64,000 nucleotides of DNA. Origin: a virus. Of this stretch, positions 1-64,000 are shown in pieces. Position 1 is the first letter of the stretch. The number at the start of each line of letters is the position of its first letter. The position numbers and the translations under genes were made by a program. The notes under the pieces were generated by a model that worked only from the letters and a program-made list of their open reading frames with translations, did not search any database and had not been told where the DNA came from. Location of the stretch: IMG/VR virus record IMGVR_UViG_3300022745_000001, positions 1 to 64,000 of that record. One strand, given 5' to 3'.

Positions 1-1143
1 ACCGGCGGCTTGCTGGAACCCTTGCTTTTGCAAGTCGGATGCACCGGCAGAAAGGGTTCCTTGGTATGCTTCATACGGCTTGGATGCCAGTGCATCTGCC
101 TTGCCCAGCATGTCAGTGACATACGGCCCGGCCCAGTTGGATAGGCTGGACTCTATGCCGTTGGCACCCGTAGGTACAGTTGTAGTATCACCGCCAGCAG
201 CAAACCCGCGAACGCCGCCGCCCGCAGCCAGCTTTGCCAAGCCGCCCGGCATAAACTTGTCGGGATTGATCTGCTTGCCTTGCTTCTTGGTGCCGGTGCG
301 TGCCATACGAATCTTGTCCATCATGGCGTAGAGCTTCTTGGCCCCAGCATCGGAGTTGCCGTTGCCAAGATGGGACACCACATCAGCAGGAATGACAAAC
401 TCGCCATGACTCAGTGCGGCGGGCTGGTTGCCGTCGATATGCGCAGGCAGATCGTCAGCCATGCCGTCCGTGGCACCTTGAAGATAGCGTCCTGTTCGGC
501 CGCCTGCTGCGTAACCAACACCAATATCTCCGGGCATCAAGCCACCACCGGCGGCCTTCACATACTTCGTATCGCCAAAGTAGTCGCGGCTTTGTGCGCC
601 TCCGCTGAGAATATCGGCTGTGGATAGTTTGGGCATTGTTTTGCGCTCGCGCGACACTTCGTACTTGGGAATACCGCCGAGGTAGCCTACTGGCTGACCT
701 GTGGAACTGCTCAAAAATTTGTTCAGATTGCCGCCAGTTAGGGCGTCAATACCGCCGATAGCCGTAGCAATACCAGCGATTTTCTTGGGGTCGTACTTGC
801 CGTCTGTCTTCAAGTAGTTGAGCACATTGTCCCAAGAGCTTGACTTAGCCCCCGCGCTTGTGCTTGTATCGCCGGAAATGTCAGAAATTCCAGAGTAACC
901 ACCGCCGGAAGTGGTGCCCTCGGTAGGCGCGTATGCATTTGGATTGGTGCCCGGAATATTGGGCGGCGATGGGTTGTTCGCGCTGCCCCCAGTTACCTGC
1001 TCACCAGTAAGCGGTGCGCCGATGGTTCCCCAGTTATATGGAGCCGCCTGCTCGTCAGGGGTGCCGTCGTCATAGTAGTCCGTATTCTGTACGGGATCGC
1101 CGTTTTCATCATACGTGATGTAGGTGTAGGGCACCTTTGCCAT
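1..1143 (-). CDS. Gly-rich virion/ejection-type protein, N-terminal 381 codons (gene continues past the left edge)
   Basis: ATG at 1143-1141 behind AAGGAG. I hand-translated the frame to position 1 without a stop (MAKVPYTYITYDENGDPV...GEFVIPADVVSHLGNGNSDAG...). It is missing from the ORF track because no stop lies in the window. Contains AAGG/GGG motifs shared with other late proteins. Confidence 0.75.
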   Translation of the reverse strand, partial: MAKVPYTYITYDENGDPVQNTDYYDDGTPDEQAAPYNWGTIGAPLTGEQVTGGSANNPSPPNIPGTNPNAYAPTEGTTSGGGYSGISDISGDTSTSAGAKSSSWDNVLNYLKTDGKYDPKKIAGIATAIGGIDALTGGNLNKFLSSSTGQPVGYLGGIPKYEVSRERKTMPKLSTADILSGGAQSRDYFGDTKYVKAAGGGLMPGDIGVGYAAGGRTGRYLQGATDGMADDLPAHIDGNQPAALSHGEFVIPADVVSHLGNGNSDAGAKKLYAMMDKIRMARTGTKKQGKQINPDKFMPGGLAKLAAGGGVRGFAAGGDTTTVPTGANGIESSLSNWAGPYVTDMLGKADALASKPYEAYQGTLSAGASDLQKQGFQQAAG

Positions 1144-1146
1144 AGC

Positions 1147-2430
1147 TTATCTCCTTAACAGGTGGATTAGGTCTTCAATCGAGCCACCTGAACTTGCGTG
1201 CACGGGGTGTCTTGAAAACGGATTGTCAAGCGTACCGAACGGGTTTACCGTGGATTTTATGTCCACAAGTGGGGTTTGAACAGGCTGCGCTTGCTGTTCC
1301 GGCTGCTGCATCATCTGCATCATCATGAACTGCCGGTATGCATCATTTGTCGGGGCTGGCGGCGTTGCAGGCGCAGTGGTAGTACCCGTAGGTACAGTGC
1401 CGGTAGGGCCGGTAGGGCCGGTAGGGCTGGACTTAGGGCCGCCGGTAATGATGTCTGATACGGTCTTTGCGGTTGTTCCAGTAATGGCGGAGTCAACAAG
1501 CCCGCTGAAGTCGCCATTTGCCAGTTTTGTCAGCGTGTCTACAGGCAGGCCGATCGTTTTGCCAATAGCAGAACCCACGCCTTTTTCAATGCCAGAAACC
1601 ACTGACTTCGGTAGTACGTCAGATAATGAAGTCGTTGCTTCTGCAGGAAACACCCCGGCAGAATCGGCAATGTGCGTGCCGCCAGTGATGAACGGCTCTG
1701 CGCTTTCCGGCGCGGCAGTGGCGGCTGTTGTAGTGGCTGGGCTTAGCGCATTCACTGCGTTGCCAAGTCCGTAAGAAACTAACCCAGTAGTAAGCCCCGC
1801 GCCAACATCACCGTGCTGAGACGTTTGGTTCACGCCCAGTATGGCTGCTGTTGTGGCGGGGTCAATGCCGTTGGCCGCAGCAATAGCTGTGATGGCGGCC
1901 TGCCCGATTGGGTTCTCTGCGACGGCTTTGCTTACGCCGGAGACAATATCACTTGCGGCGCTACCAAGGCCGCTGATGAAGTCGCCAATTCCACCGAACA
2001 AACCGCCACCAGAGGATGGGCGGTAGGTTGCGCCCTGTTTCCCGGCGACATCGAACTGCGTAAACGTCCCATCATGGTTGTCGCGCACGAAGCCGGTAAT
2101 GTTAGACCTGTCGTCCCGCATACCATTGCGGCCGTCAATTTGGCCGTACTGGGTTGTGACACTACCGCTACCAAGCAGATTTTTGATCGGCTCCGAGTTC
2201 AAGTACGCCTGCATGGCGTTGGCGTTCAGCGCGGCAACTGCGTTGTCAAACCCTACGCTATTGAAGTCGCGGTTTCGTCCTCCGCCTGAAGTGTACTGCT
2301 TACGTAGCTCCTCGACCTGATCGTAGGATGCCTTGAACGGGGAGTTTCCGTATGCTGCGCGAGCCGCAGCCGCCTGTGCATCAGGCGTGGCTGCAACGGA
2401 CTCCATGTAACGTCCTCCACCACCGGGCAT
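1147..2430 (-). CDS. virion protein, Gly/Ala/Thr-rich with a PTGPTGPTG tract and a Met/Gln-rich segment (internal/ejection protein candidate)
   Basis: 427-aa ORF. ATG preceded by CAGGAG. Its stop lies 3 nt from the next start. Low-complexity composition is typical of ejected or internal proteins. No specific family recognised. Confidence 0.7.
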   Translation of the reverse strand: MPGGGGRYMESVAATPDAQAAAARAAYGNSPFKASYDQVEELRKQYTSGGGRNRDFNSVGFDNAVAALNANAMQAYLNSEPIKNLLGSGSVTTQYGQIDGRNGMRDDRSNITGFVRDNHDGTFTQFDVAGKQGATYRPSSGGGLFGGIGDFISGLGSAASDIVSGVSKAVAENPIGQAAITAIAAANGIDPATTAAILGVNQTSQHGDVGAGLTTGLVSYGLGNAVNALSPATTTAATAAPESAEPFITGGTHIADSAGVFPAEATTSLSDVLPKSVVSGIEKGVGSAIGKTIGLPVDTLTKLANGDFSGLVDSAITGTTAKTVSDIITGGPKSSPTGPTGPTGTVPTGTTTAPATPPAPTNDAYRQFMMMQMMQQPEQQAQPVQTPLVDIKSTVNPFGTLDNPFSRHPVHASSGGSIEDLIHLLRR

Positions 2431-2456
2431 AAGCTACTCCTGAAAAAAGGTCGGCA

Positions 2457-3098
2457 TCATGTTGGTGCGGACACAAAAGATAATGTTACTACTGAGGACG
2501 GAACGCTTGGCCGCACAAAGGGGAGCGTAGCGTTCGTATAAGCCTCGATATTAAGTCCTGTGGCGTCGGCTGCAACAATCAGCTCAATATAGTCGTTTGC
2601 CACCAAATTGACAAAGAAATTGCACGCGCCGATTGCGTATCCGTTGGTGCCGCCGTGGGATGCCACTACCGCCCATGTACTAGCGGTACCCGCCACATCG
2701 GCCCCGTTTTTACGTATCCAAACCCACGCATCTATGATCTGCGCGGTTGTGTTCTCAAACTGCAAGCTGAACTGGCAATTATAGATACCGTCCTGTGCAA
2801 CGGCCATCTTGTTTGAGGCAAGCGTAACTCCGTTTCCATAGTCCGTGGTGTTCAGAACAACCACGTAGGGGGTGCTGGCGGCCGCAAGCGACTGCGTTGC
2901 CGAGTTACTGAAAGCCCCATAGGGGTTGTTCAAGATTCTCCCGCCGCGCGTACCCAGCAGGGTACTGAAGGCCGCATCCACTTGGTTGAAGTACAACCGC
3001 AGGGTATTGACGATCCGGTTGAACGGCGTTGACTCGTACTCGTCCGGCACCTGCGCAAGCGCAGGGGACTTTACGAGCGGTACGCGGCGGGTTGTCAT
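2457..3098 (-). CDS. tail/receptor-binding candidate with a C1q/TNF-like jelly-roll pattern
   Basis: 213-aa ORF. C-terminal part (DGIYNCQFSLQFEN...VWIRKNGADV...DYIELIV) resembles C1q/TNF-type head domains. Lies in the tail gene block. Confidence 0.45.
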   Translation of the reverse strand: MTTRRVPLVKSPALAQVPDEYESTPFNRIVNTLRLYFNQVDAAFSTLLGTRGGRILNNPYGAFSNSATQSLAAASTPYVVVLNTTDYGNGVTLASNKMAVAQDGIYNCQFSLQFENTTAQIIDAWVWIRKNGADVAGTASTWAVVASHGGTNGYAIGACNFFVNLVANDYIELIVAADATGLNIEAYTNATLPFVRPSVPSSVVTLSFVSAPT

Positions 3099-3100
3099 GC

Positions 3101-4975
3101 CTACCGGCGACCGTCAGGTCGGATGTCGATACGTGGGGCACCGAGCTGCCACGTTGTACCGAGCTGGTTAGTCTCGATCTTGAATGCCATCTGCCGCCCA
3201 CGCACACGGATGTACAACTGCCCGGTGAACTGCTCGATGGTAACCGTGGAGGTACGCACCACACTGCCGCTTGCCGAGCCAGCCACCGACATAGGGTTGT
3301 TGTAACCAGAGCCAGAGTTCTGCATCGGCATGAGCGTCATGGTGGCCGTAGGGGCTGCATTTGTCGAACCATCAAACGTCATGTCTGGGATCAGCCGCCA
3401 CACGAAGCCAAAGTTGTGGCCGTCGTCAATATCAAATTCCGAAGTGACAATGTAGGCGTCGATCGGCTGCGGGACACCGGACTCGTTATCGTCCAGCCCC
3501 GTTTCATGGGTAACAATGTTCTGACTGTAGGTTGCAGCGATGGGTTGCGTAGTAACACCGGAGTCCAGCCAAGCCGTACGTGCCATCGAGCCGTAGTACC
3601 ACGCATCTTCGACGTAGTTGTACACAACGTACCGATTCACCGTTGTCGAGCCTGAGGTGCAATAGAACCACCAGATTTCGTTAAACCCCTCGTTGGTCGC
3701 GCCAAAGATTTGGTACGCCTCCTGCTGGTTGATGTCGGAAAAGATGAACTGGCGCAAGTCGCAGCGCAACGTAGAGACGTGGCCGTCGTACTTATAGAAC
3801 TTGTCCACGCCCATCCAGTAGGTAACCCCGGCCGCCACTGCTTGCGCGTTGGGGCTGATGATCGTGATGGCGTCGGCCAGCAACTGCACACTCCACACCG
3901 CTGGGTAGCCAACGTACTGCATGGAATACATGGACGAGTCTGTCCAGATCAAAATTTCCTGCCGGGTCTGCAGGGTAGCTACGATCTCGTAGCCGTGCGA
4001 CAGGCGGATGCCGCCCGCTTGGTTTGTGGCCGCTGGTGTCCACATGGTCACCGACTCTTGATCCGACCAGCGGATGTACATCGGGTCTTGCACGGCTGAG
4101 CCAATGGTGTTGGTACCGAATGCGATGACAAACCGGGACACATCCGACACCACAACATTGAGAGCCACTACCGGCGGATCAGATGCGCCGGGAAGCGAGG
4201 TGATGTTCACGGCCCGCGCAGACAGGCCGCCCGAGGCCGTCCAGTAGTAAATCGCGCCGTAGCGGGGGTTGAACAGCAGGTTCTCGCCAAAGTTGCACTG
4301 CGTCCAGAGGCGCAGCTTCTCCACAGCGGTTTGCCCGAATCCCCACGTACCGTAGCCCCAGTTACCCGCACCCCAGCCGACAACCGCAACGGTAGAGGCG
4401 TATCCGGGGTTGATCTGGTAGGCCGCAGACACTGCCGCGCCGCCACCCGGCGAACCAGTAACGTCCGCCGCAATAGCGGTGGCTGCCACGGTAATGGTGT
4501 AGGTATTCACGCCCACATAGGTGAGCTGGTACTCCTTGTTGAGCACCGTTGCAGTGATGTTGCCGCCAAGGCCCGTAGCCCCGGAGAATGTCACAAACGC
4601 ACCATCCAGCGCACCGTGCGCGGCTGCCGTAACGGTAATCACCGAAGACCCAAGCGTTGCCCGGAAGGGGTTAGCCGCCAGCGTGACCGTTGTACGTAAT
4701 GGGGTTACGTCATAGTAAGCCGTGCCGGACTCGATGTAGAACTTCAGGTTGGTGCCGACACCAGTATAGCGGAACTGGGCCAGCGTCACCCATTGGAAAA
4801 GCGAGCGGCACACTCCAAGAAATGTATTTGCAGAAGTACGCACCCAACCGCCAATCTTCTCGGGAGTACCTTGGCGGAACCGTACCTTGTCCGACTCAAA
4901 ATACCCGCCTTCATTGGTATATCGGGTGTTCTCCCGGTTTACGCCGGGCTTAAACTGCAGCTTTTTTAAGGGCAT
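3101..4975 (-). CDS. large tail structural protein (nozzle/tail-tube-B-type candidate)
   Basis: 624-aa ORF. N-terminus KPGVNRENTRYTNEGGYFESDKVRFRQGTPEKIGGW is a pattern I associate with podovirus tail hub proteins. Call also rests on position. Confidence 0.5.
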   Translation of the reverse strand: MPLKKLQFKPGVNRENTRYTNEGGYFESDKVRFRQGTPEKIGGWVRTSANTFLGVCRSLFQWVTLAQFRYTGVGTNLKFYIESGTAYYDVTPLRTTVTLAANPFRATLGSSVITVTAAAHGALDGAFVTFSGATGLGGNITATVLNKEYQLTYVGVNTYTITVAATAIAADVTGSPGGGAAVSAAYQINPGYASTVAVVGWGAGNWGYGTWGFGQTAVEKLRLWTQCNFGENLLFNPRYGAIYYWTASGGLSARAVNITSLPGASDPPVVALNVVVSDVSRFVIAFGTNTIGSAVQDPMYIRWSDQESVTMWTPAATNQAGGIRLSHGYEIVATLQTRQEILIWTDSSMYSMQYVGYPAVWSVQLLADAITIISPNAQAVAAGVTYWMGVDKFYKYDGHVSTLRCDLRQFIFSDINQQEAYQIFGATNEGFNEIWWFYCTSGSTTVNRYVVYNYVEDAWYYGSMARTAWLDSGVTTQPIAATYSQNIVTHETGLDDNESGVPQPIDAYIVTSEFDIDDGHNFGFVWRLIPDMTFDGSTNAAPTATMTLMPMQNSGSGYNNPMSVAGSASGSVVRTSTVTIEQFTGQLYIRVRGRQMAFKIETNQLGTTWQLGAPRIDIRPDGRR

Positions 4976-4983
4976 GGCGCATC

Positions 4984-5505
4984 CTATTTGGTTGGCTGAG
5001 CCTGCGCCAGCAGCTCGGTCTTACGCTGACTGTTAGAGTTGGAGCCGAACCAAAAGCCCAGAACCATGATAAGCGCGGAATCCATTGTACCCAGAACCCG
5101 CCCAATAATGATAGGGTCTGCGTTGGCTGGCATGGCGTGGAACAGCAGCAAACCTTCGGCGGTGAGCGTGATCAGGACGATCAGCCAAGTCAGCAAGCTG
5201 GGGGTTACGCTATGGGTGGCGATAGCCATGTTCCGCGCGGAGTCGCGGTCTTTGAACTCAAGCTCGGCAAACTTGAACCCGTTGTCCATCTCGTGCTGTT
5301 TGAACTCAATCTCTAGCTGACGCAGCTTTGCCAAGTCTTCCGGCTTTAGCTGGTTGTCTTGGAAGATTTTGGCTACGTCCTGTTGCGTGGCGTTGTCCAC
5401 ACCGAACACCTTACCCAGCGCAGATACCGCCATTCCACCCAGCGGGCCGAGCGCAGCGGATGCAACCGTGGGGGCCAGAGATTTGAGTACGTCGATCCAG
5501 TTCAT
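4984..5505 (-). CDS. holin-like membrane protein (GTA-type 3-TM holin pattern)
   Basis: 173-aa ORF with an N-terminal Gly/Ala hydrophobic segment, a charged helix with DRDSAR, and two C-terminal TM segments (LLTWLIVLITLTAEGLLLF, ALIMVLGFWFG). Confidence 0.5.
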   Translation of the reverse strand: MNWIDVLKSLAPTVASAALGPLGGMAVSALGKVFGVDNATQQDVAKIFQDNQLKPEDLAKLRQLEIEFKQHEMDNGFKFAELEFKDRDSARNMAIATHSVTPSLLTWLIVLITLTAEGLLLFHAMPANADPIIIGRVLGTMDSALIMVLGFWFGSNSNSQRKTELLAQAQPTK

Positions 5506-5747
5506 AGTTCACCCCAGTTCGTGATGTACTTACGGCCCTGCGTAAGCTCTAGCCACATAATCCACGCGGCGGTGCCCGCCCCATGCGCTTCTTCGTTTCG
5601 CCCCTGCCGCACATACTGTTCGCGTTTGGCAAGGATTTTTGCTAACCCTACGGCTTCAAGCTCCGTTATGCGGGGGTCTTGCAGGTCAATCTGTGCCAGT
5701 ACATTTTCGGCTTTAGGGAGCGCCATGTTTTGTGCTCCAAAGCACAA
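5502..5747 (-). CDS. hypothetical protein in the lysis cluster
   Basis: 81-aa ORF. 4-nt overlap with the downstream holin-like gene. Confidence 0.55.
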   Translation of the reverse strand: MCFGAQNMALPKAENVLAQIDLQDPRITELEAVGLAKILAKREQYVRQGRNEEAHGAGTAAWIMWLELTQGRKYITNWGEL

Positions 5748-5795
5748 ACGCCCACACTAACGTGCAGGCGATCAGAACGGCTTTAGTTGTGCGGT

Positions 5796-6212
5796 TCATC
5801 CCACATCTCCACTGCTGTAGGTAATCCAGACTTCTTCACCCTTGTCGATGGCATCCCGTATTTTGGGGAAGAGGGCGTCAAAGGCGAGTCGTGACTCGGT
5901 GACGGAGTTTCCCGTATGTCCTCTTCCAACGAGCAGGCACCCTTCCGTTTGGGTTGCGAGGTTTCCGGGGTGAATTCGGATACCGGAAAAATTCGGTACA
6001 TCACATACCAAAGGCAGATCACGTTGAAAACGACTGCTATGAGTAACCACCACACGATAACGTCCATAAGGAATTGCCGTTTCTCCAAAGACTTTTTCAC
6101 CGTTCGGGCGCACAACATCTTCCAGCGTCCAGCACTCATGCTCACCGTTGACCAGTAGTTGTCCGAGCGTGCACTCGGCACCACACATGAAACGAACTAC
6201 GGACAGTTCCAT
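5796..6212 (-). CDS. DUF5675-like protein; candidate cell-wall-active enzyme in the endolysin position
   Basis: 138-aa ORF. Pattern CWTLED...AIPYGRYRVVVTHSSRF...PNFSGIRIHPGN...TEGCLLVG. Flanked by spanin-like and holin-like genes. Confidence 0.4.
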   Translation of the reverse strand: MELSVVRFMCGAECTLGQLLVNGEHECWTLEDVVRPNGEKVFGETAIPYGRYRVVVTHSSRFQRDLPLVCDVPNFSGIRIHPGNLATQTEGCLLVGRGHTGNSVTESRLAFDALFPKIRDAIDKGEEVWITYSSGDVG

Positions 6213-6448
6213 TACTTGTCTACCTTGTTTTCCAAGCGATCAAATATCTTTCCCAGCATCTCCTTAATGTCTTTCACATCGGATTTGAAGTCCTCGCGGG
6301 TGACGTAGGTTTTGGGGAGTTCTTCGCGTAGCTTGCCAAGATCGCGCTTCAGGTCGTTCACTGCTGCCCACAGCTCACGGGCAAACCAACCCATGACAGA
6401 CAAGGCAGCGCCGCCCACGATGTTGATGAGGTTTTGGTACTCGTTCAT
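6212..6448 (-). CDS. N-terminally anchored membrane protein, i-spanin-like
   Basis: 78-aa ORF with one N-terminal TM segment (IVGGAALSVMGWFA) followed by a charged helical region. Overlaps its neighbours. Confidence 0.45.
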   Translation of the reverse strand: MNEYQNLINIVGGAALSVMGWFARELWAAVNDLKRDLGKLREELPKTYVTREDFKSDVKDIKEMLGKIFDRLENKVDK

Positions 6449-6633
6449 TTCTGAGATTGCTCCAATTCGTTTTTGATAGCCAGCGCATTCGCACCAGCCG
6501 ATTCAACAGCAGCCACTGCCCCAGCAACTAGAGCCACTTGCCCGATAGCTACCTGATTGGTAGTCACCCAAGCAGATAGGCCAGCGCAGCCGGATAAAGA
6601 GATTGCGGTGAGTGCGATAAGTAGGGTTTTCAT
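6445..6633 (-). CDS. small lipoprotein, o-spanin-like
   Basis: 62-aa ORF. Signal peptide plus lipobox MKTLLIALTAISLSGC. 4-nt overlap with the next gene. Confidence 0.5.
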   Translation of the reverse strand: MKTLLIALTAISLSGCAGLSAWVTTNQVAIGQVALVAGAVAAVESAGANALAIKNELEQSQK

Positions 6634-6643
6634 GGTGTGCTCC

Positions 6644-7792
6644 TTAAAGACCTGCTGCGGCTAGACGTGCTGTGAGGGATTCGATTAGGGCTTGCTGCTC
6701 TTTGATTGCAGCGACCAATAAAGGGATAACGTCTGTGTATTGAACGCCCAGCTTTGAAGCATCAGAAGCGTCAACAGCTTCTGGAAAAACTGCTTGCACA
6801 TCTTGAGCTATTAGAAAACTGCGTCGGGTTCCGTCAGGGTCTGTCTTATATTTACCAATGACTGAACGCAATGCTTTTGTTTTTTCTACTGCACCACTTA
6901 TTGGCTCAATAATGTCTTTAAACCGCTCGTCCGAAGTTGCAGTCCAAGCAGTATTTCCAGACACAAGATATACGCCAGAACCTGCTGTATTCAAGACGTA
7001 AAAGTTAGCGCCAGCAGAAGCGGAATTTGTGCCAAACCCCCAGACCTGACCCGAGCCAATGTAATTATTGAAGCTCGTGTTTACGGCATTTACAGAACTA
7101 CTTCCGACCGCAAGCCGCCCGCTGGCATCAAGCGTCATTGCAGATACACCAGTTATCACGCCACCAGCAGTTCCTGAAATAGCATTTTGCCAAACGTGTT
7201 GACCAGCATTTTGGTAATAGCGTGTTGCTACCCCAGTATTTATATAGCGATCATTGGCGTTATCTGTATACCAGTTAGTTGATACTGTCGTAATGGCAGA
7301 TGCTGATCCTATTGAGCCCCATACCCCAAGCTGGATTGATTTGTAAGCACTACCCCACGCACTCGGAGTAACACCCAAGCCAAGGTTGCCGGAGGTGTCT
7401 AGGGTGGCGTGTAGCGTAGTACCTGCATTGCCGCTGAAGTTCAATCCGTTACCAGAGGCTACCGATCCTGAGTAAGCAGACGTTCCAGTAATGATTGTCC
7501 CGCCAGTAGAGGACTCGATACCGGCATAGAAGTTAGTCCCAGTGTTAGCAAATCGCAGATACTTACCGGAGGTTGTTGCTCCTGTGTTGGAGAGCATTTC
7601 TCCTGTAGCACTCGCACTCAGCGTAGTAAACGCACCCGTTGAGGGGGTGGTTGCGCCGATTGGTGTGGAGTTGATCGCGCTGGTGACCAACGATGGAATG
7701 GTCATCGCTGATGTGGTGAAGCTGAACGCATCAACACCTCCCACCTGCACTTTGCTGGTGGTGCTATTGACGGAAATTATCGAAGTAGTCAT
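6644..7792 (-). CDS. tail fibre paralog A with a C-terminal S74-type intramolecular chaperone domain
   Basis: 382 aa. N-terminal GATTPSTGAFTTLSA box. C-terminal SDERFK...LIAQDV...AIKEQQALIESLTARL (about 6644-6934) matches the autoproteolytic chaperone pattern. Confidence 0.8.
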   Translation of the reverse strand: MTTSIISVNSTTSKVQVGGVDAFSFTTSAMTIPSLVTSAINSTPIGATTPSTGAFTTLSASATGEMLSNTGATTSGKYLRFANTGTNFYAGIESSTGGTIITGTSAYSGSVASGNGLNFSGNAGTTLHATLDTSGNLGLGVTPSAWGSAYKSIQLGVWGSIGSASAITTVSTNWYTDNANDRYINTGVATRYYQNAGQHVWQNAISGTAGGVITGVSAMTLDASGRLAVGSSSVNAVNTSFNNYIGSGQVWGFGTNSASAGANFYVLNTAGSGVYLVSGNTAWTATSDERFKDIIEPISGAVEKTKALRSVIGKYKTDPDGTRRSFLIAQDVQAVFPEAVDASDASKLGVQYTDVIPLLVAAIKEQQALIESLTARLAAAGL

Positions 7793-9024
7793 GGATGTGC
7801 CGCCTTATATGCGTCAAATTCTGCCTTGAGTTCTTGGATTGCTTTGACCAGAGTGGGCAATATGTTTCCCATTTGGATAGACTTTTTGGTAACACCTTCT
7901 GAATACAGAGATTCAGTTACCAAATCAGGAAGTACCGTTTCTAACTCTTGGGCAATGAAACCAGCAACATTTGAAGCATCGCCATTTTTCCAATCAAAAC
8001 GGCGCGGTTTCAATGCCATTACTTCCGTTAGACCTGTTTCTAAGTCACGAATGTTTTCTTTCAGCGATACGTCAGAGATTGCAGTGATTGATGTATTTGT
8101 CGCATGGATAACACCATCCAATCCAACATAGAAGCGATATGCAGCGGCACCAGTTGAATAGACGTGGTATGTGTTTACAGCGGAGGTACTTGCTGTTAGT
8201 GCCGTTGACACAGTACCGGGTATCGTCCCACTACTACCCTGAACAGAGAAACCAACGGTAGTTTGTGAAATTGCGCTCTGCCCCACCAGCAAATTCCCGC
8301 TGGCATCAAGCGTTACTCCAACAGCGTTGTTAGTAGCAAACTGAAGCGAGGTAGAGTTTGTGGTTCCAAGCACAGCAGCATATGCACTCGACCCTGTGAA
8401 TATGGTTGCGCCAGTGCTTGCCTCTACTCCAAATGCGTAAGAACCACCTGTATTTGTAAAGTTTGCATACGTCTGCGCGGTAGTTGAGCCGGTGACATTC
8501 AGAAACTGCGAAGCGGTTGCAGCAGTGTTTATCTTTGTGATAGTCCCCGTCGCACTCAGCGCACCAGTGACGGAGAGGCCGGTGGAGGTGACAGCAGCTT
8601 TCAGGCTGTACGTCTCAGACCCTACTGCACCCGTATATGTGTAGAACTCACCACCTCCACCAGATAGCGGAAGAATCACCAACCCTCCACCACCTGAATT
8701 TGGGAACTGAATGCCGCCTTGGGCTACTGCGCCAACTGCTGCGACAGGAGTACCAGACACTCCGTTGAACTTTGCCTGACCCGTCGCACTCAGCGTAGTA
8801 AACGCACCCGTTGAGGGGGTGGTTGCGCCTACAGTACCGTTCAAACCAACGCCCGCTGTCAATGCGCCTGCTGCGTTGACCGTCAAAATGTCCTGCGTGG
8901 TGGCTCCGTAGTTGCCACGGGCGAGTTTCGCTGTACCGTCTACTGCAGTCGATAAGGCGAAATTTTGTGTAGCAGTGGAGCTATCTCCAAGCTGCAAAAC
9001 ATTAACCGTGACACGACCAGCCAT
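7789..9024 (-). CDS. tail fibre paralog B with a divergent S74-type chaperone domain
   Basis: 411 aa. Same GATTPSTGAFTTLSATG box. C-terminal SDVSLKENIRDLE...IAQELE...AIQELKAEFD (about 7789-8076). Confidence 0.8.
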   Translation of the reverse strand: MAGRVTVNVLQLGDSSTATQNFALSTAVDGTAKLARGNYGATTQDILTVNAAGALTAGVGLNGTVGATTPSTGAFTTLSATGQAKFNGVSGTPVAAVGAVAQGGIQFPNSGGGGLVILPLSGGGGEFYTYTGAVGSETYSLKAAVTSTGLSVTGALSATGTITKINTAATASQFLNVTGSTTAQTYANFTNTGGSYAFGVEASTGATIFTGSSAYAAVLGTTNSTSLQFATNNAVGVTLDASGNLLVGQSAISQTTVGFSVQGSSGTIPGTVSTALTASTSAVNTYHVYSTGAAAYRFYVGLDGVIHATNTSITAISDVSLKENIRDLETGLTEVMALKPRRFDWKNGDASNVAGFIAQELETVLPDLVTESLYSEGVTKKSIQMGNILPTLVKAIQELKAEFDAYKAAHP

Positions 9025-9026
9025 AA

Positions 9027-9194
9027 TTATTCTCCTGCAGGCACTTGCGGCGCGGGGTTCAACTGCTTTTCAGCTTCGGATTTGATGCGGGTAAACACTT
9101 CAAGAACCTGTGCCAATGGTAACTGACCAAGGCCAGCAAGTACAGCGTTGACTTCGTTTACGGACAGGGTGAGGGTTACGGTTTGGTCGTTCAT
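9027..9194 (-). CDS. small hypothetical protein between fibre genes
   Basis: About 55-aa ORF, below the track cutoff. ATG at 9194 behind AAGGAG. Stop 2 nt before the fibre B start. MNDQTVTLTLSVNEVNAVLAGLG... Confidence 0.45.
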   Translation of the reverse strand: MNDQTVTLTLSVNEVNAVLAGLGQLPLAQVLEVFTRIKSEAEKQLNPAPQVPAGE

Positions 9195-9203
9195 GGTGGC
9201 TCC

Positions 9204-10607
9204 TTAAAGACCTGCGGCGGATAGACGTGCGGTGAGGGATTCGATTTGGGCTTGCTGCTCTTTGATAGCTGCCAGAGCAAGCGGGATAAGGTCGCTGTAA
9301 CCAACCCCCAGATACTCTGTGTCGTCGTTTGGCAACTTATGAGTGCTAACGGCTTCTGGTAAAACCTTGATTACATCTTGCGCAATAAGAAATGAGCGAC
9401 TAACCCCAACTTCATCCGTCTTATAACGCCCTGTTACTGTGCGCAATGAAGCCACTTTGGTAAGCGCATCAGTGATTGGGATTAGGTCAGTTTTAAGACG
9501 TTCATCGGAGTTAGCAGTCCAGACAGTAGCTCCGTCAGACATATACATTCCAACGTTGCTGTTGTTGTAGACCAAAAATGCGTTTGACGTGTCAGCGGCA
9601 GTGAACCTGAATTTACCGGCGGTGGCACCAGAAGCCCTATAAGTAATTTGTGAGTTAAGCCCTAGTGCAGCTATACCTCCGCCAGATGTTCCAGCAGCAA
9701 CAATTGACCCCACCAGCAAATTCCCGCTGGCATCAAGCGTCATTGCTTGGGTGAAGGTGATTGGATTACCTGCTGTGCCGCCGGGAGCCGTATACCATTG
9801 ATGCCCGCCAGTTGCATCTAGCTGGTACGACAGAACATATGACCCTGATGTTTGGATATATTTTGGCGTTCCTGTGCTGTCGTAGTACCAGCCATTTGAT
9901 ATACGGAACGTTGAAGTGTTGTAGGAAAGCGCACCAGTTGTCCCTACTTGCAATGCTTTGAACGCATTGCCCCACGCACTCGGAGTAACACCCAAGCCAA
10001 GGTTGCCGGAACCGTTTAATGTCAGTGAGTCGGTTCCGCTGAGTCTCCACACATGACCATCACCGTTGGCATCGTTGTAAATCAGCCCAGTACCAGCAGC
10101 GCCGTGGGTAATCTCTCCGTATGTTGCGCCATCAGCACGATATGCACGAAGACCAGCACCAGCAAGAGCGCTAATATATGAAGACGTACTCAGCGCCCCG
10201 GTGACTGCCAGTCCGGTGGAAGAAAGTACAGCCTGTGAGTCCAACACGCCAGCACTAACGTGGTTTAGAGAAACGCTGGTGCCACTTATTTCAATACCTG
10301 CTCCAGTGCCGGAGCGAGTAGCTGAATTGTTTCTAGTAACCCCAACGTAGGTATCAATCTCACCAAAAGCGGTAGCTATGGTTGCCCCAGAAGGCCCGCC
10401 TGTTACAGTGTTCCAAGATGTTCCCCATCCGGTTGATAACGACCCTCCAACAGTGGCATTCCCCGTCGCACTCAGCGTAGTAAACGCACCCGTACTAGGT
10501 GTGGTTGCGCCAATCGTTGCATTGATAGCACCGGAGGAACTGTTCAGGGTTGTTGCTGTAAACGTGGTCTGGTTAATACCAGTGGAGCCGCTTATGGTGG
10601 TTGGCAT
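9204..10607 (-). CDS. tail fibre paralog C with an S74-type chaperone domain
   Basis: 467 aa. GATTPSTGAFTTLSATG box. C-terminal SDERLK...LIAQDV...AIKEQQAQIESLTARL (about 9204-9509), near-identical to fibre A at its extreme end. Confidence 0.8.
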   Translation of the reverse strand: MPTTISGSTGINQTTFTATTLNSSSGAINATIGATTPSTGAFTTLSATGNATVGGSLSTGWGTSWNTVTGGPSGATIATAFGEIDTYVGVTRNNSATRSGTGAGIEISGTSVSLNHVSAGVLDSQAVLSSTGLAVTGALSTSSYISALAGAGLRAYRADGATYGEITHGAAGTGLIYNDANGDGHVWRLSGTDSLTLNGSGNLGLGVTPSAWGNAFKALQVGTTGALSYNTSTFRISNGWYYDSTGTPKYIQTSGSYVLSYQLDATGGHQWYTAPGGTAGNPITFTQAMTLDASGNLLVGSIVAAGTSGGGIAALGLNSQITYRASGATAGKFRFTAADTSNAFLVYNNSNVGMYMSDGATVWTANSDERLKTDLIPITDALTKVASLRTVTGRYKTDEVGVSRSFLIAQDVIKVLPEAVSTHKLPNDDTEYLGVGYSDLIPLALAAIKEQQAQIESLTARLSAAGL

Positions 10608-10616
10608 TTCAAATCC

Positions 10617-11594
10617 TTAAACAATCGACCACGATGCACCGGACGGAATCGTCACTACTGCGGAATCCAGCACCGTCAACGGCCCTGCTGACTCTGCGTT
10701 CTTGATCTTACCAACGGAATGCACCCCGGACTGTGTACCGGAGGTGTTCACCGCCGTTCCGGCGTAGCTGGTAGACACTTGGAATGCAGAGGTGGTCAGG
10801 CCCGTGGCAATGACGTAGTACGCCGTGCTGGTGTCCAGCCCCGTAGGCAGTGCGCCCGTGGTGGTCAAGCGAATCTGCTGGCCCGCCACAAAGCCGTGGT
10901 TGGTCAGTGTAAACACTGCCGGAGTTGCCACGGTAACCGTTACGCCCGCTACCAATGCATTCTGCCCAATCGTGTAGCTGGTGGTCACCACGCAGTCATT
11001 CTCCACGAAGGCCGTATCCGTACCAGCACCTGTTGCGCCGCCGCCCACCGTAGTCCATGCGGAGCCGTTGTACCACTCCATTGAGTTGGTGCTGGAGTTG
11101 CCCCGGATGTAGCCCGCTACAGGAGATGCGTCTCGCTGTGCTGTGGTGCCGTAGGTTCCTACCAAGGAGCCTGTCGGGCTGGTAATGTTGGCAGAGGCTA
11201 CCAGAACAAAGTCCGTACCGTTCCATGCAACCAGTGCCCTGCGGCCATAGCCAATCAGGATGCCAGTTGTCGGGCCTACACCTACCAGCTTCACGTCAAA
11301 TCCGCCGGTTGTGTCGTTGATGACGATGTACGCCTTGCTGGATGCCGGAGCGGTGATGGTGCGCAATGCGGTACGCGCCCCGCTGCAGTAGAGGATGGCT
11401 GACCGTGCTTGGTTGGCCGCAAGCGTTGTAGCCGTCAGGGTTACATCCGCATCAGTAGACAACGTGGTTGTCCCAGCCACTGCCGTGTCCAGCAGGCTGG
11501 TGATGCTGTTGTTTACAACGTCACCCCATGTACCAGAGAGTTCTCCTTGTACTGGTAGGGCAAGACCTAGTAGTGCCGAAGCTGCAGTTGTCAT
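10617..11594 (-). CDS. tail fibre/fibre-adaptor-type protein
   Basis: 325 aa. N-terminus LGLALPVQGELSGTWGDVVNNSITSLLD is a pattern I associate with podovirus fibre N-termini. Lies directly upstream of the three fibres. Confidence 0.5.
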   Translation of the reverse strand: MTTAASALLGLALPVQGELSGTWGDVVNNSITSLLDTAVAGTTTLSTDADVTLTATTLAANQARSAILYCSGARTALRTITAPASSKAYIVINDTTGGFDVKLVGVGPTTGILIGYGRRALVAWNGTDFVLVASANITSPTGSLVGTYGTTAQRDASPVAGYIRGNSSTNSMEWYNGSAWTTVGGGATGAGTDTAFVENDCVVTTSYTIGQNALVAGVTVTVATPAVFTLTNHGFVAGQQIRLTTTGALPTGLDTSTAYYVIATGLTTSAFQVSTSYAGTAVNTSGTQSGVHSVGKIKNAESAGPLTVLDSAVVTIPSGASWSIV

Positions 11595-11603
11595 GGAGAA
11601 CCT

Positions 11604-12017
11604 TTAATTGGATGATCGCAGTAGCGCTGTGGTCGGCGTGTTCGCCGGGAGTTGAATGGTGAACGCCACGGCTGATGTTTTGTCCGCCCCAAAATCCAGC
11701 ACCGCCACAGAGCGGTTAGCCTTGCTCGAATTGTAGATCAGCGCGTATCGCGCCGTAAGCGACCCCGCCCACGTCGGGTCAGCAAAATCCACGTAAACAA
11801 TGTACCCGTCCGTCCCTAGTGTCACGCCAGTAAGCACTTGACCGCCAGCCGTGTAGCCGGAGCCGGTTATCTCATTGGTCGTGCTGTACACCGTAGTGCT
11901 GGCGTCCAAAGTCGCGTTGCCCGTGTAGAGCGCGATCTTCAACGTGTCGGTCAGCAGGTTGTGTACCGCTTGCCAGCACTCCGCCTTGAAACTTGTGGTC
12001 TGGGTCTGGATGCTCAT
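11604..12017 (-). CDS. hypothetical virion protein
   Basis: 137-aa ORF, coupled to its neighbours (1-nt overlap at 12017). Confidence 0.6.
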   Translation of the reverse strand: MSIQTQTTSFKAECWQAVHNLLTDTLKIALYTGNATLDASTTVYSTTNEITGSGYTAGGQVLTGVTLGTDGYIVYVDFADPTWAGSLTARYALIYNSSKANRSVAVLDFGADKTSAVAFTIQLPANTPTTALLRSSN

Positions 12018-12673
12018 CAGGTCACCTTCTGCTTAGGTGCGCCGTCGCGGTACATATCTCCGCGCTCCATACCGTCGCCAAGGCGCTTGGCAAGCAATAG
12101 GGCTTCCTTGAACTTGGTGTCGTAGAGCTGCTGCATGTCCTGCTCGCCCTTCATGAATGTATACGCCTCCACCAGCGCCCCATACAATAGCACGGAGTCA
12201 AAATTGTCGCCAAGCCACGTATGTCCCCCGGCCACAGTCGTGATGGACTCAGGGTAGTAAAAATACTGCAGCTCTGTCGAATATGCGCTTGCCGGTGTCG
12301 GGCCTAAAACAAACCGCAGTTCTGTAGGCACACTTGCTTGCGGGCCGAACAGGGCGTAGTATTTAGGTACGCCGGTAGCAGTTGGCGTAGGGTATGCCTC
12401 GCGGATGAAATTCTCGTCCTTGTTCAACAGGTACGTATAGGCACCCGTGCCGTCAATGACGGCAAACGACACAACCGCCAAGAAGTCGCTCGGGCAATCC
12501 AGATAGCGGTTATTTGCAGTCAGCGCCGTAGTGGAGATGTTGCGCAGCGCGGGGAACTGAACAGCGTTGTAAATCCTTTGCTCTGCCTGAACGATGAACG
12601 TGTTCATGTCTGCCGTAGCAAACGTGTTCTCGCAATAGTCTTGGATTGCTGTCACCAGCGCCGCGTAGTTCAC
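12017..12673 (-). CDS. head-tail connector-type protein (tentative)
   Basis: 218-aa ORF. N-terminal MNYAALVTAIQDYCENTF...IVQAEQRIYN resembles head-completion/adaptor proteins. Call also rests on position. Confidence 0.4.
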   Translation of the reverse strand: MNYAALVTAIQDYCENTFATADMNTFIVQAEQRIYNAVQFPALRNISTTALTANNRYLDCPSDFLAVVSFAVIDGTGAYTYLLNKDENFIREAYPTPTATGVPKYYALFGPQASVPTELRFVLGPTPASAYSTELQYFYYPESITTVAGGHTWLGDNFDSVLLYGALVEAYTFMKGEQDMQQLYDTKFKEALLLAKRLGDGMERGDMYRDGAPKQKVT

Positions 12674-12683
12674 CTGCTACTCC

Positions 12684-12914
12684 TTACGCCAACGGGCCGC
12701 GAGCGGTACGTCCTTTGGTTGCCGCGCCGTTGCCGCGCGTCACAACGCCGGAGGTCTTGATCGGCTCTTTCTGGTTCGACTTGTCCACGAATGCAGTGCT
12801 GGCGTCCAGCTCATTGATCTGCAATGACGGTTGCGTGGTCGGAGCCTTTGGGCCGGGTTGCGACTTGTACTTGGCATCACCCGGTTTTGTGGAGCGGAGC
12901 GATTCGGTAGCCAT
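12684..12914 (-). CDS. small basic protein, tandem paralog 2 (MATESLRSTKPGDAKYKS...)
   Basis: Internal ATG of track ORF 12684..13040, chosen because it follows the stop of the upstream paralog by 2 nt and shares its N-terminus. Confidence 0.6.
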   Translation of the reverse strand: MATESLRSTKPGDAKYKSQPGPKAPTTQPSLQINELDASTAFVDKSNQKEPIKTSGVVTRGNGAATKGRTARGPLA

Positions 12915-12916
12915 GA

Positions 12917-13123
12917 TTAGTACGCCTTTCCATTGGCAGCAGCGCGGGCCATGCCAGTGCCGAGCTTCAGCACCGCCTCGTTGGTCTTGCCGCCTTTGGA
13001 GCCGCCAACGCCCGTACCGCCATTCATAGTGGGGGCACACTTGTCGGAGCCGAAGCTACCGGCTGGACGCGATTTGTACTCGGCATCGCCGGGCTTGTTG
13101 GATTTCAGTGCATCAGTAGCCAT
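12917..13123 (-). CDS. small basic Gly-rich protein, tandem paralog 1 (MATDALKSNKPGDAEYKS...)
   Basis: 68-aa ORF. N-terminal 20 aa parallel those of 12684..12914. Confidence 0.6.
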   Translation of the reverse strand: MATDALKSNKPGDAEYKSRPAGSFGSDKCAPTMNGGTGVGGSKGGKTNEAVLKLGTGMARAAANGKAY

Positions 13124-13131
13124 AATTTCTC

Positions 13132-13521
13132 CTACGTGGTTACTACAGTTACGGCACCAACGTAAGTTCGCGCCACAAGGTTGTTAGGTGTCAGATCATA
13201 CGCGTTTGCGCTCGCGCCGCCAACCGGTGCCCAGCCCCACTGGATGTCGCGGCTGCCCTCGCCGGGTAGGCCGTTTGCCAGCAGGCCGGACTGGTAATAG
13301 CTATTGTCACGCCGGGGGTTCCGTACAGCCTGTGGGTCTTCCACAGGATACATGCCAAGCTGGAGTTGCGGGTGGTCAGGCTCATAGCACTCTGGGCACA
13401 CCAAGATGTTGACCCGCTTGGTCTTAATGACCAACTCTTTGAGCTGTTTGAGCTTGTACCGCTGTCCACAGCGGTCGCACTCTGCAATCGAGTGCTTGCC
13501 GGATGAGAAGCGGTTTGGCAT
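13132..13521 (-). CDS. zinc-ribbon virion protein (function unknown)
   Basis: 129-aa ORF with CDRC...CPEC (CxxC-N24-CxxC). Confidence 0.6.
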   Translation of the reverse strand: MPNRFSSGKHSIAECDRCGQRYKLKQLKELVIKTKRVNILVCPECYEPDHPQLQLGMYPVEDPQAVRNPRRDNSYYQSGLLANGLPGEGSRDIQWGWAPVGGASANAYDLTPNNLVARTYVGAVTVVTT

Positions 13522-13524
13522 GGC

Positions 13525-14217
13525 TTAGGTGATGAACTGCTGACGGGGGACGAAGCGGATGGCGGCCTTCTCGCGGTCTTCACCGGCGGCGTTGTCGAAC
13601 GCCTCGTCGTACATCTGTTTGAGCATACCCACGCGATCCATCAGCTCCGGCGTCTTGACGGCCAAGTGGTATGCCAGCCCGGCCACCAGCGCAGGCAGGA
13701 AGCGGAACTGCACATCCGGTGTCTCGGCACCGGCACCCGCGTCTTGCACGCGGCGCAGCCGCCAGTAGTTCAGGACGTAGTAGCTGGACTGATCCGGCAC
13801 AGGCCACACAGTGACTTTCGGCGCATCGCGCAGCCGCTGCACGTAGAGCTGAATTGGTCGTGCCTGCGTCAGCTTATTCGGGATGCTGGAGTACGTCGAG
13901 ACACTGATGCGTGTGATGGTCAGATCAGTCTGAGTAGCAGTGTTTCCGCTACCTGTTCGGATAACATGATCCAGAAGATCAATGGTGTCAGCAGGAAGAT
14001 CATAGGTTGCAGTTCCTTGCACCAGCGGGATAGACCCTTCATCAATCGTCCACATATTGATGCCGCGACTCTGCCACTCGATGGTGAGCAGGTTCATCGA
14101 CCGGCGGGCAGTACGTAAGTCGTAGCCAGAACGCATCTCTTTACCGGCACGTTCCCATGCCTCTTCTGCGATCTCAGCAAAGTCGAGGTTGAATGCAGTT
14201 GTGCCGGATGTGGTCAT
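13525..14217 (-). CDS. head-tail adaptor-type protein (tentative)
   Basis: 230-aa ORF. Pattern ...LLTIEWQSRGINMWT...YDLPADTIDLLDHV...ISVSTYSSIPNK...PIQLYVQR resembles podovirus adaptor/gatekeeper proteins. Confidence 0.45.
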   Translation of the reverse strand: MTTSGTTAFNLDFAEIAEEAWERAGKEMRSGYDLRTARRSMNLLTIEWQSRGINMWTIDEGSIPLVQGTATYDLPADTIDLLDHVIRTGSGNTATQTDLTITRISVSTYSSIPNKLTQARPIQLYVQRLRDAPKVTVWPVPDQSSYYVLNYWRLRRVQDAGAGAETPDVQFRFLPALVAGLAYHLAVKTPELMDRVGMLKQMYDEAFDNAAGEDREKAAIRFVPRQQFIT

Positions 14218-14354
14218 TTCTTAGGCTTCTGTTGTGGCTTCACTTTTCCGCCTTTGGCATACTGCGTGAAAGCGGTGTCGTCCCGGCGGGGCTGTGCCTT
14301 GCCCTTGGGCATCTTGGATGGGTTGATGTCGCCCATTCCACGGCTTCCACGCAT
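14214..14354 (-). CDS. 46-aa basic peptide with a YAKGGKV motif
   Basis: Hand-translated MRGSRGMGDINPSKMPKGKAQPRRDDTAFTQYAKGGKVKPQQKPKK. TGATG overlap upstream and ATGA overlap downstream. Confidence 0.45.
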   Translation of the reverse strand: MRGSRGMGDINPSKMPKGKAQPRRDDTAFTQYAKGGKVKPQQKPKK

Positions 14355-14584
14355 CAGCAGCTCCTACCGCGCGTCTTGCCGCGCTGCGCGATGCCGTCGA
14401 TCTTGCCGCCTTTTTTGAACTGGATACGGTCTACGGCCAGCTTGGCTTTCGCCCGCTCCGCGTCTTCCGCAGCGGCCGCTTTAGCAGCGGCAGCATCTTC
14501 TTTATCTTTGGCGTCCTGCGCCTTCAGCGCTTTTACCGATGCGCTTTCGGGCATCAATTTCTTGATGCTGTCCATCAGTCCCAT
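14354..14584 (-). CDS. small charged protein with FKKGGKIDGIAQRGKTRG
   Basis: Start taken at MGLMDSIKK (TAATG overlap with the upstream stop), inside track ORF 14354..14611. Confidence 0.55.
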   Translation of the reverse strand: MGLMDSIKKLMPESASVKALKAQDAKDKEDAAAAKAAAAEDAERAKAKLAVDRIQFKKGGKIDGIAQRGKTRGRSC

Positions 14585-14946
14585 TACCGCTTCACCTTGC
14601 CGCCGCCACACATGGCGATCTGCTTGGCTTGGGTCTTACCGCGCTGGGCAATACCGTCAGCCTTGGCGACAAAACCGCCCTTGGCGAAAGCCATCTGCTT
14701 CTTGTCGAAGGCTTCCTCTTTCTTGGAGCCTTCCTTCATGCCTTTGGGTTCGACATCCTTGCCGGACTTCTCGAACGGGAACGGTTTTTTAGCCATAGTA
14801 ACACCACCTTCTTTGAACTTGCGGCCCTTGTCGGCCTGATTGAAATCTTTACCAACCGATTGGGAAATACCTACCTTCTTCGCAAAAGAAGGAGAGTGCG
14901 CCACCGCAGCCATAAGGCGGGCTTGTGCTGCTGATTTTGATGGCAT
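14584..14946 (-). CDS. small basic protein with three KGG-type motifs and GIAQRGKT
   Basis: 120-aa ORF MPSKSAAQARLMAAVAHSPSFAKKVG... contains FKEGGV, FAKGGFV...DGIAQRGKT and CGGGKV. Confidence 0.65.
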   Translation of the reverse strand: MPSKSAAQARLMAAVAHSPSFAKKVGISQSVGKDFNQADKGRKFKEGGVTMAKKPFPFEKSGKDVEPKGMKEGSKKEEAFDKKQMAFAKGGFVAKADGIAQRGKTQAKQIAMCGGGKVKR

Positions 14947-14991
14947 GGGCTACTCCAAGCACGAAGACGTTGACATTGTACTGTTCATGGG

Positions 14992-15858
14992 TTAATCGTC
15001 AAACACAAACAGTTTTTTAGGCACCAATGTGCCGGTATATATGCCGCCGGGGCCGTACACAACGCCGATCCGCACGTCGGAAGGGTCTGGGTAGCCGCTG
15101 GCATTGGTGTGCGAGGCTGTACCAACAATAGTAGATACTGCGCCAATGAGAGCACCGGTTGTGGGGTGTACACGGAAGCGGGCGGCCGCGCCGACAATAG
15201 AGCTGCCTTGGCCTACCAGAGCGCCAGAAGTATCGTGCGTCACCGGGCCGCCAACTCGTGCAGCAGAGCCGACGATTGTGGAACCTTGGCCTACCAGTGC
15301 GCCAGAACTTCCCATTGCGCGGAACCGTGCAGCGGAACCTACGACTGCGCCAAGCTGGCCGATCAGGGCACCAGTAGCATCGAACAGGTGTACGCGGTTT
15401 GCCGCGCCTACAACGGCCGATCCCTGTCCTACTAACGCACCTGTGCCGTCATGTGTCACCGGGCCGACGCCGTGGTTGGCCGCGCCAACGATTGTGGAGC
15501 CTTGGCCTGTCAGCGTACCGGACGCGCCAAAGGTACGGAACCGTGTAGCGGAGCCGACGATCGCGGAGCCGGGGCCAGTCAGTGTGCCAGTAGTTGTATG
15601 CTTGGCGTTGTATACCGCAGTACCGACAATCACCGCACCGGGGCCAACCAGTGCGCCGGGGGCGTCATGCACGCGCGTGCGTGCGGCGGAGCCGACAATA
15701 ACAGCGCCGGGGCCAGTCAGCGCACCAGAGGCTACATGGTTGTGTGCCGCCGCGCCAACAATGGCTGCACCGGGGCCAACAAGTGCACCAGAGGTGCTGT
15801 GTGTTACTGCACCCCCACCCGGCCTCAGATTGATGAGGTTCTGTAGGGCGAGTAACAT
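14992..15858 (-). CDS. virion protein built from ten tandem repeats of about 23 aa (GALxGxGSxIVGSAxR...)
   Basis: 288-aa ORF. Repeats counted by hand. Minus strand chosen to match its neighbours; the plus-strand mirror ORF 15104..15865 is a by-product of the repeats. Confidence 0.7.
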   Translation of the reverse strand: MLLALQNLINLRPGGGAVTHSTSGALVGPGAAIVGAAAHNHVASGALTGPGAVIVGSAARTRVHDAPGALVGPGAVIVGTAVYNAKHTTTGTLTGPGSAIVGSATRFRTFGASGTLTGQGSTIVGAANHGVGPVTHDGTGALVGQGSAVVGAANRVHLFDATGALIGQLGAVVGSAARFRAMGSSGALVGQGSTIVGSAARVGGPVTHDTSGALVGQGSSIVGAAARFRVHPTTGALIGAVSTIVGTASHTNASGYPDPSDVRIGVVYGPGGIYTGTLVPKKLFVFDD

Positions 15859-15861
15859 GGT

Positions 15862-17601
15862 TTAGTTGTAGCTAGTCAGCACCTTGACCTGTGCCGCAGC
15901 GACTGCGGTTGCGTCAGTATCTGCTGCAAGGTTGGTAATCGCCAGCGCAATGCCTGTGGCAAAACGATAGCCAAAAGGCCCGAACGGTACGTTCACGGTG
16001 CCCGAAGCTGGGATGCTCAACGTGATCACTGGAACGCTCGTACCGACTGTCGGGGCAGTAGCCAAATTGTAGAACTTGACGAACGCAGCCGCCGCGCCGG
16101 TATTGCTTGCTGTGATGCTGAACACCGTACCCGCTGTAGCCTTGACAGAAGTGGCGTTCGTCGTAGCCGCGCTGTTGATGGCGCTGGCCGTGACGGTCAT
16201 GTTTGGTGAGATGCCTACTGTCAGTGCAGGATCAGTAGCTGCAACAGCGGTCGATGCGGCTTTTACTGCAGCGTTGTTTGTACCATCACCAATCTTTATT
16301 GCACTGTTTGCACCTGCAACGGACACGACAAGCGATGGGTCGGTGGTCGCAGCGGCAGTCGATGCGGCCTTCACCGCAACAGCGGTGGCACCAGAACTGA
16401 TTGCCACCAGTTGTTCACCACGCGCAGTAGTCTGTACGTTTACCGCCTGTCCGGTTGTTACCGTGGGCAGCGTAGTCGTGAACGTACCGCCCATCAGCAC
16501 AGGGTTACCTGCGATAGTCGCAGCAGACGCAGCAGCACCCTGCACAAAGAGGGAAGCCGTACCTGTTGTGTTGGACACCTGCGTCAGCAAGTTAGCAGCA
16601 GTAGGATTGATCACCAACTGTGGGTTGCTCGCACCTACTGGATAAGCGATAGCTTGGACACTGAAGGTTGTTGTACCGGCAGTCGTAGCGGTACTCAACC
16701 GTAGGCGTAGATACCTAGCAACTACGTGGGTTGACCACAGGCCCGCAGCCGAAATAGTCGTTATTTCAAGGCCCGTTTGTGCATCAAGAGTTGTAGCGGC
16801 AACCCATGTCGCGTTGTCGTTTGACCATTCCGGCGTAACCACACCGGACGTACCCATGCTAACGCACTGGATAGACACGGCAGCATCCGTTGAACAATCA
16901 ATAGTCAGCAGTATCGTGTTGATGGCAATCACGCCTGCTACGTTGTACGTAGTGCCAACCATCGGATCAACTGCAGTAATAGCCGACTGATCCGAGGCTA
17001 ACACCACCGGCAAGCTGGAAGTCATCGCCTTCTGGCCCAGCGTGAAGTTCACGCCGTTGACTTCGTTCAGGGAGGTAAGTCCATTACCAAGACTTGATAC
17101 GGAAGGCAGTGTTCCATATGCTACGTTTAGGTTGAACGTAGTGGTTGCACTCGCTCCGTTGTTGATGAACGTGGCTTTGAAGTAGTTACCGTTGGCGGTG
17201 TATGCCTCGCTGAACGGGACGTTGGCCGCAATATTCTCGGTGAAGTCGTTACAGACTTTGGTGCCGCCTGCATCGATGTACTGGATCAAATGCAACGTAC
17301 CCGGCTGATCGCTTGTCAGCAGGATAGAGATGGTCTGCTGGCTCTGGATCGACTCAACTGTGCCGGTGAATGTAGCGGCGGCAGCAAGCTGCGTGGTGCT
17401 GGAGTTGACCCCGTTGGCCGAGAAGATGAAGTACGTTGCCGCGTTCTGAACAGGGTGCGGGTTTGCAAGGGTCACCAAGGACTCAGTGCCAGAACCCCCT
17501 ACGTCGAGGACAACTACCTGCGACTTTATGCCCGCGCCTTTATCAATGTCACGGATAGTGTCTCCACCCGTACCGAGATTGAGTAGGGTGTTATCTGCCA
17601 T
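15862..17601 (-). CDS. large virion protein, function unknown
   Basis: 579-aa ORF, Ala/Thr/Ser-rich beta-type composition. Start 1 nt after the upstream stop. Confidence 0.7.
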   Translation of the reverse strand: MADNTLLNLGTGGDTIRDIDKGAGIKSQVVVLDVGGSGTESLVTLANPHPVQNAATYFIFSANGVNSSTTQLAAAATFTGTVESIQSQQTISILLTSDQPGTLHLIQYIDAGGTKVCNDFTENIAANVPFSEAYTANGNYFKATFINNGASATTTFNLNVAYGTLPSVSSLGNGLTSLNEVNGVNFTLGQKAMTSSLPVVLASDQSAITAVDPMVGTTYNVAGVIAINTILLTIDCSTDAAVSIQCVSMGTSGVVTPEWSNDNATWVAATTLDAQTGLEITTISAAGLWSTHVVARYLRLRLSTATTAGTTTFSVQAIAYPVGASNPQLVINPTAANLLTQVSNTTGTASLFVQGAAASAATIAGNPVLMGGTFTTTLPTVTTGQAVNVQTTARGEQLVAISSGATAVAVKAASTAAATTDPSLVVSVAGANSAIKIGDGTNNAAVKAASTAVAATDPALTVGISPNMTVTASAINSAATTNATSVKATAGTVFSITASNTGAAAAFVKFYNLATAPTVGTSVPVITLSIPASGTVNVPFGPFGYRFATGIALAITNLAADTDATAVAAAQVKVLTSYN

Positions 17602-17602
17602 G

Positions 17603-17992
17603 TTATGCGCTCAGTGCGGTGTAGGTCAGGGAAGAGCAGGAAACGGTATCGCCCGCAGCCACTGTCAGGCCGTTGGTCATGTTAATGTCGGACGCCGACG
17701 CAGCCACAGCGCAGTGGATCACAACAGTACCGGCAGAGGTCTGCAGCGTAGCGGTTGCTACAGGGGACGCGTTACCGGTTGCATTGGTGTCGCTGGTGAT
17801 CGCGTTGGCCGTGGCTGTACCGGTTGCCGAGGCACCAAACGCCGTGGCCGACAAGGACAGGGTGGCGACAACCGTACCCGGTGCGGCTACCGTACCGGTC
17901 AGGCGGAACGCCAGTTTGCCGGACGCGCCGATCAGGGCCGTGACGGCATCCGTTGCGGCGTTACGCGCCGCTGTCGAGTGTGTTACTGCCAA
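17603..17992 (-). CDS. hypothetical virion protein
   Basis: 129-aa ORF with a TTG start behind AGGAG. Confidence 0.55.
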   Translation of the reverse strand: MAVTHSTAARNAATDAVTALIGASGKLAFRLTGTVAAPGTVVATLSLSATAFGASATGTATANAITSDTNATGNASPVATATLQTSAGTVVIHCAVAASASDINMTNGLTVAAGDTVSCSSLTYTALSA

Positions 17993-18131
17993 GATGTTCT
18001 CCTAAAAGTTTCTTTAGTTCTTCCGGGTCGGAGTGACCCACCATTTCGTACGTCTCCACCTTGCCAGTGTCCGCACGCGTGATCTCCAACGTGAACCGGA
18101 GTTCTGCCTTCTCGCCTACCAATTCGATCAT
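17961..18131 (-). CDS. possible 56-aa protein
   Basis: ATG in an ATGA overlap with the stop of 18128..18466. Overlaps the next gene by 32 nt. Below the track cutoff. Confidence 0.3.
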   Translation of the reverse strand: MIELVGEKAELRFTLEITRADTGKVETYEMVGHSDPEELKKLLGEHLGSNTLDSGA

Positions 18132-18466
18132 GCTCCGACCTCCTCCAAGACAAAAGTCACTGCGACAGACGCGGCCACACTCAAGTTTACGACCAATGTG
18201 CCGTCCACCGGCCCTGTCATCTGCTGGCGCTTGCTCAGCGCATAGACCCGGAACTTCTCGGTGCCGCCAAGGATGATCTTGATCAGCGGAGACGCCGAGG
18301 AGCCGGGGTCAGTGATGGCATACGACCAATAGACCCGGATGCGCTTGCCTGCGGACGGGGTGTACACAACGGTGTCACCGGAAGCAGTAACGGTAGCCAC
18401 CACATGGGTGAACTCGTAGTTACCGCTGTCCAGCCCTTGGACATAGGTTACACCGCTGGTAGACAC
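18128..18466 (-). CDS. hypothetical virion protein
   Basis: 112-aa ORF within the co-oriented late block. Confidence 0.6.
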   Translation of the reverse strand: MSTSGVTYVQGLDSGNYEFTHVVATVTASGDTVVYTPSAGKRIRVYWSYAITDPGSSASPLIKIILGGTEKFRVYALSKRQQMTGPVDGTLVVNLSVAASVAVTFVLEEVGA

Positions 18467-18469
18467 ACC

Positions 18470-18985
18470 TTACCCCAGCTTTTCGCGCAGCTTGTCCAAA
18501 GCCTTCTGTGCCAGTGCTTCGCGGTTGGTCAGCTCGGCAATCGACTTCTCCAGCTCAGCCGCGCGGGCAGCAGCGTCGGCTTCCACCGCCTCGATACGCT
18601 CTTTAGCCTGCAGTTCAGCTTGGTTTGCGCGGGCGTTGTGCTCAATTACGGCCGCGTCAGCGGCGTACTTGGCAGCGGCAGTGGCGTCGGCAGCGGCTTC
18701 CTGATCGGCAGCCAGCTTGGTTCGGGTGCGCTCGATCTCTGCACGTAGGGCTTCCTGCTGATCCAGCAGGCCGGTAATGACACCGTTCTGCTCAGTGATA
18801 CGGCGGTCAGCCTCATCGTACGCCTTCTGCACTTCGGCTTTCGCCTTCTCGATGTCTGCCTGATAGGCGGCCATCGTGCGATCCATGTCGGCCTTCTTCT
18901 CCAGCATTTCGACCACCTGTGGAATGGCCTCCATGATGGGAGAAAGCATCGAATGGAACAGTTTGATTGATGCCATGTCAGCCAT
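18470..18985 (-). CDS. coiled-coil protein (assembly or decoration candidate)
   Basis: 171-aa ORF with long Ala/Glu/Lys heptad-like stretches. Confidence 0.6.
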   Translation of the reverse strand: MADMASIKLFHSMLSPIMEAIPQVVEMLEKKADMDRTMAAYQADIEKAKAEVQKAYDEADRRITEQNGVITGLLDQQEALRAEIERTRTKLAADQEAAADATAAAKYAADAAVIEHNARANQAELQAKERIEAVEADAAARAAELEKSIAELTNREALAQKALDKLREKLG

Positions 18986-18987
18986 CG

Positions 18988-19326
18988 TTATTCTCCAGAC
19001 ATACCTGCTTGGATCACGGTCATGGTGACAGTGCCAGAGGTGTAGAGTGTTACGTTCAGGCGAATAGCCGTCACTGGCACGACGATATTACCGTCAGCCG
19101 ATGTTGTCTTTGCCGCCAGCGTGGCGTGGTCAAACCACGTTGCCGTAGAGGCATTGAACGTAGCCGCTTGCACATCATCGTAGGTGTACTGCACCTTGTA
19201 CGTCAGGGACGCACCAGCAGACAAAGCACACCCGATGCCGATGTTGAACGGCGTACGGTAGTTGTCGAGGGGAATGACATTGGAGGTCGTTGCCGACCCC
19301 ACCGTCACACGTACGGGTTGTGCCAT
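18988..19326 (-). CDS. hypothetical virion protein
   Basis: 112-aa ORF. Confidence 0.6.
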   Translation of the reverse strand: MAQPVRVTVGSATTSNVIPLDNYRTPFNIGIGCALSAGASLTYKVQYTYDDVQAATFNASTATWFDHATLAAKTTSADGNIVVPVTAIRLNVTLYTSGTVTMTVIQAGMSGE

Positions 19327-19339
19327 GTCAGGCTCCTAA

Positions 19340-19828
19340 TTAAGCTGTAGCTGCGCCGCCGTTAGGAACGTAGTAGTACAGGTGACCGGTCAGAGAACCG
19401 CCGGTAGGTGCACCGGTCAGTGCGCCCGTCAGGGTCATCAGGGAAGTGGTGCTCAGCGCCGCGCCGATGTTGGCACCGGCAGTTGCCGAAGCGATGTTCA
19501 CCACGGCAGCGGTGGACACGGAGGGGACTGCATTGCCCAGAGCGGTAGCGGTGTTGGTGCCGGTAGCGTTGACACGCAGGCCCAAGTTCAGGGTAGGCGT
19601 GGTACCGCCGGTCACAGCGGGCTTGATGTCGAAGAACGCAACTTCAGCGCCAGCGGGCAGAACCACCGGGTTGGTATTGCTTGCGCCGATCTGGACGGCC
19701 GTATTGGCAGTCTGCTGGGTGCTGGGCATATAGAACTCAGCGACCATCAGCATGTCGCCAGCATAGGCGGTCTTGGTTGTGTCGCCGCCGAACGAACGCC
19801 ATGCGGATTGGGTGGTGGAAGTAGCCAT
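19340..19828 (-). CDS. hypothetical virion protein (beta-rich; decoration candidate)
   Basis: 162-aa ORF with RBS GTAGGAG. Confidence 0.6.
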   Translation of the reverse strand: MATSTTQSAWRSFGGDTTKTAYAGDMLMVAEFYMPSTQQTANTAVQIGASNTNPVVLPAGAEVAFFDIKPAVTGGTTPTLNLGLRVNATGTNTATALGNAVPSVSTAAVVNIASATAGANIGAALSTTSLMTLTGALTGAPTGGSLTGHLYYYVPNGGAATA

Positions 19829-19914
19829 GAATAACTCCTACGTTGAGGTGCTGCAATCTCGTAGGGAAGTCTGCCGGGACAGTTTGCAACACCGGAAAAC
19901 CCGGATGACAGATA

Positions 19915-20781
19915 CTACCCCACATCCTGCGGCTGTGCAACATACCTGAAGCTCCATCCTTTGAATGGCCCGCGCACCAGTGCCTTTCCGTCCTTCAGTG
20001 CGCGGTTTACAGTCGGCGGCTTCAGGCCCAGCTTCTCGCGCAGTTCTTGGATGCTTGCATAGGGTGTCTCTACCCCAGCAGGGTCAGTTACGATAACCGC
20101 TTTGCGGATAGCGGCCTTGAACTCCTCCGACCGCTCTTTGCCATACCAGAAATTGCCAGCGCCTGACAGTGTGCGGGAGATTTGCATTCGCTGCGCCGTA
20201 GAAATCTCACGCCCTTTTAAGGCTAGGGAACGCTTAGCGCGGGCCTCTTCAGATACAGGACGGCCTTTGCTGGCGGCGGCGATCTTGGCTATTGCTTCGG
20301 GGGTGTGCTTCCGGTCTTTGTGCGGATAGGCGCGGTTAGCCGCTGCGATCTTGGCCTTACGCTCCTCCGGCATCGTAGTACCCCAGTTAGGGTGGTTAGC
20401 GCCTGACAGGCTGGCACTAATCTTGTCGCGTACGGCCCGTGGAACCACTGTTCCTGTTTTTGGGTTGTCTGTGCCAAACACCCCCCGCATAGGCGCACCG
20501 GCATATTTTGACCAGTTAAAGCATTCATCACTGCCAACGTGTTTATCTAGGTAGCGTTGCTCCACAGCAAACAGCAGCGTTTTGTCGGCAACTTCTTCCA
20601 GCACCTCAAAGGTGAAAGCCGCCTCACCGTACTTGGCCCACGCAGCCTGCAGGTGTTTGTTGACGTGGGTGCCTGCGCGAAGTTCCTTGCGATGCCGTGC
20701 CCACCGCTGGGCCTTGTTCATGGTACTGCCAATATAGAACTTCTGTGTTACGACACAGGTAATTTTGTAAATGATGCTCAT
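19915..20781 (-). CDS. free-standing GIY-YIG homing endonuclease with NUMOD3-like repeats
   Basis: 288 aa. IYKITCVVTQKFYIGST...RWARH...FEVLEEV (GIY-YIG core), then repeated ...HPNWG...EERKAKIAAAN, ...EAIAKIAAASKGRP, ...RAKRSLALKGR segments. Confidence 0.85.
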   Translation of the reverse strand: MSIIYKITCVVTQKFYIGSTMNKAQRWARHRKELRAGTHVNKHLQAAWAKYGEAAFTFEVLEEVADKTLLFAVEQRYLDKHVGSDECFNWSKYAGAPMRGVFGTDNPKTGTVVPRAVRDKISASLSGANHPNWGTTMPEERKAKIAAANRAYPHKDRKHTPEAIAKIAAASKGRPVSEEARAKRSLALKGREISTAQRMQISRTLSGAGNFWYGKERSEEFKAAIRKAVIVTDPAGVETPYASIQELREKLGLKPPTVNRALKDGKALVRGPFKGWSFRYVAQPQDVG

Positions 20782-20822
20782 GGGTACTCCGGTGTTATTA
20801 ACTGATAGTGTAACACAGAGCT

Positions 20823-20850
20823 AAAAGAAAAGGGGCCGAAGCCCCTTTTC
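20823..20850 (-). terminator. intrinsic terminator downstream of the capsid gene
   Basis: Minus strand reads GAAAAGGGGC-TTCG-GCCCCTTTTCTTTT: a GC stem with a tetraloop and a T-run. Confidence 0.7.
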
Positions 20851-20855
20851 TGCGT

Positions 20856-20881
20856 AAAAACGACGTTTTATTGTCGTTTTT
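20856..20881 (-). terminator. weak hairpin/T-run immediately after the capsid stop
   Basis: AAAACGAC-N8-GTCGTTTTT. Short stem, so low confidence. Confidence 0.3.
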
Positions 20882-20892
20882 AGCCGTTTCGC

Positions 20893-21804
20893 TTAGAACG
20901 AACCGGGACTGCCATAAACCCCGAGCGGATCGCTCACGCCAAACGAGTAGCGCTCACGAGCCTTGTAGCGAACGTTCCCTGTATCAAAGTCACCGTCCAT
21001 TCCGGTAGACATGGGGGTACGAACGAAGTGCTTCAGGCCGTTGGGCACATCAGTGATCAGGAACCAAGCGTTGGTGTCTGTCAAGAAGTGGTTGACGGTA
21101 TATCCATCGGGGATCGAGCCGTTGTTCTTGATGGCGTTGATGTCGTTGTCGGTAGTGCCAACACGCAGGTTGGTTTCCAGCAGACGAGTAGCAACGAACA
21201 TCAAAGCAGGCGGGATCACCAGCTTCTTGGGCTTAGCAGCGATCAGCAGACCGCGCTCATCAGTCCACGCAGCGATCTGGATCACAGCGTTTTCCAACGA
21301 GGTTTCGTTCAGGTCAACACCGGTTGCGGGACGGTTGCTGTTGGTAGCACCGTTGACCAGCGGGTGGGCTGTCGAGAACAGAACCTGACCGTCACCGTAG
21401 GTGGGGCCACCAGCGAAGCCGTTGTTCAGCACATAGGCACCCTTGACTTGCTTGGTGTACGCCATACCGCGAGCCAAGCCCTTGGTGTAACGTGCAGACA
21501 GGCTATCGTACAGGTTGTCTTCCACCGCTTCTTCAGTGATGGAGAAACCCATTGCGATGGTTTCGTGGGTGTAACGTGCAGTCCATGCTTCTTGCGCGTT
21601 GTCGTAAGCGATGGCGGAACCTTCGCTCTTGACAGGGGCCGCGCCGAAACCGGCCAGCTTGGTTTCTTCTTCAAAAGAACGCTCGGAAGTCTCGATGTCG
21701 TAGACTTCCTTGTGCTCTTCGCCATAGCGGGCGTACTCCAGACCGAACAGAGCGTTCAAACCGGGCAGCAGTTCCTTCAGGAGTTGCGAACGTGAAATAG
21801 CCAT
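20893..21804 (-). CDS. major capsid protein (HK97-fold type, by position and pattern)
   Basis: 303-aa ORF after the scaffold and followed by terminators. The N-terminal pattern LKELLPGLNALFG...YDIETSERSFEEE resembles capsid families I know. Confidence 0.7.
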   Translation of the reverse strand: MAISRSQLLKELLPGLNALFGLEYARYGEEHKEVYDIETSERSFEEETKLAGFGAAPVKSEGSAIAYDNAQEAWTARYTHETIAMGFSITEEAVEDNLYDSLSARYTKGLARGMAYTKQVKGAYVLNNGFAGGPTYGDGQVLFSTAHPLVNGATNSNRPATGVDLNETSLENAVIQIAAWTDERGLLIAAKPKKLVIPPALMFVATRLLETNLRVGTTDNDINAIKNNGSIPDGYTVNHFLTDTNAWFLITDVPNGLKHFVRTPMSTGMDGDFDTGNVRYKARERYSFGVSDPLGVYGSPGSF

Positions 21805-21817
21805 TTTGCTTTACTCC

Positions 21818-22441
21818 TTAGACGCCAGTAGCGAGGTTGTAGGAATGCGCACCGCTGTTCCAACGAACCAGCAGTTCTGGGAATGTATCGTTTTCAGTAC
21901 CGGGGACGATACCGATGATACGCATTGCCAAGGTGGCGGTAGAAGCCAGCGAAGCACCGTTGGTACCAACCACAGCGTTGACTGCGGAGTTACCAGTTGC
22001 GGTGGAACCAGCACTGAAGTTACCCAGAGCCACGTTCTTGCCGACAGCGCCAGCAGCACCGTTGGTCAGCGTACCGAAGGCTGCGGAGCCTTGGACTTGC
22101 ATGACCAGATCGTAGTCATCAGCAACGTAGATGTACACGTTGGTGTAGCCGTTGGTGATGGCGTTGGCCGGAACGTACTGTGCCCAGATCGACTGACCTG
22201 TGGTGGGCAAAGTGTAGCGGCAGCCGGTCATCACACCCACAACGCCAGCGGTAGTACCGGTGGTGATGGTGGCGGTCAGGGCTTGGGGGTTGCCAGCAGC
22301 GGTGAGCTGGATAATGTCGCCGTTGAACAAACCAGCGGTATTGTTCGTAGACAGCTTGATTTCGCGGACAGAACCCGCGTAGGACTGACCACCGGTAAGC
22401 GATACCGGCTTCAGGCCATAGGGAGAAGACACTGATGCCAT
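21818..22441 (-). CDS. second capsid-associated protein (decoration/cement candidate)
   Basis: 207-aa beta-rich ORF directly upstream of the capsid gene. Confidence 0.4.
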   Translation of the reverse strand: MASVSSPYGLKPVSLTGGQSYAGSVREIKLSTNNTAGLFNGDIIQLTAAGNPQALTATITTGTTAGVVGVMTGCRYTLPTTGQSIWAQYVPANAITNGYTNVYIYVADDYDLVMQVQGSAAFGTLTNGAAGAVGKNVALGNFSAGSTATGNSAVNAVVGTNGASLASTATLAMRIIGIVPGTENDTFPELLVRWNSGAHSYNLATGV

Positions 22442-22455
22442 TTAAGACTCCTTTG

Positions 22456-22914
22456 TTAAGACCCGCGTCCGAATGTCACGCTGCTACGCTTCTCACTGAA
22501 GAGAGGCATACGCGGATCATTCTCGCGCATGAAGTTGTTATCCACGGACGCCATCTGGTTATCGGTTTGGTTCCGATAGTACGCAGAACGCTGTTCCATG
22601 AACTCGGCCGGGATTTTGCACAACATCAGTCCACCCACAACTACGCTGTCAGGGAAGCGGTCGTTTTTACCGCCGCTGCTGTACAGGCCCAGTTCGGGAT
22701 GGGCGGATGCCTTCACAGGCTCCCAACCTTCACGCAGTTTTGCAGAAATGTTCATTGGGTCGTCATTGTTGAGCGTACTCAGACGAATCCAACGGAAAGT
22801 AAAGCCCGGCTCGGGAGTCGGATCAGGCAGGAGCGCAGGCGGTGCCCATGATTTGGCACGCTCGGTTGTTTCGCGCTTGTCCAGACTACGTGGTTGTCGA
22901 GTTTGTTCCGTCAT
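22456..22914 (-). CDS. hypothetical head-module protein
   Basis: 152-aa ORF. 4-nt overlap with the scaffold gene. Confidence 0.6.
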   Translation of the reverse strand: MTEQTRQPRSLDKRETTERAKSWAPPALLPDPTPEPGFTFRWIRLSTLNNDDPMNISAKLREGWEPVKASAHPELGLYSSGGKNDRFPDSVVVGGLMLCKIPAEFMEQRSAYYRNQTDNQMASVDNNFMRENDPRMPLFSEKRSSVTFGRGS

Positions 22915-23855
22915 TTCACATTCCTCATTTCTTCCGCAACCTTACGGGCGTACAGTTCCAATGGAACGCCGAGCCGCTTGGCGATATTTACTTGCGACTG
23001 CGTAAGTACGACTTTTCGGGGCGCTGTACTACGGGTCACAGGTGCTACTACATTTGAGCGGCGCTGAGTGTTCGCATCAGCATCGCTACCATTTCCGTTG
23101 TCAGAAAACTGTTCAGGGAAGCGTTCACGGAGGTCGGCATTCAGTCGATCGTAATACTGCTTGCTACCAGCCGGTACGCCTTCACTAACCAAGTCCTCAT
23201 GCACCCCGAGTGCGTAAGCGGTCATCCGCTTGTTGGCACCAAACCACTGATTTTCATCACGCCATTTGGCAAGATTGTTGTCAACTTGTGCAGCGGGTTG
23301 CTGACTCTGGGCGATTTGTACCTCATTTTCTGGCTGGTGTAAAGGCGTGGGGCGGTAGTTTTCAATTTTGTCCGCCTTGATCTTTGCCACCGTCATCGCT
23401 TCTTGCGCGGCCAGCATTGCCTCGGAATCAAAAGATTCTGCAGCCTCCTTGTAGCTGCGCTTGGCCTGCTCCAGCTCGCTGGCAACCACACGCTTTGCCT
23501 GCTCCAACAGCGCGGTCTGTCCTTCCGACAGTGTTCCACGCAGTTTTTTGTTCTCTTCCACAACGACTTGGGCCAGTCGCAGGGCTTCTTCCTTCTCACG
23601 CTGTGCCGCTTCTTTTGCCCGGCGTTCTTCGTGATAGCCCTTGGTGAAGTGCTGGATGCGTTTTTTGACGCTCTCGTCGTACTTACTAAGCTCTTCGTCG
23701 GTAGGGTCTTTCGGGGGGTCGATCATGGGCTTGCGGCCGCGATCTGCCTCCGGGGTATCGTCAACAATCTCCAGTTCAGGCTCCGGCGGAGCAGCCTGCT
23801 GCTTGTTTTCCACCTCGTCGGGGAACTCGAATTCAGTCTTTTCAACTTGTGCCAT
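22911..23855 (-). CDS. scaffolding protein
   Basis: 314 aa, highly charged and helical (EERRAKEAAQREKEEALRLAQVVVEENKKL). Lies between the portal and capsid genes. Confidence 0.6.
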   Translation of the reverse strand: MAQVEKTEFEFPDEVENKQQAAPPEPELEIVDDTPEADRGRKPMIDPPKDPTDEELSKYDESVKKRIQHFTKGYHEERRAKEAAQREKEEALRLAQVVVEENKKLRGTLSEGQTALLEQAKRVVASELEQAKRSYKEAAESFDSEAMLAAQEAMTVAKIKADKIENYRPTPLHQPENEVQIAQSQQPAAQVDNNLAKWRDENQWFGANKRMTAYALGVHEDLVSEGVPAGSKQYYDRLNADLRERFPEQFSDNGNGSDADANTQRRSNVVAPVTRSTAPRKVVLTQSQVNIAKRLGVPLELYARKVAEEMRNVK

Positions 23856-23864
23856 GATGCCTCC

Positions 23865-24266
23865 TTAAACGCGGGAAATGCCGCGCGGGTCTTGCACAAC
23901 CGCTTCAACGGAATCGTCGTTGACCAAACGAAATTCACGACCGTGAATCTTCATGCGCGTGCCCGTGTTGGGGCGCACGATGACGAAATCACCGATCTTG
24001 CACGAGGGGCCGGACGGGAATCGCTTCTCATCCTTGAACGCATCAGGCCCAACTTTCAAGACGAACAGCACCGGGGACAGCAGCTCTTCAAATTGGACGG
24101 TCTTGTCCGCTTTGATCAGCCCGCTATCGTACTTGTCGTCGGCCTCCGGCAGTACGCACAGGAGGTGGTAAGTGGCAGGATCAGGCAGTTGTTTTGCCTT
24201 TTCCTCTGCCGAGGTGTTCAGCACCCCGGACAGGTCTACAGCAGCGACGTTGAACTCAGTCGTCAT
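23865..24266 (-). CDS. GroES/Gp31-like co-chaperonin candidate
   Basis: 133 aa. The layout ...LLCVLP...DSGLI...VLFVLKVGPDAF...KIGDFVIV...GREFRLVNDDSVEAVV parallels GroES strand order. Confidence 0.35.
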   Translation of the reverse strand: MTTEFNVAAVDLSGVLNTSAEEKAKQLPDPATYHLLCVLPEADDKYDSGLIKADKTVQFEELLSPVLFVLKVGPDAFKDEKRFPSGPSCKIGDFVIVRPNTGTRMKIHGREFRLVNDDSVEAVVQDPRGISRV

Positions 24267-24459
24267 TTTCGGCTTCCTTTAATCTACGCAAGAGGTCGGT
24301 TACTTCCATTTGGGCGGCAGCAAGACCCCGAACCTGCCCTACCAAATTTTGATACGCTGCGTAGTCGGGTGCCGACCCCGACGACAGCGCTTGTTCAATC
24401 CCAGCAATACGTTCCTCCAATTTACGCAAGAGGAGCTGGAGAATTTTGTCGTCCATCAT
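24256..24459 (-). CDS. small hypothetical protein
   Basis: 67-aa helical ORF, overlapping both neighbours. Confidence 0.55.
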   Translation of the reverse strand: MMDDKILQLLLRKLEERIAGIEQALSSGSAPDYAAYQNLVGQVRGLAAAQMEVTDLLRRLKEAENDD

Positions 24460-27050
24460 TCAGCCTTTTTCGGTGCTGGTTTAGCCTTGGCCGCAGCGGC
24501 GGCCGCTGCTTTCATCTGTTCGAGCCGGGCCTCGTGGGCAGCCTGCGCGTGTAAGGCTTTTTGCGAAGCGGTCTGCGCGTTGGTGTGCAGGTTCAGCGCG
24601 TGCTGTTGTCCTTGCTGCTGTAGGCTCGCCAGATGCGCCTGTTGTGCCATTGCCAACTCTTGTGCGTGCTTTTGTGCCAGTTGTTGCTGCTCTTGCTGCT
24701 GTGCAGCAAGCTCTTGCGCGTGGCGCTGGGCTACCATCTCTGGCGTCTCCTGCGGCGCTTGTTGCCCCATCTTCATCTGCAGTTCTTGCGCTTTGAGTTG
24801 CAGGTCGCCCTTTGCCTTCATGGCTTTGGTGTCGGCATCCTGCTTCTTGATCTGCAGTTCCTGCATCTGCATCTGAATGATCGGGTCTTGGGCTTGCTGT
24901 TGTGCCTGCTGTTGTGCGGCCTGGGCTTGGTGCTGCTGCAAGAGCTGCACAGCGGCCTGCGCCATCAACTTGGACACCTGCGCTTCGATCTGCGGCTCCA
25001 TCTCTGTATCCGGGGCGGGCAGCGTAGCACCCAACTGCTCTTGCAGTTTGACACGGTACTGGAACGCCAAGTGTTCAGCAATGTGGGCCATGATGGCGGC
25101 CTGAATCTGCTGGGCCATCGGGTTTTGCCCCAACTGTGCCATCACCATTGGGTCTTGCATCATGCTGCTGTGCACGGCAATGTGGGCATCGTGATCTTGG
25201 GCGATGAACGCCTTTGTCGGCTTGCCCGTGATCAGCGACATATTCTCCGATACCGGGTCGCGCGGCAACTGGTCGTCATCGGTCGGCACCAGCTCTTCGG
25301 CGTTCTTGATGCCCAGCACCTCCAGCATCTGGCGGTGCAGCTTGGGCAGGTTGTAAATCTGGGGAGCGCCTTGGGCCAACTGGATAGCGGCTTGGTACTG
25401 CATGATCCGCTGCGCCATCGTGGCGCTGTTCGGATCGCTGACCGGTATGACATCCACCATGTCGTAGTCGGCCTGCTTGGCTTTGCGGTCGCCTTCCTGC
25501 GGGTCGAAGCTGTATTCCTTGGGGGTATAGTCGCGGATGATCGCCTTCAGGAGCTTCAACTCCTGCTTGAAGCTGAAGTGCACACGCGCCTGCACGGCTG
25601 TCATCGTCTTGAGCTGGCGCTCCAGCAGTGCCAGCGTGGTGCCTACCGGCGCTTGACTCGACATATCGCTGATCTGCATGTCAGCGATCGCACCCAGACG
25701 GCGGCCCTCATCGGTGATCTTGTCCAGCAGCCCGGCCAGAACCGCGCTCGGTTCTTTGTACGGCAGCGGCATGATGTTGTCGCGCAGCGTACCGCTTGGA
25801 ATGTCCACGTCACGGAACTCACCGGGTGCGATCGGAGTGTCATCTCCCTTGGTGCGCAGCCCACGGGTTTTCATACCGCCGGGCAGGTTGGACAGGGTGC
25901 CAGCGTCCACCAACTGGCGGATGATCGACGTTCCAGCGCGGGCGTAGCCACCGATCAGATGGATCAGGCCGATGCCGTAGGCACCGAAACCGGGGATATA
26001 TGTATATTGAGCGAAGTGCTGGCGCTTGGCGAATGTGTCGTCACCCTCGTCCCAGTTCCTGCGCACCGCCAGCACCTTGGATGTCCCGCGCTCGATGGTC
26101 ACCACATATGGGTGGGCCAACGCGTTCTCGTCGTCTTCACCGGTGTAGCCAGCCTTCTTGTCACCGCCGGGCAGCACGTAGTCAACGTGGAACTCCAGAA
26201 TCTGGAAGCGGTCGTCTTCGTTCAGGGTGTACCCTTGCTCTTCCGCTTTCTTCTTCTCGATGTCCGTGTGGAACATCACCGGCTCGCCCAAGTCCACGCT
26301 ACGGTAGAACCCAGCGGCCTGCAGCCGCTTGATCTCGTTCTTGGTCTTGCGCATCATCTGCGTCAGGCGCTCTGCCGTGAACGCATCGGACGTACCGTAC
26401 GGCAGGATGATGTCTTCGGCTTGCACAAACACACTCGTTTGCCGTTTTTTGGCCGGGTCGTAGTAGACCTTCTTGAACGCCGCGCCGCCCAACCCGAGGT
26501 TGAACAGCATCTTCTCGTGCTCCGGGCGGAACTCCGGCATCTCTTCGGTGAGCTGGAAGTTCATGTCTTCAGCCACGCGCTCGGCCGCGTCTTCCTTCTC
26601 CGGTGTCTGTGCCCCGATGATCTCTGTGAGCACCGGGCCTTTGGCCGGAAACGTTTCAAGAATCGTATCAGCTTGGAACCGAATTGCCGCTTCGGTGAGG
26701 ATCGTGGAGTACACGCCGCACGCGCCCGACCAAGGCTCGGTGCGCTCCTCGTACTTCATCCCCAGCACCTCCATCCCCTTGACGAACATCTCAACCCAGT
26801 CGCGGCGGCTCATCACGTCTTGGTCAAACAAGTCCATCAGGTCGGAGGAAAGGGTCTGCAAGTCGGACTCGGAAAGCGTTTCAGCCAAGTTCTCACCAAA
26901 GTCGCCTTTTTCAGCCGGTTCGGTAGCATCATCCTCCGGCTCCCCGGCCAGAATTATGGTTATGCTGCCTTCCGCGTCGGGTGTCATGCTGTCTTCTTGC
27001 AGGCCCAACGGTGCTTGGGAAAGGGCGGCGGTCATGGAATTTGAGGCCAT
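24456..27050 (-). CDS. portal protein with a long Gln/Ala-rich helical C-terminal extension
   Basis: 864-aa ORF immediately downstream of TerL. The last ~190 aa are Q/A/K-rich. Confidence 0.8.
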   Translation of the reverse strand: MASNSMTAALSQAPLGLQEDSMTPDAEGSITIILAGEPEDDATEPAEKGDFGENLAETLSESDLQTLSSDLMDLFDQDVMSRRDWVEMFVKGMEVLGMKYEERTEPWSGACGVYSTILTEAAIRFQADTILETFPAKGPVLTEIIGAQTPEKEDAAERVAEDMNFQLTEEMPEFRPEHEKMLFNLGLGGAAFKKVYYDPAKKRQTSVFVQAEDIILPYGTSDAFTAERLTQMMRKTKNEIKRLQAAGFYRSVDLGEPVMFHTDIEKKKAEEQGYTLNEDDRFQILEFHVDYVLPGGDKKAGYTGEDDENALAHPYVVTIERGTSKVLAVRRNWDEGDDTFAKRQHFAQYTYIPGFGAYGIGLIHLIGGYARAGTSIIRQLVDAGTLSNLPGGMKTRGLRTKGDDTPIAPGEFRDVDIPSGTLRDNIMPLPYKEPSAVLAGLLDKITDEGRRLGAIADMQISDMSSQAPVGTTLALLERQLKTMTAVQARVHFSFKQELKLLKAIIRDYTPKEYSFDPQEGDRKAKQADYDMVDVIPVSDPNSATMAQRIMQYQAAIQLAQGAPQIYNLPKLHRQMLEVLGIKNAEELVPTDDDQLPRDPVSENMSLITGKPTKAFIAQDHDAHIAVHSSMMQDPMVMAQLGQNPMAQQIQAAIMAHIAEHLAFQYRVKLQEQLGATLPAPDTEMEPQIEAQVSKLMAQAAVQLLQQHQAQAAQQQAQQQAQDPIIQMQMQELQIKKQDADTKAMKAKGDLQLKAQELQMKMGQQAPQETPEMVAQRHAQELAAQQQEQQQLAQKHAQELAMAQQAHLASLQQQGQQHALNLHTNAQTASQKALHAQAAHEARLEQMKAAAAAAAKAKPAPKKAE

Positions 27051-27059
27051 ACGGGTTCC

Positions 27060-28583
27060 TTAATAGTACGCGCGGTTACGGCGGCGCTCGAATGGCTCGC
27101 CATCATCGTCGGATTGTAGGCGGATGAGGCCGCCTTGTCGAAAGCGCATGAGCGCCTGCGAGCAGCAGTCCACCATTTCATCGTGCTCGCCGTTGGGGAA
27201 CTCCGCAATCTCGTCCATCACCGCGTGCGCCCAGCGCCTATCAGGACACCACACCATGCCGGACGCGAAAATGTCAGCGACCGAGTTCAACCGGGCGCGT
27301 TTGTCCGCTCCCCGGCTGGGCGTGTACTCCCCCACCGGGATGCCTATCGCGCGGAACTCCTGAATCAGCGGTGCACCGGCCGCTTTCTTCTCGATGATGG
27401 TCAGGTCGGGCTTCCACTCCTTGTAATAGTCCAAGGCGAACTTCTTCAGCTCTGGAAACTCCTTGCGGCCCGTCCACGCGTCCAGCAAAATCAGCTCATC
27501 GCGGTTGTTTTTCTCGTTCCAGAAGATTCCCCAGCTTTGAACGCCGCTAGGGTCGGCAGATTCCTTGGCGGTGTGCGCTGTATCCCAGCTATGCAGGATG
27601 ATTGAGCACGGCGGCGGGTCTTCTTTGTCCCAAATCTTCCACCATTCGCGCTTGACGATGGCTCCTTCCTCAGAAGTTGGCTCCTGCATGTACTGCGCGG
27701 CCCAAAATTGAGGAAACATGCCCGCTTTTTTCCCCAAAAGTTGTTCTACGGGCCATTGTTCGGGCCAAAGTGAGGCTCCAGAGGGCAAAATCGCCGGAAA
27801 ACGCACCTCATTCCACGGTAGGGAGTCCGAATTGTTCTCCGCCCACTGCAACGCGCGACCGATTGGGTCTTTTTTACCCCACCGGGTGCCGATCATGATG
27901 ATCCGCCCGCCCGGCATCAGTCGCTGGAGGGGGCCGACTTGCATGTATTCCCATGCTTGGGCGAAGGTTTTGTCAGGATCGGAGGCAAGAACGGCCTGTT
28001 CAGATACCAAGTCATCCCCGATGAGTAGGTGTGCGCCGTGGCCTGCCACGTTTGCCCCGATACCGATGGCAAGATACTTGCCACCCAGCGTTGTTGACCA
28101 GTTGGAAGCAGCGGACTTATCGCGGGCGACGACTGTATCTGGAAAAACTTCATGGTAAATGTCCGAATCTAGTAAGTTGCGCACCTTGCGGCCGAAGTCA
28201 GCCGACAGGTCGGCCGTGTGCGTCACCATCATGATGTGGTGGCCGGGGTTGTGGCCGAGGTACCAAGCCACGAACAAGTAGGCGATCGTCTCGGACTTGC
28301 CGAACCGGGGCGGCATCGAGACGGTCATGCGCAGCTCGGTTCCCGAGTTGACGTTGTGCAGCAGCGGGCGCATGTGCCGGTGGTGCGGCCCCTCCTTGAA
28401 TCCGGGGTACACGAAGTGGCAGAACTTCAGGAAGTCCGCCTTGGCCCCGGCGCGGGCCATCTTGCGCTCCAACTCTTCGAGGTCAAGCAGCAACTGCTCC
28501 TGCTCATTGCGCGGCAGATTTGGTAGTGCCGCCAGCAGGATGTCGATTTCTTGCGGAGTTAGCGCATCCGCGTTGAGCTGCAT
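27060..28583 (-). CDS. terL: terminase large subunit
   Basis: 507 aa. Walker-A-like PPRFGKSE and ATPase/nuclease-type acidic motifs (LLIGDD, IIMIGTRW, HSWDTA). Lies upstream of the portal gene. Confidence 0.85.
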   Translation of the reverse strand: MQLNADALTPQEIDILLAALPNLPRNEQEQLLLDLEELERKMARAGAKADFLKFCHFVYPGFKEGPHHRHMRPLLHNVNSGTELRMTVSMPPRFGKSETIAYLFVAWYLGHNPGHHIMMVTHTADLSADFGRKVRNLLDSDIYHEVFPDTVVARDKSAASNWSTTLGGKYLAIGIGANVAGHGAHLLIGDDLVSEQAVLASDPDKTFAQAWEYMQVGPLQRLMPGGRIIMIGTRWGKKDPIGRALQWAENNSDSLPWNEVRFPAILPSGASLWPEQWPVEQLLGKKAGMFPQFWAAQYMQEPTSEEGAIVKREWWKIWDKEDPPPCSIILHSWDTAHTAKESADPSGVQSWGIFWNEKNNRDELILLDAWTGRKEFPELKKFALDYYKEWKPDLTIIEKKAAGAPLIQEFRAIGIPVGEYTPSRGADKRARLNSVADIFASGMVWCPDRRWAHAVMDEIAEFPNGEHDEMVDCCSQALMRFRQGGLIRLQSDDDGEPFERRRNRAYY

Positions 28584-28828
28584 CAGACTTTCTTCGAGAT
28601 GCCGTAGCCCTTGTAGCCGTTGATGCTGCCGCCTTTGGCGTAGCCCTTGGTACTACGGCTGGCACGCGCTTTTGCTACTTCGGCGTCCTCTTCGGCCATG
28701 TTGGCACGCTTGTCGTCGGCAGCCTTCTGATTCTTCATCGTTGCCGCTGTCGGATTTCCAAGCGAGTTGTTCTCGTCAGTCAAACGAAAAGCGTCTTTGA
28801 GCGACGGGGGGCTTTCTTTGATTCCCAT
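28583..28828 (-). CDS. small basic protein with YAKGGSI
   Basis: 81-aa ORF. 1-nt overlap with the terL start. Confidence 0.6.
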   Translation of the reverse strand: MGIKESPPSLKDAFRLTDENNSLGNPTAATMKNQKAADDKRANMAEEDAEVAKARASRSTKGYAKGGSINGYKGYGISKKV

Positions 28829-28829
28829 A

Positions 28830-29378
28830 TCAATCCTTCGGGGTTACGGTTTCTATCTCGACCACCTTTGGAATAAGGGTCGCCAGTCGGGCGGCGGTTG
28901 CCCGCACACGCGCCTGCAACTCCTCGGAGGTCGCGTCGATTTTCTTGATTTCCACACGTTCTGTAAAGCTGCCAATCTCGGTCAGCTTGCCCAGCAGCTC
29001 AATGGCCTTCAGACGTATGCGTGCATCGGGGTGTTTGGACTCTTCAAGGAGCTTGGCTACGACATAGCCGCGCATCTCCTTGGCCTGCTCGACGTAGGCC
29101 CAGTCGTACTCGCTGAGCATCCCAGCAAGATGTTTCACAGCTTGTGGCACGCGTAGCGTGGCAACGGCCTTCTTCTTTTCGGCGTCTGTCAGGTCGGGGT
29201 TTGTCACGGCGGCGAATGCCTGCCGCGCGGCGTCCTTCTGGTTGTCACTCACCACGGTAGTGGTGTCCACGGCGTCGAGCCAGTGGGCGGTGGTGGCCTG
29301 TGCGTCCAGCAGTTCTGTGGTGTCCATGTCTTCGAAGTCATCGAAGTCAGGATTAAGTAAGTGTTCCAACGGTTTCAT
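28830..29378 (-). CDS. terminase small subunit candidate
   Basis: 182-aa acidic ORF, first gene of the late block. Contains ARIRLKAIELLGKLTEIGSF, resembling TerS helices. Confidence 0.45.
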   Translation of the reverse strand: MKPLEHLLNPDFDDFEDMDTTELLDAQATTAHWLDAVDTTTVVSDNQKDAARQAFAAVTNPDLTDAEKKKAVATLRVPQAVKHLAGMLSEYDWAYVEQAKEMRGYVVAKLLEESKHPDARIRLKAIELLGKLTEIGSFTERVEIKKIDATSEELQARVRATAARLATLIPKVVEIETVTPKD

Positions 29379-29406
29379 CGCAGCCTCTGGTAAGTGGCGT
29401 TGGCGT

Positions 29407-29434
29407 ATGGTACCATTCTGTCACGGCATCGCAA
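29407..29434 (-). promoter_or_regulatory. possible sigma70-like promoter for the late block
   Basis: Minus strand reads TTGCGA-N16-TACCAT, about 30 nt upstream of the 29378 start. Confidence 0.3.
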
Positions 29435-29486
29435 GCCGTCTTGCTTTATGTCATCTCCCTGACTTCCGGGTTGCCCCCGGACTTAC

Positions 29487-29519
29487 CCCCCAGATCGCAA
29501 GGTCTGGGGGTTATTTTTT
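29487..29519 (+). terminator. intrinsic terminator-like hairpin just upstream of the early promoter
   Basis: CCCCCAGA-tcgcaagg-TCTGGGGG followed by TTATTTTTT. Confidence 0.55.
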
Positions 29520-29529
29520 GCCCAAATAG

Positions 29530-29559
29530 TTGACAATTTTTGTCGGAAAATTTTATAAA
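29530..29559 (+). promoter_or_regulatory. sigma70-like early promoter
   Basis: TTGACA-N18-TATAAA in an AT-rich tract at the head of the plus-strand block. Confidence 0.55.
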
Positions 29560-29656
29560 AAATTTTTGGTATGTACTAGCTTAATTTTTAAGCAAAAACG
29601 GTAAGAACGGGTGCGGAATAGTGTTTTACGCGCGATGCACAGGGCCATCAAATCTT

Positions 29657-29677
29657 GGGGGGTTGGGGTAGGGTGGG
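29657..29677 (+). other. G-quadruplex-forming motif in the early leader
   Basis: GGGGGGTTGGGGTAGGGTGGG: four G-runs of at least 3 with 1-2 nt loops. Confidence 0.5.
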
Positions 29678-29759
29678 TCAGCCAGCCCCCGATTTAGGGA
29701 CATCAAACACCCCAAATAAACACGGATTGATGTAATAAAGGCATGAATTGAGGGTTCAA

Positions 29760-29776
29760 AGGGACATATTGTCCCT
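29760..29776 (+). promoter_or_regulatory. early hairpin palindrome, copy 0 (7-bp arms)
   Basis: AGGGACA-tat-TGTCCCT, 30 nt before the 29806 start. A TAGGGACA half-site lies at 29694-29701. Confidence 0.6.
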
Positions 29777-29805
29777 ACTCTTTGGTTCATTACTGGAGAT
29801 TTATT

Positions 29806-30228
29806 ATGTCTATCGCTATCCAAGTCAATGCTATTACCACTGCTATCAACCAAATGGTTGATGGGTTCCTATCCTTCGATGATGCCTGTGCAAAGGTGCG
29901 GGCCTATCGTGCGGCCGAGCAACTCGACGCGGACACCGCCCGCGAGTACATCCAAGTTGCCTTGCTTGCCAAGAAGCCAGAGTATCGCAAGCAGGTTACA
30001 GAGAATGGCAAGCCCGCTCAGGACAGCGCATTCAAGAAGGCCGTGACCCGCATGATGAGCGCTACAGACCCAGACAAGGGCGCTGTTGCCGAGCAAACCG
30101 GCGCAGTGACCAAGGCTGGCAAGAAGCTCAGCGCTGACCAGAAGGCGCTGAAAGAGTACATGGCAACCATCGTTGCAGAGTTGATGGCTCAGGGCTGGAC
30201 CAAGACTGATATCAAGGCTGCCATCTAA
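29806..30228 (+). CDS. early protein, function unknown
   Basis: Start moved to ATG 29806 (MSIAIQV...) behind GGAG, within track ORF 29782..30228. Confidence 0.65.
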   Translation: MSIAIQVNAITTAINQMVDGFLSFDDACAKVRAYRAAEQLDADTAREYIQVALLAKKPEYRKQVTENGKPAQDSAFKKAVTRMMSATDPDKGAVAEQTGAVTKAGKKLSADQKALKEYMATIVAELMAQGWTKTDIKAAI

Positions 30229-30230
30229 TT

Positions 30231-30253
30231 ACTAGGGACACAATGTCCCTAGT
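30231..30253 (+). promoter_or_regulatory. early hairpin palindrome, copy 1 (10-bp arms)
   Basis: ACTAGGGACA-caa-TGTCCCTAGT, starting 3 nt after the stop at 30228. Confidence 0.65.
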
Positions 30254-30368
30254 ATCTTGCGCTGTATATGTTAGTGAGCGCTTACGTTCGATGGGGGCTG
30301 GCGGGTTCCACCGTCTCGCCGCTCCACATCGCCCATTCCTTTTACTGCGATACGTTTAGGAGAATCTC

Positions 30369-30527
30369 ATGCTGACAACCCGCACCATCTTCTATCGCAA
30401 GATGTTTCGCAAAGCCATGCGTTCCTTCCGCTTCTGGCGGGCACAGGGCGCAGAGACGCGGCACTACAAGGACGAGGCACGCGCCATGCTCATCGCATAC
30501 CGTGATGCCAAGCTACACAACCTGTGA
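30369..30527 (+). CDS. 52-aa Arg-rich early peptide
   Basis: Hand-translated MLTTRTIFYRKMFRKAMRSFRFWRAQGAETRHYKDEARAMLIAYRDAKLHNL behind TAGGAG. Below the track cutoff. Confidence 0.5.
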   Translation: MLTTRTIFYRKMFRKAMRSFRFWRAQGAETRHYKDEARAMLIAYRDAKLHNL

Positions 30528-30622
30528 CTTGTCACAGTCGCGCGACCCGTAACAGAACCCGTGTGACAACCAACTCTCCGTGCCTTGCGTGCAGGGCATC
30601 GGGGGCGACTTGCCCATAACCC

Positions 30623-30641
30623 TAGGGACACATTGTCCCTA
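30623..30641 (+). promoter_or_regulatory. early hairpin palindrome, copy 2
   Basis: TAGGGACA-cat-TGTCCCTA, followed by CCTCTAGGAGATTGACATG. Confidence 0.65.
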
Positions 30642-30657
30642 CCTCTAGGAGATTGAC

Positions 30658-30873
30658 ATGACACAACTACGCACCATCAACCGCAGCAACCACTACCTCG
30701 GCATCCTTGCCAAGCTGCAGTCCGAACGCGAGGCCCGTGAGATAGCCGACTCACTCAACCCACCCGTTGCTGCAACCCGTTGCGGCGGCACATACCAGAC
30801 CCATTACTTTGGTGACGTACGTATTACGTACAAGCGCAGCCGCGCAGCAGTCATGATTCGCTTTTCTTACTAG
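30658..30873 (+). CDS. early protein, function unknown
   Basis: 71-aa ORF behind GGAGATTGAC. Its TAG stop lies inside the next palindrome. Confidence 0.65.
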   Translation: MTQLRTINRSNHYLGILAKLQSEREAREIADSLNPPVAATRCGGTYQTHYFGDVRITYKRSRAAVMIRFSY

Positions 30874-30891
30874 GGACTAACTGTCCCTAGT
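30869..30891 (+). promoter_or_regulatory. early hairpin palindrome, copy 3 (variant loop)
   Basis: ACTAGGGAC-taact-GTCCCTAGT. Confidence 0.6.
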
Positions 30892-31009
30892 ACATATACC
30901 TAAGATTTGACAAACCCGATTTGTACTAGGTGTCATGTTGCGGTAGGTTGGGTACCATCTAAGGCGTTTACCCAATGAAATCAACAACTTAGCGATTTCA
31001 AACGCCCCT

Positions 31010-31096
31010 ACACACACATATACATAATACAGATATATATGAGAGAGTGTATATATACATATATGTGTGTCTATCTATAAATATATGTTTGTATCG
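31010..31096. repeat. AT-rich alternating purine-pyrimidine tract with an 11-bp inverted repeat
   Basis: ACACACATATA (31012-31022) and TATATGTGTGT (31060-31070), plus TA/CA/GA dinucleotide runs. Lies in the 313-bp gap 30874-31186. Confidence 0.7.
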
Positions 31097-31186
31097 AAAA
31101 ATGAATTTTCTGTGGCTGTTGTTTTCGCCGGAATTTCGGCCGGCACCGTGCTATACTCATATGCCAACCACTGAAAGGACTCAAAA

Positions 31187-32032
31187 ATGGCTGATTTACG
31201 CACCATCATGCTCGAACAGGGCGTGTCACCCCACACTGCGGAGGCTGTTCTACTAGCCTACACCGCTGCTCGTAAGCAACGCAAGGAACCAGACGCCATC
31301 TGGAGCGCTCTGCTTTCCAAAGCCAAGGCCGCTCGATTGAACATCACGTCCAATCGACCCAAGCGCGTAGGCAACCCCGTTGCACCCTTGTATGAGGAAT
31401 ACTACGATCTTATATGCAGCGCCATTGCCAAGATCGAGGAGGCATCGCTCCTCCTACTAGACGACGGCAAGCCGGTGCAGCCAAAGGATTTGGAGGCCAA
31501 GCGTGCCCAGACAAACAAGCGCCGCGCGGAAGAAGGCAAGCCCTTGCTAGCCGAGTGCATGGCTGACGCATGGCACACATGGATCGCACCCCAGACACGC
31601 GCCGACTTCCAAGAGAAGGTGCGCCAGTTCTACGCCAACAGCAACGCCACCCGCAAGGGCGGGCGCTTCACCCCATTCGTACTGCAGGCCGACAAGACCT
31701 CACTCACGAATGCCACAAACAAACTGTTGCAAGACCTGACGGAGCATCGTACCTTGCACAAGATGCCCGAGGCACCGGACAACGGCAAGGCATGGGGCAG
31801 CACCCGCTACTCCGCGCTTCAGCTTCGCATGGTGGCTGAAGGGTTCAAAGAACTGCGCTTGTATGGTGAGGCCGTGCGCGATGGGCGCATCGACCCGCTG
31901 ATTGACCCGCCGCCCAAGGACTGGCGGATGCTGTTGCCCGGCGACTTCCGTGCCCGCTTGCGTGCCGCTGATGCGAACCCGCCCGCCACTGAGCTGACGG
32001 ACTACGAAGAGCGGAACTTCTTGGCGGCATAG
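31187..32032 (+). CDS. early protein, function unknown
   Basis: 281-aa ORF. No motif recognised. Confidence 0.7.
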   Translation: MADLRTIMLEQGVSPHTAEAVLLAYTAARKQRKEPDAIWSALLSKAKAARLNITSNRPKRVGNPVAPLYEEYYDLICSAIAKIEEASLLLLDDGKPVQPKDLEAKRAQTNKRRAEEGKPLLAECMADAWHTWIAPQTRADFQEKVRQFYANSNATRKGGRFTPFVLQADKTSLTNATNKLLQDLTEHRTLHKMPEAPDNGKAWGSTRYSALQLRMVAEGFKELRLYGEAVRDGRIDPLIDPPPKDWRMLLPGDFRARLRAADANPPATELTDYEERNFLAA

Positions 32033-32036
32033 CACC

Positions 32037-32267
32037 ATGCCCCGCAGCGACACTATCTTTAGGGTGACTTCAGGCGCTTTCGGTAGGCTGAAGTTTCACA
32101 ACGTGCCCGATGAGTTGCTGGACTTCAAAGACCCGGACGGGCGTTTGAAGAAAGCCAGCCGCAACCTGCACATCTACCCACGCTATATAGGCGCACAGCC
32201 GTGGGACACGGACATTGACTTGCTTAACAAGCTGCGTTGGTACGTCAACGGGCTTAAGCAGTCATGA
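32037..32267 (+). CDS. early protein, function unknown
   Basis: 76-aa ORF. Confidence 0.6.
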   Translation: MPRSDTIFRVTSGAFGRLKFHNVPDELLDFKDPDGRLKKASRNLHIYPRYIGAQPWDTDIDLLNKLRWYVNGLKQS

Positions 32268-32274
32268 ATCGAAC

Positions 32275-32293
32275 TAGGGACACATTGTCCCTA
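32275..32293 (+). promoter_or_regulatory. early hairpin palindrome, copy 4
   Basis: TAGGGACA-cat-TGTCCCTA, 8 nt after the stop. Confidence 0.65.
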
Positions 32294-32299
32294 CCCGTC

Positions 32300-32316
32300 G
32301 CCAGTCGGTTACTGGC
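32300..32316 (+). promoter_or_regulatory. second hairpin of the bipartite cassette
   Basis: GCCAGT-cggtt-ACTGGC. Confidence 0.5.
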
Positions 32317-32334
32317 AAATCAAAGGAGATTGAC

Positions 32335-32523
32335 ATGACAACAAACCGACGCCCCACGTACCGCGTGAACTCCGTCACCCTCAAAGACGGACGCTACCTG
32401 CGCTTCTCGCACCGGTTCAATACTTGGCAAGTCCTTGATCGTGTGGGTAACTGGCGCAACGTGCGCCCTGAACTGGCCCGCTGCTATGCGGCAGCAGGGA
32501 TGATGATTGGGGTGCAGGTATGA
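32335..32523 (+). CDS. early protein, function unknown
   Basis: 62-aa ORF behind GGAGATTGAC. Confidence 0.65.
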   Translation: MTTNRRPTYRVNSVTLKDGRYLRFSHRFNTWQVLDRVGNWRNVRPELARCYAAAGMMIGVQV

Positions 32524-32696
32524 CCAGCAAAGCCTTCATCGCAAACCTGCTTGCCCTCGCCAGTATGCCTCGCATACTGGACGACGATGAGCAATACGAT
32601 GCACTGCAAGAAACACTTCATTCTGCTCACGTCGATGCGTACTGGGAAGATCGGTATGAGCGCGAGTGGGAAGAAGAACAGAACGACTGGGAGTAG
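32520..32696 (+). CDS. 58-aa acidic early peptide
   Basis: ATGA overlap with the upstream stop. Hand-translated MTSKAFIANLLALASMPRILDDDEQYDALQETLHSAHVDAYWEDRYEREWEEEQNDWE. Confidence 0.5.
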   Translation: MTSKAFIANLLALASMPRILDDDEQYDALQETLHSAHVDAYWEDRYEREWEEEQNDWE

Positions 32697-32736
32697 CACG
32701 CCTATCACCAGTCATGAAAGCGCCGCCAAGAGCGCA

Positions 32737-32755
32737 CGGTTAACGCTGTTAACCG
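32737..32755 (+). promoter_or_regulatory. 8-3-8 hairpin with a different sequence
   Basis: CGGTTAAC-gct-GTTAACCG, 60 nt before the 32815 start. Confidence 0.45.
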
Positions 32756-32814
32756 CTACGGCCGCCTGTCCGCCACAGGCACAACAACGAGGCATAGACC
32801 TCATGGAGATTGAC

Positions 32815-34344
32815 ATGAAAGATCGTTCCTTCCCAACTATTTGGGCACAAGCTGTTCGCGCCATCAACCGCGTCAACCGCTATCAGTATTTTGTCGAGAC
32901 GGATACCTACGCCTACGGCCCACACAAATGGTGGCTTAGTATCACCCACGCGTTCGACCTACACCCTGTGGTCGCCCACATCGTAGGTACCGAGATGATA
33001 CGCCCCATCGACTGGCAACTGCTGTTGCTGGAGTGGCCGCACGTCAGCACTGATGACGACAGCCAGATCGCCTACACACGCAACGAGGCCGCTGGCCGTG
33101 ACTTCATCGACAACGGCAGTCGCCGTCAGACCCGCACGTCTATCGGCAAGTACCTAGCTCGCCACTGGCCCCATGTGGCTGACCATGTGCGCCGTGATTG
33201 GGCTGGCCGACACGCAGCCAGCGTGTGCGAGATTTGGGATACCAAGGAGGGCATCATCAGTGGTGTCGAGCTTGGCCCACGCTCGTGCATGAAGTCAACC
33301 TATGGCAGCATCCCGTTCAGCAGCGGCGACAACGCAGCGTTGGTGCAGTATCGTGCTGGCAACTGCGAGTCCAGTGACGTAGCATGGGACTACCACCCCT
33401 ACTCGGTGTATGACCCCGCACTCGGCTGGCGCATGGCAGTGCGCTTGGAGAAGGGCAAGCCTGACCTCGTGCTGGGTCGTGCGCTGGTGCACACAGAGCA
33501 GAAGACGTTCGTGCGCAGCTACCTGCGTGGTGAGACGGAGAGCAGCACATCGTACACAGACGAGAAGCTCGAAGCATGGCTGCGTGAGCAGGGCTACAAC
33601 AAGGCTGACGGCTGGGTGTTCGGTACCAAGTTCGCCAAGGTGTCGCACCCCAGTCAGGGCGGATACATGATGCCGTACATCGACGGCGGGTATCGCAACT
33701 GCGAGGAGGATGGCAACTACATCGTGCTGGTGCGCCGTGGTGGCTACTGCTGTGACAACACAGACGGTACGTTCGACAACCGTGAGGCGATGGGTGATTG
33801 CGAGGACTGCGGCGAGACTGTGTATGAGGAAGATGATGACCGCATCTGGGTTGGCCGCAGCGAGGATCGCCTGATCGGCGGTGCGTGTGGTTGCGCCAAC
33901 AACTATCGCTGGTCTGAGGGCTACCGTGGCGAATACTATGTGCACGAGGATGATGTGATCGTCGTTGGTCGTACAAACTACGACCAGACTAGCTTGCCTG
34001 CGTGCATCAGGGAGCTGCATGATGGAGAGTACGCACACGAGGACGACTGCGTGTACATCGAGAACTGCGATGCGTACTACCTGTACGATGACTGCGTGAG
34101 GTGCGAGACTGACGACGACTACTACGTCAATGATGACGACGAGATCGTTGAGATCGACGGCAAGTATTACCGCAAGGATGACGACGAGGTAGTCAAGTGC
34201 GCTGACGATGAGTACCGCATGAGGGACGAGTGCTGGCAGTGCGCATACAGCGAAGAGTGGTACCCCGATGAAGATGACGGCGTAGATGTCGCGGAGGGCA
34301 AGTATCACCCCGACTCGCTGCGCGAGATGGCAGACAACGCTTAA
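32815..34344 (+). CDS. early protein with a highly acidic, Cys-rich, Tyr/Asp-repeat C-terminal region
   Basis: Start set at MKDRSF (ATG 32815) behind GGAGATTGAC, inside track ORF 32551..34344. C-terminal repeats of type YYVHEDDVIVV / YYVNDDDEIVEI / YYRKDDDEVVKC. Confidence 0.7.
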   Translation: MKDRSFPTIWAQAVRAINRVNRYQYFVETDTYAYGPHKWWLSITHAFDLHPVVAHIVGTEMIRPIDWQLLLLEWPHVSTDDDSQIAYTRNEAAGRDFIDNGSRRQTRTSIGKYLARHWPHVADHVRRDWAGRHAASVCEIWDTKEGIISGVELGPRSCMKSTYGSIPFSSGDNAALVQYRAGNCESSDVAWDYHPYSVYDPALGWRMAVRLEKGKPDLVLGRALVHTEQKTFVRSYLRGETESSTSYTDEKLEAWLREQGYNKADGWVFGTKFAKVSHPSQGGYMMPYIDGGYRNCEEDGNYIVLVRRGGYCCDNTDGTFDNREAMGDCEDCGETVYEEDDDRIWVGRSEDRLIGGACGCANNYRWSEGYRGEYYVHEDDVIVVGRTNYDQTSLPACIRELHDGEYAHEDDCVYIENCDAYYLYDDCVRCETDDDYYVNDDDEIVEIDGKYYRKDDDEVVKCADDEYRMRDECWQCAYSEEWYPDEDDGVDVAEGKYHPDSLREMADNA

Positions 34345-34356
34345 CAACCAAGGAGA

Positions 34357-35580
34357 ATGACAATGACTAGCAAACCTACTACCCCTGTTGTGGCATACGC
34401 ACCGTACGTCAAGCCCAAGTATGAATACTCGCACCTACCGCTGGTAACAGCGGGGGATGTGCCCAGCACCATGCTGATGCAGACACTGCACCGTGCGCTC
34501 AGCGTCAAGCGTGACCACGGTAGCATGAGCGAGGCGCGGTTCGTGGCGTGGCTGGTGAACCGCCTGCCCGTGACGATGATCGACGGCGCTGGCAACGTGC
34601 ACGTTGACTTGCGTGAAGGCCCACACCACCGCACGATGTTCACAAGCCATACCGATACTGTGCATCAGGGCGGTGGGGCCAATAACATCAGGCTCGATGC
34701 GAGTCAGCAGTCACGAATTGTTTGGCGTGCCGATGAGGGTGCCTGCCTTGGTGCAGATGATGGTGCCGGTGTTGCGCTCATGATGCACATGATCGACCGC
34801 AAGGTGCCGGGCTTGTATGTGTTCTTCCGTGGCGAGGAGTGTGGTGGCCTTGGCTCTAGCTGGATGGCCGATGACTTTCCCAAGTGCCTCAAAGACATTG
34901 ACCGCTGCGTGTCGTTCGACCGTGCTGGCTATAGCGATGTGATCACCCATCAGGGTGGTGCGCGTTGCTGCTCCGATGCGTTCGCACTTGCGCTGGCTGA
35001 TGCGTTGACCACGATGGACATGACGCTGGCCTTCTCGCCCAGCAATGCGGGTGTGTTCACCGACAGCGCCAATCTCGTGTACAAGGTAGCTGAGTGCACC
35101 AACGTCAGCGTGGGCTACAAGCATCAGCATGGCGATGGCGAGTGGCAAGATGTCAGCTTCCTGCAGCAGCTTGCTGACCAACTCTGCCTCGTTGACTGGG
35201 ATGCGCTGCCTGTCGAGCGTGACCCCAGCGTTGCACAGCCTAAGTACAAGTACACAACCGGCATCTATGATCCGCATGGTGCGTTCGCAGCCGACTACTG
35301 GCCTGAGCAGAAGGCAGACAAGGTAGCCAACACCGGCGACGAGTACAAAGACTTGCTGATCGAGGCGCTATGGGATGCCAGTGTGGGTATGTACTTCTCA
35401 CTCAAAGAGATCGTGTCCGCATGGATGTGCCCCGAGGAGCCGTCTACCTACCGCCATCTGATCGACGGCAAGCGTATGTCCGACATTATGTATGAGCAGT
35501 TCGCCGTTGGCCTGACCGATGGCACTGACACATACGAAGAAGTGTTGGACATCCTTACCGAAGACCTGACACGTAGCTAA
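34357..35580 (+). CDS. M28/M20-type zinc peptidase-like protein
   Basis: 407 aa. Motifs SHTDTVH, GADDGAGVA, RGEECGGLGS and VGYKHQHG, in the order expected for co-catalytic zinc peptidases. Confidence 0.55.
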   Translation: MTMTSKPTTPVVAYAPYVKPKYEYSHLPLVTAGDVPSTMLMQTLHRALSVKRDHGSMSEARFVAWLVNRLPVTMIDGAGNVHVDLREGPHHRTMFTSHTDTVHQGGGANNIRLDASQQSRIVWRADEGACLGADDGAGVALMMHMIDRKVPGLYVFFRGEECGGLGSSWMADDFPKCLKDIDRCVSFDRAGYSDVITHQGGARCCSDAFALALADALTTMDMTLAFSPSNAGVFTDSANLVYKVAECTNVSVGYKHQHGDGEWQDVSFLQQLADQLCLVDWDALPVERDPSVAQPKYKYTTGIYDPHGAFAADYWPEQKADKVANTGDEYKDLLIEALWDASVGMYFSLKEIVSAWMCPEEPSTYRHLIDGKRMSDIMYEQFAVGLTDGTDTYEEVLDILTEDLTRS

Positions 35581-35583
35581 TCT

Positions 35584-35602
35584 TAGGGACAAGCTGTCCC
35601 TA
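35584..35602 (+). promoter_or_regulatory. early hairpin palindrome, copy 5
   Basis: TAGGGACA-agc-TGTCCCTA, 4 nt after the stop. Confidence 0.65.
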
Positions 35603-35607
35603 CCGCC

Positions 35608-35624
35608 GCCAGTCGGCCACTGGC
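35608..35624 (+). promoter_or_regulatory. second hairpin of the bipartite cassette (copy 2)
   Basis: GCCAGT-cggcc-ACTGGC. Confidence 0.5.
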
Positions 35625-35641
35625 ATTCTTAGGAGATCGTT

Positions 35642-35848
35642 ATGAAATTGTTCAACCCGTTCAAAGCACCTAGCGCAACACATCTTGCGGTACAGGAATT
35701 AGAAGATGCCAAGCGTGAACTGCTTGCATCCCTGAGCGCACAGGAGTACGCCACGGCAATGGTTGCGTACAACACCGACCGAGTGCGCCGCCTGTCGGCC
35801 ACCGTGTCTTCCAGCAGTCATGATTTTTTGGAAGGAGAAGTGAAGTGA
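35642..35848 (+). CDS. hypothetical protein
   Basis: 68-aa ORF behind AGGAG. Confidence 0.6.
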   Translation: MKLFNPFKAPSATHLAVQELEDAKRELLASLSAQEYATAMVAYNTDRVRRLSATVSSSSHDFLEGEVK

Positions 35849-35928
35849 TGGACTGGATTGACTGCGTGGTCATCACGCTCGCTGGGCTGTACGCCCTTGT
35901 CTTAACCATGATGGAGCATTTCAAATGA
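35848..35928 (+). CDS. possible 26-aa hydrophobic peptide
   Basis: MDWIDCVVITLAGLYALVLTMMEHFK, linked to both neighbours by overlapping stop/start codons. Confidence 0.3.
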   Translation: MDWIDCVVITLAGLYALVLTMMEHFK

Positions 35929-36137
35929 CACTGGATGACTTTGACAACGCGGTTGCGTTCATTCTCGAACGCGCCGACGACAACGGCATTGAAGAGTGGT
36001 ATACGACAGACAGAAACATACTGAAAAGCATACTGAACGATATGCGCGAGTGCTATTACGGCGAGGAGGTGCAGCGCCGCACCGATTTTGCAGAGTACCA
36101 ACGGCTGAAAGCCATTTTTGAAGGAGAAGGCAAATGA
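35925..36137 (+). CDS. hypothetical protein
   Basis: 70-aa ORF. Confidence 0.6.
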   Translation: MTLDDFDNAVAFILERADDNGIEEWYTTDRNILKSILNDMRECYYGEEVQRRTDFAEYQRLKAIFEGEGK

Positions 36138-36325
36138 TCGAAGTAACTTTTACTGAACTCGCCCTGCTTGTCTGGGCGCTACTCGCAACGGCATACGCCC
36201 TGCGCTACCGGCACGAACGCTCGATGCTCAGCCGCATCCTGCAGCAGCTCACTGAAGACCCCACGCTGTACGCACAGTTGCGGGACGGCTGGGAATCTGT
36301 ACGAAAATCTTTTGTCAAGAGTTGA
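36134..36325 (+). CDS. small membrane protein
   Basis: 63-aa ORF with a TM segment LALLVWALLATAYAL. ATGA overlap. Confidence 0.6.
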   Translation: MIEVTFTELALLVWALLATAYALRYRHERSMLSRILQQLTEDPTLYAQLRDGWESVRKSFVKS

Positions 36326-36342
36326 ACTTTTACTGCTATAAT
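36312..36342 (+). promoter_or_regulatory. sigma70-like promoter (TTGTCA-N19-TATAAT) with the conserved downstream box TATAATCACAGCACAACA
   Basis: Same -10 and downstream box as at 53776-53818. Confidence 0.45.
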
Positions 36343-36374
36343 CACAGCACAACACATTTACCGGAGAAAATGAC

Positions 36375-36416
36375 ATGAGCAAAACCCTACTTTCTGCACG
36401 CCAAGTTAAGACCTAA
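36375..36416 (+). pseudogene. orphaned original 5' end of the AAA ATPase gene (13 codons then stop)
   Basis: ATG AGC AAA ACC CTA CTT TCT GCA CGC CAA GTT AAG ACC TAA = MSKTLLSARQVKT*, compared with MSKTLLSSRQVKQ at 36976. Preceded by the usual GGAG..TGACATG context. Confidence 0.7.
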
Positions 36417-36469
36417 AGGTGTTGACACCTTTGGCAAGACGTTGTACATTGAGGCTTTAAGGAACAGCT

Positions 36470-36979
36470 ATGGCACAACCTTGCGGAAAAGACAACACGG
36501 CCTACAAACATGGATTTGCGGTGCAGGGCAAGCGCCCTGCAATATATTGGCACTGGCGACACATGATCGCTAGGTGCCATGAGCCACGCTCCAAGGACTA
36601 CCACAAATACGGTGCGCGAGGGATTGTCGTGTGTGATCGTTGGCGCTACGGGGAGGACGGTGTTAGCGGCTTTGTCTTGTGGTTGCAAGACATGGGGCCG
36701 AAGCCGTATCCCGGAGCATCAGTAGACCGTAAAGACAACGACAAAGGGTACGCACCAGACAACTGTAGGTGGGCCTCGGTACACGAGCAGGCAAACAACC
36801 GCAGAACCAATGTGCTTGTAACAGCTTTCGGGCAAACAATGACCGTTGCACAATGGGCACGCACGCTAGGGATAGGGCCAAAGACTATCGGCTACAGGCT
36901 ACGGCAAGGCGCTTCGCCGGAAGAAGCACTTATGAAAAAACCGCATCGCGGAACTAAACTTAAATCGAGATCGACATGA
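36470..36979 (+). CDS. HNH-family homing endonuclease (paralog of 48399..48866)
   Basis: 169 aa. Pattern WRHMIARCHEP..KDYHKYGARGIVVCDRW...DRKDNDKGYAPDNCRWASVHEQANNRR, plus a C-terminal HTH-like TVAQWARTLGIGPKTIGYRLRQG. Confidence 0.7.
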   Translation: MAQPCGKDNTAYKHGFAVQGKRPAIYWHWRHMIARCHEPRSKDYHKYGARGIVVCDRWRYGEDGVSGFVLWLQDMGPKPYPGASVDRKDNDKGYAPDNCRWASVHEQANNRRTNVLVTAFGQTMTVAQWARTLGIGPKTIGYRLRQGASPEEALMKKPHRGTKLKSRST

Positions 36980-38103
36980 GCAAGACATTACTTTCATCCC
37001 GTCAAGTTAAGCAGCTTATCAAGGCTGTTGGTAACAAGCGAACTGTGCTGGTAGAAGGGGAGGCAGGCTGTGGCAAGACATCCATTCACTACGCGCTGAA
37101 GGCCGACCCTCAGTTCGCCAACTACTACGCGCCCAAGCCCATTGACTGCACGCAGTTGAGCGATGGCTCCATCGTGATGCCCGACATCGACCGCAGCCGT
37201 GGCGTGGCGCGTGAGCTGCCCAACGAGCGCTTGGGTGTGAGCGACGAGAACCACTTGGGCACCAAGGATGCGACCCCTGTGCTGATGTGCTTCGATGAGA
37301 TCGCCAAGTCTCGTCAGTTCATCAAGGACACCATCGCACCTATCGTGTACGAGCGGCGCATCGGCAACTACGTCATGCCCAATGGCAGCGTGGTGTTCGC
37401 CTGTACCAACCTGAGCGAAGAGGGTTTGGGCGACAGCCTTGCTGCACACCTGCGCAACCGCTTGGTCATCGTCGGTATGCGCAAGCCTACCAAGGACGAG
37501 TGGGTGCAGGACTTCGCCATCCCCAACGACCTCAACGAGAACGTCATAGCTGCGGCTGAGATGTACCCGATGGTGTTCAACTCGTTCATGGACTATCGCC
37601 CCGGCGGTCAGTTCGCAAGCAAGCAGTTGCGCAAGGACAACCCGTACATCAGCGACCCCGCTGACGCAGGACAGGAGCAGGTGGTCACACCTCGCTCGCT
37701 GCACGCAGCCAGTGATCTGGTCGATCAGATGGCGCACGTTGACAACCAGACGCTCCAAGCTGCGCTGGGCGGCACAGTGGGCGAGCCGTTCGCAGCCAAC
37801 ATCATGTCGATGATCCGCTTCGGTGAGAGCCTGCCTGCATTCGACCGCATACTTGCCGACCCCGAGGGTAGCCCGCTGCCATCCAACCCCACTGCGCAAG
37901 TGGTACAATGCTTTCAGTTCCTCACGCAAGTGAAGGACAAGGAGGCAGCGGAGCAGACCAGTATCTACGTGCAACGGATGCGTGAAGAGATGCAATCTCT
38001 GTTTGTCAACTGTGTTGTTAACAGCACCAAGATGGACAAGTTTGCATTGAGCAAGACGTTTGGTTCTGCCCTTGCCAAGAATCGACAGTACCTTGGTCAG
38101 TAA
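36976..38103 (+). CDS. AAA+ ATPase, MoxR/CobS-like
   Basis: 375 aa. Walker A GEAGCGKTS and Walker B LMCFDEIAK. Paired with a downstream VWA protein. Confidence 0.8.
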   Translation: MSKTLLSSRQVKQLIKAVGNKRTVLVEGEAGCGKTSIHYALKADPQFANYYAPKPIDCTQLSDGSIVMPDIDRSRGVARELPNERLGVSDENHLGTKDATPVLMCFDEIAKSRQFIKDTIAPIVYERRIGNYVMPNGSVVFACTNLSEEGLGDSLAAHLRNRLVIVGMRKPTKDEWVQDFAIPNDLNENVIAAAEMYPMVFNSFMDYRPGGQFASKQLRKDNPYISDPADAGQEQVVTPRSLHAASDLVDQMAHVDNQTLQAALGGTVGEPFAANIMSMIRFGESLPAFDRILADPEGSPLPSNPTAQVVQCFQFLTQVKDKEAAEQTSIYVQRMREEMQSLFVNCVVNSTKMDKFALSKTFGSALAKNRQYLGQ

Positions 38104-38112
38104 GGAGGCGTC

Positions 38113-38592
38113 ATGGCTGAGTTTATCTTTCGCCCAGAAGAGGGCTATATAGATCGCGTGTTCAAGAACGGCACGGTGCGCACGCGTGTAGGAACAGACA
38201 CCGGTAGCGGCCACCTTGTCGTAAACACACGCGGTGGGAAGAAACTTGTGCACCGTTTGTTGTGGGAAAGTGTACACGGGTCAATTCCTAAAGGGCTTGA
38301 GCTTGACCACATCAACGGAAACAGAAAGGACAACCGTATCAGCAACCTGCGCTTGGTCAGTCGCAAGCAGAATGCCGAGAACCGTAGCAAGCCCCATAAG
38401 GGCAACACCAGTGGGGTGAAGGGGGTATCTTGGTACAAACGCTACGCGAGGTACGTTGCACAGATTTGCGTAAATGGCGAACGGATTACGTTGGGGTACC
38501 GCAAAACTTTGGAGGAAGCGCAAGCGCTTTACGCCGAGGCTGCTGCGAAGTACCACACCCACAATCCGTCAGCAGATAGCGGGAGCATCTGA
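38113..38592 (+). CDS. free-standing HNH homing endonuclease with a C-terminal AP2-type DNA-binding domain
   Basis: 159 aa. LELDHINGNRKDNRISNLRLVSRKQNAEN (HNH), then GVSWYKRYARYVAQICVNGERITLGYRKTLEEAQALY (AP2-like). Confidence 0.8.
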   Translation: MAEFIFRPEEGYIDRVFKNGTVRTRVGTDTGSGHLVVNTRGGKKLVHRLLWESVHGSIPKGLELDHINGNRKDNRISNLRLVSRKQNAENRSKPHKGNTSGVKGVSWYKRYARYVAQICVNGERITLGYRKTLEEAQALYAEAAAKYHTHNPSADSGSI

Positions 38593-38594
38593 TC

Positions 38595-39029
38595 ATGCAA
38601 GTCATTACGTTTGGCGGGCGCAAGTACAAGCCCATGCTTACGAATGATGGCAAGCTCGACGTGCGTACCGCTGTGGCATACGGCCCCGCTGGCAGGGGCC
38701 AGTTCATGCTCACTGTGTACGTGCGTTGCCACTCGCAAGGCGCAGGCAGCCGAGGCGGAGAGATACAGTGCGTGGACATCAACGTGATGCGCGAGATGGT
38801 ACCCAACACGATCACTGAAGCTACCCAACTAGCGAAGCTGACCTTCATGTGCAATGTGATGGCAACCAAGTGCAACACGGACTACAGGCTGCGCCTGCCG
38901 ATAGCGACGCGACCGACACCGAAGTATTCACGACCAAAGAAGGAGGTGACCAAGCCTATGGGCATGTTCTTTGATGAGTACGAAGCACAACTTAGAAAGG
39001 AGATGGAGAATGGCATACAAAGACCTTAA
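38595..39029 (+). CDS. hypothetical protein
   Basis: 144-aa ORF between the HEG and the VWA gene. Confidence 0.6.
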   Translation: MQVITFGGRKYKPMLTNDGKLDVRTAVAYGPAGRGQFMLTVYVRCHSQGAGSRGGEIQCVDINVMREMVPNTITEATQLAKLTFMCNVMATKCNTDYRLRLPIATRPTPKYSRPKKEVTKPMGMFFDEYEAQLRKEMENGIQRP

Positions 39030-40206
39030 ACCGGAGCAGAAGATCGTGGCAGTGCACACGGACTTCATGCGCCACCCCGACTTCGCCATACTTGGCGGGG
39101 TCACACAGATCGGCAAGGTGCTGATCACTGACTTGGTGCCCACTGCAGGCACCGATGGCGAGGACGTGCTGTACAACGCCGAGTTCATCAAGGACATGAC
39201 GCGCAAGCAGTTGCGCTACCTTGTTGGGCACGAGGCTATGCACAAGGCGCTGCACCACTGCACTGAGTACATGCACCTGAAGAAGAAGCACCCGCAGGAG
39301 TTTGCTATGGCAATCGACTACGTGGTGAACTGGCAGCTTGAGAGCATGGACACAGCCAAGGAGAAATTCTTGGAGCGCCCGACCAACGTGCCCCCGCTCA
39401 TTGATGACAAGTACGCCAACATGAGCGTGCCTGAAGTCATGCGCAAGCTGTTGCAGAACCCACCGCCACCACAGCAACGCCCGCAACCGATGGACGAGCA
39501 CATGGACGGCAAGCCCATGTCCGTTGACTCTAGCGAAGCCGCCGATGGCAAAGACCTGAAGACGCGCATCGAGGATGCCGTGGCGCAGGGCGCTGTCGTG
39601 GCCGAGCAGTTGCAACAGATGCGGGGTACTGCCCCCGGTGACAACGCACTGTCGGGATTCCGTGAGCGCAAGACAGACTGGCGTGGCCCGCTGCGCAAGT
39701 TCATCGCTGAGATATGCGAGGGCGATGACCAGTCACGATTTGTGCCGCCCAACCGCAGGCTGTTGCCGCTGGACATCATCATGCCGAGCCGCTTCAGTGA
39801 GGCAACCGGTGAGTTGATCGTGGCGTGTGACACATCGGCATCCATGCACGGGCTGTACCCAATCGTGTTCGGTGAGATCGCCCGCATCGCACAGCAGATG
39901 CAGCCCGAGCGCGTGCGCGTGCTGTGGTGGGATACGCGTGTGGCAGGTGATCAGGTGTTCGCCCCCAAGGACTACGCCAACATCGCCAAGCTCATGCACC
40001 CACGAGGCGGAGGGGGAACCACTGTGTCGTGCGTGGCGGGCTACATCCGCGACAAGCGGTACAAGCCCAAGGCGACGATATACCTGAGTGACGGGTACGT
40101 GGAAGCGAAGTATGAAGTTGCACCGGGGAATGTCTTATGGGGCATCTGCGGCAACACCAACTTCCGCCCCATCCGGGGCAAGCTGCTGCGCATTGAGGAG
40201 GTGTGA
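39010..40206 (+). CDS. VWA-domain protein with an N-terminal metallopeptidase-like HExxH region (DUF2201/CobT-like)
   Basis: Start set at MAYKDLK (ATG 39010) behind AAAGGAG; the track start 38971 is a TTG. Contains HEAMHKALHH and the MIDAS motif VACDTSASM. Confidence 0.7.
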   Translation: MAYKDLKPEQKIVAVHTDFMRHPDFAILGGVTQIGKVLITDLVPTAGTDGEDVLYNAEFIKDMTRKQLRYLVGHEAMHKALHHCTEYMHLKKKHPQEFAMAIDYVVNWQLESMDTAKEKFLERPTNVPPLIDDKYANMSVPEVMRKLLQNPPPPQQRPQPMDEHMDGKPMSVDSSEAADGKDLKTRIEDAVAQGAVVAEQLQQMRGTAPGDNALSGFRERKTDWRGPLRKFIAEICEGDDQSRFVPPNRRLLPLDIIMPSRFSEATGELIVACDTSASMHGLYPIVFGEIARIAQQMQPERVRVLWWDTRVAGDQVFAPKDYANIAKLMHPRGGGGTTVSCVAGYIRDKRYKPKATIYLSDGYVEAKYEVAPGNVLWGICGNTNFRPIRGKLLRIEEV

Positions 40207-40207
40207 T

Positions 40208-40621
40208 GTGCAACATCTCGAAATCGACCGCATCTCTATCTTTGATGCAATGGGGAATCTTATGGCAACAATGAATAGGCCGCCGTGGATTTCCCCCGGC
40301 GATCAGATGGCGGCAGCAGCCGCCATGAACGGCAACAGCTTGGTGCCCCTGCTCCAAGGCAAGCTCATCCGTGCGACAGCGGGCGGTGTCGAATGGGACA
40401 TGAGCAAGGAGTGGTATGGGCGTGAGCTGACGCAGTACGTGGTGCGCAAGACGAACTGGACGAAGGGCTACACAGTGCAGTTCTTCTTCGCCACCGTTGA
40501 CGGGCAGCCCGCACGCATCCACGAGTTCACCTTGTGGCTCGATGAGAAGCACACGCGTGATGAGGTCGAGCAGGCAGCGCAGGTGTACATGATGACACTC
40601 AACATGAGGAGGGTCGAGTGA
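40208..40621 (+). CDS. hypothetical protein (C-terminus parallels the next gene)
   Basis: GTG 40208, 6 nt after GAGGAGG, in frame with track ORF 40088..40621. Confidence 0.5.
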   Translation: MQHLEIDRISIFDAMGNLMATMNRPPWISPGDQMAAAAAMNGNSLVPLLQGKLIRATAGGVEWDMSKEWYGRELTQYVVRKTNWTKGYTVQFFFATVDGQPARIHEFTLWLDEKHTRDEVEQAAQVYMMTLNMRRVE

Positions 40622-41184
40622 TGGCGATAACGAAAGAGCAGTTATTGGACAAGTTTGAACGCATGTGCAAGCAGGCGCATGACGAAGCAAGTATGGTAGG
40701 AGACTTCCAACGTGCGAAAGAGATCAGACGGTATTACGAAGAAAGGAAATATGACATGGACAACGACATGATGAACAGTATCTTGGGACAGACACTGACA
40801 ACGGGCATTGGTATGGGGCAGCTTGGTGTCAGCAACGGGCTGGTCAATGCGTCCAGCACCAGTAGTATCTACCAGAACGCGTTGTTGCAACAAAACCAAT
40901 TCACGCAGGCAGCTACGCAGGCGTCAGGACTGATGGACTTCTTGCCGGAGTTCGGCGTGCTGTACCTGAACAACAAGGAGCTGCCTGCGGATTGGGCGGG
41001 CGCAAAGGTAACCGAGTTCAAACGCTTAGTTGCACGCGAGAACTGGCATGTGCAGTTCCTTAGCAAGTGGGACAAGGCGTTGGTGATCAACCTGTATCTT
41101 GACATCGAAGAGTACAACGGAAAGGAGGTAAACGAGATGGCCGCTACCTACATGGAAGCGCTCAATCAACGGAGGATGGGGTAG
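40618..41184 (+). CDS. hypothetical protein
   Basis: 188-aa ORF with an ATGA overlap. C-terminus ...EVNEMAATYMEALNQRR parallels ...EVEQAAQVYMMTLNMRR of the previous gene. Confidence 0.6.
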   Translation: MMAITKEQLLDKFERMCKQAHDEASMVGDFQRAKEIRRYYEERKYDMDNDMMNSILGQTLTTGIGMGQLGVSNGLVNASSTSSIYQNALLQQNQFTQAATQASGLMDFLPEFGVLYLNNKELPADWAGAKVTEFKRLVARENWHVQFLSKWDKALVINLYLDIEEYNGKEVNEMAATYMEALNQRRMG

Positions 41185-41238
41185 CTTGCTTAACCGACTG
41201 ATAGATAAATTTTTTCGTAGTAACTAAGGAGAGATGAC

Positions 41239-42114
41239 ATGAGCAATTTCAATTTGAATTCCGTCGCAATGCTTTGTGAGTTCAACGCCAGCGTGTGGAC
41301 AGCACGCAAGCTGGATCGCAAGAAAAGCGATGACGTGGTGAACGGTGCAGGTGCCAAGGCCAAGGGCGCTGCGCGTGTGAACAAGAACCTGCTGGCCGGT
41401 CGTGGTGAACTGGAGGCAATCGGCTCGCTGGTGGGTGAGGCTCGCACCTATGTGTACGAGAACACAACGCCGTGGTCTGACGCAGGCCAGCGACTAATCA
41501 TCACAGCACGTTTGCCTAAGTTCGATACCCGCATCGAGGACTACAAGAGCAGGTTCAATCTGCTGGTTGACGACTTCGTGAACCTGTACCCGACACTCAT
41601 CACGGCGCAGGCAATGGCGCTGGGTGATATGTTCGACCGCTCCGAGTTCCCCTCGGCCAGCGAGATTCGCCACAAGTTCGCTATGTCGTGCGACTACATC
41701 CCAGTGCCCGCCGCTGGCGACATCCGTGTGGACATCGGCAACCAAGCGCAGGACGAGCTGCGTGCACGACTGGAGGCAACCAGCAACACGCGACTCAACA
41801 AGGCTATGGCTGACGTGACCGAGCGCTTCGTGGGCCACCTGCGCCGCATGGCCGACCGCCTTGTGACCGAGAAGGACAAGAACGGCGAGGACAAGAGCCG
41901 CCGGTTCACCGAGACGCTGGTGTCCAGTGCCTTCGAGCTGTGCGACCTTGTGCGTGACTACAACGTCACGGGCGACCCGGTGCTGGGTGAGGCACGCAAG
42001 GCGCTGGAGTCTGCGCTGACAGGCGTGACGGTGGTCACACTGCGTGATGACCCAATAAAACGCGAAGAGGTGCGCGTGGCTACCAACACCATCCTGAGCA
42101 AGTTCAAGTTCTAA
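41239..42114 (+). CDS. DUF3150-like protein (tentative)
   Basis: 291 aa. The N-terminal pattern FNASVWTARKLDRKKSDDV...TPWSDAGQRLI...RFNLLVDDFVNLYP matches my memory of that family. No search was run. Confidence 0.35.
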   Translation: MSNFNLNSVAMLCEFNASVWTARKLDRKKSDDVVNGAGAKAKGAARVNKNLLAGRGELEAIGSLVGEARTYVYENTTPWSDAGQRLIITARLPKFDTRIEDYKSRFNLLVDDFVNLYPTLITAQAMALGDMFDRSEFPSASEIRHKFAMSCDYIPVPAAGDIRVDIGNQAQDELRARLEATSNTRLNKAMADVTERFVGHLRRMADRLVTEKDKNGEDKSRRFTETLVSSAFELCDLVRDYNVTGDPVLGEARKALESALTGVTVVTLRDDPIKREEVRVATNTILSKFKF

Positions 42115-42129
42115 CCAAGGAGAGATGAT

Positions 42130-42591
42130 ATGAAACTCGTTAAGTACCAGAAAGAAGCAATCGTCAAAGCCATCATGGCAGACGTACCCCGTGTAGATGA
42201 GAATGCCCGCATCAAGGAGGTGCAGCAAAAGCTCGTGGCGGCTATGTCGAAAGAGGCACAGACGCTGTACGCCGTGCGACCCAAGGCGCTGCGCACGCAG
42301 TGGCTGGCAAGCTATGACATCAACACGGATCGGCGCGGGCAGGACTTCATCGTGGGCGATGCGGACGTGGATAAGGTCATCGCCGTCTACAAGGAAGAGC
42401 AGAACGTGCGCAGCAAAGCACACAACAAGTTGAGCATGGCTGTCCACGCCTGCACCACGCTGAAGCAACTGCACGACCGCCTGCCTGAGTTCAAGAAGTA
42501 TTACCCGACTGAGGCGCAGCCCAACAAGAATGTGCCCGCGCTCATGGATGTGGCAGCAGACCTGTGCAAACTCGGCTGGCCCAAGAAATGA
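42130..42591 (+). CDS. hypothetical protein
   Basis: 153-aa ORF behind AAGGAGAG. Confidence 0.65.
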   Translation: MKLVKYQKEAIVKAIMADVPRVDENARIKEVQQKLVAAMSKEAQTLYAVRPKALRTQWLASYDINTDRRGQDFIVGDADVDKVIAVYKEEQNVRSKAHNKLSMAVHACTTLKQLHDRLPEFKKYYPTEAQPNKNVPALMDVAADLCKLGWPKK

Positions 42592-42803
42592 AAATCAAAG
42601 TAACTGGATTCTTCTTCGAGAAGAAGTGGGTTGCGGTGGTGCGTAATCTTGACGACATCGCATACTCCGGTAGCAACATGACTAAACGCGTGCTGGATCG
42701 CTACGAGTTCCCGGCTGATTCGATGAGCAAGAAGCAGCGGGACAAGTTCAAACTGACAATGCGCAAGATGTGGGAAACCCGTATTCAACTGGAGCAGTCA
42801 TGA
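42588..42803 (+). CDS. hypothetical protein
   Basis: Start at MKIKVTG (ATGA overlap), inside track ORF 42564..42803. Confidence 0.55.
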   Translation: MKIKVTGFFFEKKWVAVVRNLDDIAYSGSNMTKRVLDRYEFPADSMSKKQRDKFKLTMRKMWETRIQLEQS

Positions 42804-42949
42804 TTCCGACAAATTTATTGCAGTGGAGTAAGGACGGTGTGTTGCAGCAGTGGTGGGTTCAGCCCTCCTTGCTGCGCTACTCACCGGCAGAAGTGGAGGC
42901 CATCGCATGGGGCGGTGGCGAATGGCGTGACATACCAAAGGAGAAGTGA
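42800..42949 (+). CDS. possible 49-aa Trp-rich peptide
   Basis: ATGA overlap. MIPTNLLQWSKDGVLQQWWVQPSLLRYSPAEVEAIAWGGGEWRDIPKEK. Confidence 0.4.
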   Translation: MIPTNLLQWSKDGVLQQWWVQPSLLRYSPAEVEAIAWGGGEWRDIPKEK

Positions 42950-42950
42950 G

Positions 42951-43697
42951 ATGAGTAAAGCAAAAGTGATCCATGAGTACCTCCAGTCGCATCCCGATGC
43001 GCTGGTGGCCGACATCGCAAAAGCGACAGGCCTAGTCAACAGCGACATCGCAGCGCGGCTGTGTGGGCTGCGGGACAAGGGCATAGCGGTGTCCACGGAG
43101 GCAGGGCGCAGCCTGTCCAACCGGCCCATCCTGCGCTGGTCGCTGACCGGCAAGACGTTCGACAAGCCCAAGCCTCGTGAACCTAAGCAGAAAGAATACG
43201 TATCCTCACAGCCGAACATCAGTCTGGATGCGTTAGTGGAGAGCATGGCCGAGGGGCTGGTGGCGGCGCTGGTGCAGAAGGTCAAGGCCAAACTGCCCGC
43301 CGCACTGGCCGGTGTCACGCCTGCGGCACACCTCACGCTGCCCGCTCCAGCCCCTGCGGCGGTGGCGCTACCTGCGCCTGAGCCCACCCCCGCACCACGC
43401 ACCTACAAGCCCGTCATCGGCGTTGTGGGCCTTCTGCCGCAGCAAGCCGGGGCGTTGCAGGAGAAGTTCGGCGGGTCACTGGACATCCGCTTCTGGAACG
43501 ATGGCGACGACAAGGGGCGGCTGCGCTCCATTGCCGACAACTGCGAGGCTGTGTTCCTGCACACACGCCACGCCGGGCACCATACCGACCAGATGCTGAA
43601 GACCTACAGCGCCAACCTGCGCCGCGTGACCGGCGGCACGAGCAACATGGAGGTGGCGATCCGTGGGTACTTTGTGAATAAGGAGACAGCGAAATGA
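42951..43697 (+). CDS. winged-helix DNA-binding protein with a C-terminal domain of unknown function
   Basis: Start at MSKAKVIHEYL behind AAAGGAGAAG. The N-terminus HEYLQSHPDALVADIAKATGLVNSDIAARLCGLRDKGIAV is MarR/wHTH-like. Confidence 0.55.
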   Translation: MSKAKVIHEYLQSHPDALVADIAKATGLVNSDIAARLCGLRDKGIAVSTEAGRSLSNRPILRWSLTGKTFDKPKPREPKQKEYVSSQPNISLDALVESMAEGLVAALVQKVKAKLPAALAGVTPAAHLTLPAPAPAAVALPAPEPTPAPRTYKPVIGVVGLLPQQAGALQEKFGGSLDIRFWNDGDDKGRLRSIADNCEAVFLHTRHAGHHTDQMLKTYSANLRRVTGGTSNMEVAIRGYFVNKETAK

Positions 43698-43789
43698 TCG
43701 AACGTGTTTTCTATGCCGTGACGTGGACGCTTGGCCTGATCGGCGCACCCATCGTCTTCCTCGTGTACCTGTTGGATTGGAGTAAATGA
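43694..43789 (+). CDS. possible 31-aa membrane peptide
   Basis: MIERVFYAVTWTLGLIGAPIVFLVYLLDWSK, with ATGA overlaps on both sides. Confidence 0.35.
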   Translation: MIERVFYAVTWTLGLIGAPIVFLVYLLDWSK

Positions 43790-44034
43790 TGCCGCAATTT
43801 GGAGTAAACACAACCCTTGAGGTGCATCTGTGTGAGGATGCACATGACGCCACTAAGCGTGGCTTTTTCTACCGCCCGCCTATCTTTCTGCCGATTGAGA
43901 TCGACAAGGTTGTGGTGGTGGATAAAGGCACAGTGGATGGTAATGCGACGGTCGATCTGGTGATGGTCGATGAGAAGGGTCAGAAGTACGTGTGCATGGT
44001 TACAGCTAACTTGTTGAGGAGTCTTCCGATATGA
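43786..44034 (+). CDS. hypothetical protein
   Basis: 82-aa ORF. Confidence 0.6.
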   Translation: MMPQFGVNTTLEVHLCEDAHDATKRGFFYRPPIFLPIEIDKVVVVDKGTVDGNATVDLVMVDEKGQKYVCMVTANLLRSLPI

Positions 44035-44246
44035 AACACTTACACACCAAGACATTGAAGGATGGTCGCCAGCACATCTTGATTGAACTCCAACCCGGAG
44101 AGGGCACTGGGATTCTTCACGTAGCGCCGCACAGCTTTTACAAGCTGGGCTACCCGCTGGATGACCAAATCATTGAGAGCCACCACCTTGCAGAAGTCAA
44201 GCGCGTGGCATGGGACGCTTACTCGCAAGAATGGGTGGACGTATGA
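44031..44246 (+). CDS. hypothetical protein
   Basis: 71-aa ORF with an ATGA overlap. Confidence 0.6.
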   Translation: MKHLHTKTLKDGRQHILIELQPGEGTGILHVAPHSFYKLGYPLDDQIIESHHLAEVKRVAWDAYSQEWVDV

Positions 44247-44596
44247 CAGACCTTGAAATCAGCAAAGCTCTTGCACTGGCGATTGGGTATCTGCCTGAGC
44301 ATGTACGCGAGTACGGTGTTGGCAGCAGCAACTACAACAGGGGCGAAGGCATCATCCAAGTCTTCCGTCACGACGGCGTGTATGGCGTTAATCGCACCGA
44401 GTGCAATTTCCTATGGAACGACTTTCGGTACACCACATGGAACGTCATCGGCCCGATAGCTGAACGCTTTGATGCGTTCCCTAAGAAACTGGCAAGCATG
44501 GAGGGTTGGTGGGCAGACGTGTTCGGTAAGGATGCACGGTTCGCAGACACCCCGCAGAAAGCCATCGCGCTTGCGGTGATTGGAGCGAAGCAATGA
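44243..44596 (+). CDS. DUF2591/NinX-like protein (tentative)
   Basis: Start at MTDLEISKALALAIGY (ATGA overlap), inside track ORF 44210..44596. Confidence 0.4.
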   Translation: MTDLEISKALALAIGYLPEHVREYGVGSSNYNRGEGIIQVFRHDGVYGVNRTECNFLWNDFRYTTWNVIGPIAERFDAFPKKLASMEGWWADVFGKDARFADTPQKAIALAVIGAKQ

Positions 44597-44805
44597 CACC
44601 AACCAATGAGTTGCGCTTTGTTGAGCGCACAGTACAGCTAGGCCCGTTCTATGTAACAACCGACAGTAACGGCAACCTGATACCTGCTACGCAAGGCTAT
44701 AAGGTTTTGCAGCAGAAGTGGCAGAAGATTGAATTCATTCACGATATGAATCGAGTTACTGCTGAAGAATGGCGCGATGTGCCACTAGTGAAGGAATTCG
44801 CATGA
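44593..44805 (+). CDS. hypothetical protein
   Basis: 70-aa ORF. Confidence 0.6.
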   Translation: MTPTNELRFVERTVQLGPFYVTTDSNGNLIPATQGYKVLQQKWQKIEFIHDMNRVTAEEWRDVPLVKEFA

Positions 44806-45368
44806 ATGATGCAGAACGCATAGCCCAATGGCTTGAATCGAGGCCAAGCCTTTACGTTGGTGTGTCACAAGCAGCAGCACTACTCCGTAGCCAAGCGGCT
44901 GAGATTGAAGGATGGAAAGCCGACCAGAAAGAGAACCTGCGTAATCAGTGTGACTTACATGCTGAGATTGAGCGGCTGAAAGCAGAGTCCAACGAAATGG
45001 CGCTGATCGGTGTGCGGAGCGTGGCTGATGTTCTTGAACTCCGCGCAGAGAACGAACAACTGCGTGAGTCATTAGCAGACTTTGCAAGCGCAGCGGTCTC
45101 TTTGCAGAGACAGGTTGAATCACCAAAGCAGGAGCAAGCGGAGCCGGTGGCGTGGATGACTGAAAAAGGTGATGTTTACAACGTAGAGCAGTGCGGAAAT
45201 GTTATTGACCCTAGCCATACGCCGCTCTACACCGCACCCAAAGGCCAAACCGAGTTGCTGCGGCAGGCTATGGAAGCGTTGGAGCATAGCTTTATGAAGG
45301 ACGACAAGTTCGACAAGATGAACGCATCCATCACCGCAATCAAACAGCACTTGGGGGAAGCAACATGA
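44802..45368 (+). CDS. hypothetical coiled-coil protein
   Basis: Start at MNDAERIAQW (ATGA overlap), inside track ORF 44769..45368. Confidence 0.6.
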   Translation: MNDAERIAQWLESRPSLYVGVSQAAALLRSQAAEIEGWKADQKENLRNQCDLHAEIERLKAESNEMALIGVRSVADVLELRAENEQLRESLADFASAAVSLQRQVESPKQEQAEPVAWMTEKGDVYNVEQCGNVIDPSHTPLYTAPKGQTELLRQAMEALEHSFMKDDKFDKMNASITAIKQHLGEAT

Positions 45369-45577
45369 TCAGCGAATTCGACCACCCCGATCACGGATGG
45401 AAGTGGACACGCCTTGAAGTTGAGTTCATCAACAAGAAGCTGAAAGAGGCGTACGACAAGGGCTACAAGCACGGCGCATCTGGCAATACCACCAACGATC
45501 CCGCTGAAATTCGCAGGGTCTTTGAACTGGACGATGCCGAATACCCGCCGCCTGAATCGGGGTTTATGAAGCTATGA
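45365..45577 (+). CDS. hypothetical protein
   Basis: 70-aa ORF. Confidence 0.6.
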   Translation: MISEFDHPDHGWKWTRLEVEFINKKLKEAYDKGYKHGASGNTTNDPAEIRRVFELDDAEYPPPESGFMKL

Positions 45578-45855
45578 GCGCCGCGCCTATCAGCCTTGAG
45601 CGCTACAAGCGGTGCATACGCGCCGTGTATGACGCACTCAAAGACAGCGATGGTCTTACTGCATACGAGCTGGAGAAGGAAACGGGGTTTCCCCGCAGCA
45701 CCATCCGGTTCGCGCTGGATGACAATCTGCTGTTCTACGTTGATCGTTGGAAGCTCACACGCAAGCACTACGCAACGCAGGTGTGGTGCGCCGCAGAGAT
45801 GAAGCGTTACGACGACTGCCCACGACCGGAGAGTATGAATGACACACACAATTAA
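45574..45855 (+). CDS. small winged-helix-like DNA-binding protein
   Basis: 93 aa. YDALKDSDGLTAYELEKETGFPRSTIRFALDDN. Confidence 0.45.
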   Translation: MSAAPISLERYKRCIRAVYDALKDSDGLTAYELEKETGFPRSTIRFALDDNLLFYVDRWKLTRKHYATQVWCAAEMKRYDDCPRPESMNDTHN

Positions 45856-46039
45856 CCGCGACAAGACCGCCGCCGTTGCGACCGACTACTACTGGATACC
45901 CATCACCAAGGACACGCCGCGAGGCGTGAAGCTGCAACTGTTGGGTATCGGTGGTGTCGCCGCCTATGGAATCTGGGATGGCAAGTCCCAGTTTTTTACG
46001 CACTGGGCACCATTGCCCAAGAAGCCCTATGATGTATAA
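45839..46039 (+). CDS. DUF551-like protein (tentative)
   Basis: 66 aa. YYWIPITKDTPRG...THWAPLPKKP. Confidence 0.4.
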   Translation: MTHTINRDKTAAVATDYYWIPITKDTPRGVKLQLLGIGGVAAYGIWDGKSQFFTHWAPLPKKPYDV

Positions 46040-46281
46040 TGTTCAAAACTTTACAAACTTGGAGAAGTATGCTTACCTATGAAGTACACAACCGGGAGGA
46101 GTTGGTGGCGGCTATCAAAGCCGCATCGCAGCCCTCCTTTGCGGAGGCCCGCAACAACCCCGTGGTGATCAAGAACGGCAGCGCAACCTACCGTTTCAAG
46201 GAGGGGATTCAGGAAGACCGCGGCTTGAAGATCATCGCCAACATCCGTGCGACCACCAAGAAGGCGTTCGACATCGCATGA
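46039..46281 (+). CDS. hypothetical protein (alternative start 46069)
   Basis: TAATG overlap at 46039. A second ATG at 46069 follows GGAGAAG. Confidence 0.5.
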   Translation: MFKTLQTWRSMLTYEVHNREELVAAIKAASQPSFAEARNNPVVIKNGSATYRFKEGIQEDRGLKIIANIRATTKKAFDIA

Positions 46282-46484
46282 AAGCCAAAGACCAATGTTC
46301 ACCGTTCAACTGGCAGGGCAAGCCGTCTATCTTCACCACTGGCAACTGGAGGTCAGCCCAGAACTTCACAGGGGCGAACTCGACACGCTCGGCCAACCAG
46401 TCTCGGCTGGAGCCGCGCCCGACATACATCACCAGCGACTCGGTGTATCTTCGTGCCGCAACGCCCATGAGGCCCATGAAATGA
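46278..46484 (+). CDS. hypothetical protein
   Basis: 68-aa ORF with an ATGA overlap and G/C-rich third codon positions. Preferred over the overlapping track ORF 46247..46654. Confidence 0.45.
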   Translation: MKAKDQCSPFNWQGKPSIFTTGNWRSAQNFTGANSTRSANQSRLEPRPTYITSDSVYLRAATPMRPMK

Positions 46485-46654
46485 AAGACAGTGACGTACC
46501 CAACTTCGCAGCTTGGCAGACTGACACCCTCGCCAAGTATGCGCTGGAGCAGTACCTTCAGAACATCGAGCTGCGCAACGCGTTGGAGCAAGTCAGGCTG
46601 GACTTGCGTGACGCGATGAAAGAGCTTCGCAAACATCAGGACGACTGGAAATGA
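46481..46654 (+). CDS. 57-aa helical protein
   Basis: MKDSDVPNFAAWQTDTLAKYALEQYLQN..., with its ATG overlapping the upstream stop. It is the 3' part of track ORF 46247..46654. Confidence 0.45.
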   Translation: MKDSDVPNFAAWQTDTLAKYALEQYLQNIELRNALEQVRLDLRDAMKELRKHQDDWK

Positions 46655-46866
46655 TCGAAGACACCGAAGCCCTTGTGTGCGTTGACATCCGCTACCGCCA
46701 GCAGATGGGCATCAAGAAGTACGGCACTACGGTGGCAGGCAACAAGCTGACACAGCGCCAATGGCTGCAACACCACTACGAAGAGCTGCTTGACGCAGCA
46801 GTTTATGCCAAAAGACTTTTACAGGAGATGGACGATGAAACTGGACGGAATGCACGTAATGGTTGA
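46651..46866 (+). CDS. hypothetical protein (weak MazG-like helical pattern)
   Basis: 71 aa. ...QQMGIKKYGTTVAGNKLTQRQWLQHHYEELLDAAVY. Confidence 0.4.
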   Translation: MIEDTEALVCVDIRYRQQMGIKKYGTTVAGNKLTQRQWLQHHYEELLDAAVYAKRLLQEMDDETGRNARNG

Positions 46867-47353
46867 TCTGGAGACGCTGGGCACTGCGCCCGGCTCTGTG
46901 ATCATTTCTCTGGGCGCAGCCCAGTTCAATGAAGGTGGCGTGATCAGCACCTTCTACCGGCGCATTGATGCACAGTCTTGTGTACGCGCAGGCTTGACGA
47001 TGGACGCATCCACGGTGGAGTGGTGGATGAACCAGAGCGCCGATGCGCGTCATGTGTTCACCCAAAAGGGTGACGCGTTGCACGATGCGCTGCACGACTT
47101 CTGCGGTTGGTTCCCCAAGGGGGCATGCCTGTGGGGTAACGGCGCTACGTTTGACAACGTACTGCTCGACAGCGCGTATCGGGCAATCAAGCTGGATAAG
47201 CCTTGGCCCTATTGGGGCGACCGCTGCTACCGCACGGTGAAGGCTTTGTACAAACACATTGAGGCCGACCCGTTTGAAGGCGTGAAGCACAACGCGCTCG
47301 ATGACGCAGTACATCAGGCCCGCCACGTAGTGAAGATTGCAAATGACGCTTAA
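46835..47353 (+). CDS. DEDDh 3'-5' exonuclease (DnaQ-like)
   Basis: Start at MKLDGMHV behind AGGAG. Motifs VDLETLG, NGATFDNVLL and HNALDDAVHQA. Confidence 0.75.
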   Translation: MKLDGMHVMVDLETLGTAPGSVIISLGAAQFNEGGVISTFYRRIDAQSCVRAGLTMDASTVEWWMNQSADARHVFTQKGDALHDALHDFCGWFPKGACLWGNGATFDNVLLDSAYRAIKLDKPWPYWGDRCYRTVKALYKHIEADPFEGVKHNALDDAVHQARHVVKIANDA

Positions 47354-47561
47354 ACCCGTATCCCCTGTTGCGAAGCTGGATCGCAACGAAGTCCGTATCG
47401 TGCTTGAAGAAGCACTGTCGCAAGACTTCGAGCAGGTCTACATCATCGGCTTCAAGAACAAGCAGGCGCACTTCAAAGGCTCCAAGATCGACTCCAACAT
47501 GGAGGCTATCGGGGCGCTGGAGATGTGCAAGATGCAAATCTTTGAGGTGAGCGGACGATGA
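47343..47561 (+). CDS. hypothetical protein
   Basis: ATG 47343; the track start 47337 is a TTG. Confidence 0.55.
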   Translation: MTLKPVSPVAKLDRNEVRIVLEEALSQDFEQVYIIGFKNKQAHFKGSKIDSNMEAIGALEMCKMQIFEVSGR

Positions 47562-47887
47562 CCCCGGAAGCCAAGGTAAAGACAGCGGTGAAGCGCCTGC
47601 TCGTTGAGCGGGGCATCTACTACTTCATGCCGCCCGGCGTTGGCTATGGCCGCGCCGGGATACCAGACATCATCGCCTGCCCCAGCGGGCGCTTCTTGGC
47701 AATCGAATGCAAGGCTGGTAAGGGTAAGCCCACCGCGCTGCAAGAGCGCGAGATGCAGATGATCGAAGAATCAGGCGGGCTGGCTTTTGTGGCCCGCGAA
47801 AACAATATGGAAGAACTGTGCGACCTCATAGAACTAATCAAGGAAATGACATGGAAGATGAATTCAAAACACAACTCCTCGCCCTGA
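47558..47887 (+). CDS. VRR-NUC domain nuclease
   Basis: 109 aa. GIPDIIACPSGRFLAIECKAGKGKPTALQ (D...ExK core). Confidence 0.75.
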   Translation: MTPEAKVKTAVKRLLVERGIYYFMPPGVGYGRAGIPDIIACPSGRFLAIECKAGKGKPTALQEREMQMIEESGGLAFVARENNMEELCDLIELIKEMTWKMNSKHNSSP

Positions 47888-48105
47888 GCGAAGCGGAGCA
47901 GCACACGGTGCTGGCTATCGCCAGTGCAGCGGTGCGCACCATCAGCAGCGAGCGCGGCGCGATGATAGTCGTGTACGACGAAGAGGGCGATGGACAGGCC
48001 ATGCTGATGTCCTGTGGCAACCAGTTCATCGTCGGCCCGATGCTGGCAACAGCGCAGGCTATTGGTCGCCGCTTCTACGCAGACACGCCCGAGGTTGTGC
48101 AGTGA
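47851..48105 (+). CDS. hypothetical protein
   Basis: Start at MEDEFK behind AAGGAAATGAC; the track start 47818 is a GTG. Confidence 0.5.
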   Translation: MEDEFKTQLLALSEAEQHTVLAIASAAVRTISSERGAMIVVYDEEGDGQAMLMSCGNQFIVGPMLATAQAIGRRFYADTPEVVQ

Positions 48106-48353
48106 AAGTTACGTGGTACATCAGTGCCGACGCATGGCTGCAAGGCATCCTGTGCGGTCAGTTTCGCGTCGAGGAACGCGACAACTTCAGCGTGGTGCGT
48201 GATGCCCTACATGGCTACAACGCGCTGCGCGTGGACTGGGATGAAACAGACCCGCCACTTGTAAAAGACCGCATTGAGATAATGAACAACATGCTACTCG
48301 CAGTAGAGGTGCGCTACAACGACATGAAGGACAAACATGGCACAACCGTATAA
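48102..48353 (+). CDS. hypothetical protein
   Basis: 83-aa ORF. Its end overlaps the orphaned polymerase start. Confidence 0.6.
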   Translation: MKVTWYISADAWLQGILCGQFRVEERDNFSVVRDALHGYNALRVDWDETDPPLVKDRIEIMNNMLLAVEVRYNDMKDKHGTTV

Positions 48354-48375
48354 GACAATCCTGTGTTATCATTGA
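48337..48375 (+). pseudogene. orphaned original 5' end of the DNA polymerase gene (12 codons then stop)
   Basis: ATG GCA CAA CCG TAT AAG ACA ATC CTG TGT TAT CAT TGA = MAQPYKTILCYH*, compared with MSQPYKTILCIDYE at 48863. Six of the shared codons differ only at the wobble base. Confidence 0.7.
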
Positions 48376-48398
48376 TTTTCCAATATGTTGGGAATAAT

Positions 48399-48866
48399 AT
48401 GAAATCACATGGAGAAATAAAAAGAGTTGACGGGAAACGCGTGGCCTCACCGGAGTACCGTTCTTGGCAAATGATGAAAAACAGGTGTCTAAACCCAAAA
48501 GCCAGAGACTATCCGTACTATGGCGGGCGCGGAATCAAACTATGCAAACGTTGGTTGCAGTTTGAAAACTTTTTGGAGGATATGGGGCGCAGGCCAGACG
48601 CCATGTATACCCTCGAACGTCGGAACGGAGACAAGGACTACACCCCTAAGAACTGTTGCTGGGCGACACGCGAAACACAAGCGCGTAACCGAGAATATGC
48701 GGCTACGAAGGAGTGGGAACTGGCTGACAAGTTGCAAGTGTCAAGAGCTACCACGCGACACTATCTTTGGGTTTTGCGAAAGCTAGTACGCGGCACGCCG
48801 ACACGCTATAAATTGTCGGAAACAACAATCAACATCATCAAAACGCACATGGGAGATCGTTTATGA
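48399..48866 (+). CDS. HNH-family homing endonuclease (paralog of 36470..36979)
   Basis: Start at MKSHGEIK, inside track ORF 48363..48866. Pattern YRSWQMMKNRCLNPKARDYPYYGGRGIKLCKRW...ERRNGDKDYTPKNCCWATRETQARNRE. Confidence 0.7.
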   Translation: MKSHGEIKRVDGKRVASPEYRSWQMMKNRCLNPKARDYPYYGGRGIKLCKRWLQFENFLEDMGRRPDAMYTLERRNGDKDYTPKNCCWATRETQARNREYAATKEWELADKLQVSRATTRHYLWVLRKLVRGTPTRYKLSETTINIIKTHMGDRL

Positions 48867-50881
48867 GCCAACCCTACAAGACCATACTTTGCATAGACTA
48901 CGAGACGGCGTGGTCTTCCAAGGAAGACAGCCCGTTAGGTAAATATACTTTGGCGTCCATGACAACCGAGGAGTACATTCGTGACGAACGCTTCCACGCC
49001 CACGGTGCCTGCATCCACGAAGTCGGAGCAGATACGAAAATCCAATGGTATTCACACAGTGAGCTACCAAAGATTCTTGCCATGTACGACTGGACTAAGA
49101 CTGCGGTGGTGGGGCACAACGCCATGTTCGACGTGGGCATCCTGTCCCTGCGTTACGGCGTCAACCCATGCTTCATCTTCGACACGCTATCAATGGCCCG
49201 CGCTATGCGTGGAAGTGAAGCCGGTAACAGCTTAGCGAAACTGGCCGAAGCCTATGGCTACCCGCCCAAGGGTCGCGCTGTGTACAGCACCGATGGGCTG
49301 CGCGAGCTTGATGCGCAGACTGAAAAAGAACTGGCCGAATACTGCAAGCATGACGTGTACTTGTGCGAACAGATTTTCGGCAAGCTGCTGATGCGTGTGT
49401 TCCCCGACGGCAGCACCGCCGGGTCATACCCCACCAAGGAGCTGCGCCTGATCGACATGACCCTGCGTATGTTCACCGAGCCGGAGTTCGAGCTGGATCG
49501 GGAGCTGTTGGAGAAGGCGCTGGTGGAGGAGAACGACAAGCTGGCCGCTGCGCTGACGAAGGTGAGCGTGGAGCCTACCCAACTGGCAAGCAACGATATG
49601 TTTGCTGATGTACTGCGCAGCCTCGGCATCGAGCCGCCGCAGAAGGTGAGCAAGACAACCGGCAAGCTGACCTATGCGTTTGCCAAGACAGATGCGCTGT
49701 TCCAAGCACTGCTCAACGGCGACAACGAAGACGCCGCCCTGATGTGCGAAGCCCGCCTGAAGGTGAAGTCCACACTGGAGCGCACACGCGCACAGCGGTT
49801 CATCGACATCTCCAAGCGCGGTTGCCTGCCGGTGCCACTGCACTACTACGGCGCGGGTACTGGACGGTACGCTGCCACCGGCAACATCAACATGCAGAAC
49901 ATGAAGCGCGGCTCGTTCCTGCGCAAGTCGATCATGGCACCGGATGGTTATGTGATCTGCGCTGGTGACTTGTCACAGATTGAGCCGCGTGTGCTGGCGT
50001 GGCTGTCGGACTACGATGAGATGCTTGACATCTTCCGTGCCGGTGGCGATCCCTATGCTACGTTTGGCGCAACGATGTTCAGCATCCCCGGCTTGACCAA
50101 AGAGAGCCACCCGCTGCTGCGTCAGAGCGCGAAGTCTGCGTTGTTGGGCGCTGGGTATCAGCTTGGCTGGGCCTCGTTCGCTGGGCAGCTCCTGACAGGC
50201 TTCCTCGGTGCGCCGCCGCAACGCTATACCAAGGCCGATGCCAAGCAGTTGGGTGTGACCGGCAATCAGGTCAGCGCCTTCATCAGCAACGGCGAGAACC
50301 TGAAGAAGATGGAGAAGATCGCCCACACCTGCACCGATGAGGAGCTGCTGATCCACTGCCTTGCAGCCAAGGCGATCATCGACAAGTACCGCGCAGCGGC
50401 ACACCCGGTAGCAGGCTATTGGGAGTTGCTGGGCAACCTCATCGTGCACAGCTTGATCGAAGGCAACGAGTACAACCACAAGGGAGTGCTCACGTTTCGC
50501 AAGGGCGAGATCGAGATGGTCAACGGTATGCGGATGTATTACCGCGACATCAAGGAAGAGAAGGATGAGAAGGGCCGTGCGCAGTATTCATTCAGCACCG
50601 GCAAGCTGCGCAAGAAGCTGTACGCTGGCTTGCTGGCAAACAACACCACGCAAGGACTGGCCCGCATCGTGATGACGGACGGCCTGTTGCGCGTGCAGAA
50701 GCGCTTCCCTGTGAAGGGGACAGTGCATGACGAAGGACTCGTGCTGGTGCCAGAGGCTGGCGCAGCGGAGGGGAGCGCTTGGATCAAGGAGCAAATGATT
50801 CAGGTGCCCAAGTGGATGCCCGGCATCCCGCTCAATGCGGACGTTGGGTACAACAAACGGTATGGACTTGCGAAGTCGTAG
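48863..50881 (+). CDS. family A DNA polymerase with a 3'-5' exonuclease domain
   Basis: 672 aa. Exo motifs CIDYETAW, HNAMFDVGIL and YCKHDVYL. Pol motifs DLSQIEPRVLA (A), RQSAKSALLGAGYQ (B) and VHDEGLV (C). Confidence 0.9.
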   Translation: MSQPYKTILCIDYETAWSSKEDSPLGKYTLASMTTEEYIRDERFHAHGACIHEVGADTKIQWYSHSELPKILAMYDWTKTAVVGHNAMFDVGILSLRYGVNPCFIFDTLSMARAMRGSEAGNSLAKLAEAYGYPPKGRAVYSTDGLRELDAQTEKELAEYCKHDVYLCEQIFGKLLMRVFPDGSTAGSYPTKELRLIDMTLRMFTEPEFELDRELLEKALVEENDKLAAALTKVSVEPTQLASNDMFADVLRSLGIEPPQKVSKTTGKLTYAFAKTDALFQALLNGDNEDAALMCEARLKVKSTLERTRAQRFIDISKRGCLPVPLHYYGAGTGRYAATGNINMQNMKRGSFLRKSIMAPDGYVICAGDLSQIEPRVLAWLSDYDEMLDIFRAGGDPYATFGATMFSIPGLTKESHPLLRQSAKSALLGAGYQLGWASFAGQLLTGFLGAPPQRYTKADAKQLGVTGNQVSAFISNGENLKKMEKIAHTCTDEELLIHCLAAKAIIDKYRAAAHPVAGYWELLGNLIVHSLIEGNEYNHKGVLTFRKGEIEMVNGMRMYYRDIKEEKDEKGRAQYSFSTGKLRKKLYAGLLANNTTQGLARIVMTDGLLRVQKRFPVKGTVHDEGLVLVPEAGAAEGSAWIKEQMIQVPKWMPGIPLNADVGYNKRYGLAKS

Positions 50882-50892
50882 AAAGGGGTGAC

Positions 50893-51198
50893 ATGAAGAT
50901 ACCAAGTGAAATCAAGATCGGTTCGACGCTGTACACTGTGCAGCTCAAACCAGACTTAGGCAAAAAGCGCTACGGCGTGACCTACCTCGACAGTGGCGTG
51001 ATGAAAATCTCTACCACATGGAAGGGTAAGCCGCGCAGCGAGACAGGTGTGCTGGGTACCAATGAGACGTTCTGGCATGAGGTAACTCACTGTATCCTGT
51101 ACGACATGGGGCACAAGCTCTGGGACGACGAGGCGTTTGTCACAGCGTTCAGCCGCCGACTGACGCACATGATCGACACCGCAAAATTTAAGGAGTGA
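50893..51198 (+). CDS. small protein with an HExxH motif (minimal zincin-like)
   Basis: Start at MKIPSEIK behind GGGGTGAC. Contains FWHEVTHCILYDMGH. Confidence 0.45.
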   Translation: MKIPSEIKIGSTLYTVQLKPDLGKKRYGVTYLDSGVMKISTTWKGKPRSETGVLGTNETFWHEVTHCILYDMGHKLWDDEAFVTAFSRRLTHMIDTAKFKE

Positions 51199-51199
51199 C

Positions 51200-51865
51200 A
51201 TGGCACAACACAGCTACTCTGGCATCAAGGCATACGAGACATGCCCGCGCCAGTATTACGAAACCAAAATCCTCAAGCTCTACCCGCGTGAGGAGACGGA
51301 CGCCACCCTCTACGGCACACGCCTGCACGCGGCTGCGGAGAACTTCATCCTGAACGGTACGCCGTTGACGGACGAGTTCAAGTTCCTGCAGCCAACGCTG
51401 GACATGCTGGCGGCGATGCCGGGCAAGAAGTACCCCGAGCTGGAGATGGCTGTGCGCGAAGACCGCACGGTGTGCGACTTCAAAGACCCCGACTACTGGG
51501 TGCGCGGCATTGCCGACTTGGTGATCGTGGACGAGGAGAACTACACCGCTCGCGTGTTCGATTACAAGTCCGGCTCCGACAAGTACCCTGATACCGACCA
51601 GCTCATGCTGATGTCGCTGCTCATCTTCGAGCACTTCCCCAATGTGAAGCAGGTATCGGGCGGTTTGCTGTTCGTGCTGCGCGACACCGTACGCAAGTAC
51701 CGCGTGAACAAGGACATGCAGGCCACTTTGTGGTGGAAATGGCGCGAGAGAGTTGCTAAACTGGATGCCTCGCTCCACCATAATGTGTGGAACGCAAAGT
51801 CCTCGGGCCTGTGCCGCAAGCACTGCCCGTGCATCGCCTGTGAATACAACGGCCGGAGGGTCTAA
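51200..51865 (+). CDS. PD-(D/E)XK nuclease, Cas4/RecB-like with a Cys cluster
   Basis: 221 aa. N-terminal ETCPRQYY, core GIADLVIVDE...FDYKSG, C-terminal CRKHCPCIAC. Confidence 0.75.
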   Translation: MAQHSYSGIKAYETCPRQYYETKILKLYPREETDATLYGTRLHAAAENFILNGTPLTDEFKFLQPTLDMLAAMPGKKYPELEMAVREDRTVCDFKDPDYWVRGIADLVIVDEENYTARVFDYKSGSDKYPDTDQLMLMSLLIFEHFPNVKQVSGGLLFVLRDTVRKYRVNKDMQATLWWKWRERVAKLDASLHHNVWNAKSSGLCRKHCPCIACEYNGRRV

Positions 51866-52137
51866 TGCCTAAGTCATCGCCAGCAAAACTTGCCTACATG
51901 GCTAAGTACCAGAAAAGCCCCGAGCGCATCGAAGCGCGGGAGGAAGCAAACAAGGCTCGCTATCAGGCCATGAAGGCGGGCAAGGTGCGCAAGGGCGATG
52001 GCAAGGATGTCGCCCACATCAAGGCGCTGGACAGCGGCGGCAAGACAGTGCCGGGTAATACAAAAATCGAAAGCGAAAAGTCCAATCGGGACTGGCGTAA
52101 GGGCCGGAGTTCGTATAAAGTACCGGTTGACAAGTAA
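51865..52137 (+). CDS. small basic protein with an HNH-like motif (tentative)
   Basis: 90 aa. DVAHIKALDSGGKTVPGNTKIESEKSNR. Confidence 0.35.
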   Translation: MPKSSPAKLAYMAKYQKSPERIEAREEANKARYQAMKAGKVRKGDGKDVAHIKALDSGGKTVPGNTKIESEKSNRDWRKGRSSYKVPVDK

Positions 52138-52203
52138 GCCGTAGTCGCGGCAAGCGGCCTCCATCTGCATAGCGTTGGAGGTACATCACTGTTAAGGAAG
52201 ATC

Positions 52204-53766
52204 ATGGAAGTTGTGGATAACACCGCACTGCGTTTTCGCGTGCGCGATCCCGGCAAGTTCAAGATTATTCCCAAGCACCACGTTACCCCAGTCCAAGGTG
52301 GATATGAGGTCATGGTGTATTGGGGTCTTGACGAAGCACGGGTCTTGAAGAACTTGGGTTTCAAAGATATACCCTCGCCCATTGAGCGCAAATACAACTG
52401 GCCGGGCCGGTACAAGCCTATGGCACACCAGAAGGTAACCGCTGGGTTCCTCACCATGCACCGCCGTGCATTCGTGTTCAACGACCCCGGCACCGCAAAG
52501 ACGATCAGCTCTTTGTGGGCGGCAGACTACCTGATGAACCGTGGCGAAATCCGGCGCGTGCTCATCATCTGCCCGCTGTCCATCATGCACTCGGCATGGA
52601 TGGGCGACATCAACAACAGCATCATCCATCGCAGCGCCATCGTGGCCCACCATGCGCAGGCATCGCGCCGTGCAGAGATGGTGCGGGGCAACTACGAGTT
52701 CGTGATCATCAACTACGATGGGCTGAACTTGGTGGCCGACGACATCATTGCTGATGGTCGCTTCGACCTCATCATCGTGGACGAGGCCAACGCCTACGCG
52801 CTGCCTACCACCAAGCGTTGGAAGACGTTGGCGAAGATTCTTCGCCCCGATACGTTCCTGTGGATGATGACAGGCACACCGGCTGCACAGTCGCCGGTAA
52901 ATGCGTATGGGCTGGCGAAGCTGGTGAACCCCAGCGCCGTGCCGAACTACCTCACAGCGTGGCGCGACAAGGTGATGAACAAGATCACGATGTTCAAGTG
53001 GGCACCCAAGCCCAACGCCAAAGACTTGGTGTTCAACGCACTGCAACCGGCGATACGTTTCTCCAAGAAGGACTGCCTCGATCTGCCGCCCGTGTTGAAG
53101 ACCACACGCGAAGTGCCGCTCACACCGATGCAGCAGAAGTATTACGACAAGATCAAGAACGAGATGCTGGTGGTGGCCGCAGGCCAAGTGATCAGCGCCG
53201 TGAACAAGGCGGCTGTCGTGAACAAGTTGCTGCAGATCAGTTGCGGTGGCGTGTACTCGGAAGATGGCGAAGTGGTGGTGTTCGACGCCAGCCCGCGCAT
53301 GAAGCTGCTGTCGGAAATCTTGGAGGAGACAAACCGCAAGGTCATCATCTTCGCCACGTACCGCTCCAGCATCAGCGCCATCGAAGAGTACCTGACCAAG
53401 GCCGGGCATAACGTGGGCGTGATCCACGGTGGCGTGACGGCCAGCAAGCGCGGCGAGCTGATCAATGCGTTTCAGAACACCGACAGCCCCAACGTCATGG
53501 TCATGCAGGCGCAGGCAACGGCGCACGGTATCACGCTGACCGCCGCCGACACGGTGGTGTTCTTCGGCCCACTCATGTCAGTGGAGTTGTACACGCAAGC
53601 TATCGCCCGTGCCGACCGCAAGGGGCAGACCTCCGACAAGGTGACTGTGATCCACATCGAGAGCAGCCCCATCGAGAAGAAGATGTTCAAAGCTATGGAC
53701 GCCCGCGTCAACGACCATACGCTTCTCACCGAGATGTTTGACGAAGAACTGGGGATCAACAAATGA
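52204..53766 (+). CDS. SNF2-family helicase
   Basis: 520 aa. LIICPLS, IIVDEANAY, MMTGTP, QAQATAHGITLT and QAIARADRKGQ. Confidence 0.85.
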   Translation: MEVVDNTALRFRVRDPGKFKIIPKHHVTPVQGGYEVMVYWGLDEARVLKNLGFKDIPSPIERKYNWPGRYKPMAHQKVTAGFLTMHRRAFVFNDPGTAKTISSLWAADYLMNRGEIRRVLIICPLSIMHSAWMGDINNSIIHRSAIVAHHAQASRRAEMVRGNYEFVIINYDGLNLVADDIIADGRFDLIIVDEANAYALPTTKRWKTLAKILRPDTFLWMMTGTPAAQSPVNAYGLAKLVNPSAVPNYLTAWRDKVMNKITMFKWAPKPNAKDLVFNALQPAIRFSKKDCLDLPPVLKTTREVPLTPMQQKYYDKIKNEMLVVAAGQVISAVNKAAVVNKLLQISCGGVYSEDGEVVVFDASPRMKLLSEILEETNRKVIIFATYRSSISAIEEYLTKAGHNVGVIHGGVTASKRGELINAFQNTDSPNVMVMQAQATAHGITLTAADTVVFFGPLMSVELYTQAIARADRKGQTSDKVTVIHIESSPIEKKMFKAMDARVNDHTLLTEMFDEELGINK

Positions 53767-53775
53767 AAAAATAAT

Positions 53776-53805
53776 TTGTAAAGAACTGGACAAAGTGTGT
53801 ATAAT
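53776..53805 (+). promoter_or_regulatory. sigma70-like promoter (TTGTAA-N18-TATAAT) with the conserved box TATAATCACACCACAACA
   Basis: Lies in the 67-bp gap after the helicase gene. Matches the element at 36312-36355. Confidence 0.5.
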
Positions 53806-53833
53806 CACACCACAACAAAAATTGGAGTGACAT

Positions 53834-54301
53834 ATGACAGATGAAGATGAACTGACAACCGACCAGCAGATCGCGGTCTACAAAGATGTCGCTGACATCG
53901 CGGAGACTGGCGTGACGATGGATCGTCTGACGAAGGTATACGTCAAAATCCGTGACAAGCGTGCCGAACTGACGCGCCTGTTCGAGACAGAAGATGCACG
54001 CCTCAAAGGTCAACAAGCCGAAGTCGCAGGCGCAATGAAGGACATCCTTCGTGCAGCCGGTGGCACCGGTATGAAGACCAACTTTGGTACGGTTACGTTG
54101 AAGACCACCATGCGCTTCTATGCGCAGGACTGGGATGCGATGTACCGTTTCATTCACGATAACGATGCAGGCTTCCTGCTGGAGAAGCGCATCGCGCAGC
54201 GCAATATGTCCGAGTTCTTGGAAAAGAACCCCGGACTCGTACCGCCCGGACTGAACACCATGTCCGAGCTTGAAGTTAGTGTGACCAAACCAAGGAAGTA
54301 A
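53834..54301 (+). CDS. hypothetical recombination/replication-module protein (Gp157-like, tentative)
   Basis: 155-aa helical ORF next to the SSB-like and nuclease genes. Confidence 0.3.
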   Translation: MTDEDELTTDQQIAVYKDVADIAETGVTMDRLTKVYVKIRDKRAELTRLFETEDARLKGQQAEVAGAMKDILRAAGGTGMKTNFGTVTLKTTMRFYAQDWDAMYRFIHDNDAGFLLEKRIAQRNMSEFLEKNPGLVPPGLNTMSELEVSVTKPRK

Positions 54302-54302
54302 G

Positions 54303-54659
54303 ATGAACCGTGAAGACATCGCACGCGTCTGCCACGAAGTGAATCGCGCCTACTGTGCAGCGTTGGGGGACAACTCCCAACCTGCATGGGAAGATGCGCC
54401 ACAGTGGCAAAAAGATAGCGCCCTAGTTGGCGTACACCTGCACTGCGACAGTAATGTCGGCCCGGAAGCCAGCCATTTTTCGTGGACTGTGCAGAAGGTA
54501 AACGATGGCTGGAAGTATGGCCCCGTAAAAGATGCCGACAAGAAAGAGCACCCCTGCATGGTGCCGTTCGAGCAATTGCCAAAAGAGCAGCAAGCGAAAG
54601 ATTTTATTTTCCGCGCTGTGGTTCACGCCCTGCGCCCAACAAGCCCCGCAACCAACTGA
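54303..54659 (+). CDS. RyR-domain-like protein
   Basis: 118 aa. ...KVNDGWKYGPVKDADKKEHPCMVPFEQLPKEQQAKD. Confidence 0.5.
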   Translation: MNREDIARVCHEVNRAYCAALGDNSQPAWEDAPQWQKDSALVGVHLHCDSNVGPEASHFSWTVQKVNDGWKYGPVKDADKKEHPCMVPFEQLPKEQQAKDFIFRAVVHALRPTSPATN

Positions 54660-54666
54660 GGAAACC

Positions 54667-55668
54667 ATGAGCAACGTAGCTATTTTCAACCCCGCACAAC
54701 TCCCTGCCTTTGCACGTAAGGGCGTTATCTCTGACGCAGCCAAAGCCCTCGCTGGTGGCGGCGGTCAATCCGGCAAGCGCATCTCCATCAAGGGCGGCGT
54801 GTTCCGTCTGATTGCCAACGGCAAGGAGGTCGCATCCATCGAAGACCGCTACTTGGATGTGGTCATCGTCAATACCGCGCCCAAGGTGTCGCGCACTTAT
54901 TACGTCGGTACCTATGTGGAAGGTCAGGCAACCGCACCCACCTGCTGGTCTGCTGACGGCGACAAGCCCGATGCCAGCATCAAGTCGCCGCAGTGCGCCA
55001 ACTGCGCTCAGTGCCCGCAGAACGTGAAGGGTTCCGGTCAAGGCGACTCGCGTGCCTGCCGCTTCAGCCAGCGCTTGGCTGTCGTGTTGGCAAACGATAT
55101 GGAAGGCGATGTGATGCAGCTCACGCTGGCTGCGACTTCGATCTTCGGCAAGGCTGACGGCGAGAACCGTCCGCTGCAGGACTATGCCCGCAACCTGATC
55201 GCCCAAGGCGTTGACCCCACCATGCTGATCACCCGCATGAAGTTCGACACCAAGGCTCCGGTGCCCAAGCTGTTCTTCAAGCCCATGCGCTGGCTGACCG
55301 ACGACGAGTTCGCCACCACCAGCGAGAAGGGCGCTTCGCCTGAAGCTATCAGTGCGATCACCATGACGGTATCGCAGCAGGACGGCGTGCAGCCTGCGGC
55401 TCCCGCTGGCTTCGGTATGGAGGGCGCACCGCCCAAGGCTAAGACCAAGGCCGCTCCTGCGCCCGAGCCGGAAGAGGAAGACGAAGCTCCGGCACCTGCA
55501 CCGGCACCTGCCAAGAAGGCAACCAAGGCCAAGCCCGCTCCGCTGCCCGCAGAGGATGACGAAGGCGAGACGCCCGAGCCGGTAGTCAAGGCTGCACCTG
55601 TGAAGGCCGCTGCCGCAGCGCCCGCCAACGGCGTTGCCAAGACCTTGGCCGAGTGGGACGACGAGTAA
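54667..55668 (+). CDS. ssDNA-binding protein candidate with a Cys cluster and an acidic tail
   Basis: Start at MSNVAIFNP, inside track ORF 54532..55668. Contains CWSADG...CANCAQC...C. C-terminal PAPAPA/EEEDE linker ends in EWDDE. Confidence 0.45.
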   Translation: MSNVAIFNPAQLPAFARKGVISDAAKALAGGGGQSGKRISIKGGVFRLIANGKEVASIEDRYLDVVIVNTAPKVSRTYYVGTYVEGQATAPTCWSADGDKPDASIKSPQCANCAQCPQNVKGSGQGDSRACRFSQRLAVVLANDMEGDVMQLTLAATSIFGKADGENRPLQDYARNLIAQGVDPTMLITRMKFDTKAPVPKLFFKPMRWLTDDEFATTSEKGASPEAISAITMTVSQQDGVQPAAPAGFGMEGAPPKAKTKAAPAPEPEEEDEAPAPAPAPAKKATKAKPAPLPAEDDEGETPEPVVKAAPVKAAAAAPANGVAKTLAEWDDE

Positions 55669-55814
55669 TTTGAATCGGGGGAAAGTAGCGGAAGCTCAGA
55701 GGGCTGATCAACCGTTATGTAAGTTGGCTATAAAAGGTAATCGGCCGTAAAGCCTGTGATGCCAACCAAACAGTCCGCTATGAGTACCCCACCTTTTAAC
55801 CAATGGAGAATGAC

Positions 55815-56084
55815 ATGGACAATCAACATCAGAAAATCAAAGGCTACCGCGATCTCACTCAGATTGAGATCGACCTCATGAACGAGGGCAAGGCGCTTGC
55901 AGAGCAGTGCGGCGCGTACATCGCCAAGCTGCGCAAGATGCCTATGTCGCAAGTCGAAGGCCCGTGCGTACTGAATGACGGCACACCCACGCTGGATCAG
56001 CGCTGGGTCAGTATCGGCGCAACAGAACTGCAGCAAGGCTTCATGGCCGTCATTCGCGGCATCGCACAACCAACAACTTTTTAA
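55815..56084 (+). CDS. hypothetical protein
   Basis: Second ATG (MDNQHQK) behind GGAGAATGAC, inside track ORF 55803..56084. Confidence 0.55.
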   Translation: MDNQHQKIKGYRDLTQIEIDLMNEGKALAEQCGAYIAKLRKMPMSQVEGPCVLNDGTPTLDQRWVSIGATELQQGFMAVIRGIAQPTTF

Positions 56085-56093
56085 GGGACTGAC

Positions 56094-56504
56094 ATGAAAT
56101 ACACAATCGCAATCATCGCCGCCGCCGCCGCACTGAGCGCCTGCAAGAAGGAAGAAGTTTCTTTTGACACGCTGGAGACGGCACGCACCCAAGGCAAGGC
56201 CAACGCTGAGTGGAACGCCCAAGGATATCGTGCAGCAAACCCGCAGTACGCCAACACTGCCATCGTCGCGCAGACTGACTCCAGCATGACACCAGACTGC
56301 CCGCAGGGCGACGGTTGGGCCAGCGTGAAGCTGGTCAGCAAGGACAACCCGGCCAACAAGCTCGGGCTGAAGTGCAGCACGGTGTCCGGTGCAGTGGGCT
56401 GTCTGACGGATCAGGAGTTCGCAACCAAGTCCTACGCCGGGGATGACGGGCGCTGCCAAGAAACCAGCAAAGTGCCGTTCCCTATCCCCAAGATTGCAAA
56501 ATGA
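56094..56504 (+). CDS. phage lipoprotein (superinfection-exclusion candidate)
   Basis: 136 aa. Signal plus lipobox MKYTIAIIAAAAALSAC. Confidence 0.6.
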   Translation: MKYTIAIIAAAAALSACKKEEVSFDTLETARTQGKANAEWNAQGYRAANPQYANTAIVAQTDSSMTPDCPQGDGWASVKLVSKDNPANKLGLKCSTVSGAVGCLTDQEFATKSYAGDDGRCQETSKVPFPIPKIAK

Positions 56505-56611
56505 TTATCATTGACATCCTTCTCCTGTTGGGTGTCTTTGTGGTAGCCATTGGGTGTCTATCCATTGGCTACTTCATCGGTAAATCTGTAGGTCGCAGCG
56601 GACACAAATGA
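56501..56611 (+). CDS. possible 36-aa membrane peptide
   Basis: MIIIDILLLLGVFVVAIGCLSIGYFIGKSVGRSGHK, with an ATGA overlap. Confidence 0.4.
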   Translation: MIIIDILLLLGVFVVAIGCLSIGYFIGKSVGRSGHK

Positions 56612-56612
56612 C

Positions 56613-56900
56613 ATGGGTTACCACTTCAAAACGAAGCGGTTGGCTAAGCAGGCTTCCCAAGGACAGGGGACACGCTTAGCCAAACTCGCTGTATCAAAAG
56701 GGCTGTCTGTCCAACAGATCGCCACCATTACCGGCGCGTCACGCGCCACGGTTTACAACTGGTTTGCCGGGGCTGAAGTGTCGAAGGCGTACAAGGCTCA
56801 TGTGCAGGCACTTATCCACAAGTTGCGCACAGGAACAGAAGAAGAAATCGTGGAATTGCAGGGCGCGAAGGCGTATATTCCACCCTTGCTTTTGATCTAG
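56613..56900 (+). CDS. HTH DNA-binding protein
   Basis: 95 aa. LSVQQIATITGASRATVYNWFAG. Confidence 0.6.
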   Translation: MGYHFKTKRLAKQASQGQGTRLAKLAVSKGLSVQQIATITGASRATVYNWFAGAEVSKAYKAHVQALIHKLRTGTEEEIVELQGAKAYIPPLLLI

Positions 56901-56912
56901 TTAGGGGATGAC

Positions 56913-59885
56913 ATGGCTTTGGATTTTCTGTCGGCGGTACTGCCGACTACAGGGAAGTATTGCGTATTCACACTGCGCAACGGCAAGCCCTTCAAGCAGG
57001 TATTTGTAGACGACATTGACAATCTGTACGCAACGGCGCTCAACTTCAGCTCCCAGCGTCTCAACGTATTCCACGCGCTCGCTACCTTTGACGATAGCGG
57101 CACCAGAGAAGCCACCAGCGCCCGCTACATGCGGGCGTTGTTTCTCGATCTGGACTGCGGCAAGGAGTGGGTCGAAGAAAAGATGGTCAATGACACGCTC
57201 GTACCAGCACACTGGAAGGAGAAGTCGTTTGCCAGCAAGCGGGCGGCTGTGGAGCAGTTGCACGCGTTCCTGCAAAAGACCGACCTCAATGCGCTAGGAA
57301 TGCCGTGGCTGGTTGACTCCGGCGGAGGCGTGCATGTGTACTTCCCCCTGCGCGAAGACGTGCCTATCGAGGCATGGCGGCCCGTGGCGGTGGCACTGAA
57401 GCGTGCCGCCAAGGCATTCGGCTTTCCGATTGATGAGAAGGTCACGTCCGATGCCGCGCGTGTGCTGCGCACGCCGGGCACCAGCAACTGGAAGTATGGC
57501 GACCCCAAGGAGGTTGTGCTGCGCCAGCGTGGGGATGTGTTTGATCTGGAGGCCATCGCTGCCTGCCTGCGCGAGCACAATGCCCCGGTGCCCAAACAGA
57601 CGAGCACAGCAGTCATGATTCCCGGCAAGCGGCCCAGCACCGAGATGTCGCCAGTCGCAAAAGCGATGGCAGGCAACAACGTCACGTACTTCAAGAACAT
57701 CATGGTGCGCACCTCGCAGGGCACCGGCTGCAAGCAGTTGTCAGCCTACATCGACCGGGCCAGTGATGACGGCATGGAGCCGTTCTGGCGTGCATGGTTG
57801 TCCATAGCAAAGTATTGCGAAGATTCAGCCAAGGCATCCAAGATACTGAGCGACTTGCACCCGTACGACTACGACCGGATGAACACCAAGCTCAACGCCA
57901 TCAAGGGGCCATACTCCTGCTTGGCGATTGAGTCAGAGAACGAAGGTGGCTGCGATGGCTGCCCACACAAGGGCAAGATTACAAACCCACTGGCGCTGGG
58001 GCGTGTGGTCAAGACGGTGGAAGAAGAGACAGTCGTCCAGTATGCGCCCCAGACTGACAATGAGTTGCCAGAACCCCAACAGAGCTACATCCGTCCGAAG
58101 CCGCCGCGCGGCTTTTCTTTCGGACAAAACGGCGGCCTCTATTACGAGAAACAGTCGGACAAACCCAACGAACCCCCCACGCTTATCATGCTCACGAACT
58201 ACGACTTCTTTATGACGCGTATGTTCAGTGACGGCCCGCAGTACACAGCAGAGTTTGTTGCTGTGAAGAATAACGTCTTCTACTCCTTTGGCGTGCCGAC
58301 AGACACGATGGGCGCATCCAAGGAAATCACCAAAGTGCTCGCCAAGAACAACGTGGTCGCTGTTGGCGGGGCTGGTTGCGATTCGTATCTGGCGGCGTAT
58401 GTCCGCGCCTGCGTGTCGGAAGCTAGTAGCACCGGCAAGCACGTCAATGTGCCGCCGCATCTGGGCTGGCAGTATGACGACTCCTTCGCCGTGGGCGACA
58501 CGGTGTATAGCCCCAAGGGAGAAGCGCACGACTACACCTACAAGTCCGAGCGCCTTGAAAACGTGATCGACGCCACGCTGCCGCGCGGCACCTTCGAGAA
58601 CTGGCGGCGTGTGTTTGAGATGATGATCAAGAAGGCGTCCACCACGCCGCTGATGTGGGGCCATGTGTCGGCGGGCCTGATCGGTTTCGCATCGCCCCTG
58701 ATGCGCTTCGCACCGGACGGTGCAGACGCCATCACCTTCCACCTGTGCGGCAAGGAGTCGGGCGCTGGCAAGACGCTGGCATCGTTCATGGCGAACTCAG
58801 TGTGGGGCCACCCCAAGGGCATGATGGTAGGCAACAAGACCTCCGAGACAACCATGATGCAGCGGGCCGGTATGCTGCACAGCCTGCACATGCACGTCGA
58901 TGAAGTGACCGACAAGAACCGCAAGTCCAAGGGCGAGTGGCTGCCCAATTTCGTGTACGACTTCGGCCACGGGGCGCACAAGGTCAAGGGGTCGAACTCA
59001 GGCAACGCCGAGATCACGCAGAACTGCACATGGAAGTCCTTCAGCATGATCTCCTCCAACGACCCGCAGTTGGAAGCCATGATGGGGGCGCGGGAGCACA
59101 CATCACTGGGCGAAGCCCGCCGGGTCATCGAGTGGAAGCTGCCAGCGAACTGGAAGATCAAGTGGACACCCGAGGAAAGCGAAACAATCAAGCTGATCAA
59201 CGACAACTACGGCATTGCCGGGCGCAAGTGGATTCGTTGGTTGCAGAAGAATATGGACACCGCAGAAGAGGTGTTCCGCTGGGTCGAGAAGAACTGGCGT
59301 GAAGAAACTAAGGCGGATGACAACGAGCGCTTCTGGATATACGGCATCGTGTCCATCATCACTGCAGCCATCCTGCTCGGCCCCAAATACGCGAACATCC
59401 TGAACGTGCCGGTCAAGCCGATCTTCAACTTCCTGCACGGTCTGGTCAAGGATATGCGCTCCGTGATCAAGTCCAATATGTCTGACGCGCTGGATGTGCT
59501 GAACGCCTACACCCGTGAGTTCGTCGGCAACTTCGTGATGATCGACTGCAGCGCCGCCCAGAAGTTCAACCTGTCGCACCTTGTCCAGCCAGCTACCCGC
59601 ACCAAGTCAGCCGTGCGCGGGCGTATCGAGTACGAGATCGCACCGGGCTACAGCGACTACTACATCGAGATCAAGCTGCTCAAAATCCACTGCGCCGCCA
59701 TTGGCTACAGCTATTTGGACTTCGAGCGCGAGCTGGGCAATATCCCCGGCGTGTCGGTCGGGCCGCCCGTGCGCAAGGACTTGCTGGCGCATACCGGTGG
59801 GCCTGCGATGCGCGTGCTGTGCCTGAAGATCACTATGGAGACGAAGCACGTTGAACCGCCTGACGTTGCCGTGGCACCGGTGTAA
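56913..59885 (+). CDS. bifunctional primase-polymerase (AEP) / D5-type SF3 helicase
   Basis: 990 aa. AEP motifs FLDLDCG, SGGGVHVYF and RVLRTPGTSN. Walker A GKESGAGKT and Walker B HMHVDEV. Confidence 0.85.
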   Translation: MALDFLSAVLPTTGKYCVFTLRNGKPFKQVFVDDIDNLYATALNFSSQRLNVFHALATFDDSGTREATSARYMRALFLDLDCGKEWVEEKMVNDTLVPAHWKEKSFASKRAAVEQLHAFLQKTDLNALGMPWLVDSGGGVHVYFPLREDVPIEAWRPVAVALKRAAKAFGFPIDEKVTSDAARVLRTPGTSNWKYGDPKEVVLRQRGDVFDLEAIAACLREHNAPVPKQTSTAVMIPGKRPSTEMSPVAKAMAGNNVTYFKNIMVRTSQGTGCKQLSAYIDRASDDGMEPFWRAWLSIAKYCEDSAKASKILSDLHPYDYDRMNTKLNAIKGPYSCLAIESENEGGCDGCPHKGKITNPLALGRVVKTVEEETVVQYAPQTDNELPEPQQSYIRPKPPRGFSFGQNGGLYYEKQSDKPNEPPTLIMLTNYDFFMTRMFSDGPQYTAEFVAVKNNVFYSFGVPTDTMGASKEITKVLAKNNVVAVGGAGCDSYLAAYVRACVSEASSTGKHVNVPPHLGWQYDDSFAVGDTVYSPKGEAHDYTYKSERLENVIDATLPRGTFENWRRVFEMMIKKASTTPLMWGHVSAGLIGFASPLMRFAPDGADAITFHLCGKESGAGKTLASFMANSVWGHPKGMMVGNKTSETTMMQRAGMLHSLHMHVDEVTDKNRKSKGEWLPNFVYDFGHGAHKVKGSNSGNAEITQNCTWKSFSMISSNDPQLEAMMGAREHTSLGEARRVIEWKLPANWKIKWTPEESETIKLINDNYGIAGRKWIRWLQKNMDTAEEVFRWVEKNWREETKADDNERFWIYGIVSIITAAILLGPKYANILNVPVKPIFNFLHGLVKDMRSVIKSNMSDALDVLNAYTREFVGNFVMIDCSAAQKFNLSHLVQPATRTKSAVRGRIEYEIAPGYSDYYIEIKLLKIHCAAIGYSYLDFERELGNIPGVSVGPPVRKDLLAHTGGPAMRVLCLKITMETKHVEPPDVAVAPV

Positions 59886-59918
59886 GCCGGGCGAGTCGTT
59901 CTTCGTGGCGTCCCTGCA

Positions 59919-59939
59919 GCCGTGGCTACTTGCCACGGC
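59919..59939. terminator. hairpin in the convergent gap (possible terminator)
   Basis: GCCGTGGC-tactt-GCCACGGC, with no U-tract. A second hairpin CGCCCCCA-N12-TGGGGGCG lies at 59976-60003. Confidence 0.3.
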
Positions 59940-60028
59940 GGGCATCAAGCAGGGCAAGAAGGTGTTGGGCAGTGCCGCCCCCATCCGTGCAAGGGTGGGG
60001 GCGTACAACGGTATGCTGGGCGTGCTGT

Positions 60029-63000
60029 TTACTGTAAAGCCGCCCCGACATTCTGAACCGCCGCCCGATACTGCTTCGCAATAGTTTGCTTGGCTTCGCG
60101 CAGCCGATCCAGTTTTTCCTGCTTGTCGGCACCTGACATATCAGGGGAGTTTGTGACGGCCTGTTCCGCCTTGGCAAGATTACGCAGGGCAGTCTGGAAC
60201 TTCTGCATAGCCGGTGCAAGCGCGATGTCCTTCTTGTGCTGCTCAAAGTACGCCAGAGCTTCAGCCGAGCGACCGTCTTTCAGCTTCTTCGTGTAGGTGT
60301 CCTTGGCTTCAATAGAAGCGTTGGCCTGCTCATAGACGTGCGACACGTCATCATTCGTCCGGTTACCTTGGAAGAAGCGCCCAATCAACGGTGTATCAGA
60401 GGCGTGGCCGGTGGGCTTCTCGCCCTTGCTGGCGTCCGCAAACGCTTGGTTAGTCATCGTGGCAACAGCTTGTGGGAACTGGCCTAGATAGGCGTTGGAC
60501 AGGTACTCGATCTGCATCGGGGACAACTTCACACCCATGTCAACGAGGTGCTTGGACATCGCCTTGGCGGCCTCCGTGGTGCGTTGGTTGTAGCGTTCCT
60601 CCGGTGACAGGTGTTCCATGCCCTTTGGCTCGATAGGCATACCGGTGCCGCTGTTGTAGTTGCGGCTGACATCGTATGTGCCTTTGAACAACTGGGGCAT
60701 GATGCTGCCGTTGCCCGGCAACTGGTTGGCAAACAACTCACGTACAGTTTTCCAGTCTTCCGGCGAGAAGTCGTTGCGCATGGACTCCACAATAGCCACC
60801 GGCAGCGAATAGAACGCCATGCCTGTTTCAAACGGAGCGGGAAAGCGCAGCGGCTCGTCCGTGGGGCTGAGCCATTTGGGGAAATGGATGTAGTTCACCT
60901 TGTCGCGCAGCGACATCTTTTGCCAATCAGGGTCGTCTTCCATCATCATGGCATAGGTGAACGCCATGCCAGCCAACCCCATAGCGCGTGCGTAGAATTT
61001 GTTCTTGGAGTCCAGCAACTCGCTGGTGCCCATCTTGCCTTGGGCAGACTTCGCCATGACGTTCAAGCCCTGAATCTGGGCGTTGAAGAACGGGATCATG
61101 CGGGTGATCATCTGCATCGTGCTGGACGAACCGCGCTTGGTAAAGTTCTGCATTTCGCGGGCACCCAGCGCAGCCTCGACTTCGGAGCCGCCGGAGTTGA
61201 GCACATCGCGGTAGTGCTGCTCGCGCGTGGCAGCGTCAGCGGTCATGGCGGCGTGATCCAGTCCGGCCATAAAGCGTGAGAACGCGCCTTGATTCTTACC
61301 GGCGATTTGCATGTACACCTTTTTCATGTCCTCCGGTGTACCGTTGAACACTTGGCTGTGCAGCACACCCATCTTTGCCAGCGCCTGCGCATCCGCGCTC
61401 TTGCCAGTCAGATTACCGGTGAAGTTGCCAATCGTCTTGATGGCGGCTGCCACAGGGTTGGCCTTCAGGTTGCCTAGCATCGCCGCGTTGAATGGGTCTT
61501 TGATGGCCTGCGAAACGAGGTACGTTGGCATACGGGTCACACCCGAGCGCAGGATGTCGCTGGCCCAACCAGCCACCTTCAGGAATGACGGTAGCGTGGC
61601 GTAGGAACCGGCAACGCTTTGTGCCAACAGCTCGGTTGGGATGTATTCGGCAGCGGTGCCCTTGGTGTCGATCACAATGTGCCGCCAGCCATCGTCGTCC
61701 GAACCGTTGCGTTTTGCAAGCAGCGCGTCAAGTTCCGCTTTTGTGCGCTCCAGTTCTTTTACTTGCGCCGCACTGCCCCCGTTGTCCAACGCCTTCTCTG
61801 CGGCCTCGCGTTGTTCCATTTTTTCGGCAATGGCCTTATTCAGCTCTTGCAGTTTTTCGCCCGTAGGGCGCATCGGGGCTTGGCGGAAGCGCATCACGTC
61901 CTGCCCGGCACCACCCTTGCCGCGTTGAATCTGCATGACACCGGCCTTGGAGCCAAGGTCTTGCAGCGCGTAGGCGATCCGCTTGCTGGACAGGTTGCGC
62001 ATGGCAAGGCCGGTCAGCACGCCAGCGTTCTTGAATGCGGCGTCTTCAAACGGCATGAGCTTCTGGTCGCCGCCAACAAGCGAGTGCAGGAACGGTTGGC
62101 TGCGAATGTCGCCAAGCGAGATTGGGTGGCCGTCAGGCATCAGGACTTCAATCGAGTCGCCATTGACGCGGTAGAACGGCACGTACTCCTTGTCGGCAAG
62201 CATGGCGTTTGCCACAGCTTCTGGCAGCGCGTGGGTGTCCTTGGCGAACTGCACCAGCCCGCGATTGAACTCGTTGTACGTGTCCTTGGCCTTGTCGAAC
62301 GCAACCTTCATCTTGGGGTCAGCGTTGATGGCCGCGAGTGCCGCGCGACCGTCTTTCTCGGCCTGCACCGGGTCTTTGAAGTTCAGCTTGTCCCAGCCTA
62401 CCTTCATGCCGCGCAACGCCATCATACCGCCGTAGAACGTGTTGGTCTTGGCGCGGGCGTCACCGCCGGGGATAGCGCTGATGGCCTTGGTCACGTCAAC
62501 AAACGAAGCGGAATGGCCGGAGGTTACCTGATCGTAGTTTTTCGAGTCCTTGGTAATCTTGAACCCACCGTTGGACAGTACAGCCCGCACCATACTGGTC
62601 AGATCGTCGGTGTTGGACAGGTCGTAGAGCGCCTGCGTGCCCAGCTTTTTGTCGCCCAGCATAAGCGCCCGGCGCAGTGAGGCACGCATATCCACTACAG
62701 CCTGCTCGACCGCAAGCCCCAGATGGGACTTGGATGCGTTCAGTTTCGCCAGCTTACCGCGCTCATCGGTATATTGGCGACCGAAGGCTTCGGCAGCGTT
62801 TTGGGCAGGTTTGCTACGCAGCAGCGTGGCGTCTACCCCACCGCCTCCGCCACCGCCCGGCCCGCGCTCAATGAAGCGGCGTGCATTTGCCACGATCTGG
62901 CGCACTTCTCCATCGCTGACGTTCTTCACACCAAACGCCTTGTAGATGGCGGCTTTGACAGCGTAGTAGAAACGCTTCACGGCGCTGTACTCGGGGTGCT

Positions 63001-64000
63001 CTTCTGCCATGTCGGCCAGCACTTCTTCAACAGCCTGTTCGCGGGAGATCGTCGGGTCTTTCTCCATCTGCTGCTTTGTCTTTTCAGCAACATCCTTGTT
63101 GCCTGCTTCCAAGCGTTGCATGGTTTCGGCATACTTGTCGCCAAGGAGTCCTTGTAAGCCACGGTGCCCGGCGATCTCGTGCAGGATGGTGACGTGCGCA
63201 TCGTGTGCGTCACGGATGTCGTCGGCAATCAGGAACACCTTTCCAGTCTTGCTGTCGTACAGGCCCGGCACACGGCGACCTTCGCCACCTTCTTTGTGCA
63301 AGCGGATGCGGCCCTGCATACGCAGCGGTAGCTCCGACTCATTCTGGACAACGACAACATCCGGGGTGTTCTTCCAGCCCTTTGTTGTCGCATCAACTAC
63401 CCGCTGCACAACACCTTTGTCCATACCAGCCGGGCCTTTGGCTTCGGAGCGGAACAAAACGGACTCGTGTTCACCTTCCCAGCCGCCAAAACCAAGATCG
63501 CCAATATCGCCGTCATCTGCAAAGATGTCGTCTGCATACACGTTCTCTACGGCCCGCGCTTTACGTGCAGATTCCAGACCCTTGCGGGACTTTTTCAGTT
63601 TATCTGTAGCAGCTTTCTCTGCCTTGGCTTTAGCCTCTGCTTCAGCTTTGTTGCGTGCCGCCACTTCGGCGGATACCTTGTTGCCTTCGGTAACGGCCTC
63701 TTTTGGTGTGGCCCAGCGCGTGCGGGTGGGTTCTTGGACAGGGTTTTTGGTGCCCGTCTTATTTTCTCCCTTCTTGCTTTCTTCTGTGCCCGTTCGTTGC
63801 TCACCAGCGACCACTTCTTTGCGTGTCACCGGCCCGAGCTTGCGTGGGGGCAGCTTTTGGTTTGCAAGCATGGTCATCTCGACGCGCTCTTGCAAAAGGT
63901 TCTTGCGATCCTTGCCCTTGGCTGTTTTGAGTTCTTCCTCGATAACGGCCAAGCGATCACGCGCGTCCGCCGTATTAACGGCTTCGTATTCCTGCGCCTC
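60029..64000 (-). CDS. giant polyvalent virion protein, C-terminal 1323+ codons, with a zincin HExxH domain (gene continues past the right edge)
   Basis: The track ORF starts at a TTG at 63952, but the frame stays open to 64000 (...EAQEYEAVNTADARDRLAVIEEE). HEIAGH at 63164-63181, a poly-Gly linker, and a long helical C-terminal region. Confidence 0.8.
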   Translation of the reverse strand, partial: EAQEYEAVNTADARDRLAVIEEELKTAKGKDRKNLLQERVEMTMLANQKLPPRKLGPVTRKEVVAGEQRTGTEESKKGENKTGTKNPVQEPTRTRWATPKEAVTEGNKVSAEVAARNKAEAEAKAKAEKAATDKLKKSRKGLESARKARAVENVYADDIFADDGDIGDLGFGGWEGEHESVLFRSEAKGPAGMDKGVVQRVVDATTKGWKNTPDVVVVQNESELPLRMQGRIRLHKEGGEGRRVPGLYDSKTGKVFLIADDIRDAHDAHVTILHEIAGHRGLQGLLGDKYAETMQRLEAGNKDVAEKTKQQMEKDPTISREQAVEEVLADMAEEHPEYSAVKRFYYAVKAAIYKAFGVKNVSDGEVRQIVANARRFIERGPGGGGGGGVDATLLRSKPAQNAAEAFGRQYTDERGKLAKLNASKSHLGLAVEQAVVDMRASLRRALMLGDKKLGTQALYDLSNTDDLTSMVRAVLSNGGFKITKDSKNYDQVTSGHSASFVDVTKAISAIPGGDARAKTNTFYGGMMALRGMKVGWDKLNFKDPVQAEKDGRAALAAINADPKMKVAFDKAKDTYNEFNRGLVQFAKDTHALPEAVANAMLADKEYVPFYRVNGDSIEVLMPDGHPISLGDIRSQPFLHSLVGGDQKLMPFEDAAFKNAGVLTGLAMRNLSSKRIAYALQDLGSKAGVMQIQRGKGGAGQDVMRFRQAPMRPTGEKLQELNKAIAEKMEQREAAEKALDNGGSAAQVKELERTKAELDALLAKRNGSDDDGWRHIVIDTKGTAAEYIPTELLAQSVAGSYATLPSFLKVAGWASDILRSGVTRMPTYLVSQAIKDPFNAAMLGNLKANPVAAAIKTIGNFTGNLTGKSADAQALAKMGVLHSQVFNGTPEDMKKVYMQIAGKNQGAFSRFMAGLDHAAMTADAATREQHYRDVLNSGGSEVEAALGAREMQNFTKRGSSSTMQMITRMIPFFNAQIQGLNVMAKSAQGKMGTSELLDSKNKFYARAMGLAGMAFTYAMMMEDDPDWQKMSLRDKVNYIHFPKWLSPTDEPLRFPAPFETGMAFYSLPVAIVESMRNDFSPEDWKTVRELFANQLPGNGSIMPQLFKGTYDVSRNYNSGTGMPIEPKGMEHLSPEERYNQRTTEAAKAMSKHLVDMGVKLSPMQIEYLSNAYLGQFPQAVATMTNQAFADASKGEKPTGHASDTPLIGRFFQGNRTNDDVSHVYEQANASIEAKDTYTKKLKDGRSAEALAYFEQHKKDIALAPAMQKFQTALRNLAKAEQAVTNSPDMSGADKQEKLDRLREAKQTIAKQYRAAVQNVGAALQ

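Follow-up and report, generated by a model that had tools for sequence, protein, structure and literature searches.

The promoters of bacteriophage N4 are hairpins with 5-7-bp stems and 3-nt loops (PMC3715699). Hairpins of similar geometry are repeated between the early genes of the uncultured phage studied here, represented by a window of 64,000 nucleotides (the whole stretch of DNA analysed). The layout is also that of N4: the early and middle genes point rightward, and the late block, leftward, starts with a giant virion protein and finishes with the terminase. However, there are 6-7 hairpin sites per 6 kb compared with about three in N4. The cassettes to which the hairpins belong also resemble REP elements and the PeSLs of T4-type phages, minus the promoter, and the placement of the hairpins, in a leader and after stop codons, is the nutL/nutR geometry of lambda.

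Anatomy of the early-gene cassettes

Palindromes of the form TAGGGAC-N5-GTCCCTA (hairpin A) occur six times at 29759-35602, all in non-coding sequence of the early block. A search of the whole 64 kb for TAGGGACNNNNNGTCCCTA with up to two mismatches gave matches at 29759, 30233, 30623, 30871, 32275 and 35584 and no others, the late and replication blocks included, where 0.06 are expected by chance (100 shuffles; highest shuffle value, 1). These are the six sites listed in a first-pass annotation of the window, which had correctly described them as intergenic and absent from the late and replication blocks. As the non-coding share of 29380-36500 is about 19% (counted from the ORF table), the probability of all six being non-coding by chance is about 5e-5. 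TAGGGAC is found only at these sites and at 29695, in an isolated half-site also noted in that annotation (TTAGGGACA, 29694..29702), which has no partner arm.

All features are given on the + strand. Copy 1 (29759..29777, aAGGGACA-tat-TGTCCCTa, -10.0 kcal/mol as RNA) has the 7-bp arms originally described (29760-29776), with an A.A mismatch outside them, and lies in a 5' leader, 28 nt ahead of the ATG of the first early gene (29806). Copy 2 (30230..30254, TACTAGGGACA-caa-TGTCCCTAGTA, -15.9 kcal/mol) has arms of 11 bp, not the 10 previously assigned, and begins 1 nt past the TAA stop at 30226-30228. Copy 3 (30623..30641, 8-bp arms, loop cat) ends 5 nt from a Shine-Dalgarno (SD) sequence and 16 nt from the ATG at 30658, while the left arm of copy 4 (30868..30892, TACTAGGGAC-taact-GTCCCTAGTA, 10-bp arms, 5-nt loop) contains the TAG stop of gene 30658-30873. 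Copy 5 (32275..32293, 8-bp arms, loop cat) lies 7 nt past the TGA at 32265-32267 and copy 6 (35584..35602, 8-bp arms, loop agc) 3 nt past the TAA of the peptidase gene. Five of the six had been placed within 8 nt after a stop; four (30230, 30868, 32275 and 35584) do follow within 8 nt, or overlap, the stop of a real ORF, but the 29759 copy follows no gene, and the supposed exception at 30623 is 3 nt past the TAA that ends a possible ORF of 31 codons (30524-30619). Likewise, only four copies, not five, lie close to the next credible start (16-41 nt); the distances are 114 nt for the 30230 copy (to 30369), already recognised as an exception, and 294 nt for the 30868 copy (to 31187).

The first pass overlooked a seventh hairpin of other sequence, a second, covarying hairpin after three of the cassettes, and the repeated flanks. 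The seventh (CGGTTAAC-gct-GTTAACCG, 32737..32755, 8-bp arms, 3-nt loop) fills the gap 32697-32814. The second, hairpin B (consensus GCCNGT-cggyy-ACNGGC), is found 6 nt downstream of copy 5 (GCCAGT-cggtt-ACTGGC, 32300..32316), downstream of copy 6 (GCCAGT-cggcc-ACTGGC, 35608..35624) and, with a compensatory A-T to T-A change, downstream of the 32737 hairpin (GCCTGT-ccgcc-ACAGGC, 32764..32780). At its 3' end the cassette carries a translation-initiation module, GGAGATTGACATGA, at 30648..30661, 32325-32338 and 32805-32818, with a variant, GGAGATCGTTATGA, at 35632-35645. On its 5' side is the box CAGTCATGA (30848..30856, and again at 32259, 32709 and 35815), which occurs six times on the + strand of the window and never on the - strand, in differing reading frames or non-coding sequence.

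The order of elements is stop codon, 0-8 nt, hairpin A, optional hairpin B, a G-poor spacer, SD and ATG, and every real early-block gap of at least 60 nt holds a hairpin. Among copies for which both stop and SD were called, the distances are often short, but for about a third the next start is over 100 nt away. C exceeds G on the sense strand of both flanks (149 vs 102, p = 0.004; 161 vs 104, p = 0.0006). The hairpin context is strand-specific and linked to translation signals, although the C-rich flanks may reflect only the general composition of mRNA leaders.

Conservation, pairing and exchange in related phages

The same architecture, with a hairpin sequence specific to each genome, is present in at least 13 related phage contigs. 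The motifs are TAAGGACA in L145 (two copies), GGGGAGA in L231 (five), AGAGAGA in L235 (four), TGTGGACA in L236 (six and one variant), TGCGGAGA in L154 (three), GGTTAGC in L282 (two), GGTTGAC in L224 (at least six), TTCCGTC in L196 (four), ATCTGTC in L203 (three) and TCCTGAC in L166 (three). At the site orthologous to copy 2, L145 has TACTAAGGACA-aat-TGTCCTTAGTA and L282 has GGTTAGC-gct-GCTAACC; hairpins of other sequence also stand ahead of gene 1, at the orthologous position, in relatives. In the more distant L156 and L189 the stems lying 5-6 nt ahead of the SD are unrelated and have UUCG or CUCG loops. The architecture is retained to about 47% TerL identity. A pattern scan of a 70,157-bp relative listed six exact matches, all within positions 1-7711 (the early region), and where relatives' loci also cover late genes (6-10 kb), all copies are in the early part. 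The palindromes are part of a stem-loop cassette repeated between early genes across a clade of uncultured phages. In nine of the first 11 genome-specific motifs the apical part of the stem is GA[C/G]A ... T[G/C]TC with an A-T closing pair, a recurrence which could mean that it is being read by something.

The core stem is prolonged by at least three Watson-Crick pairs in 9 of 45 copies, where 0.7 are expected, through five different sequences (TAC/GTA, CGG/CCG, GAT/ATC, AAT/ATT and GCTA/TAGC). In hairpin B, 42 of 42 cells are paired, two pairs are altered on both sides, and the covariation score of the hairpin was reached by none of 500 shuffles; at the 35608 site a relative has GCCGGT-cggcc-ACCGGC, a compensatory change. 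Covariation, which had been proposed as a check, was thus found in both the extended stems and hairpin B, and judged from these base changes the pairing is under selection. Non-canonical pairs comprise 4-5 G.T and one A.C, several at the outermost position, a wobble count (4-5 vs 1) too small for significance; hairpin B adds one further G.U. The loops were originally said to have a central purine, a rule broken in relatives (act, ttt, att and gct). Since reverse-complement loops co-occur within single genomes (agt/act in L231, agc/gct in L282), the loop sequence itself is apparently not read.

Comparison with a phage of 90-96% identity revealed that two hairpin types have been reciprocally exchanged at two orthologous sites with the flanks intact. 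At the site of copy 6, a TAGGGACA site in the window, the relative has a GGTTAAC-type hairpin (CGGTTAAC-gct-GTTAACC), and at exactly the 32737 position the arrangement is the opposite (CGG-TAGGGACAattTGTCCCTA-CCG in the relative), hairpin heads being exchanged within a kept CGG/CCG base. Copy 4 forms the left edge of a segment replaced in the relative, and copy 5 lies within a 61-nt island of 93% identity around which the sequence has been replaced; the breakpoints fall just past copy 4, at the copy-5 cassette and at 35842, next to a CAGTCATGA box. Flanking sequence is repeated along with the hairpin, a pattern that recombination-driven homogenisation would produce. The earlier argument that conserved sequence and structure imply a sequence-specific factor is weakened by these co-repeated flanks, the swapped types, the flipped loops and the unrelated hairpins of L156 and L189.

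Promoters and the giant virion protein

As first proposed, the hairpins are neither sigma70 promoters, since none of them coincides with a promoter-like site in a scan, nor canonical intrinsic terminators, since the U-tract is absent; canonical terminators do exist in the same genome (e.g. 29487-29510). Just two or three sigma70-like promoters could be recognised. The best candidate (29530..29559; TTGACA, 18-nt spacer, TATAAA) lies upstream of the entire hairpin-bearing block and, although the strongest, was missed by the stricter rule of the prediction tool because of the A at position 6 of the -10 element. TTGACA/TTGACT clusters are found at the corresponding place in relatives.

N4-like promoters had been declared impossible to test with a truncated giant protein, but the complete protein (2,818 aa) was recovered from a near-identical contig. 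Searches of Pfam, PHROGs and PDB sequences, and a profile search, revealed no RNA polymerase: LPD38 was the sole Pfam match, PHROGs and PDB (phmmer) gave none, and a 12-sequence profile matched coiled-coil proteins only. Among the 12 homologues there is no invariant column between residues 243 and 1748. The only well-conserved part of the protein, its C-terminal 1,070 aa, was modelled with AlphaFold (pLDDT 67.7) as an all-helical structure without a polymerase fold; the PDB gave no match to it at E <= 0.001, and the matches listed include no polymerase. N4 gp40-gp69, including gp50, had no match among the window ORFs and giant proteins even at E = 10, and no homologue of the N4 RNAPII subunits is present among the ORFs scanned. 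The cassettes are carried by a ~70-kb phage without a detectable polymerase of its own.

N4-style promoters, which supercoiled DNA would extrude and a virion polymerase, possibly hidden in the 2,818-aa protein, would use, are disfavoured by the absence of any polymerase signal by sequence, profile or modelled fold, by the missing RNAPII subunits, by sigma70-like promoters upstream of the block, and by a central loop base that flips between purine and pyrimidine and, in the window, is a pyrimidine on the template strand. In its favour are the N4-like layout, stems and loops, the hairpin before the first early gene and the several hairpins that end only 5-20 nt upstream of an SD, so that transcripts starting just past the stem would have short leaders of the usual kind. 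We nevertheless consider this explanation very improbable.

Function of the cassettes

The hairpins might instead be read as RNA by a phage-specific protein, which could be an antitermination partner of the lambda N/boxB type or an endoribonuclease specific for the hairpin that matures or inactivates early mRNA, with the genome-specific stem reflecting co-evolution with that factor. Consistent with this are copies that are near-identical within a genome and change in concert between genomes (both L145 copies have TAAGGACA in place of TAGGGACA), the apical GA[C/G]A/T[G/C]TC common to many genomes, and the constant presence of one hairpin in the leader of the first early gene and of others straight after stops. 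RNA-binding proteins, however, usually read loops or bulges, not perfect A-form stems, and here loops are unconstrained and change orientation. Coexisting hairpin types are swapped at orthologous sites of near-identical phages, unrelated hairpins occupy the same position in L156 and L189, 6-7 sites per operon is far above nut-type systems, and no candidate protein was found, all of which makes such a reader unlikely. We also consider it improbable that, as had been suggested, the palindromes work as dsDNA, in the form of operators or roadblocks at which a dimeric DNA-binding protein of the phage would turn off or adjust transcription of the early genes. The perfect inverted repeats fit that suggestion, as do the constant half-site spacing within each genome, the free central bases, the genome-specific motif (like immunity specificities), tandem, operator-like arrays formed by the same palindrome in unrelated elements (L366 and L102) and small HTH proteins encoded in the window (56613-56900 matches HTH_23, E = 5e-6; 42951-43697 is a weak MarR-like match). 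The covarying extended stems fit poorly, since 3-4 extra pairs of varied sequence are above chance and needless for an operator, and so does the strand-asymmetric context: the hairpins keep their place relative to the stop codon and SD, not to promoters, and the two flanks share their C-richness on one strand and lack mirror symmetry. Exchange of types between near-identical phages and the heterogeneous hairpins of distant relatives also argue against operators.

Selfish or mutational elements, made by template switching or gene conversion, persisting in tolerant intergenic DNA and providing recombination homology with no regulation, would account for the concerted evolution of copies, for loops that invert as in classic hairpin flip-flop, and for heads replaced within a kept base and breakpoints at cassettes. 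They would not predict a hairpin in every sizeable early gap, retention at orthologous positions despite sequence replacement or an architecture so long-lived, and no transposase or RAYT-like gene is present among the ORFs scanned; there is little likelihood that this is the whole explanation.

Among the functions suggested at first pass, an RNA hairpin acting in stability, processing or translation is best supported, through the covarying stems and the stop/SD-linked context. Our preferred reading, held tentatively, is that the cassettes are intercistronic RNA stem-loops which stabilise or insulate cistrons in a host-transcribed early mRNA, are homogenised by recombination and serve as linkers for shuffling early ORFans. 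We infer that host RNA polymerase would start at the sigma70-type promoters at ~29.53 kb and read through the cassettes, and each palindrome would fold in the transcript into a perfect 7-11-bp stem with a 3-nt loop, 0-8 nt past an ORF stop and, in several cases, a few to ~20 nt ahead of the next SD, with C outnumbering G in the spacer. The hairpin would most likely be mRNA punctuation with no dedicated factor. It may block exonucleases or shield the flanking cistron ends once an endonuclease has cut the A/U-rich region of the stop codon, and may keep the coding sequence upstream from interfering with the next ribosome-binding site; because copies 30230 and 30868 are far from any start codon, translational insulation is not the whole story.

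A perfect stem whose sequence is conserved within a genome exceeds what mere stability needs, which counts against punctuation by RNA stem-loops, and recombinational homogenisation is the putative explanation. At the DNA level the cassette, comprising gene-end box, hairpin A, hairpin B and SD-ATG module, would act as repeated homology, and recombination between copies would homogenise the hairpin within each genome and so make it genome-specific. Recombination at the cassettes would also exchange hairpin types and shuffle the small early ORFans of these phages.

The early block and its repeated cassette

The region 29400-36400 gave no blastn match to 50,697 phage records, and the large terminase of the window is closest (44-46% identity) to those of the pelagiphages HTVC027P and HTVC023P and a few environmental phages. 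A near-identical uncultured genome, IMGVR_UViG_3300022744_000004 (70,157 bp), is 90-96% identical over most of the shared length, and, given the 127-nt overlap of its ends, is circular or terminally redundant. When the window is read together with this relative (L124; L-numbers denote recovered loci or contigs), the early and middle genes run rightward and a giant virion protein heads a leftward late block that ends in portal and terminase. The sole PHROGs match among the early proteins is a peptidase (34363-35580), and therefore no candidate reader of the hairpins described below emerges from them. No tRNA genes were found. The middle gene at 46835-47353 encodes an Rv2179c-like 3'-5' exoribonuclease (Pfam E = 2.8e-49), which may matter if stable hairpins guard the ends of phage RNA against exonucleases. 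At 38113-38592, between the ATPase and VWA/metallopeptidase genes, lies a gene for an HNH endonuclease with a fused AP2 DNA-binding domain, of the homing-endonuclease type.

The early block carries palindromes of the TAGGGAC-N5-GTCCCTA type, here called hairpin A. A scan of the 64 kb with the pattern TAGGGACNNNNNGTCCCTA, allowing up to two mismatches, gave six matches (29759, 30233, 30623, 30871, 32275 and 35584) and no others, against an expectation of 0.06 and a maximum of 1 in shuffled sequence; the six palindromes of the first-pass annotation are therefore borne out. The heptamer TAGGGAC is confined in the window to these sites and a half-site at 29695. In a perfect-hairpin scan, all on the + strand, copy 1 (29760-29776) has 7-bp arms, copy 2 (30230-30254) has arms of 11 bp rather than the 10 bp claimed before, copy 4 (30868-30892) has 10-bp arms and a 5-nt loop, and copies 3, 5 and 6 (30623, 32275 and 35584) have 8-bp arms. 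The loop is 3 nt in five of the six copies. Calculated as RNA, these six hairpins have energies of -10 to -16 kcal/mol, and the stem-loops of the cassettes described below span -7.8 to -16.1 kcal/mol. All six copies are non-coding and lie within the + strand early block, as had been annotated; neither the pattern scan nor the perfect-hairpin scan places any in the - strand late genes (1-29378) or the replication genes (~36.4-59.9 kb), which agrees with the earlier reading by eye.

The spacing relative to genes is less regular than first described. Five of the six copies had been placed within 8 nt of a preceding stop codon; four do abut or overlap a real stop, but the copy at 29759 follows no gene and lies in a 5' leader, and the copy at 30623, previously the exception, is 3 nt past the TAA of a possible 31-codon ORF. 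The proposed closeness to the next start codon fails for the copy at 30868, 294 nt before the next credible start, as well as for the one at 30230 (114 nt), the exception already noted.

Direct-repeat analysis (families D1-D7 and D17) revealed that the flanks of hairpin A are also repeated, such that a repeated intergenic cassette, with the SD and start codon of the next gene as its 3' end, lies between the early ORFans. On the 5' side of the cassettes the box CAGTCATGA forms direct repeats at 30848, 32259, 32709 and 35815 (+ strand), in differing reading frames or in non-coding sequence. This 9-mer occurs six times on the + strand of the window (30848, 32259, 32709, 35815, 42795 and 57610) and is absent from the - strand, with ~0.24 expected per strand. 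The box is often found at gene junctions with an ATGA stop/start overlap and may be a common gene-boundary linker. A translation-initiation module, GGAGATTGACATGA, is directly repeated at 30648, 32325 and 32805, with a variant at 35632. The single early gap of 60 nt or more without a TAGGGACA copy, 32697-32814, is filled by a hairpin of other sequence and the same shape, CGGTTAAC-gct-GTTAACCG (32737-32755).

A second stem-loop, hairpin B (GCCNGT-cggyy-ACNGGC), is located 6-8 nt downstream of the first hairpin at 32300, 32764 and 35608. In an alignment of seven copies from the window and relatives, all 42 cells are paired (42/42); one position is A-U, G-C or U-A and another C-G or A-U, with one G.U in addition. 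None of 500 shuffles reached the covariation score, and pairing falls to 19-57% in slid registers. A 24-codon mini-ORF (32264-32338) that bridges its gap through hairpins A and B, with ATGA overlaps with both the upstream stop (TGA) and the downstream start, is probably fortuitous, since a 93%-identical relative has a stop inside it. Long-range pairing of a gene-end box (GUCAUG) with the start region (CAUGAC) is predicted in two gaps (z about -2.5) and was rejected as a shared feature, as it is not conserved in the remaining gaps.

Hairpins across the clade

The early regions of relatives were recovered from viral and metagenome collections using the terminase, the early peptidase and a 509-aa early protein as anchors. 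Each of the relatives compared has its own palindrome in an architecture matching that of the window. The near-identical phage (L144) has six copies of TAGGGACA. L145 (98% TerL identity) has two copies of TAAGGACA-cat-TGTCCTTA, L282 (88%) two of GGTTAGC-agc/gct-GCTAACC and L154 (83%) three of TGCGGAGA, while L147 (79%), with no copy number given, has AAAGGGAC together with ATGGG[C/T]AG...CT[G/A]CCCAT, a compensatory pair. GGGGAGA-N3-TCTCCCC is found in five copies in L231 / L148 (78%) and AGAGAGA-N2-TCTCTCT in four copies in L235 (77%). At 66% TerL identity, L236 has six copies of TGTGGACA-ttt-TGTCCACA and a variant with a different lower stem, and L153 has five of TAGGACA-N2-TGTCCTA. The group at 47-49% TerL identity comprises L196 (TTCCGTC-N4-GACGGAA, four copies), L203 (ATCTGTC-N4-GACAGAT, three copies) and L166 (TCCTGAC-N4-GTCAGGA, three copies), and L224, with 32% identity in the early protein, has at least six copies of CGGTTGACA-NN-TGTCAACCG. 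Unrelated stems with UUCG or CUCG loops lie 5-6 nt upstream of the SD in L156 and L189.

The geometry common to the clade is a stop codon followed within a few nucleotides by the hairpin, a spacer, the SD and the ATG. At its tightest the hairpin starts 0-8 nt past the stop and ends 5-11 nt before the SD; many copies lie at longer distances, with about one third more than 100 nt from the next start, as judged from crude gene calls. Where a locus extends over 6-10 kb of late genes, all its copies are in the early part, and the six exact matches listed by the pattern scan of the 70-kb relative are all in its early region.

Stem positions show several pair types across genomes in every case. Nine of 45 copies add 3-4 Watson-Crick pairs beyond the 7-nt core, against 0.7 expected, and five different sequences are in use for these extensions. 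The comparison of relatives suggested at first pass thus gives an architecture that is clade-wide, a sequence that is genome-specific and stems that covary. Between the window and its 90-96% identical relative the stems are replaced within conserved flanks: at one site CGG-TTAACgctGTTAA-CCG in the window corresponds to CGG-TAGGGACAattTGTCCCTA-CCG, and after the peptidase gene TAGGGACAagcTGTCCCTA corresponds to CGGTTAACgctGTTAACC. In the same alignment hairpin B changes from GCCAGT/ACTGGC to GCCGGT/ACCGGC. On this comparison the hairpin sequence is exchangeable.

The cassettes also coincide with rearrangements. A non-homologous segment of the relative begins just past copy 4 and ends at the copy-5 cassette, still recognisable as an island of 61 nt at 93% identity. 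Past copy 5 the relative carries one additional ORF, and at window position 35842, adjoining a CAGTCATGA box, it shows an insertion of 600 nt. The recombination junctions between close relatives are located in cassettes.

When viral contigs and 185,579 species genomes were scanned for the motif, almost all of the matches listed were single and at about the chance rate, the exceptions being the near-identical phage (L101), a giant-virus-like tandem array (L102) and arrays in Silicimonas (L338 and L366). No genome with many motif copies was among the matches listed for the 185,579 species genomes, and as nearly all matches listed are single and at the chance rate there is no evidence that the motif mimics a host REP. 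In Silicimonas (L366 5340-5450, a MAG, and L338 2768-2809) the same palindrome, (G)GTAGGGACA-N3-TGTCCCTA(C), forms a tandem array of ~5 copies with ~23-nt spacing between divergent genes, adjoining an ORF whose product, judged by eye, is similar to ArdC-type antirestriction proteins. The array has the look of an iteron, centromere or operator region on a mobile element. The tandem CATAGGGACAggaTGTCCCTATAAGG repeats of L102 (5960-6090) are on an unrelated contig encoding a giant-virus-type major capsid protein, and the sharing of the motif is due to chance. The papers on the pelagiphages HTVC023P/027P mention no comparable element.

Transcription signals and the N4 comparison

A sigma70 promoter scan of 28800-37000 placed four sites, none at the hairpins, and manual inspection of the hairpin flanks found no promoters. 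Promoters inside the cassette, including the TTGACA within GGAGATTGACATGA, were rejected as they have no correctly spaced -10 partner. The earlier view that the hairpins are not sigma70 promoters is therefore upheld. A promoter candidate, TTGACA-18-TATAAA (29530-29559), is located ~200 nt upstream of copy 1, and relatives have TTGACA/TTGACT clusters at the same place, so the host polymerase can account for early transcription. The terminator scan flagged copy 1 alone, and weakly (5 T in 8), and the sequence after copies 2-6 is C-rich and T-poor; lacking a U-tract, the hairpins are not canonical intrinsic terminators, again as first proposed. Canonical terminators are present elsewhere in the window, at 20826-20851 and at 29487-29510. 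The latter (+ strand; 10-bp stem, GCAA loop and T-run; -19.4 kcal/mol) sits where the late and early blocks diverge, directly upstream of the candidate early promoter, and has equivalents in relatives (e.g. L203 1769-1792 and L166 1693-1720). It could mark where the genome ends, or else insulate the promoters of the early block. Rfam cmscan of 29000-37000 (E <= 5) gave sub-threshold chance matches only, none of them at the hairpins.

Three other features of the early region were observed. The 115-nt gap after copy 2 (30255-30368) folds unusually well (z = -3.6; equalled by no shuffle), with the helices GCGCT...AGCGC and GATGGGGGCTGGCGGG...CTCGCCGCTCCACATC, and its core cgttcgatgggggctggcgggtt is kept after the orthologous hairpin in L144, L145 and L282; it has no Rfam match and could be a leader or small RNA. 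The 313-nt gap after copy 4 contains A+T-rich alternating purine/pyrimidine runs at 31010-31095 (acacacacatatacata...tatatatgagagagtgtatatatacatatatgtgtgtc), and (TA)15 or similar is found at a comparable early position in relatives (L166/L300 2142-2175 and L189 3525-3543, in reverse-complemented coordinates); this tract could be an unwinding element or origin. A quadruplex-like cluster of G-runs (GGGGGGttGGGGtaGGGtGGG; 29657-29677, + strand) occupies the leader of the early block, past the promoter candidate and before copy 1, with similar G-runs in the matching region of L236.

The first-pass annotation had raised extruded-hairpin promoters like those of coliphage N4 and considered them untestable from the window. 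In N4, hairpins extruded from supercoiled DNA and stabilised by host SSB are read by a T7-like RNA polymerase packaged in the virion as part of a giant protein. The complete giant protein of the present phage, of 2,818 aa, could be read from the relative (L124). Its only Pfam match is LPD38, and it matched nothing in PHROGs, nothing in a phmmer search of all PDB sequences and not N4 gp50 by phmmer. A profile of 12 homologues found only coiled-coil proteins and one tape-measure protein in PDB, and the alignment of these homologues has no invariant column at residues 243-1748, which leaves the conserved C-terminal third as the sole possible site for a catalytic centre. The AlphaFold model of the C-terminal 1,070 aa (mean pLDDT 67.7; 545/1,070 residues >=70) is almost all helical; Foldseek gave no PDB match at E <= 0.001, with no polymerase among the matches listed. 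The search for a T7-like RNA polymerase in the giant protein was thus negative by Pfam, PHROGs, PDB phmmer, profile and C-terminal model. The protein is largely coiled-coil, with LPD38 and an H-E-x-x-G-H motif in the conserved helical C-terminal third. N4 uses a heterodimeric RNAPII for its middle genes; no RNA polymerase family matched the 29 middle/early and two late-strand ORFs scanned. With N4 gp40-gp69 as queries, phmmer found nothing in the window at a cutoff as loose as E = 10; judged from these searches, the resemblance to N4 is one of gene order only.

N4 promoters combine a 5-7-bp stem with a 3-nt loop, and their template strand has a purine in the middle of the loop (-11) and one particular stem base, -8G (PMC3715699). 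The hairpins of the window, five of six with a 3-nt loop, resemble them as short hairpins in the first-expressed region, one of them ahead of the first gene (PMC3715699, PMC4496689), and both genomes place a giant virion protein where the middle genes meet the late ones. By contrast, they occupy almost every intergenic gap, as opposed to about three hairpins per N4 genome, abut stop codons and have longer stems (7-11 bp). The central purine noted at first pass is on the coding strand, giving a pyrimidine on the template strand, and it is not a rule, since all four bases occur at the loop centre in relatives, where it also flips inside a single genome (agt/act and agc/gct). With neither the loop-centre purine nor the template-strand stem G of N4, and no virion polymerase or N4 RNAPII homologue detectable, N4-like hairpin promoters are very improbable.

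Known elements and possible roles

Several known elements share features with the hairpins. The REP/BIME elements of enterobacteria are short palindromes just past stop codons inside operons, with species- or genome-specific sequence. REPs stabilise the upstream mRNA against 3' exonucleases and, near a stop codon, affect translation of the upstream gene; they are imperfect palindromes of 35-40 nt that number in the hundreds on a chromosome and are associated with RAYT transposases. The phage hairpins are likewise post-stop palindromes of genome-specific sequence within operons, but they have perfect arms, span 17-25 nt and occur 2-7 times in each phage. The early RNase III sites of T7 define mRNA ends and stabilise the products. 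They are similar in placing RNA structure in every gap of an early polycistronic message made by the host polymerase, but RNase III needs ~20 bp of duplex, usually with internal loops, and a duplex of this size is absent from the window, where the stems are 7-11 bp, no longer pairing is conserved and whole-gap folds add just short, non-conserved closing helices. In phage lambda, the arginine-rich N protein reads the conserved pentaloop of boxB, which tops a 5-bp stem and occurs at two sites in the genome. The lambda nut/boxB hairpins are also phage-specific, and they too lie in the first early gene's leader and directly behind a stop codon, whereas the window has long stems, variable and invertible loops and 6-7 sites.

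The closest parallel to the proposed cassette function would be, together with REP elements, the promoter-early stem-loops (PeSLs) of T4-type phages (Arbiol et al. 2010, PMC2839356; Comeau et al. 2014, PMC4122927), without their defining promoter. Like the cassettes, PeSLs are repeated, ~50-100 nt intergenic elements between small early ORFans (PMC2839356, PMC4122927) with a stable stem-loop and within-genome conservation. They end with the SD and initiation codon of the gene that follows, and the insertion, deletion and replacement junctions of very close relatives fall in them. Each PeSL includes a consensus sigma70 early promoter that has an AT-rich element upstream (PMC2839356, PMC4122927), whereas the window hairpins have no promoter-like site. 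They also differ in their stems, perfect palindromes of 7-11 bp that enclose a 3-nt loop and have a sequence of their own in each genome, and in that the phage is unrelated to T4, with a ~70-kb genome of N4-like layout.

Operators for a dimeric protein on duplex DNA were proposed at first pass. On both flanks of the hairpin C exceeds G on the sense strand (p = 0.004 and 0.0006), a bias that is strand-specific and not the mirror symmetry expected of a duplex operator, and duplex operators are considered unlikely. The wobble-pair asymmetry in genuine copies (four or five G.T, one A.C) fits the RNA direction and is suggestive only, the numbers being too small to decide. The loops of L231 (agt and act) and L282 (agc and gct) show one element in both orientations and the central loop bases across genomes are A, G, C and T, which suggests that the loop is not read; the probability of an RNA-binding reader is also low. 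Palindromes that are recombinogenic and have no function are quite unlikely; the location of the junctions in cassettes is what such elements would give.

Our tentative preference, at slightly less than an even chance, is for a factor-independent model that combines RNA structure and recombination. The hairpins would act as stem-loops in the sense-strand transcript of a host-transcribed early operon, where they would punctuate the cistrons. Each would form a protective 3' or 5' end following cleavage in the A/U-rich segment at the stop codon, and an insulator that keeps the downstream ribosome-binding site free, and the cassette would supply homology for recombination among the early ORFans. 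This factor-independent model does not account for the perfect and, within a genome, uniform stems, nor for the recurrence in many genomes of an apical GA[C/G]A...T[G/C]TC with an A-T closing pair. These two features leave room for a reader of the hairpin, be it a protein or enzyme, on RNA or DNA. In a more specific and quite improbable form, the hairpins would be cis-sites for a hairpin-recognising activity that co-evolves with the phage, either an unrecognised polymerase, delivered by the virion or made early, that initiates where hairpins are extruded, or else an antiterminator or a nuclease specific for the stem. Its specificity code would then lie in the genome-specific stem together with the conserved apical GA[C/G]A/T[G/C]TC, in a lineage that has the layout of N4 but no protein recognisably shared with it.

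The hairpins match neither an Rfam family nor any phage element described so far, while intercistronic stem-loop cassettes that double as recombination linkers are of an already known kind. The clade-wide, genome-specific and swappable hairpins are a clean, testable pattern and the likeliest mechanism is unsurprising. If the factor-independent model is true, a widespread clade of uncultured aquatic phages, whose relatives extend to the HTVC023P/027P pelagiphages (~44% TerL identity), organises its fast-evolving early genes as plug-in units. Each unit would be delimited by a genome-specific perfect stem-loop that punctuates the early mRNA and gives homology for the swapping of ORFans, and the PeSL idea would be extended beyond T4-type phages, minus its promoter component. 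For annotation, 2-7 copies of one 7-11-bp palindrome mark the early region and the gene boundaries in metagenomic contigs of the clade. The concerted, genome-specific evolution of the stems is unusual enough to justify asking whether something reads the stem.

Follow-up and report, generated by a model that had tools for sequence, protein, structure and literature searches.

An endonuclease-like ORF inserted in a phage ATPase gene, with the resident start left upstream as a stub and a diverged 5' end placed downstream

Introduction

In a 64,000-nucleotide stretch of viral DNA (positions 1 to 64,000 of the IMG/VR record IMGVR_UViG_3300022745_000001, referred to as the window), the start of an ATPase gene is present twice, once in a mini-ORF and once at the head of the complete gene, with an endonuclease-like ORF between the two. 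Which of the two starts is the native one, where the other one came from and what the mini-ORF represents are the questions raised by this locus. A first-pass annotation of the window had proposed that a homing endonuclease cassette carried a replacement start for its target gene, recoded so that the cleavage site was destroyed.

Free-standing endonucleases are spread together with co-conversion of the flanking DNA, and homology on one side only leads to illegitimate junctions at microhomologies after nucleolytic degradation (PMC2988022). Such one-sided homing is a proposed route for the invasion of new sites. Endonuclease ORFs with a foreign gene C-terminus were described in fungal mitochondria for atp6, atp9, cox2 and nad3 of Glomus sp., atp9 of Rhizopus and cox2 of Mortierella (PMC3630166); a mobile ORF of the same kind in atp6 of Allomyces macrogynus is attributed there to a 1994 report.

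Results

The empty site was provided by the sister phage L001, which is 92-97% identical to the window over the aligned flanks. L001 has neither the endonuclease ORF nor the mini-ORF, its ATPase ATG lies at the position of the stub ATG, and collinearity with it breaks after codon 12 of the ATPase gene. The alignment with an insert-less relative, which the first-pass annotation had proposed as a check, thus identified the ORF as an insertion and bore out that the cassette supplies a replacement start and 5' end of the ATPase gene. A megablast search of 50,697 phage records for cultured relatives gave no match to the region, and tblastn gave only approximately 22% identical N4-like ATPases, so that no cultured relative was usable as an empty site. 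The endonuclease gene was carried by none of approximately 79 ATPase loci from the viral collection, and its orthologues always lay directly upstream of the ATPase gene. With L001 and these loci, it is a presence/absence polymorphism among close relatives at a fixed site.

The mini-ORF, as read from the window sequence, encodes MSKTLLSARQVKT followed by a stop and occupies 36375-36416 on the plus strand, with the ATG at 36375 and the TAA at 36414-36416. Its first 12 codons (36375-36410, plus strand) are the resident phage's own first ATPase codons, severed from the gene: 36/36 nt were identical to L001 4085-4120, and L001 does not differ from the window over the ~120 nt immediately left of the junction. 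The inserted DNA supplies codon 13 and the stop. The native ATPase upstream signals (36337-36366, plus strand) stand in front of the stub, the same bases preceding the intact ATPase gene in L001; they comprise the conserved promoter-like motif TATAATCACAGCACAACA (36337-36354) and the Shine-Dalgarno sequence GGAG (36363-36366), and were thus found as noted at first reading. A similar motif, TATAATCAACCCACAACA, precedes the stub of another phage, L003. The two 12-codon copies agree at 11/12 residues and 29/36 nt, and six of the seven nucleotide differences fall at third codon positions or at a synonymous first position of Leu, as expected from the early remark on wobble bases. The identity of the stub with L001 and the following results show that the duplicate is not a chance resemblance. 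When the whole window was scanned for N-terminal 12-mers repeated at most 1.6 kb upstream, only the ATPase and a polymerase gene were returned. The arrangement of stub, endonuclease and ATPase is present on three contigs, which argues against an assembly artefact. No stub was found upstream of the ATPase gene in the ~79 endonuclease-less relatives by a profile of ATPase N-termini; a mini-ORF in such relatives would have spoken against an origin with the insertion.

The stub is followed by the cassette leader (36411-36469, plus strand). The promoter-like element TTGACA-N17-TACATT proposed earlier was recovered at 36422-36450 (plus strand), and it is the only sigma-70-like match in 35500-38800, where 1.7 are expected by chance. 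Two-hexamer elements with similar spacing are present in orthologous cassettes (TAGACA-N17-TAGACT in L003, TTGACA-N17-TATAAT in L006 and TTGCAC-N16-TACACT in L008). An inverted repeat in the window leader, AAAGGTG-TTGA-CACCTTT (36415-36432, plus strand), is not conserved in the orthologous cassette leaders.

The endonuclease-like ORF (36470-36979, plus strand) encodes 169 aa, and its TGA overlaps the ATPase ATG at 36976 (ATGA), in agreement with the first reading. A nuclease-like domain is N-terminal and a helix-turn-helix C-terminal, the C-terminus being HTH_8-like in 21 of 31 homologues. The label 'HNH' given to it earlier held in part. The ORF matched phrog_3377, 'HNH endonuclease', at E=1.8e-49, and further HNH-annotated PHROG families strongly (phrog_374, 2081, 953 and 4578). 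On the other side, no Pfam or NCBIfam HNH model matched the protein or any of the 31 homologues, and the position of the first His is apparently an invariant Arg. In the AlphaFold model (pLDDT 85), strands 84-87 and 99-102 are followed by helix 104-109; N98, N109 and N110 are invariant, and strand 1 ends with the invariant Arg87 instead of His. VDR stood opposite LDH when the protein was aligned with the HNH_3 protein discussed below, in a pairwise alignment that was non-significant. Foldseek against solved structures gave PacI (3ldy) as the best match, at a non-significant E=0.14 and TM 0.25-0.29; a sequence-profile search of the PDB gave nothing relevant, and in a viral predicted-structure library only further unnamed or 'HNH'-labelled phage proteins matched. 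The ORF can be called a putative HNH-type nuclease only from the PHROG profiles.

The functional ATPase gene (36976-38103, plus strand; 375 aa, phrog_1297 ATPase) was confirmed to restart at 36976. Its homologues number more than 1000 and conserve the Walker A region GEAGxGKT, and its partner gene (DUF2201/VWA) lies at 38971-40206. Against L001, nt 1-95 of the ATPase gene (codons 1-32; 36976-37070, plus strand) contain 24 differences (25%) and the next 765 nt contain 11 (1.4%); 19 of the 23 changed codons in the 5' tract are synonymous, with 4 amino-acid changes. The 'recoding' is therefore better described as a donor-derived co-conversion tract to codon 32; it is not confined to the 13 duplicated codons, as had been supposed, since the foreign stretch reaches nt 95 (window 37070). 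Mostly synonymous changes are what a diverged donor with a functional homologue of the gene would contribute. No source of the 95-nt tract was found.

The first-pass annotation had also pointed to a second, independent case at the DNA polymerase gene (48863-50881). The case is real, with the same anatomy at 48337-48866, and the endonuclease there is a paralogue. The polymerase stub, MAQPYKTILCYH followed by a stop (48337-48375, plus strand), has its first 30 nt in common with the start of the intact polymerase gene in the sister phage L261, and its opening 17 nt are shared with the end of ORF 48102-48353, which lies upstream. The paralogous ORF (48399-48866, plus strand) is absent from L261 and overlaps the polymerase ATG with its stop (ATGA); its N-terminal domain shares 42% identity with that of the ATPase-associated ORF, and the C-termini differ. 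The donor-derived polymerase 5' tract (48863-49080, plus strand) was delimited by 65 differences from L261 in nt 1-~218 (18 nt of indels included), followed by 0 differences over ~700 nt.

The stub arrangement recurs in four other phage lineages with orthologous endonucleases. The stub of L003-5 is 51/52 identical to the ATPase start of the endonuclease-less relative L258; in the functional ATPase of L003-5, 12 of the 29 amino-acid differences from the L258 product P0022 fall within the first 39 residues, and the tract is patchy, the L003 functional copy being resident-like at nt 40-90. A co-conversion signature is thus present at the ATPase locus, at the polymerase gene and in L003. The junction of L260 is the same as that of L003, and in L256/L257 and L354 a stub of 22 codons is joined to the cassette at its TATAAT. 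The upstream flanks of L256 and L257 had been considered as evidence of mobility and were dropped, the two being the same phage with a 378-nt indel. A search of the viral collection for the exact L003/L260 junction pattern gave 12 chance matches and no cassette.

In six further close lineages, the endonuclease gene lies directly upstream of the ATPase gene with no stub, in the ordinary free-standing position. The locus had first been taken for a separate class of endonuclease arrangement; these lineages place it as a variant outcome of free-standing endonuclease transfer. Among more distant members of the endonuclease family, 160 loci were fetched, of which 63 were testable; a stub of the downstream gene was found at none of the 63, with 0 hits in the reverse-strand control, so that the arrangement is not general to the family. 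A metagenome scan with the endonuclease alignment gave, among the matches listed, only distant family members with at most 51% identity, including one distant ATPase-linked locus, L091.

Discussion

The arrangement is best explained by a free-standing homing endonuclease cassette that was acquired through double-strand-break repair, with the right crossover inside the gene and the left junction in its first codons; we would put the probability of this at about 80%. It is built on the insertion relative to the sister phage, the resident stub and the foreign new 5' end, and on the finding of the same arrangement at one more gene and in further phages, all of which is shown by the sequences. The unit would consist of the leader with its promoter-like element, the ORF for the endonuclease and, from the donor, the first ~95 nt of the ATPase gene, and it would have entered an L001-like phage by double-strand-break repair in a cell co-infected by a diverged relative. 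On the right side, homology within the ATPase gene, somewhere from nt 95 to nt 129, would have served to resolve the repair, and the functional gene would be chimeric, with its 5' end foreign and its body resident. The left join would have been made among the first codons of the resident gene (nt 36), so that a stub ending in the cassette was left, with the native promoter-like motif, the ribosome-binding site and 12 codons. This join may have come from illegitimate one-sided repair or, if the donor already had a stub, from a homologous crossover within it. The ORF product is expected to cut endonuclease-less ATPase genes, and the donor tract to resist cutting. As comparison with the sister phage separates resident from imported DNA and places both junctions at single-base resolution, the cut site can be predicted in testable form, at nt ~66-129 in the Walker-A coding region.

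The stub most likely has no function of its own, and it may act as a left homology arm of conserved target-gene sequence. A further proposal, that the stub belongs to the mobile unit and the cassette is thus flanked on both sides by conserved target-gene sequence, is made tentatively, at somewhat less than even odds. It competes with the explanation that the stub is a pure scar, each case being an independent non-homologous or microhomology join of a resected end to the leader with no later role, which we regard as a serious but minority possibility. The junctions vary, lying at nt 36, 52 or ~66 of the gene and, on the cassette side, upstream of the -35 element, within it or at the -10 element; junctions of this sort are a known outcome of one-sided homing (PMC2988022), and six lineages have no stub, all as a scar would have it. 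Yet two junction classes are each common to cassettes with only 72-74% DNA identity, and the stubs of such cassettes keep open ATPase-like frames. The stub sequences track the resident phage, that of L003 resembling a resident-type gene at 51/52 positions though the phages differ by 12%. Same-junction stubs differ mostly at third codon positions (4/4 differences between L003 and L260, and 8/11 between L256 and L354, by hand count; 15 differences in all), which suggests derivation from functional genes and not from one decaying ancestor. The shared junction classes with their open frames and third-position differences, and the L003 match, are better fitted by renewal of the stub through crossover with resident genes than by a decaying scar, and the same arrangement at two genes of one genome was also counted in support of a mobile stub. 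If the stub does travel with the cassette, the cassette could home into any phage with the target gene, whatever its upstream region, and could live inside a gene independently of splicing, neither an intron nor an intein being needed for the gene to stay whole. It would then be to the 5' ends of phage genes what the elements with a gene C-terminus are to mitochondrial genes.

Self-immunity through sequence change is plausible by analogy with intronless homing (PMC2988022). That the recoding is an adaptation, the synonymous changes having been selected so that the endonuclease no longer finds its recognition site in the genome that carries it, is considered unlikely. Endonuclease-bearing genomes have to escape self-cleavage, resistant target polymorphisms are described for intronless homing (PMC2988022), and the tract spans the region of the predicted cut. 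The divergence, however, is even over 95 nt (218 nt in the polymerase gene), like the ordinary synonymous divergence of homologues, and a similar tract is present at the far end of the ATPase gene (37839-38102, plus strand; nt 864-1127), with ~50 differences from L001 (~20%). This tract is beside a second, unrelated endonuclease gene (HNH_3 + AP2; 38113-38592, plus strand; Pfam HNH_3 E=7.6e-21), which lies between the ATPase and the next gene and is absent from L001. Moreover, no position in the aligned ATPase 5' ends separates endonuclease-bearing from endonuclease-less alleles. The special recoding of the first reading is accordingly replaced by ordinary, mostly synonymous divergence, as co-conversion from a diverged donor would leave it.

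A regulatory role of the mini-ORF, as an upstream ORF or a leader peptide acting on expression of the endonuclease or the ATPase, is very improbable. The native promoter-like motif and ribosome-binding site are retained, and the mini-ORF stop of L256 is only 13 nt before the endonuclease ATG; in the window the distance is 53 nt, the mini-ORF is absent from all endonuclease-less relatives and from the six stub-less endonuclease-bearing lineages, and its length and tail vary every time (T, DTHGKTG or YNKGS before the stop, and read-through as IMKVG... in L354). A self-splicing intron or intein, an assembly artefact or a local tandem duplication has nothing in its favour beyond the position of the ORF inside a gene and is practically dismissed, because no Rfam family matched at E<=1 in 35800-39200, the ORF is separate and out of frame with the ATPase with its own start and stop, the downstream ATPase is complete from its own ATG, three contigs agree, and local duplication cannot yield a 25% diverged 5' end beside a 1.4% diverged remainder.

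With homing of a cassette thus preferred, the closest known likeness is to the fungal mitochondrial ORFs. In both, the endonuclease ORF brings along one terminus of its target gene from a foreign source; this terminus takes the place of the resident one in the expressed gene, the displaced terminus persists beside the insert as a remnant, and the remnant is identical or almost so to a sister taxon while the inserted end is diverged, largely synonymously. The fungal cases concern the 3' end (C-terminus) of mitochondrial genes and GIY-YIG or LAGLIDADG endonucleases, often fused in frame, whereas here the 5' end of phage genes is concerned and the endonuclease is an HNH-annotated, separate ORF with its stop overlapping the start codon. 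No phage report of a replaced gene start was found in the literature search, in which the pattern was described only for fungal mitochondrial genes.

As with SegB, SegF, SegG and MobE of T-even phages (PMC2988022, PMC2790892), a stand-alone gene lies beside its target and is sporadic among relatives; as in T-even intronless homing, co-converted flanks are inherited and the endonuclease-bearing genome has a diverged version of the target (PMC2988022, PMC2790892). Both flanks recombine by homology in the T-even cases, so that no stub is described, whereas here the left junction lies in the target gene and a truncated 5' duplicate stays. One-sided homing has been studied in an experimental intron system, with homology on one side and the other junction at a microhomology after resection, as may also apply to the present junctions. 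The present cases are natural products, by contrast, and persist in several lineages; such products may have joined the mobile unit. An HNH-type endonuclease gene also lies within the span of an essential phage gene in Aeh1 nrdA/mobE and in ZC03 and ZC08 (PMC5418858). In the latter two, N4-like Pseudomonas phages, the host is an ATPase-domain gene, for which the authors suggest a ribonucleotide reductase (PMC5418858). There the gene is split and both pieces are needed; here the downstream gene is complete and repeats the 12 codons of the upstream stub, which is redundant, so that the pieces are not those of a split gene. The ORF is in neither an intron nor an intein, and the delivery of a replacement gene end by a homing endonuclease could be a third way to occupy an essential gene without splicing. 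For annotation and phylogeny, it should be kept in mind that the first ~30-70 codons of such genes have a separate history.

The two starts may also differ in how they are expressed. The ATPase start overlaps the stop of the selfish ORF (ATGA) behind a weak Shine-Dalgarno sequence, and ATPase expression may become translationally coupled to that ORF, which could make loss of the element costly. The fungal remnant is unexpressed, whereas the phage stub retains its native expression signals and is probably still translated. The motif TATAATCACAGCACAACA in front of it has a second copy at window position 53800.

Structure of the ATPase locus and the empty site

All of the features that the first-pass annotation had listed at the ATPase locus were found in the window. 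A mini-ORF on the plus strand (the ATPase stub, ATG at 36375 to TAA at 36414-36416, product MSKTLLSARQVKT) is preceded by the native upstream signals TATAATCACAGCACAACA (36337-36354) and GGAG (36363-36366). It is followed by a leader with the sigma-70-like element TTGACA-N17-TACATT (36422-36450), by an endonuclease-like ORF (36470-36979, 169 aa) and by the ATPase gene (36976-38103, 375 aa), the ATG of which is overlapped by the TGA of the endonuclease-like ORF. The sigma-70-like element was the sole match within 35500-38800, with a chance expectation of 1.7. The stub and the functional ATPase start share 11 of 12 residues and 29 of 36 nt over 12 codons. The arrangement is interpreted as a putative free-standing homing-endonuclease cassette, by which the 5' end of the gene is replaced while the resident stub stays behind.

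No cultured close relative of the window region was detected by megablast, and only N4-like ATPases (~22% identical) were obtained by tblastn against cultured phages. The empty site was provided by a sister phage from the viral collection (IMGVR_UViG_3300022744_000004, segments L001, L171 and L261), with aligned flanks 92-97% identical to the window; the first-pass annotation had proposed such a comparison with insert-less relatives. In L001, the same upstream gene is followed by TATAATCACAGCACAACA, GGAG and TGACATG and then by an intact ATPase gene, with neither the endonuclease ORF nor the mini-ORF. Since the window stub matches nt 1-36 of this gene at 36/36 positions and collinearity ends after GTTAAG, where the window continues with ACCTAAAGG..., the stub is the start of the resident gene itself, severed after codon 12. 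The 120 nt to the left of the stub showed zero differences from L001.

Several minor features were recorded around this locus. A perfect inverted repeat with 7-bp arms (AAAGGTG-TTGA-CACCTTT, 36415-36432) overlaps the cassette -35-like hexamer and was not conserved in the orthologous cassettes. The motif TATAATCAC[AC][GC]CACAACA has two copies in the window (36337-36354 and 53800-53817; chance expectation 0.26 matches at <=3 mismatches), and a near-copy lies before the ATPase stub of L003 (~68-85), a comparison locus with an ATPase just 69% identical; the motif may be a phage-specific promoter. L001 also contains two small ORFs (98 and 106 aa, 2958-3559) missing at the corresponding window place (~35845), with pieces matching window 44230-44596, and a ~570-nt segment with one small ORF (7804-8376) missing at window 41184-41221; none of these ORFs is endonuclease-like.

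Foreign tracts in the ATPase gene

The functional ATPase gene of the window was aligned base by base to L001, and 24 differences were counted in nt 1-95 (25%), 11 in nt 96-860 (1.4%) and about 50 in nt 864-1127 (about 20%). The 5' tract reaches codon 32, far past the 12 duplicated codons, and is synonymous in 19 of its 23 changed codons, the residue changes being A8S, S17A, H20N and A32C. Next to the 3' tract lies another endonuclease gene, unrelated to the first (with Pfam HNH_3 and AP2, 38113-38592), which is missing from L001. Homing-endonuclease transfer leaves co-conversion tracts beside the gene (PMC2988022). Because both foreign blocks adjoin endonuclease genes absent from L001, as such tracts do, the "recoding" of the duplicate described in the first-pass annotation is ordinary divergence from a diverged donor gene. 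The earlier interpretation is thus partly supported: the insertion, the diverged second copy and the replacement 5' end with a resident stub are real, but the recoding is nothing special, being that of an imported 95-nt tract. The donor of the nt 1-95 tract was not found.

The HNH_3 and AP2 gene is an insertion that separates the last sense codon of the ATPase gene from the TGATCATG present there in L001. Over the last ~260 nt of the ATPase gene (from 37839) divergence from L001 is about 20%, and a block of patchy divergence occurs at 38693-38992 as well.

Second case at the DNA polymerase gene

The whole window was scanned blindly for N-terminal 12-mers recurring <=1.6 kb upstream, and only two cases were obtained, the ATPase gene and the DNA polymerase gene, in agreement with the second case claimed previously. 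Here, a stub (48337-48375, product MAQPYKTILCYH) is followed by a paralogous endonuclease ORF (48399-48866), which shares an ATGA overlap with the polymerase gene (48863-50881, starting MSQPYKTILCID). The two endonuclease ORFs are 42% identical in the N-terminal domain and different in the C-terminus, consistent with a modular enzyme in which the DNA-binding parts can be exchanged. In the sister phage, the polymerase gene is intact without an insert; the window stub matches it over 30 nt. In the window gene, nt 1-~218 form a diverged stretch, a putative donor tract in which indels account for 18 nt, and the next ~700 nt have zero differences. The upstream ORF 48102-48353 shares its 3' end with the first 17 nt of the polymerase stub, so that retention of this stub would be forced.

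Cassettes in other phages

Endonuclease homologues with 60-78% identity were traced to their source contigs, and in each close lineage the endonuclease gene was found to be followed directly by the ATPase orthologue, which usually overlaps it and otherwise lies within a few nt. In the distant lineages L012, L014 and L091 (n=3) it is likewise paired with a distant ATPase. A stub is present in five lineages. In the window it has 12 codons (nt 36), with the junction upstream of the cassette -35 element. In L003-5 it reads MAKFLSHRQVSALIKAV and then DTHGKTG before the stop (nt 52), with the junction within the -35 element (GTAG/ACACCC), and in L260 at least 16 nt of it are visible at the contig end, with the L003 junction. 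L256/L257 retain 22 codons followed by YNKGS and a stop (about nt 66) and L354 retains 22 codons, with junctions at the cassette TATAAT, that of L354 one codon earlier. The L003 stub is identical at 51/52 nt to the ATPase start of the endonuclease-less relative L258. Compared with the protein of L258 (P0022), the functional L003 ATPase has 29 differences, of which 12 are in the first 39 residues (31%) and 17 in the other 336 (5%).

No recognisable stub was found in six endonuclease-bearing lineages (L006, L007, L008, L251, L252-5 and L355/6), and L006 has a complete TTGACA-N17-TATAAT ahead of the endonuclease gene. None of 80 ATPase loci from the viral collection carried the endonuclease gene, and no stub was detected upstream of any endonuclease-less gene with an ATPase N-terminus profile, the top score being 2.3 bits (in a reverse-strand control frame) versus 27 bits for L003-5. 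The refuting observation named in the first-pass annotation, a mini-ORF in relatives lacking the endonuclease, was therefore not made. Among more distant relatives of the endonuclease, 63 loci could be tested, and 0 had a stub of the downstream gene. To date the stub arrangement is confined to this phage group and to two target genes, ATPase and DNA polymerase.

L256 and L257, otherwise 98-100% identical, differ by a 378-nt indel (L256 2012-2388) with a 126-aa ORF directly upstream of the stub ribosome-binding site. Just ahead of the distant endonuclease homologues in L014 (~2930-2990) and L012 (~2950-2975) there are short ORFs, each with a ribosome-binding site of its own; that of L014 (MDTTHFAARPGG...) is faintly like the downstream ATPase start MANTHISFG..., and both may be very decayed stubs or chance.

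Proposed transfer, left junction and cut site

To account for the insertion with its resident stub and foreign 5' tract, and for its recurrence, we propose that the enzyme would cut endonuclease-less ATPase genes near the 5' end during mixed infection and that the break would then be repaired from an endonuclease-bearing genome. Such repair would have to copy all of the DNA from the endonuclease gene as far as the cut, which would explain the donor 5' tract.

For the left junction, a donor that already bore a stub, with a homologous left crossover inside it, is favoured, at least for some transfers. The junction of L260 is that of L003, with cassettes only 74% identical, and L256 and L354 likewise share one, with the one-codon offset, at 72%. 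These stubs retain open ATPase-like frames, and most of the differences between same-junction stubs are third-codon-position changes (4/4 and 8/11, i.e. 12/15 versus 1/3 expected; a hand count, with a chance probability estimated at the order of 3e-4). In addition, the L003 (51/52) and window (36/36) stubs are far closer to resident-type genes than to their own downstream copies. The window ACCTAAAGGTGTTG, which separates stub and -35 element, is alike at 7/10 positions to the L260 stub end ATTAAAGCGGTAG and may be what is left of a donor stub after decay, a tentative reading only, since the stub-less cassettes of L007 and L008 are preceded by a similar element as well. Illegitimate one-sided repair also fits, as junction positions vary in both the gene and the cassette, and such repair is known from T4 where a single flank is homologous (PMC2988022).

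The right crossover in the window would lie between nt 95 and 129 of the ATPase gene, and the longest stubs retain 66 nt of resident sequence. If stubs come from the left break end, the cut would be at or beyond nt 66, and it is tentatively predicted within nt ~66-129, which encode TVLVEGEAGxGKT (Walker A). No single position in the alignment of ATPase alleles split endonuclease-bearing from endonuclease-less ones. The functional L003 copy is patchy, resident-like in nt 40-90 and foreign in nt 4-39 and 91-117. In its donor-derived tract, codons 31-38 (L003 804-827) encode GEAGSSKT versus GEAGxGKT in all other homologues examined, with serine in place of the conserved Walker A glycine; this change could be a target-site escape.

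Alternatives and known systems

A functional upstream ORF was rejected, as no endonuclease-less relative has the mini-ORF, six endonuclease-bearing lineages lack it too, and its length and tail differ every time. Local duplication cannot yield a 25%-diverged copy within a 1.4%-diverged gene, and an assembly artefact was dismissed by the presence of the arrangement on three contigs. An intron or intein was excluded by the lack of an Rfam match in 35800-39200, the separate ORF and the complete downstream gene.

The closest anatomical match is found in fungal mitochondria, where mobile endonuclease ORFs bring a foreign C-terminus of atp6, atp9, cox2 or nad3 and the replaced resident C-terminus is kept downstream as a remnant (PMC3630166). 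In Allomyces, the remnant is identical to the sister species and the inserted copy is diverged, largely synonymously. The phage case is a mirror image: the 5' rather than the 3' gene end is replaced, the enzyme is HNH-annotated rather than GIY-YIG or LAGLIDADG, and, in place of the in-frame fusion of the mitochondrial ORFs, a separate ORF overlaps the new start codon. In the N4-like Pseudomonas phages ZC03/ZC08, an HNH gene within an ATPase-domain gene was described as splitting that gene (PMC5418858), and a duplicated gene end is not mentioned, whereas the window has a resident stub and a complete downstream gene. No phage report of a stub with a replacement 5' end was retrieved by full-text literature searches, the incomplete coverage of which makes this absence of evidence only.

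Endonuclease-like protein

The product of ORF 36470-36979 matched PHROG families annotated as HNH endonuclease (phrog_3377, E=1.8e-49), and its family was detected by tblastn in 1094 phage records, often with the same label. No Pfam or NCBIfam HNH model matched this product or any of 31 homologues, and no significant match was obtained among solved structures (best, PacI, E=0.14). In an AlphaFold model (pLDDT 85) of the 169-aa protein, two strands and a helix were located at 84-109, and Asn98, Asn109 and Asn110 are invariant in the family. The first His of the HNH motif is expected at the end of the first strand, but this position is occupied by Arg87 in 31/31 sequences of the family alignment (A1). 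Thus, despite the strong PHROG matches, the assignment is weaker than the database label implies, and nuclease activity is putative, its basis being the annotation of the family and the genetic footprint. The C-terminus is helix-turn-helix-like in 21/31 family members. Another member with 40% identity, P46 of Hamiltonella phage APSE-1 (L341, NC_000935.1 29132-29554), is annotated wholly within the DNA polymerase ORF P45.
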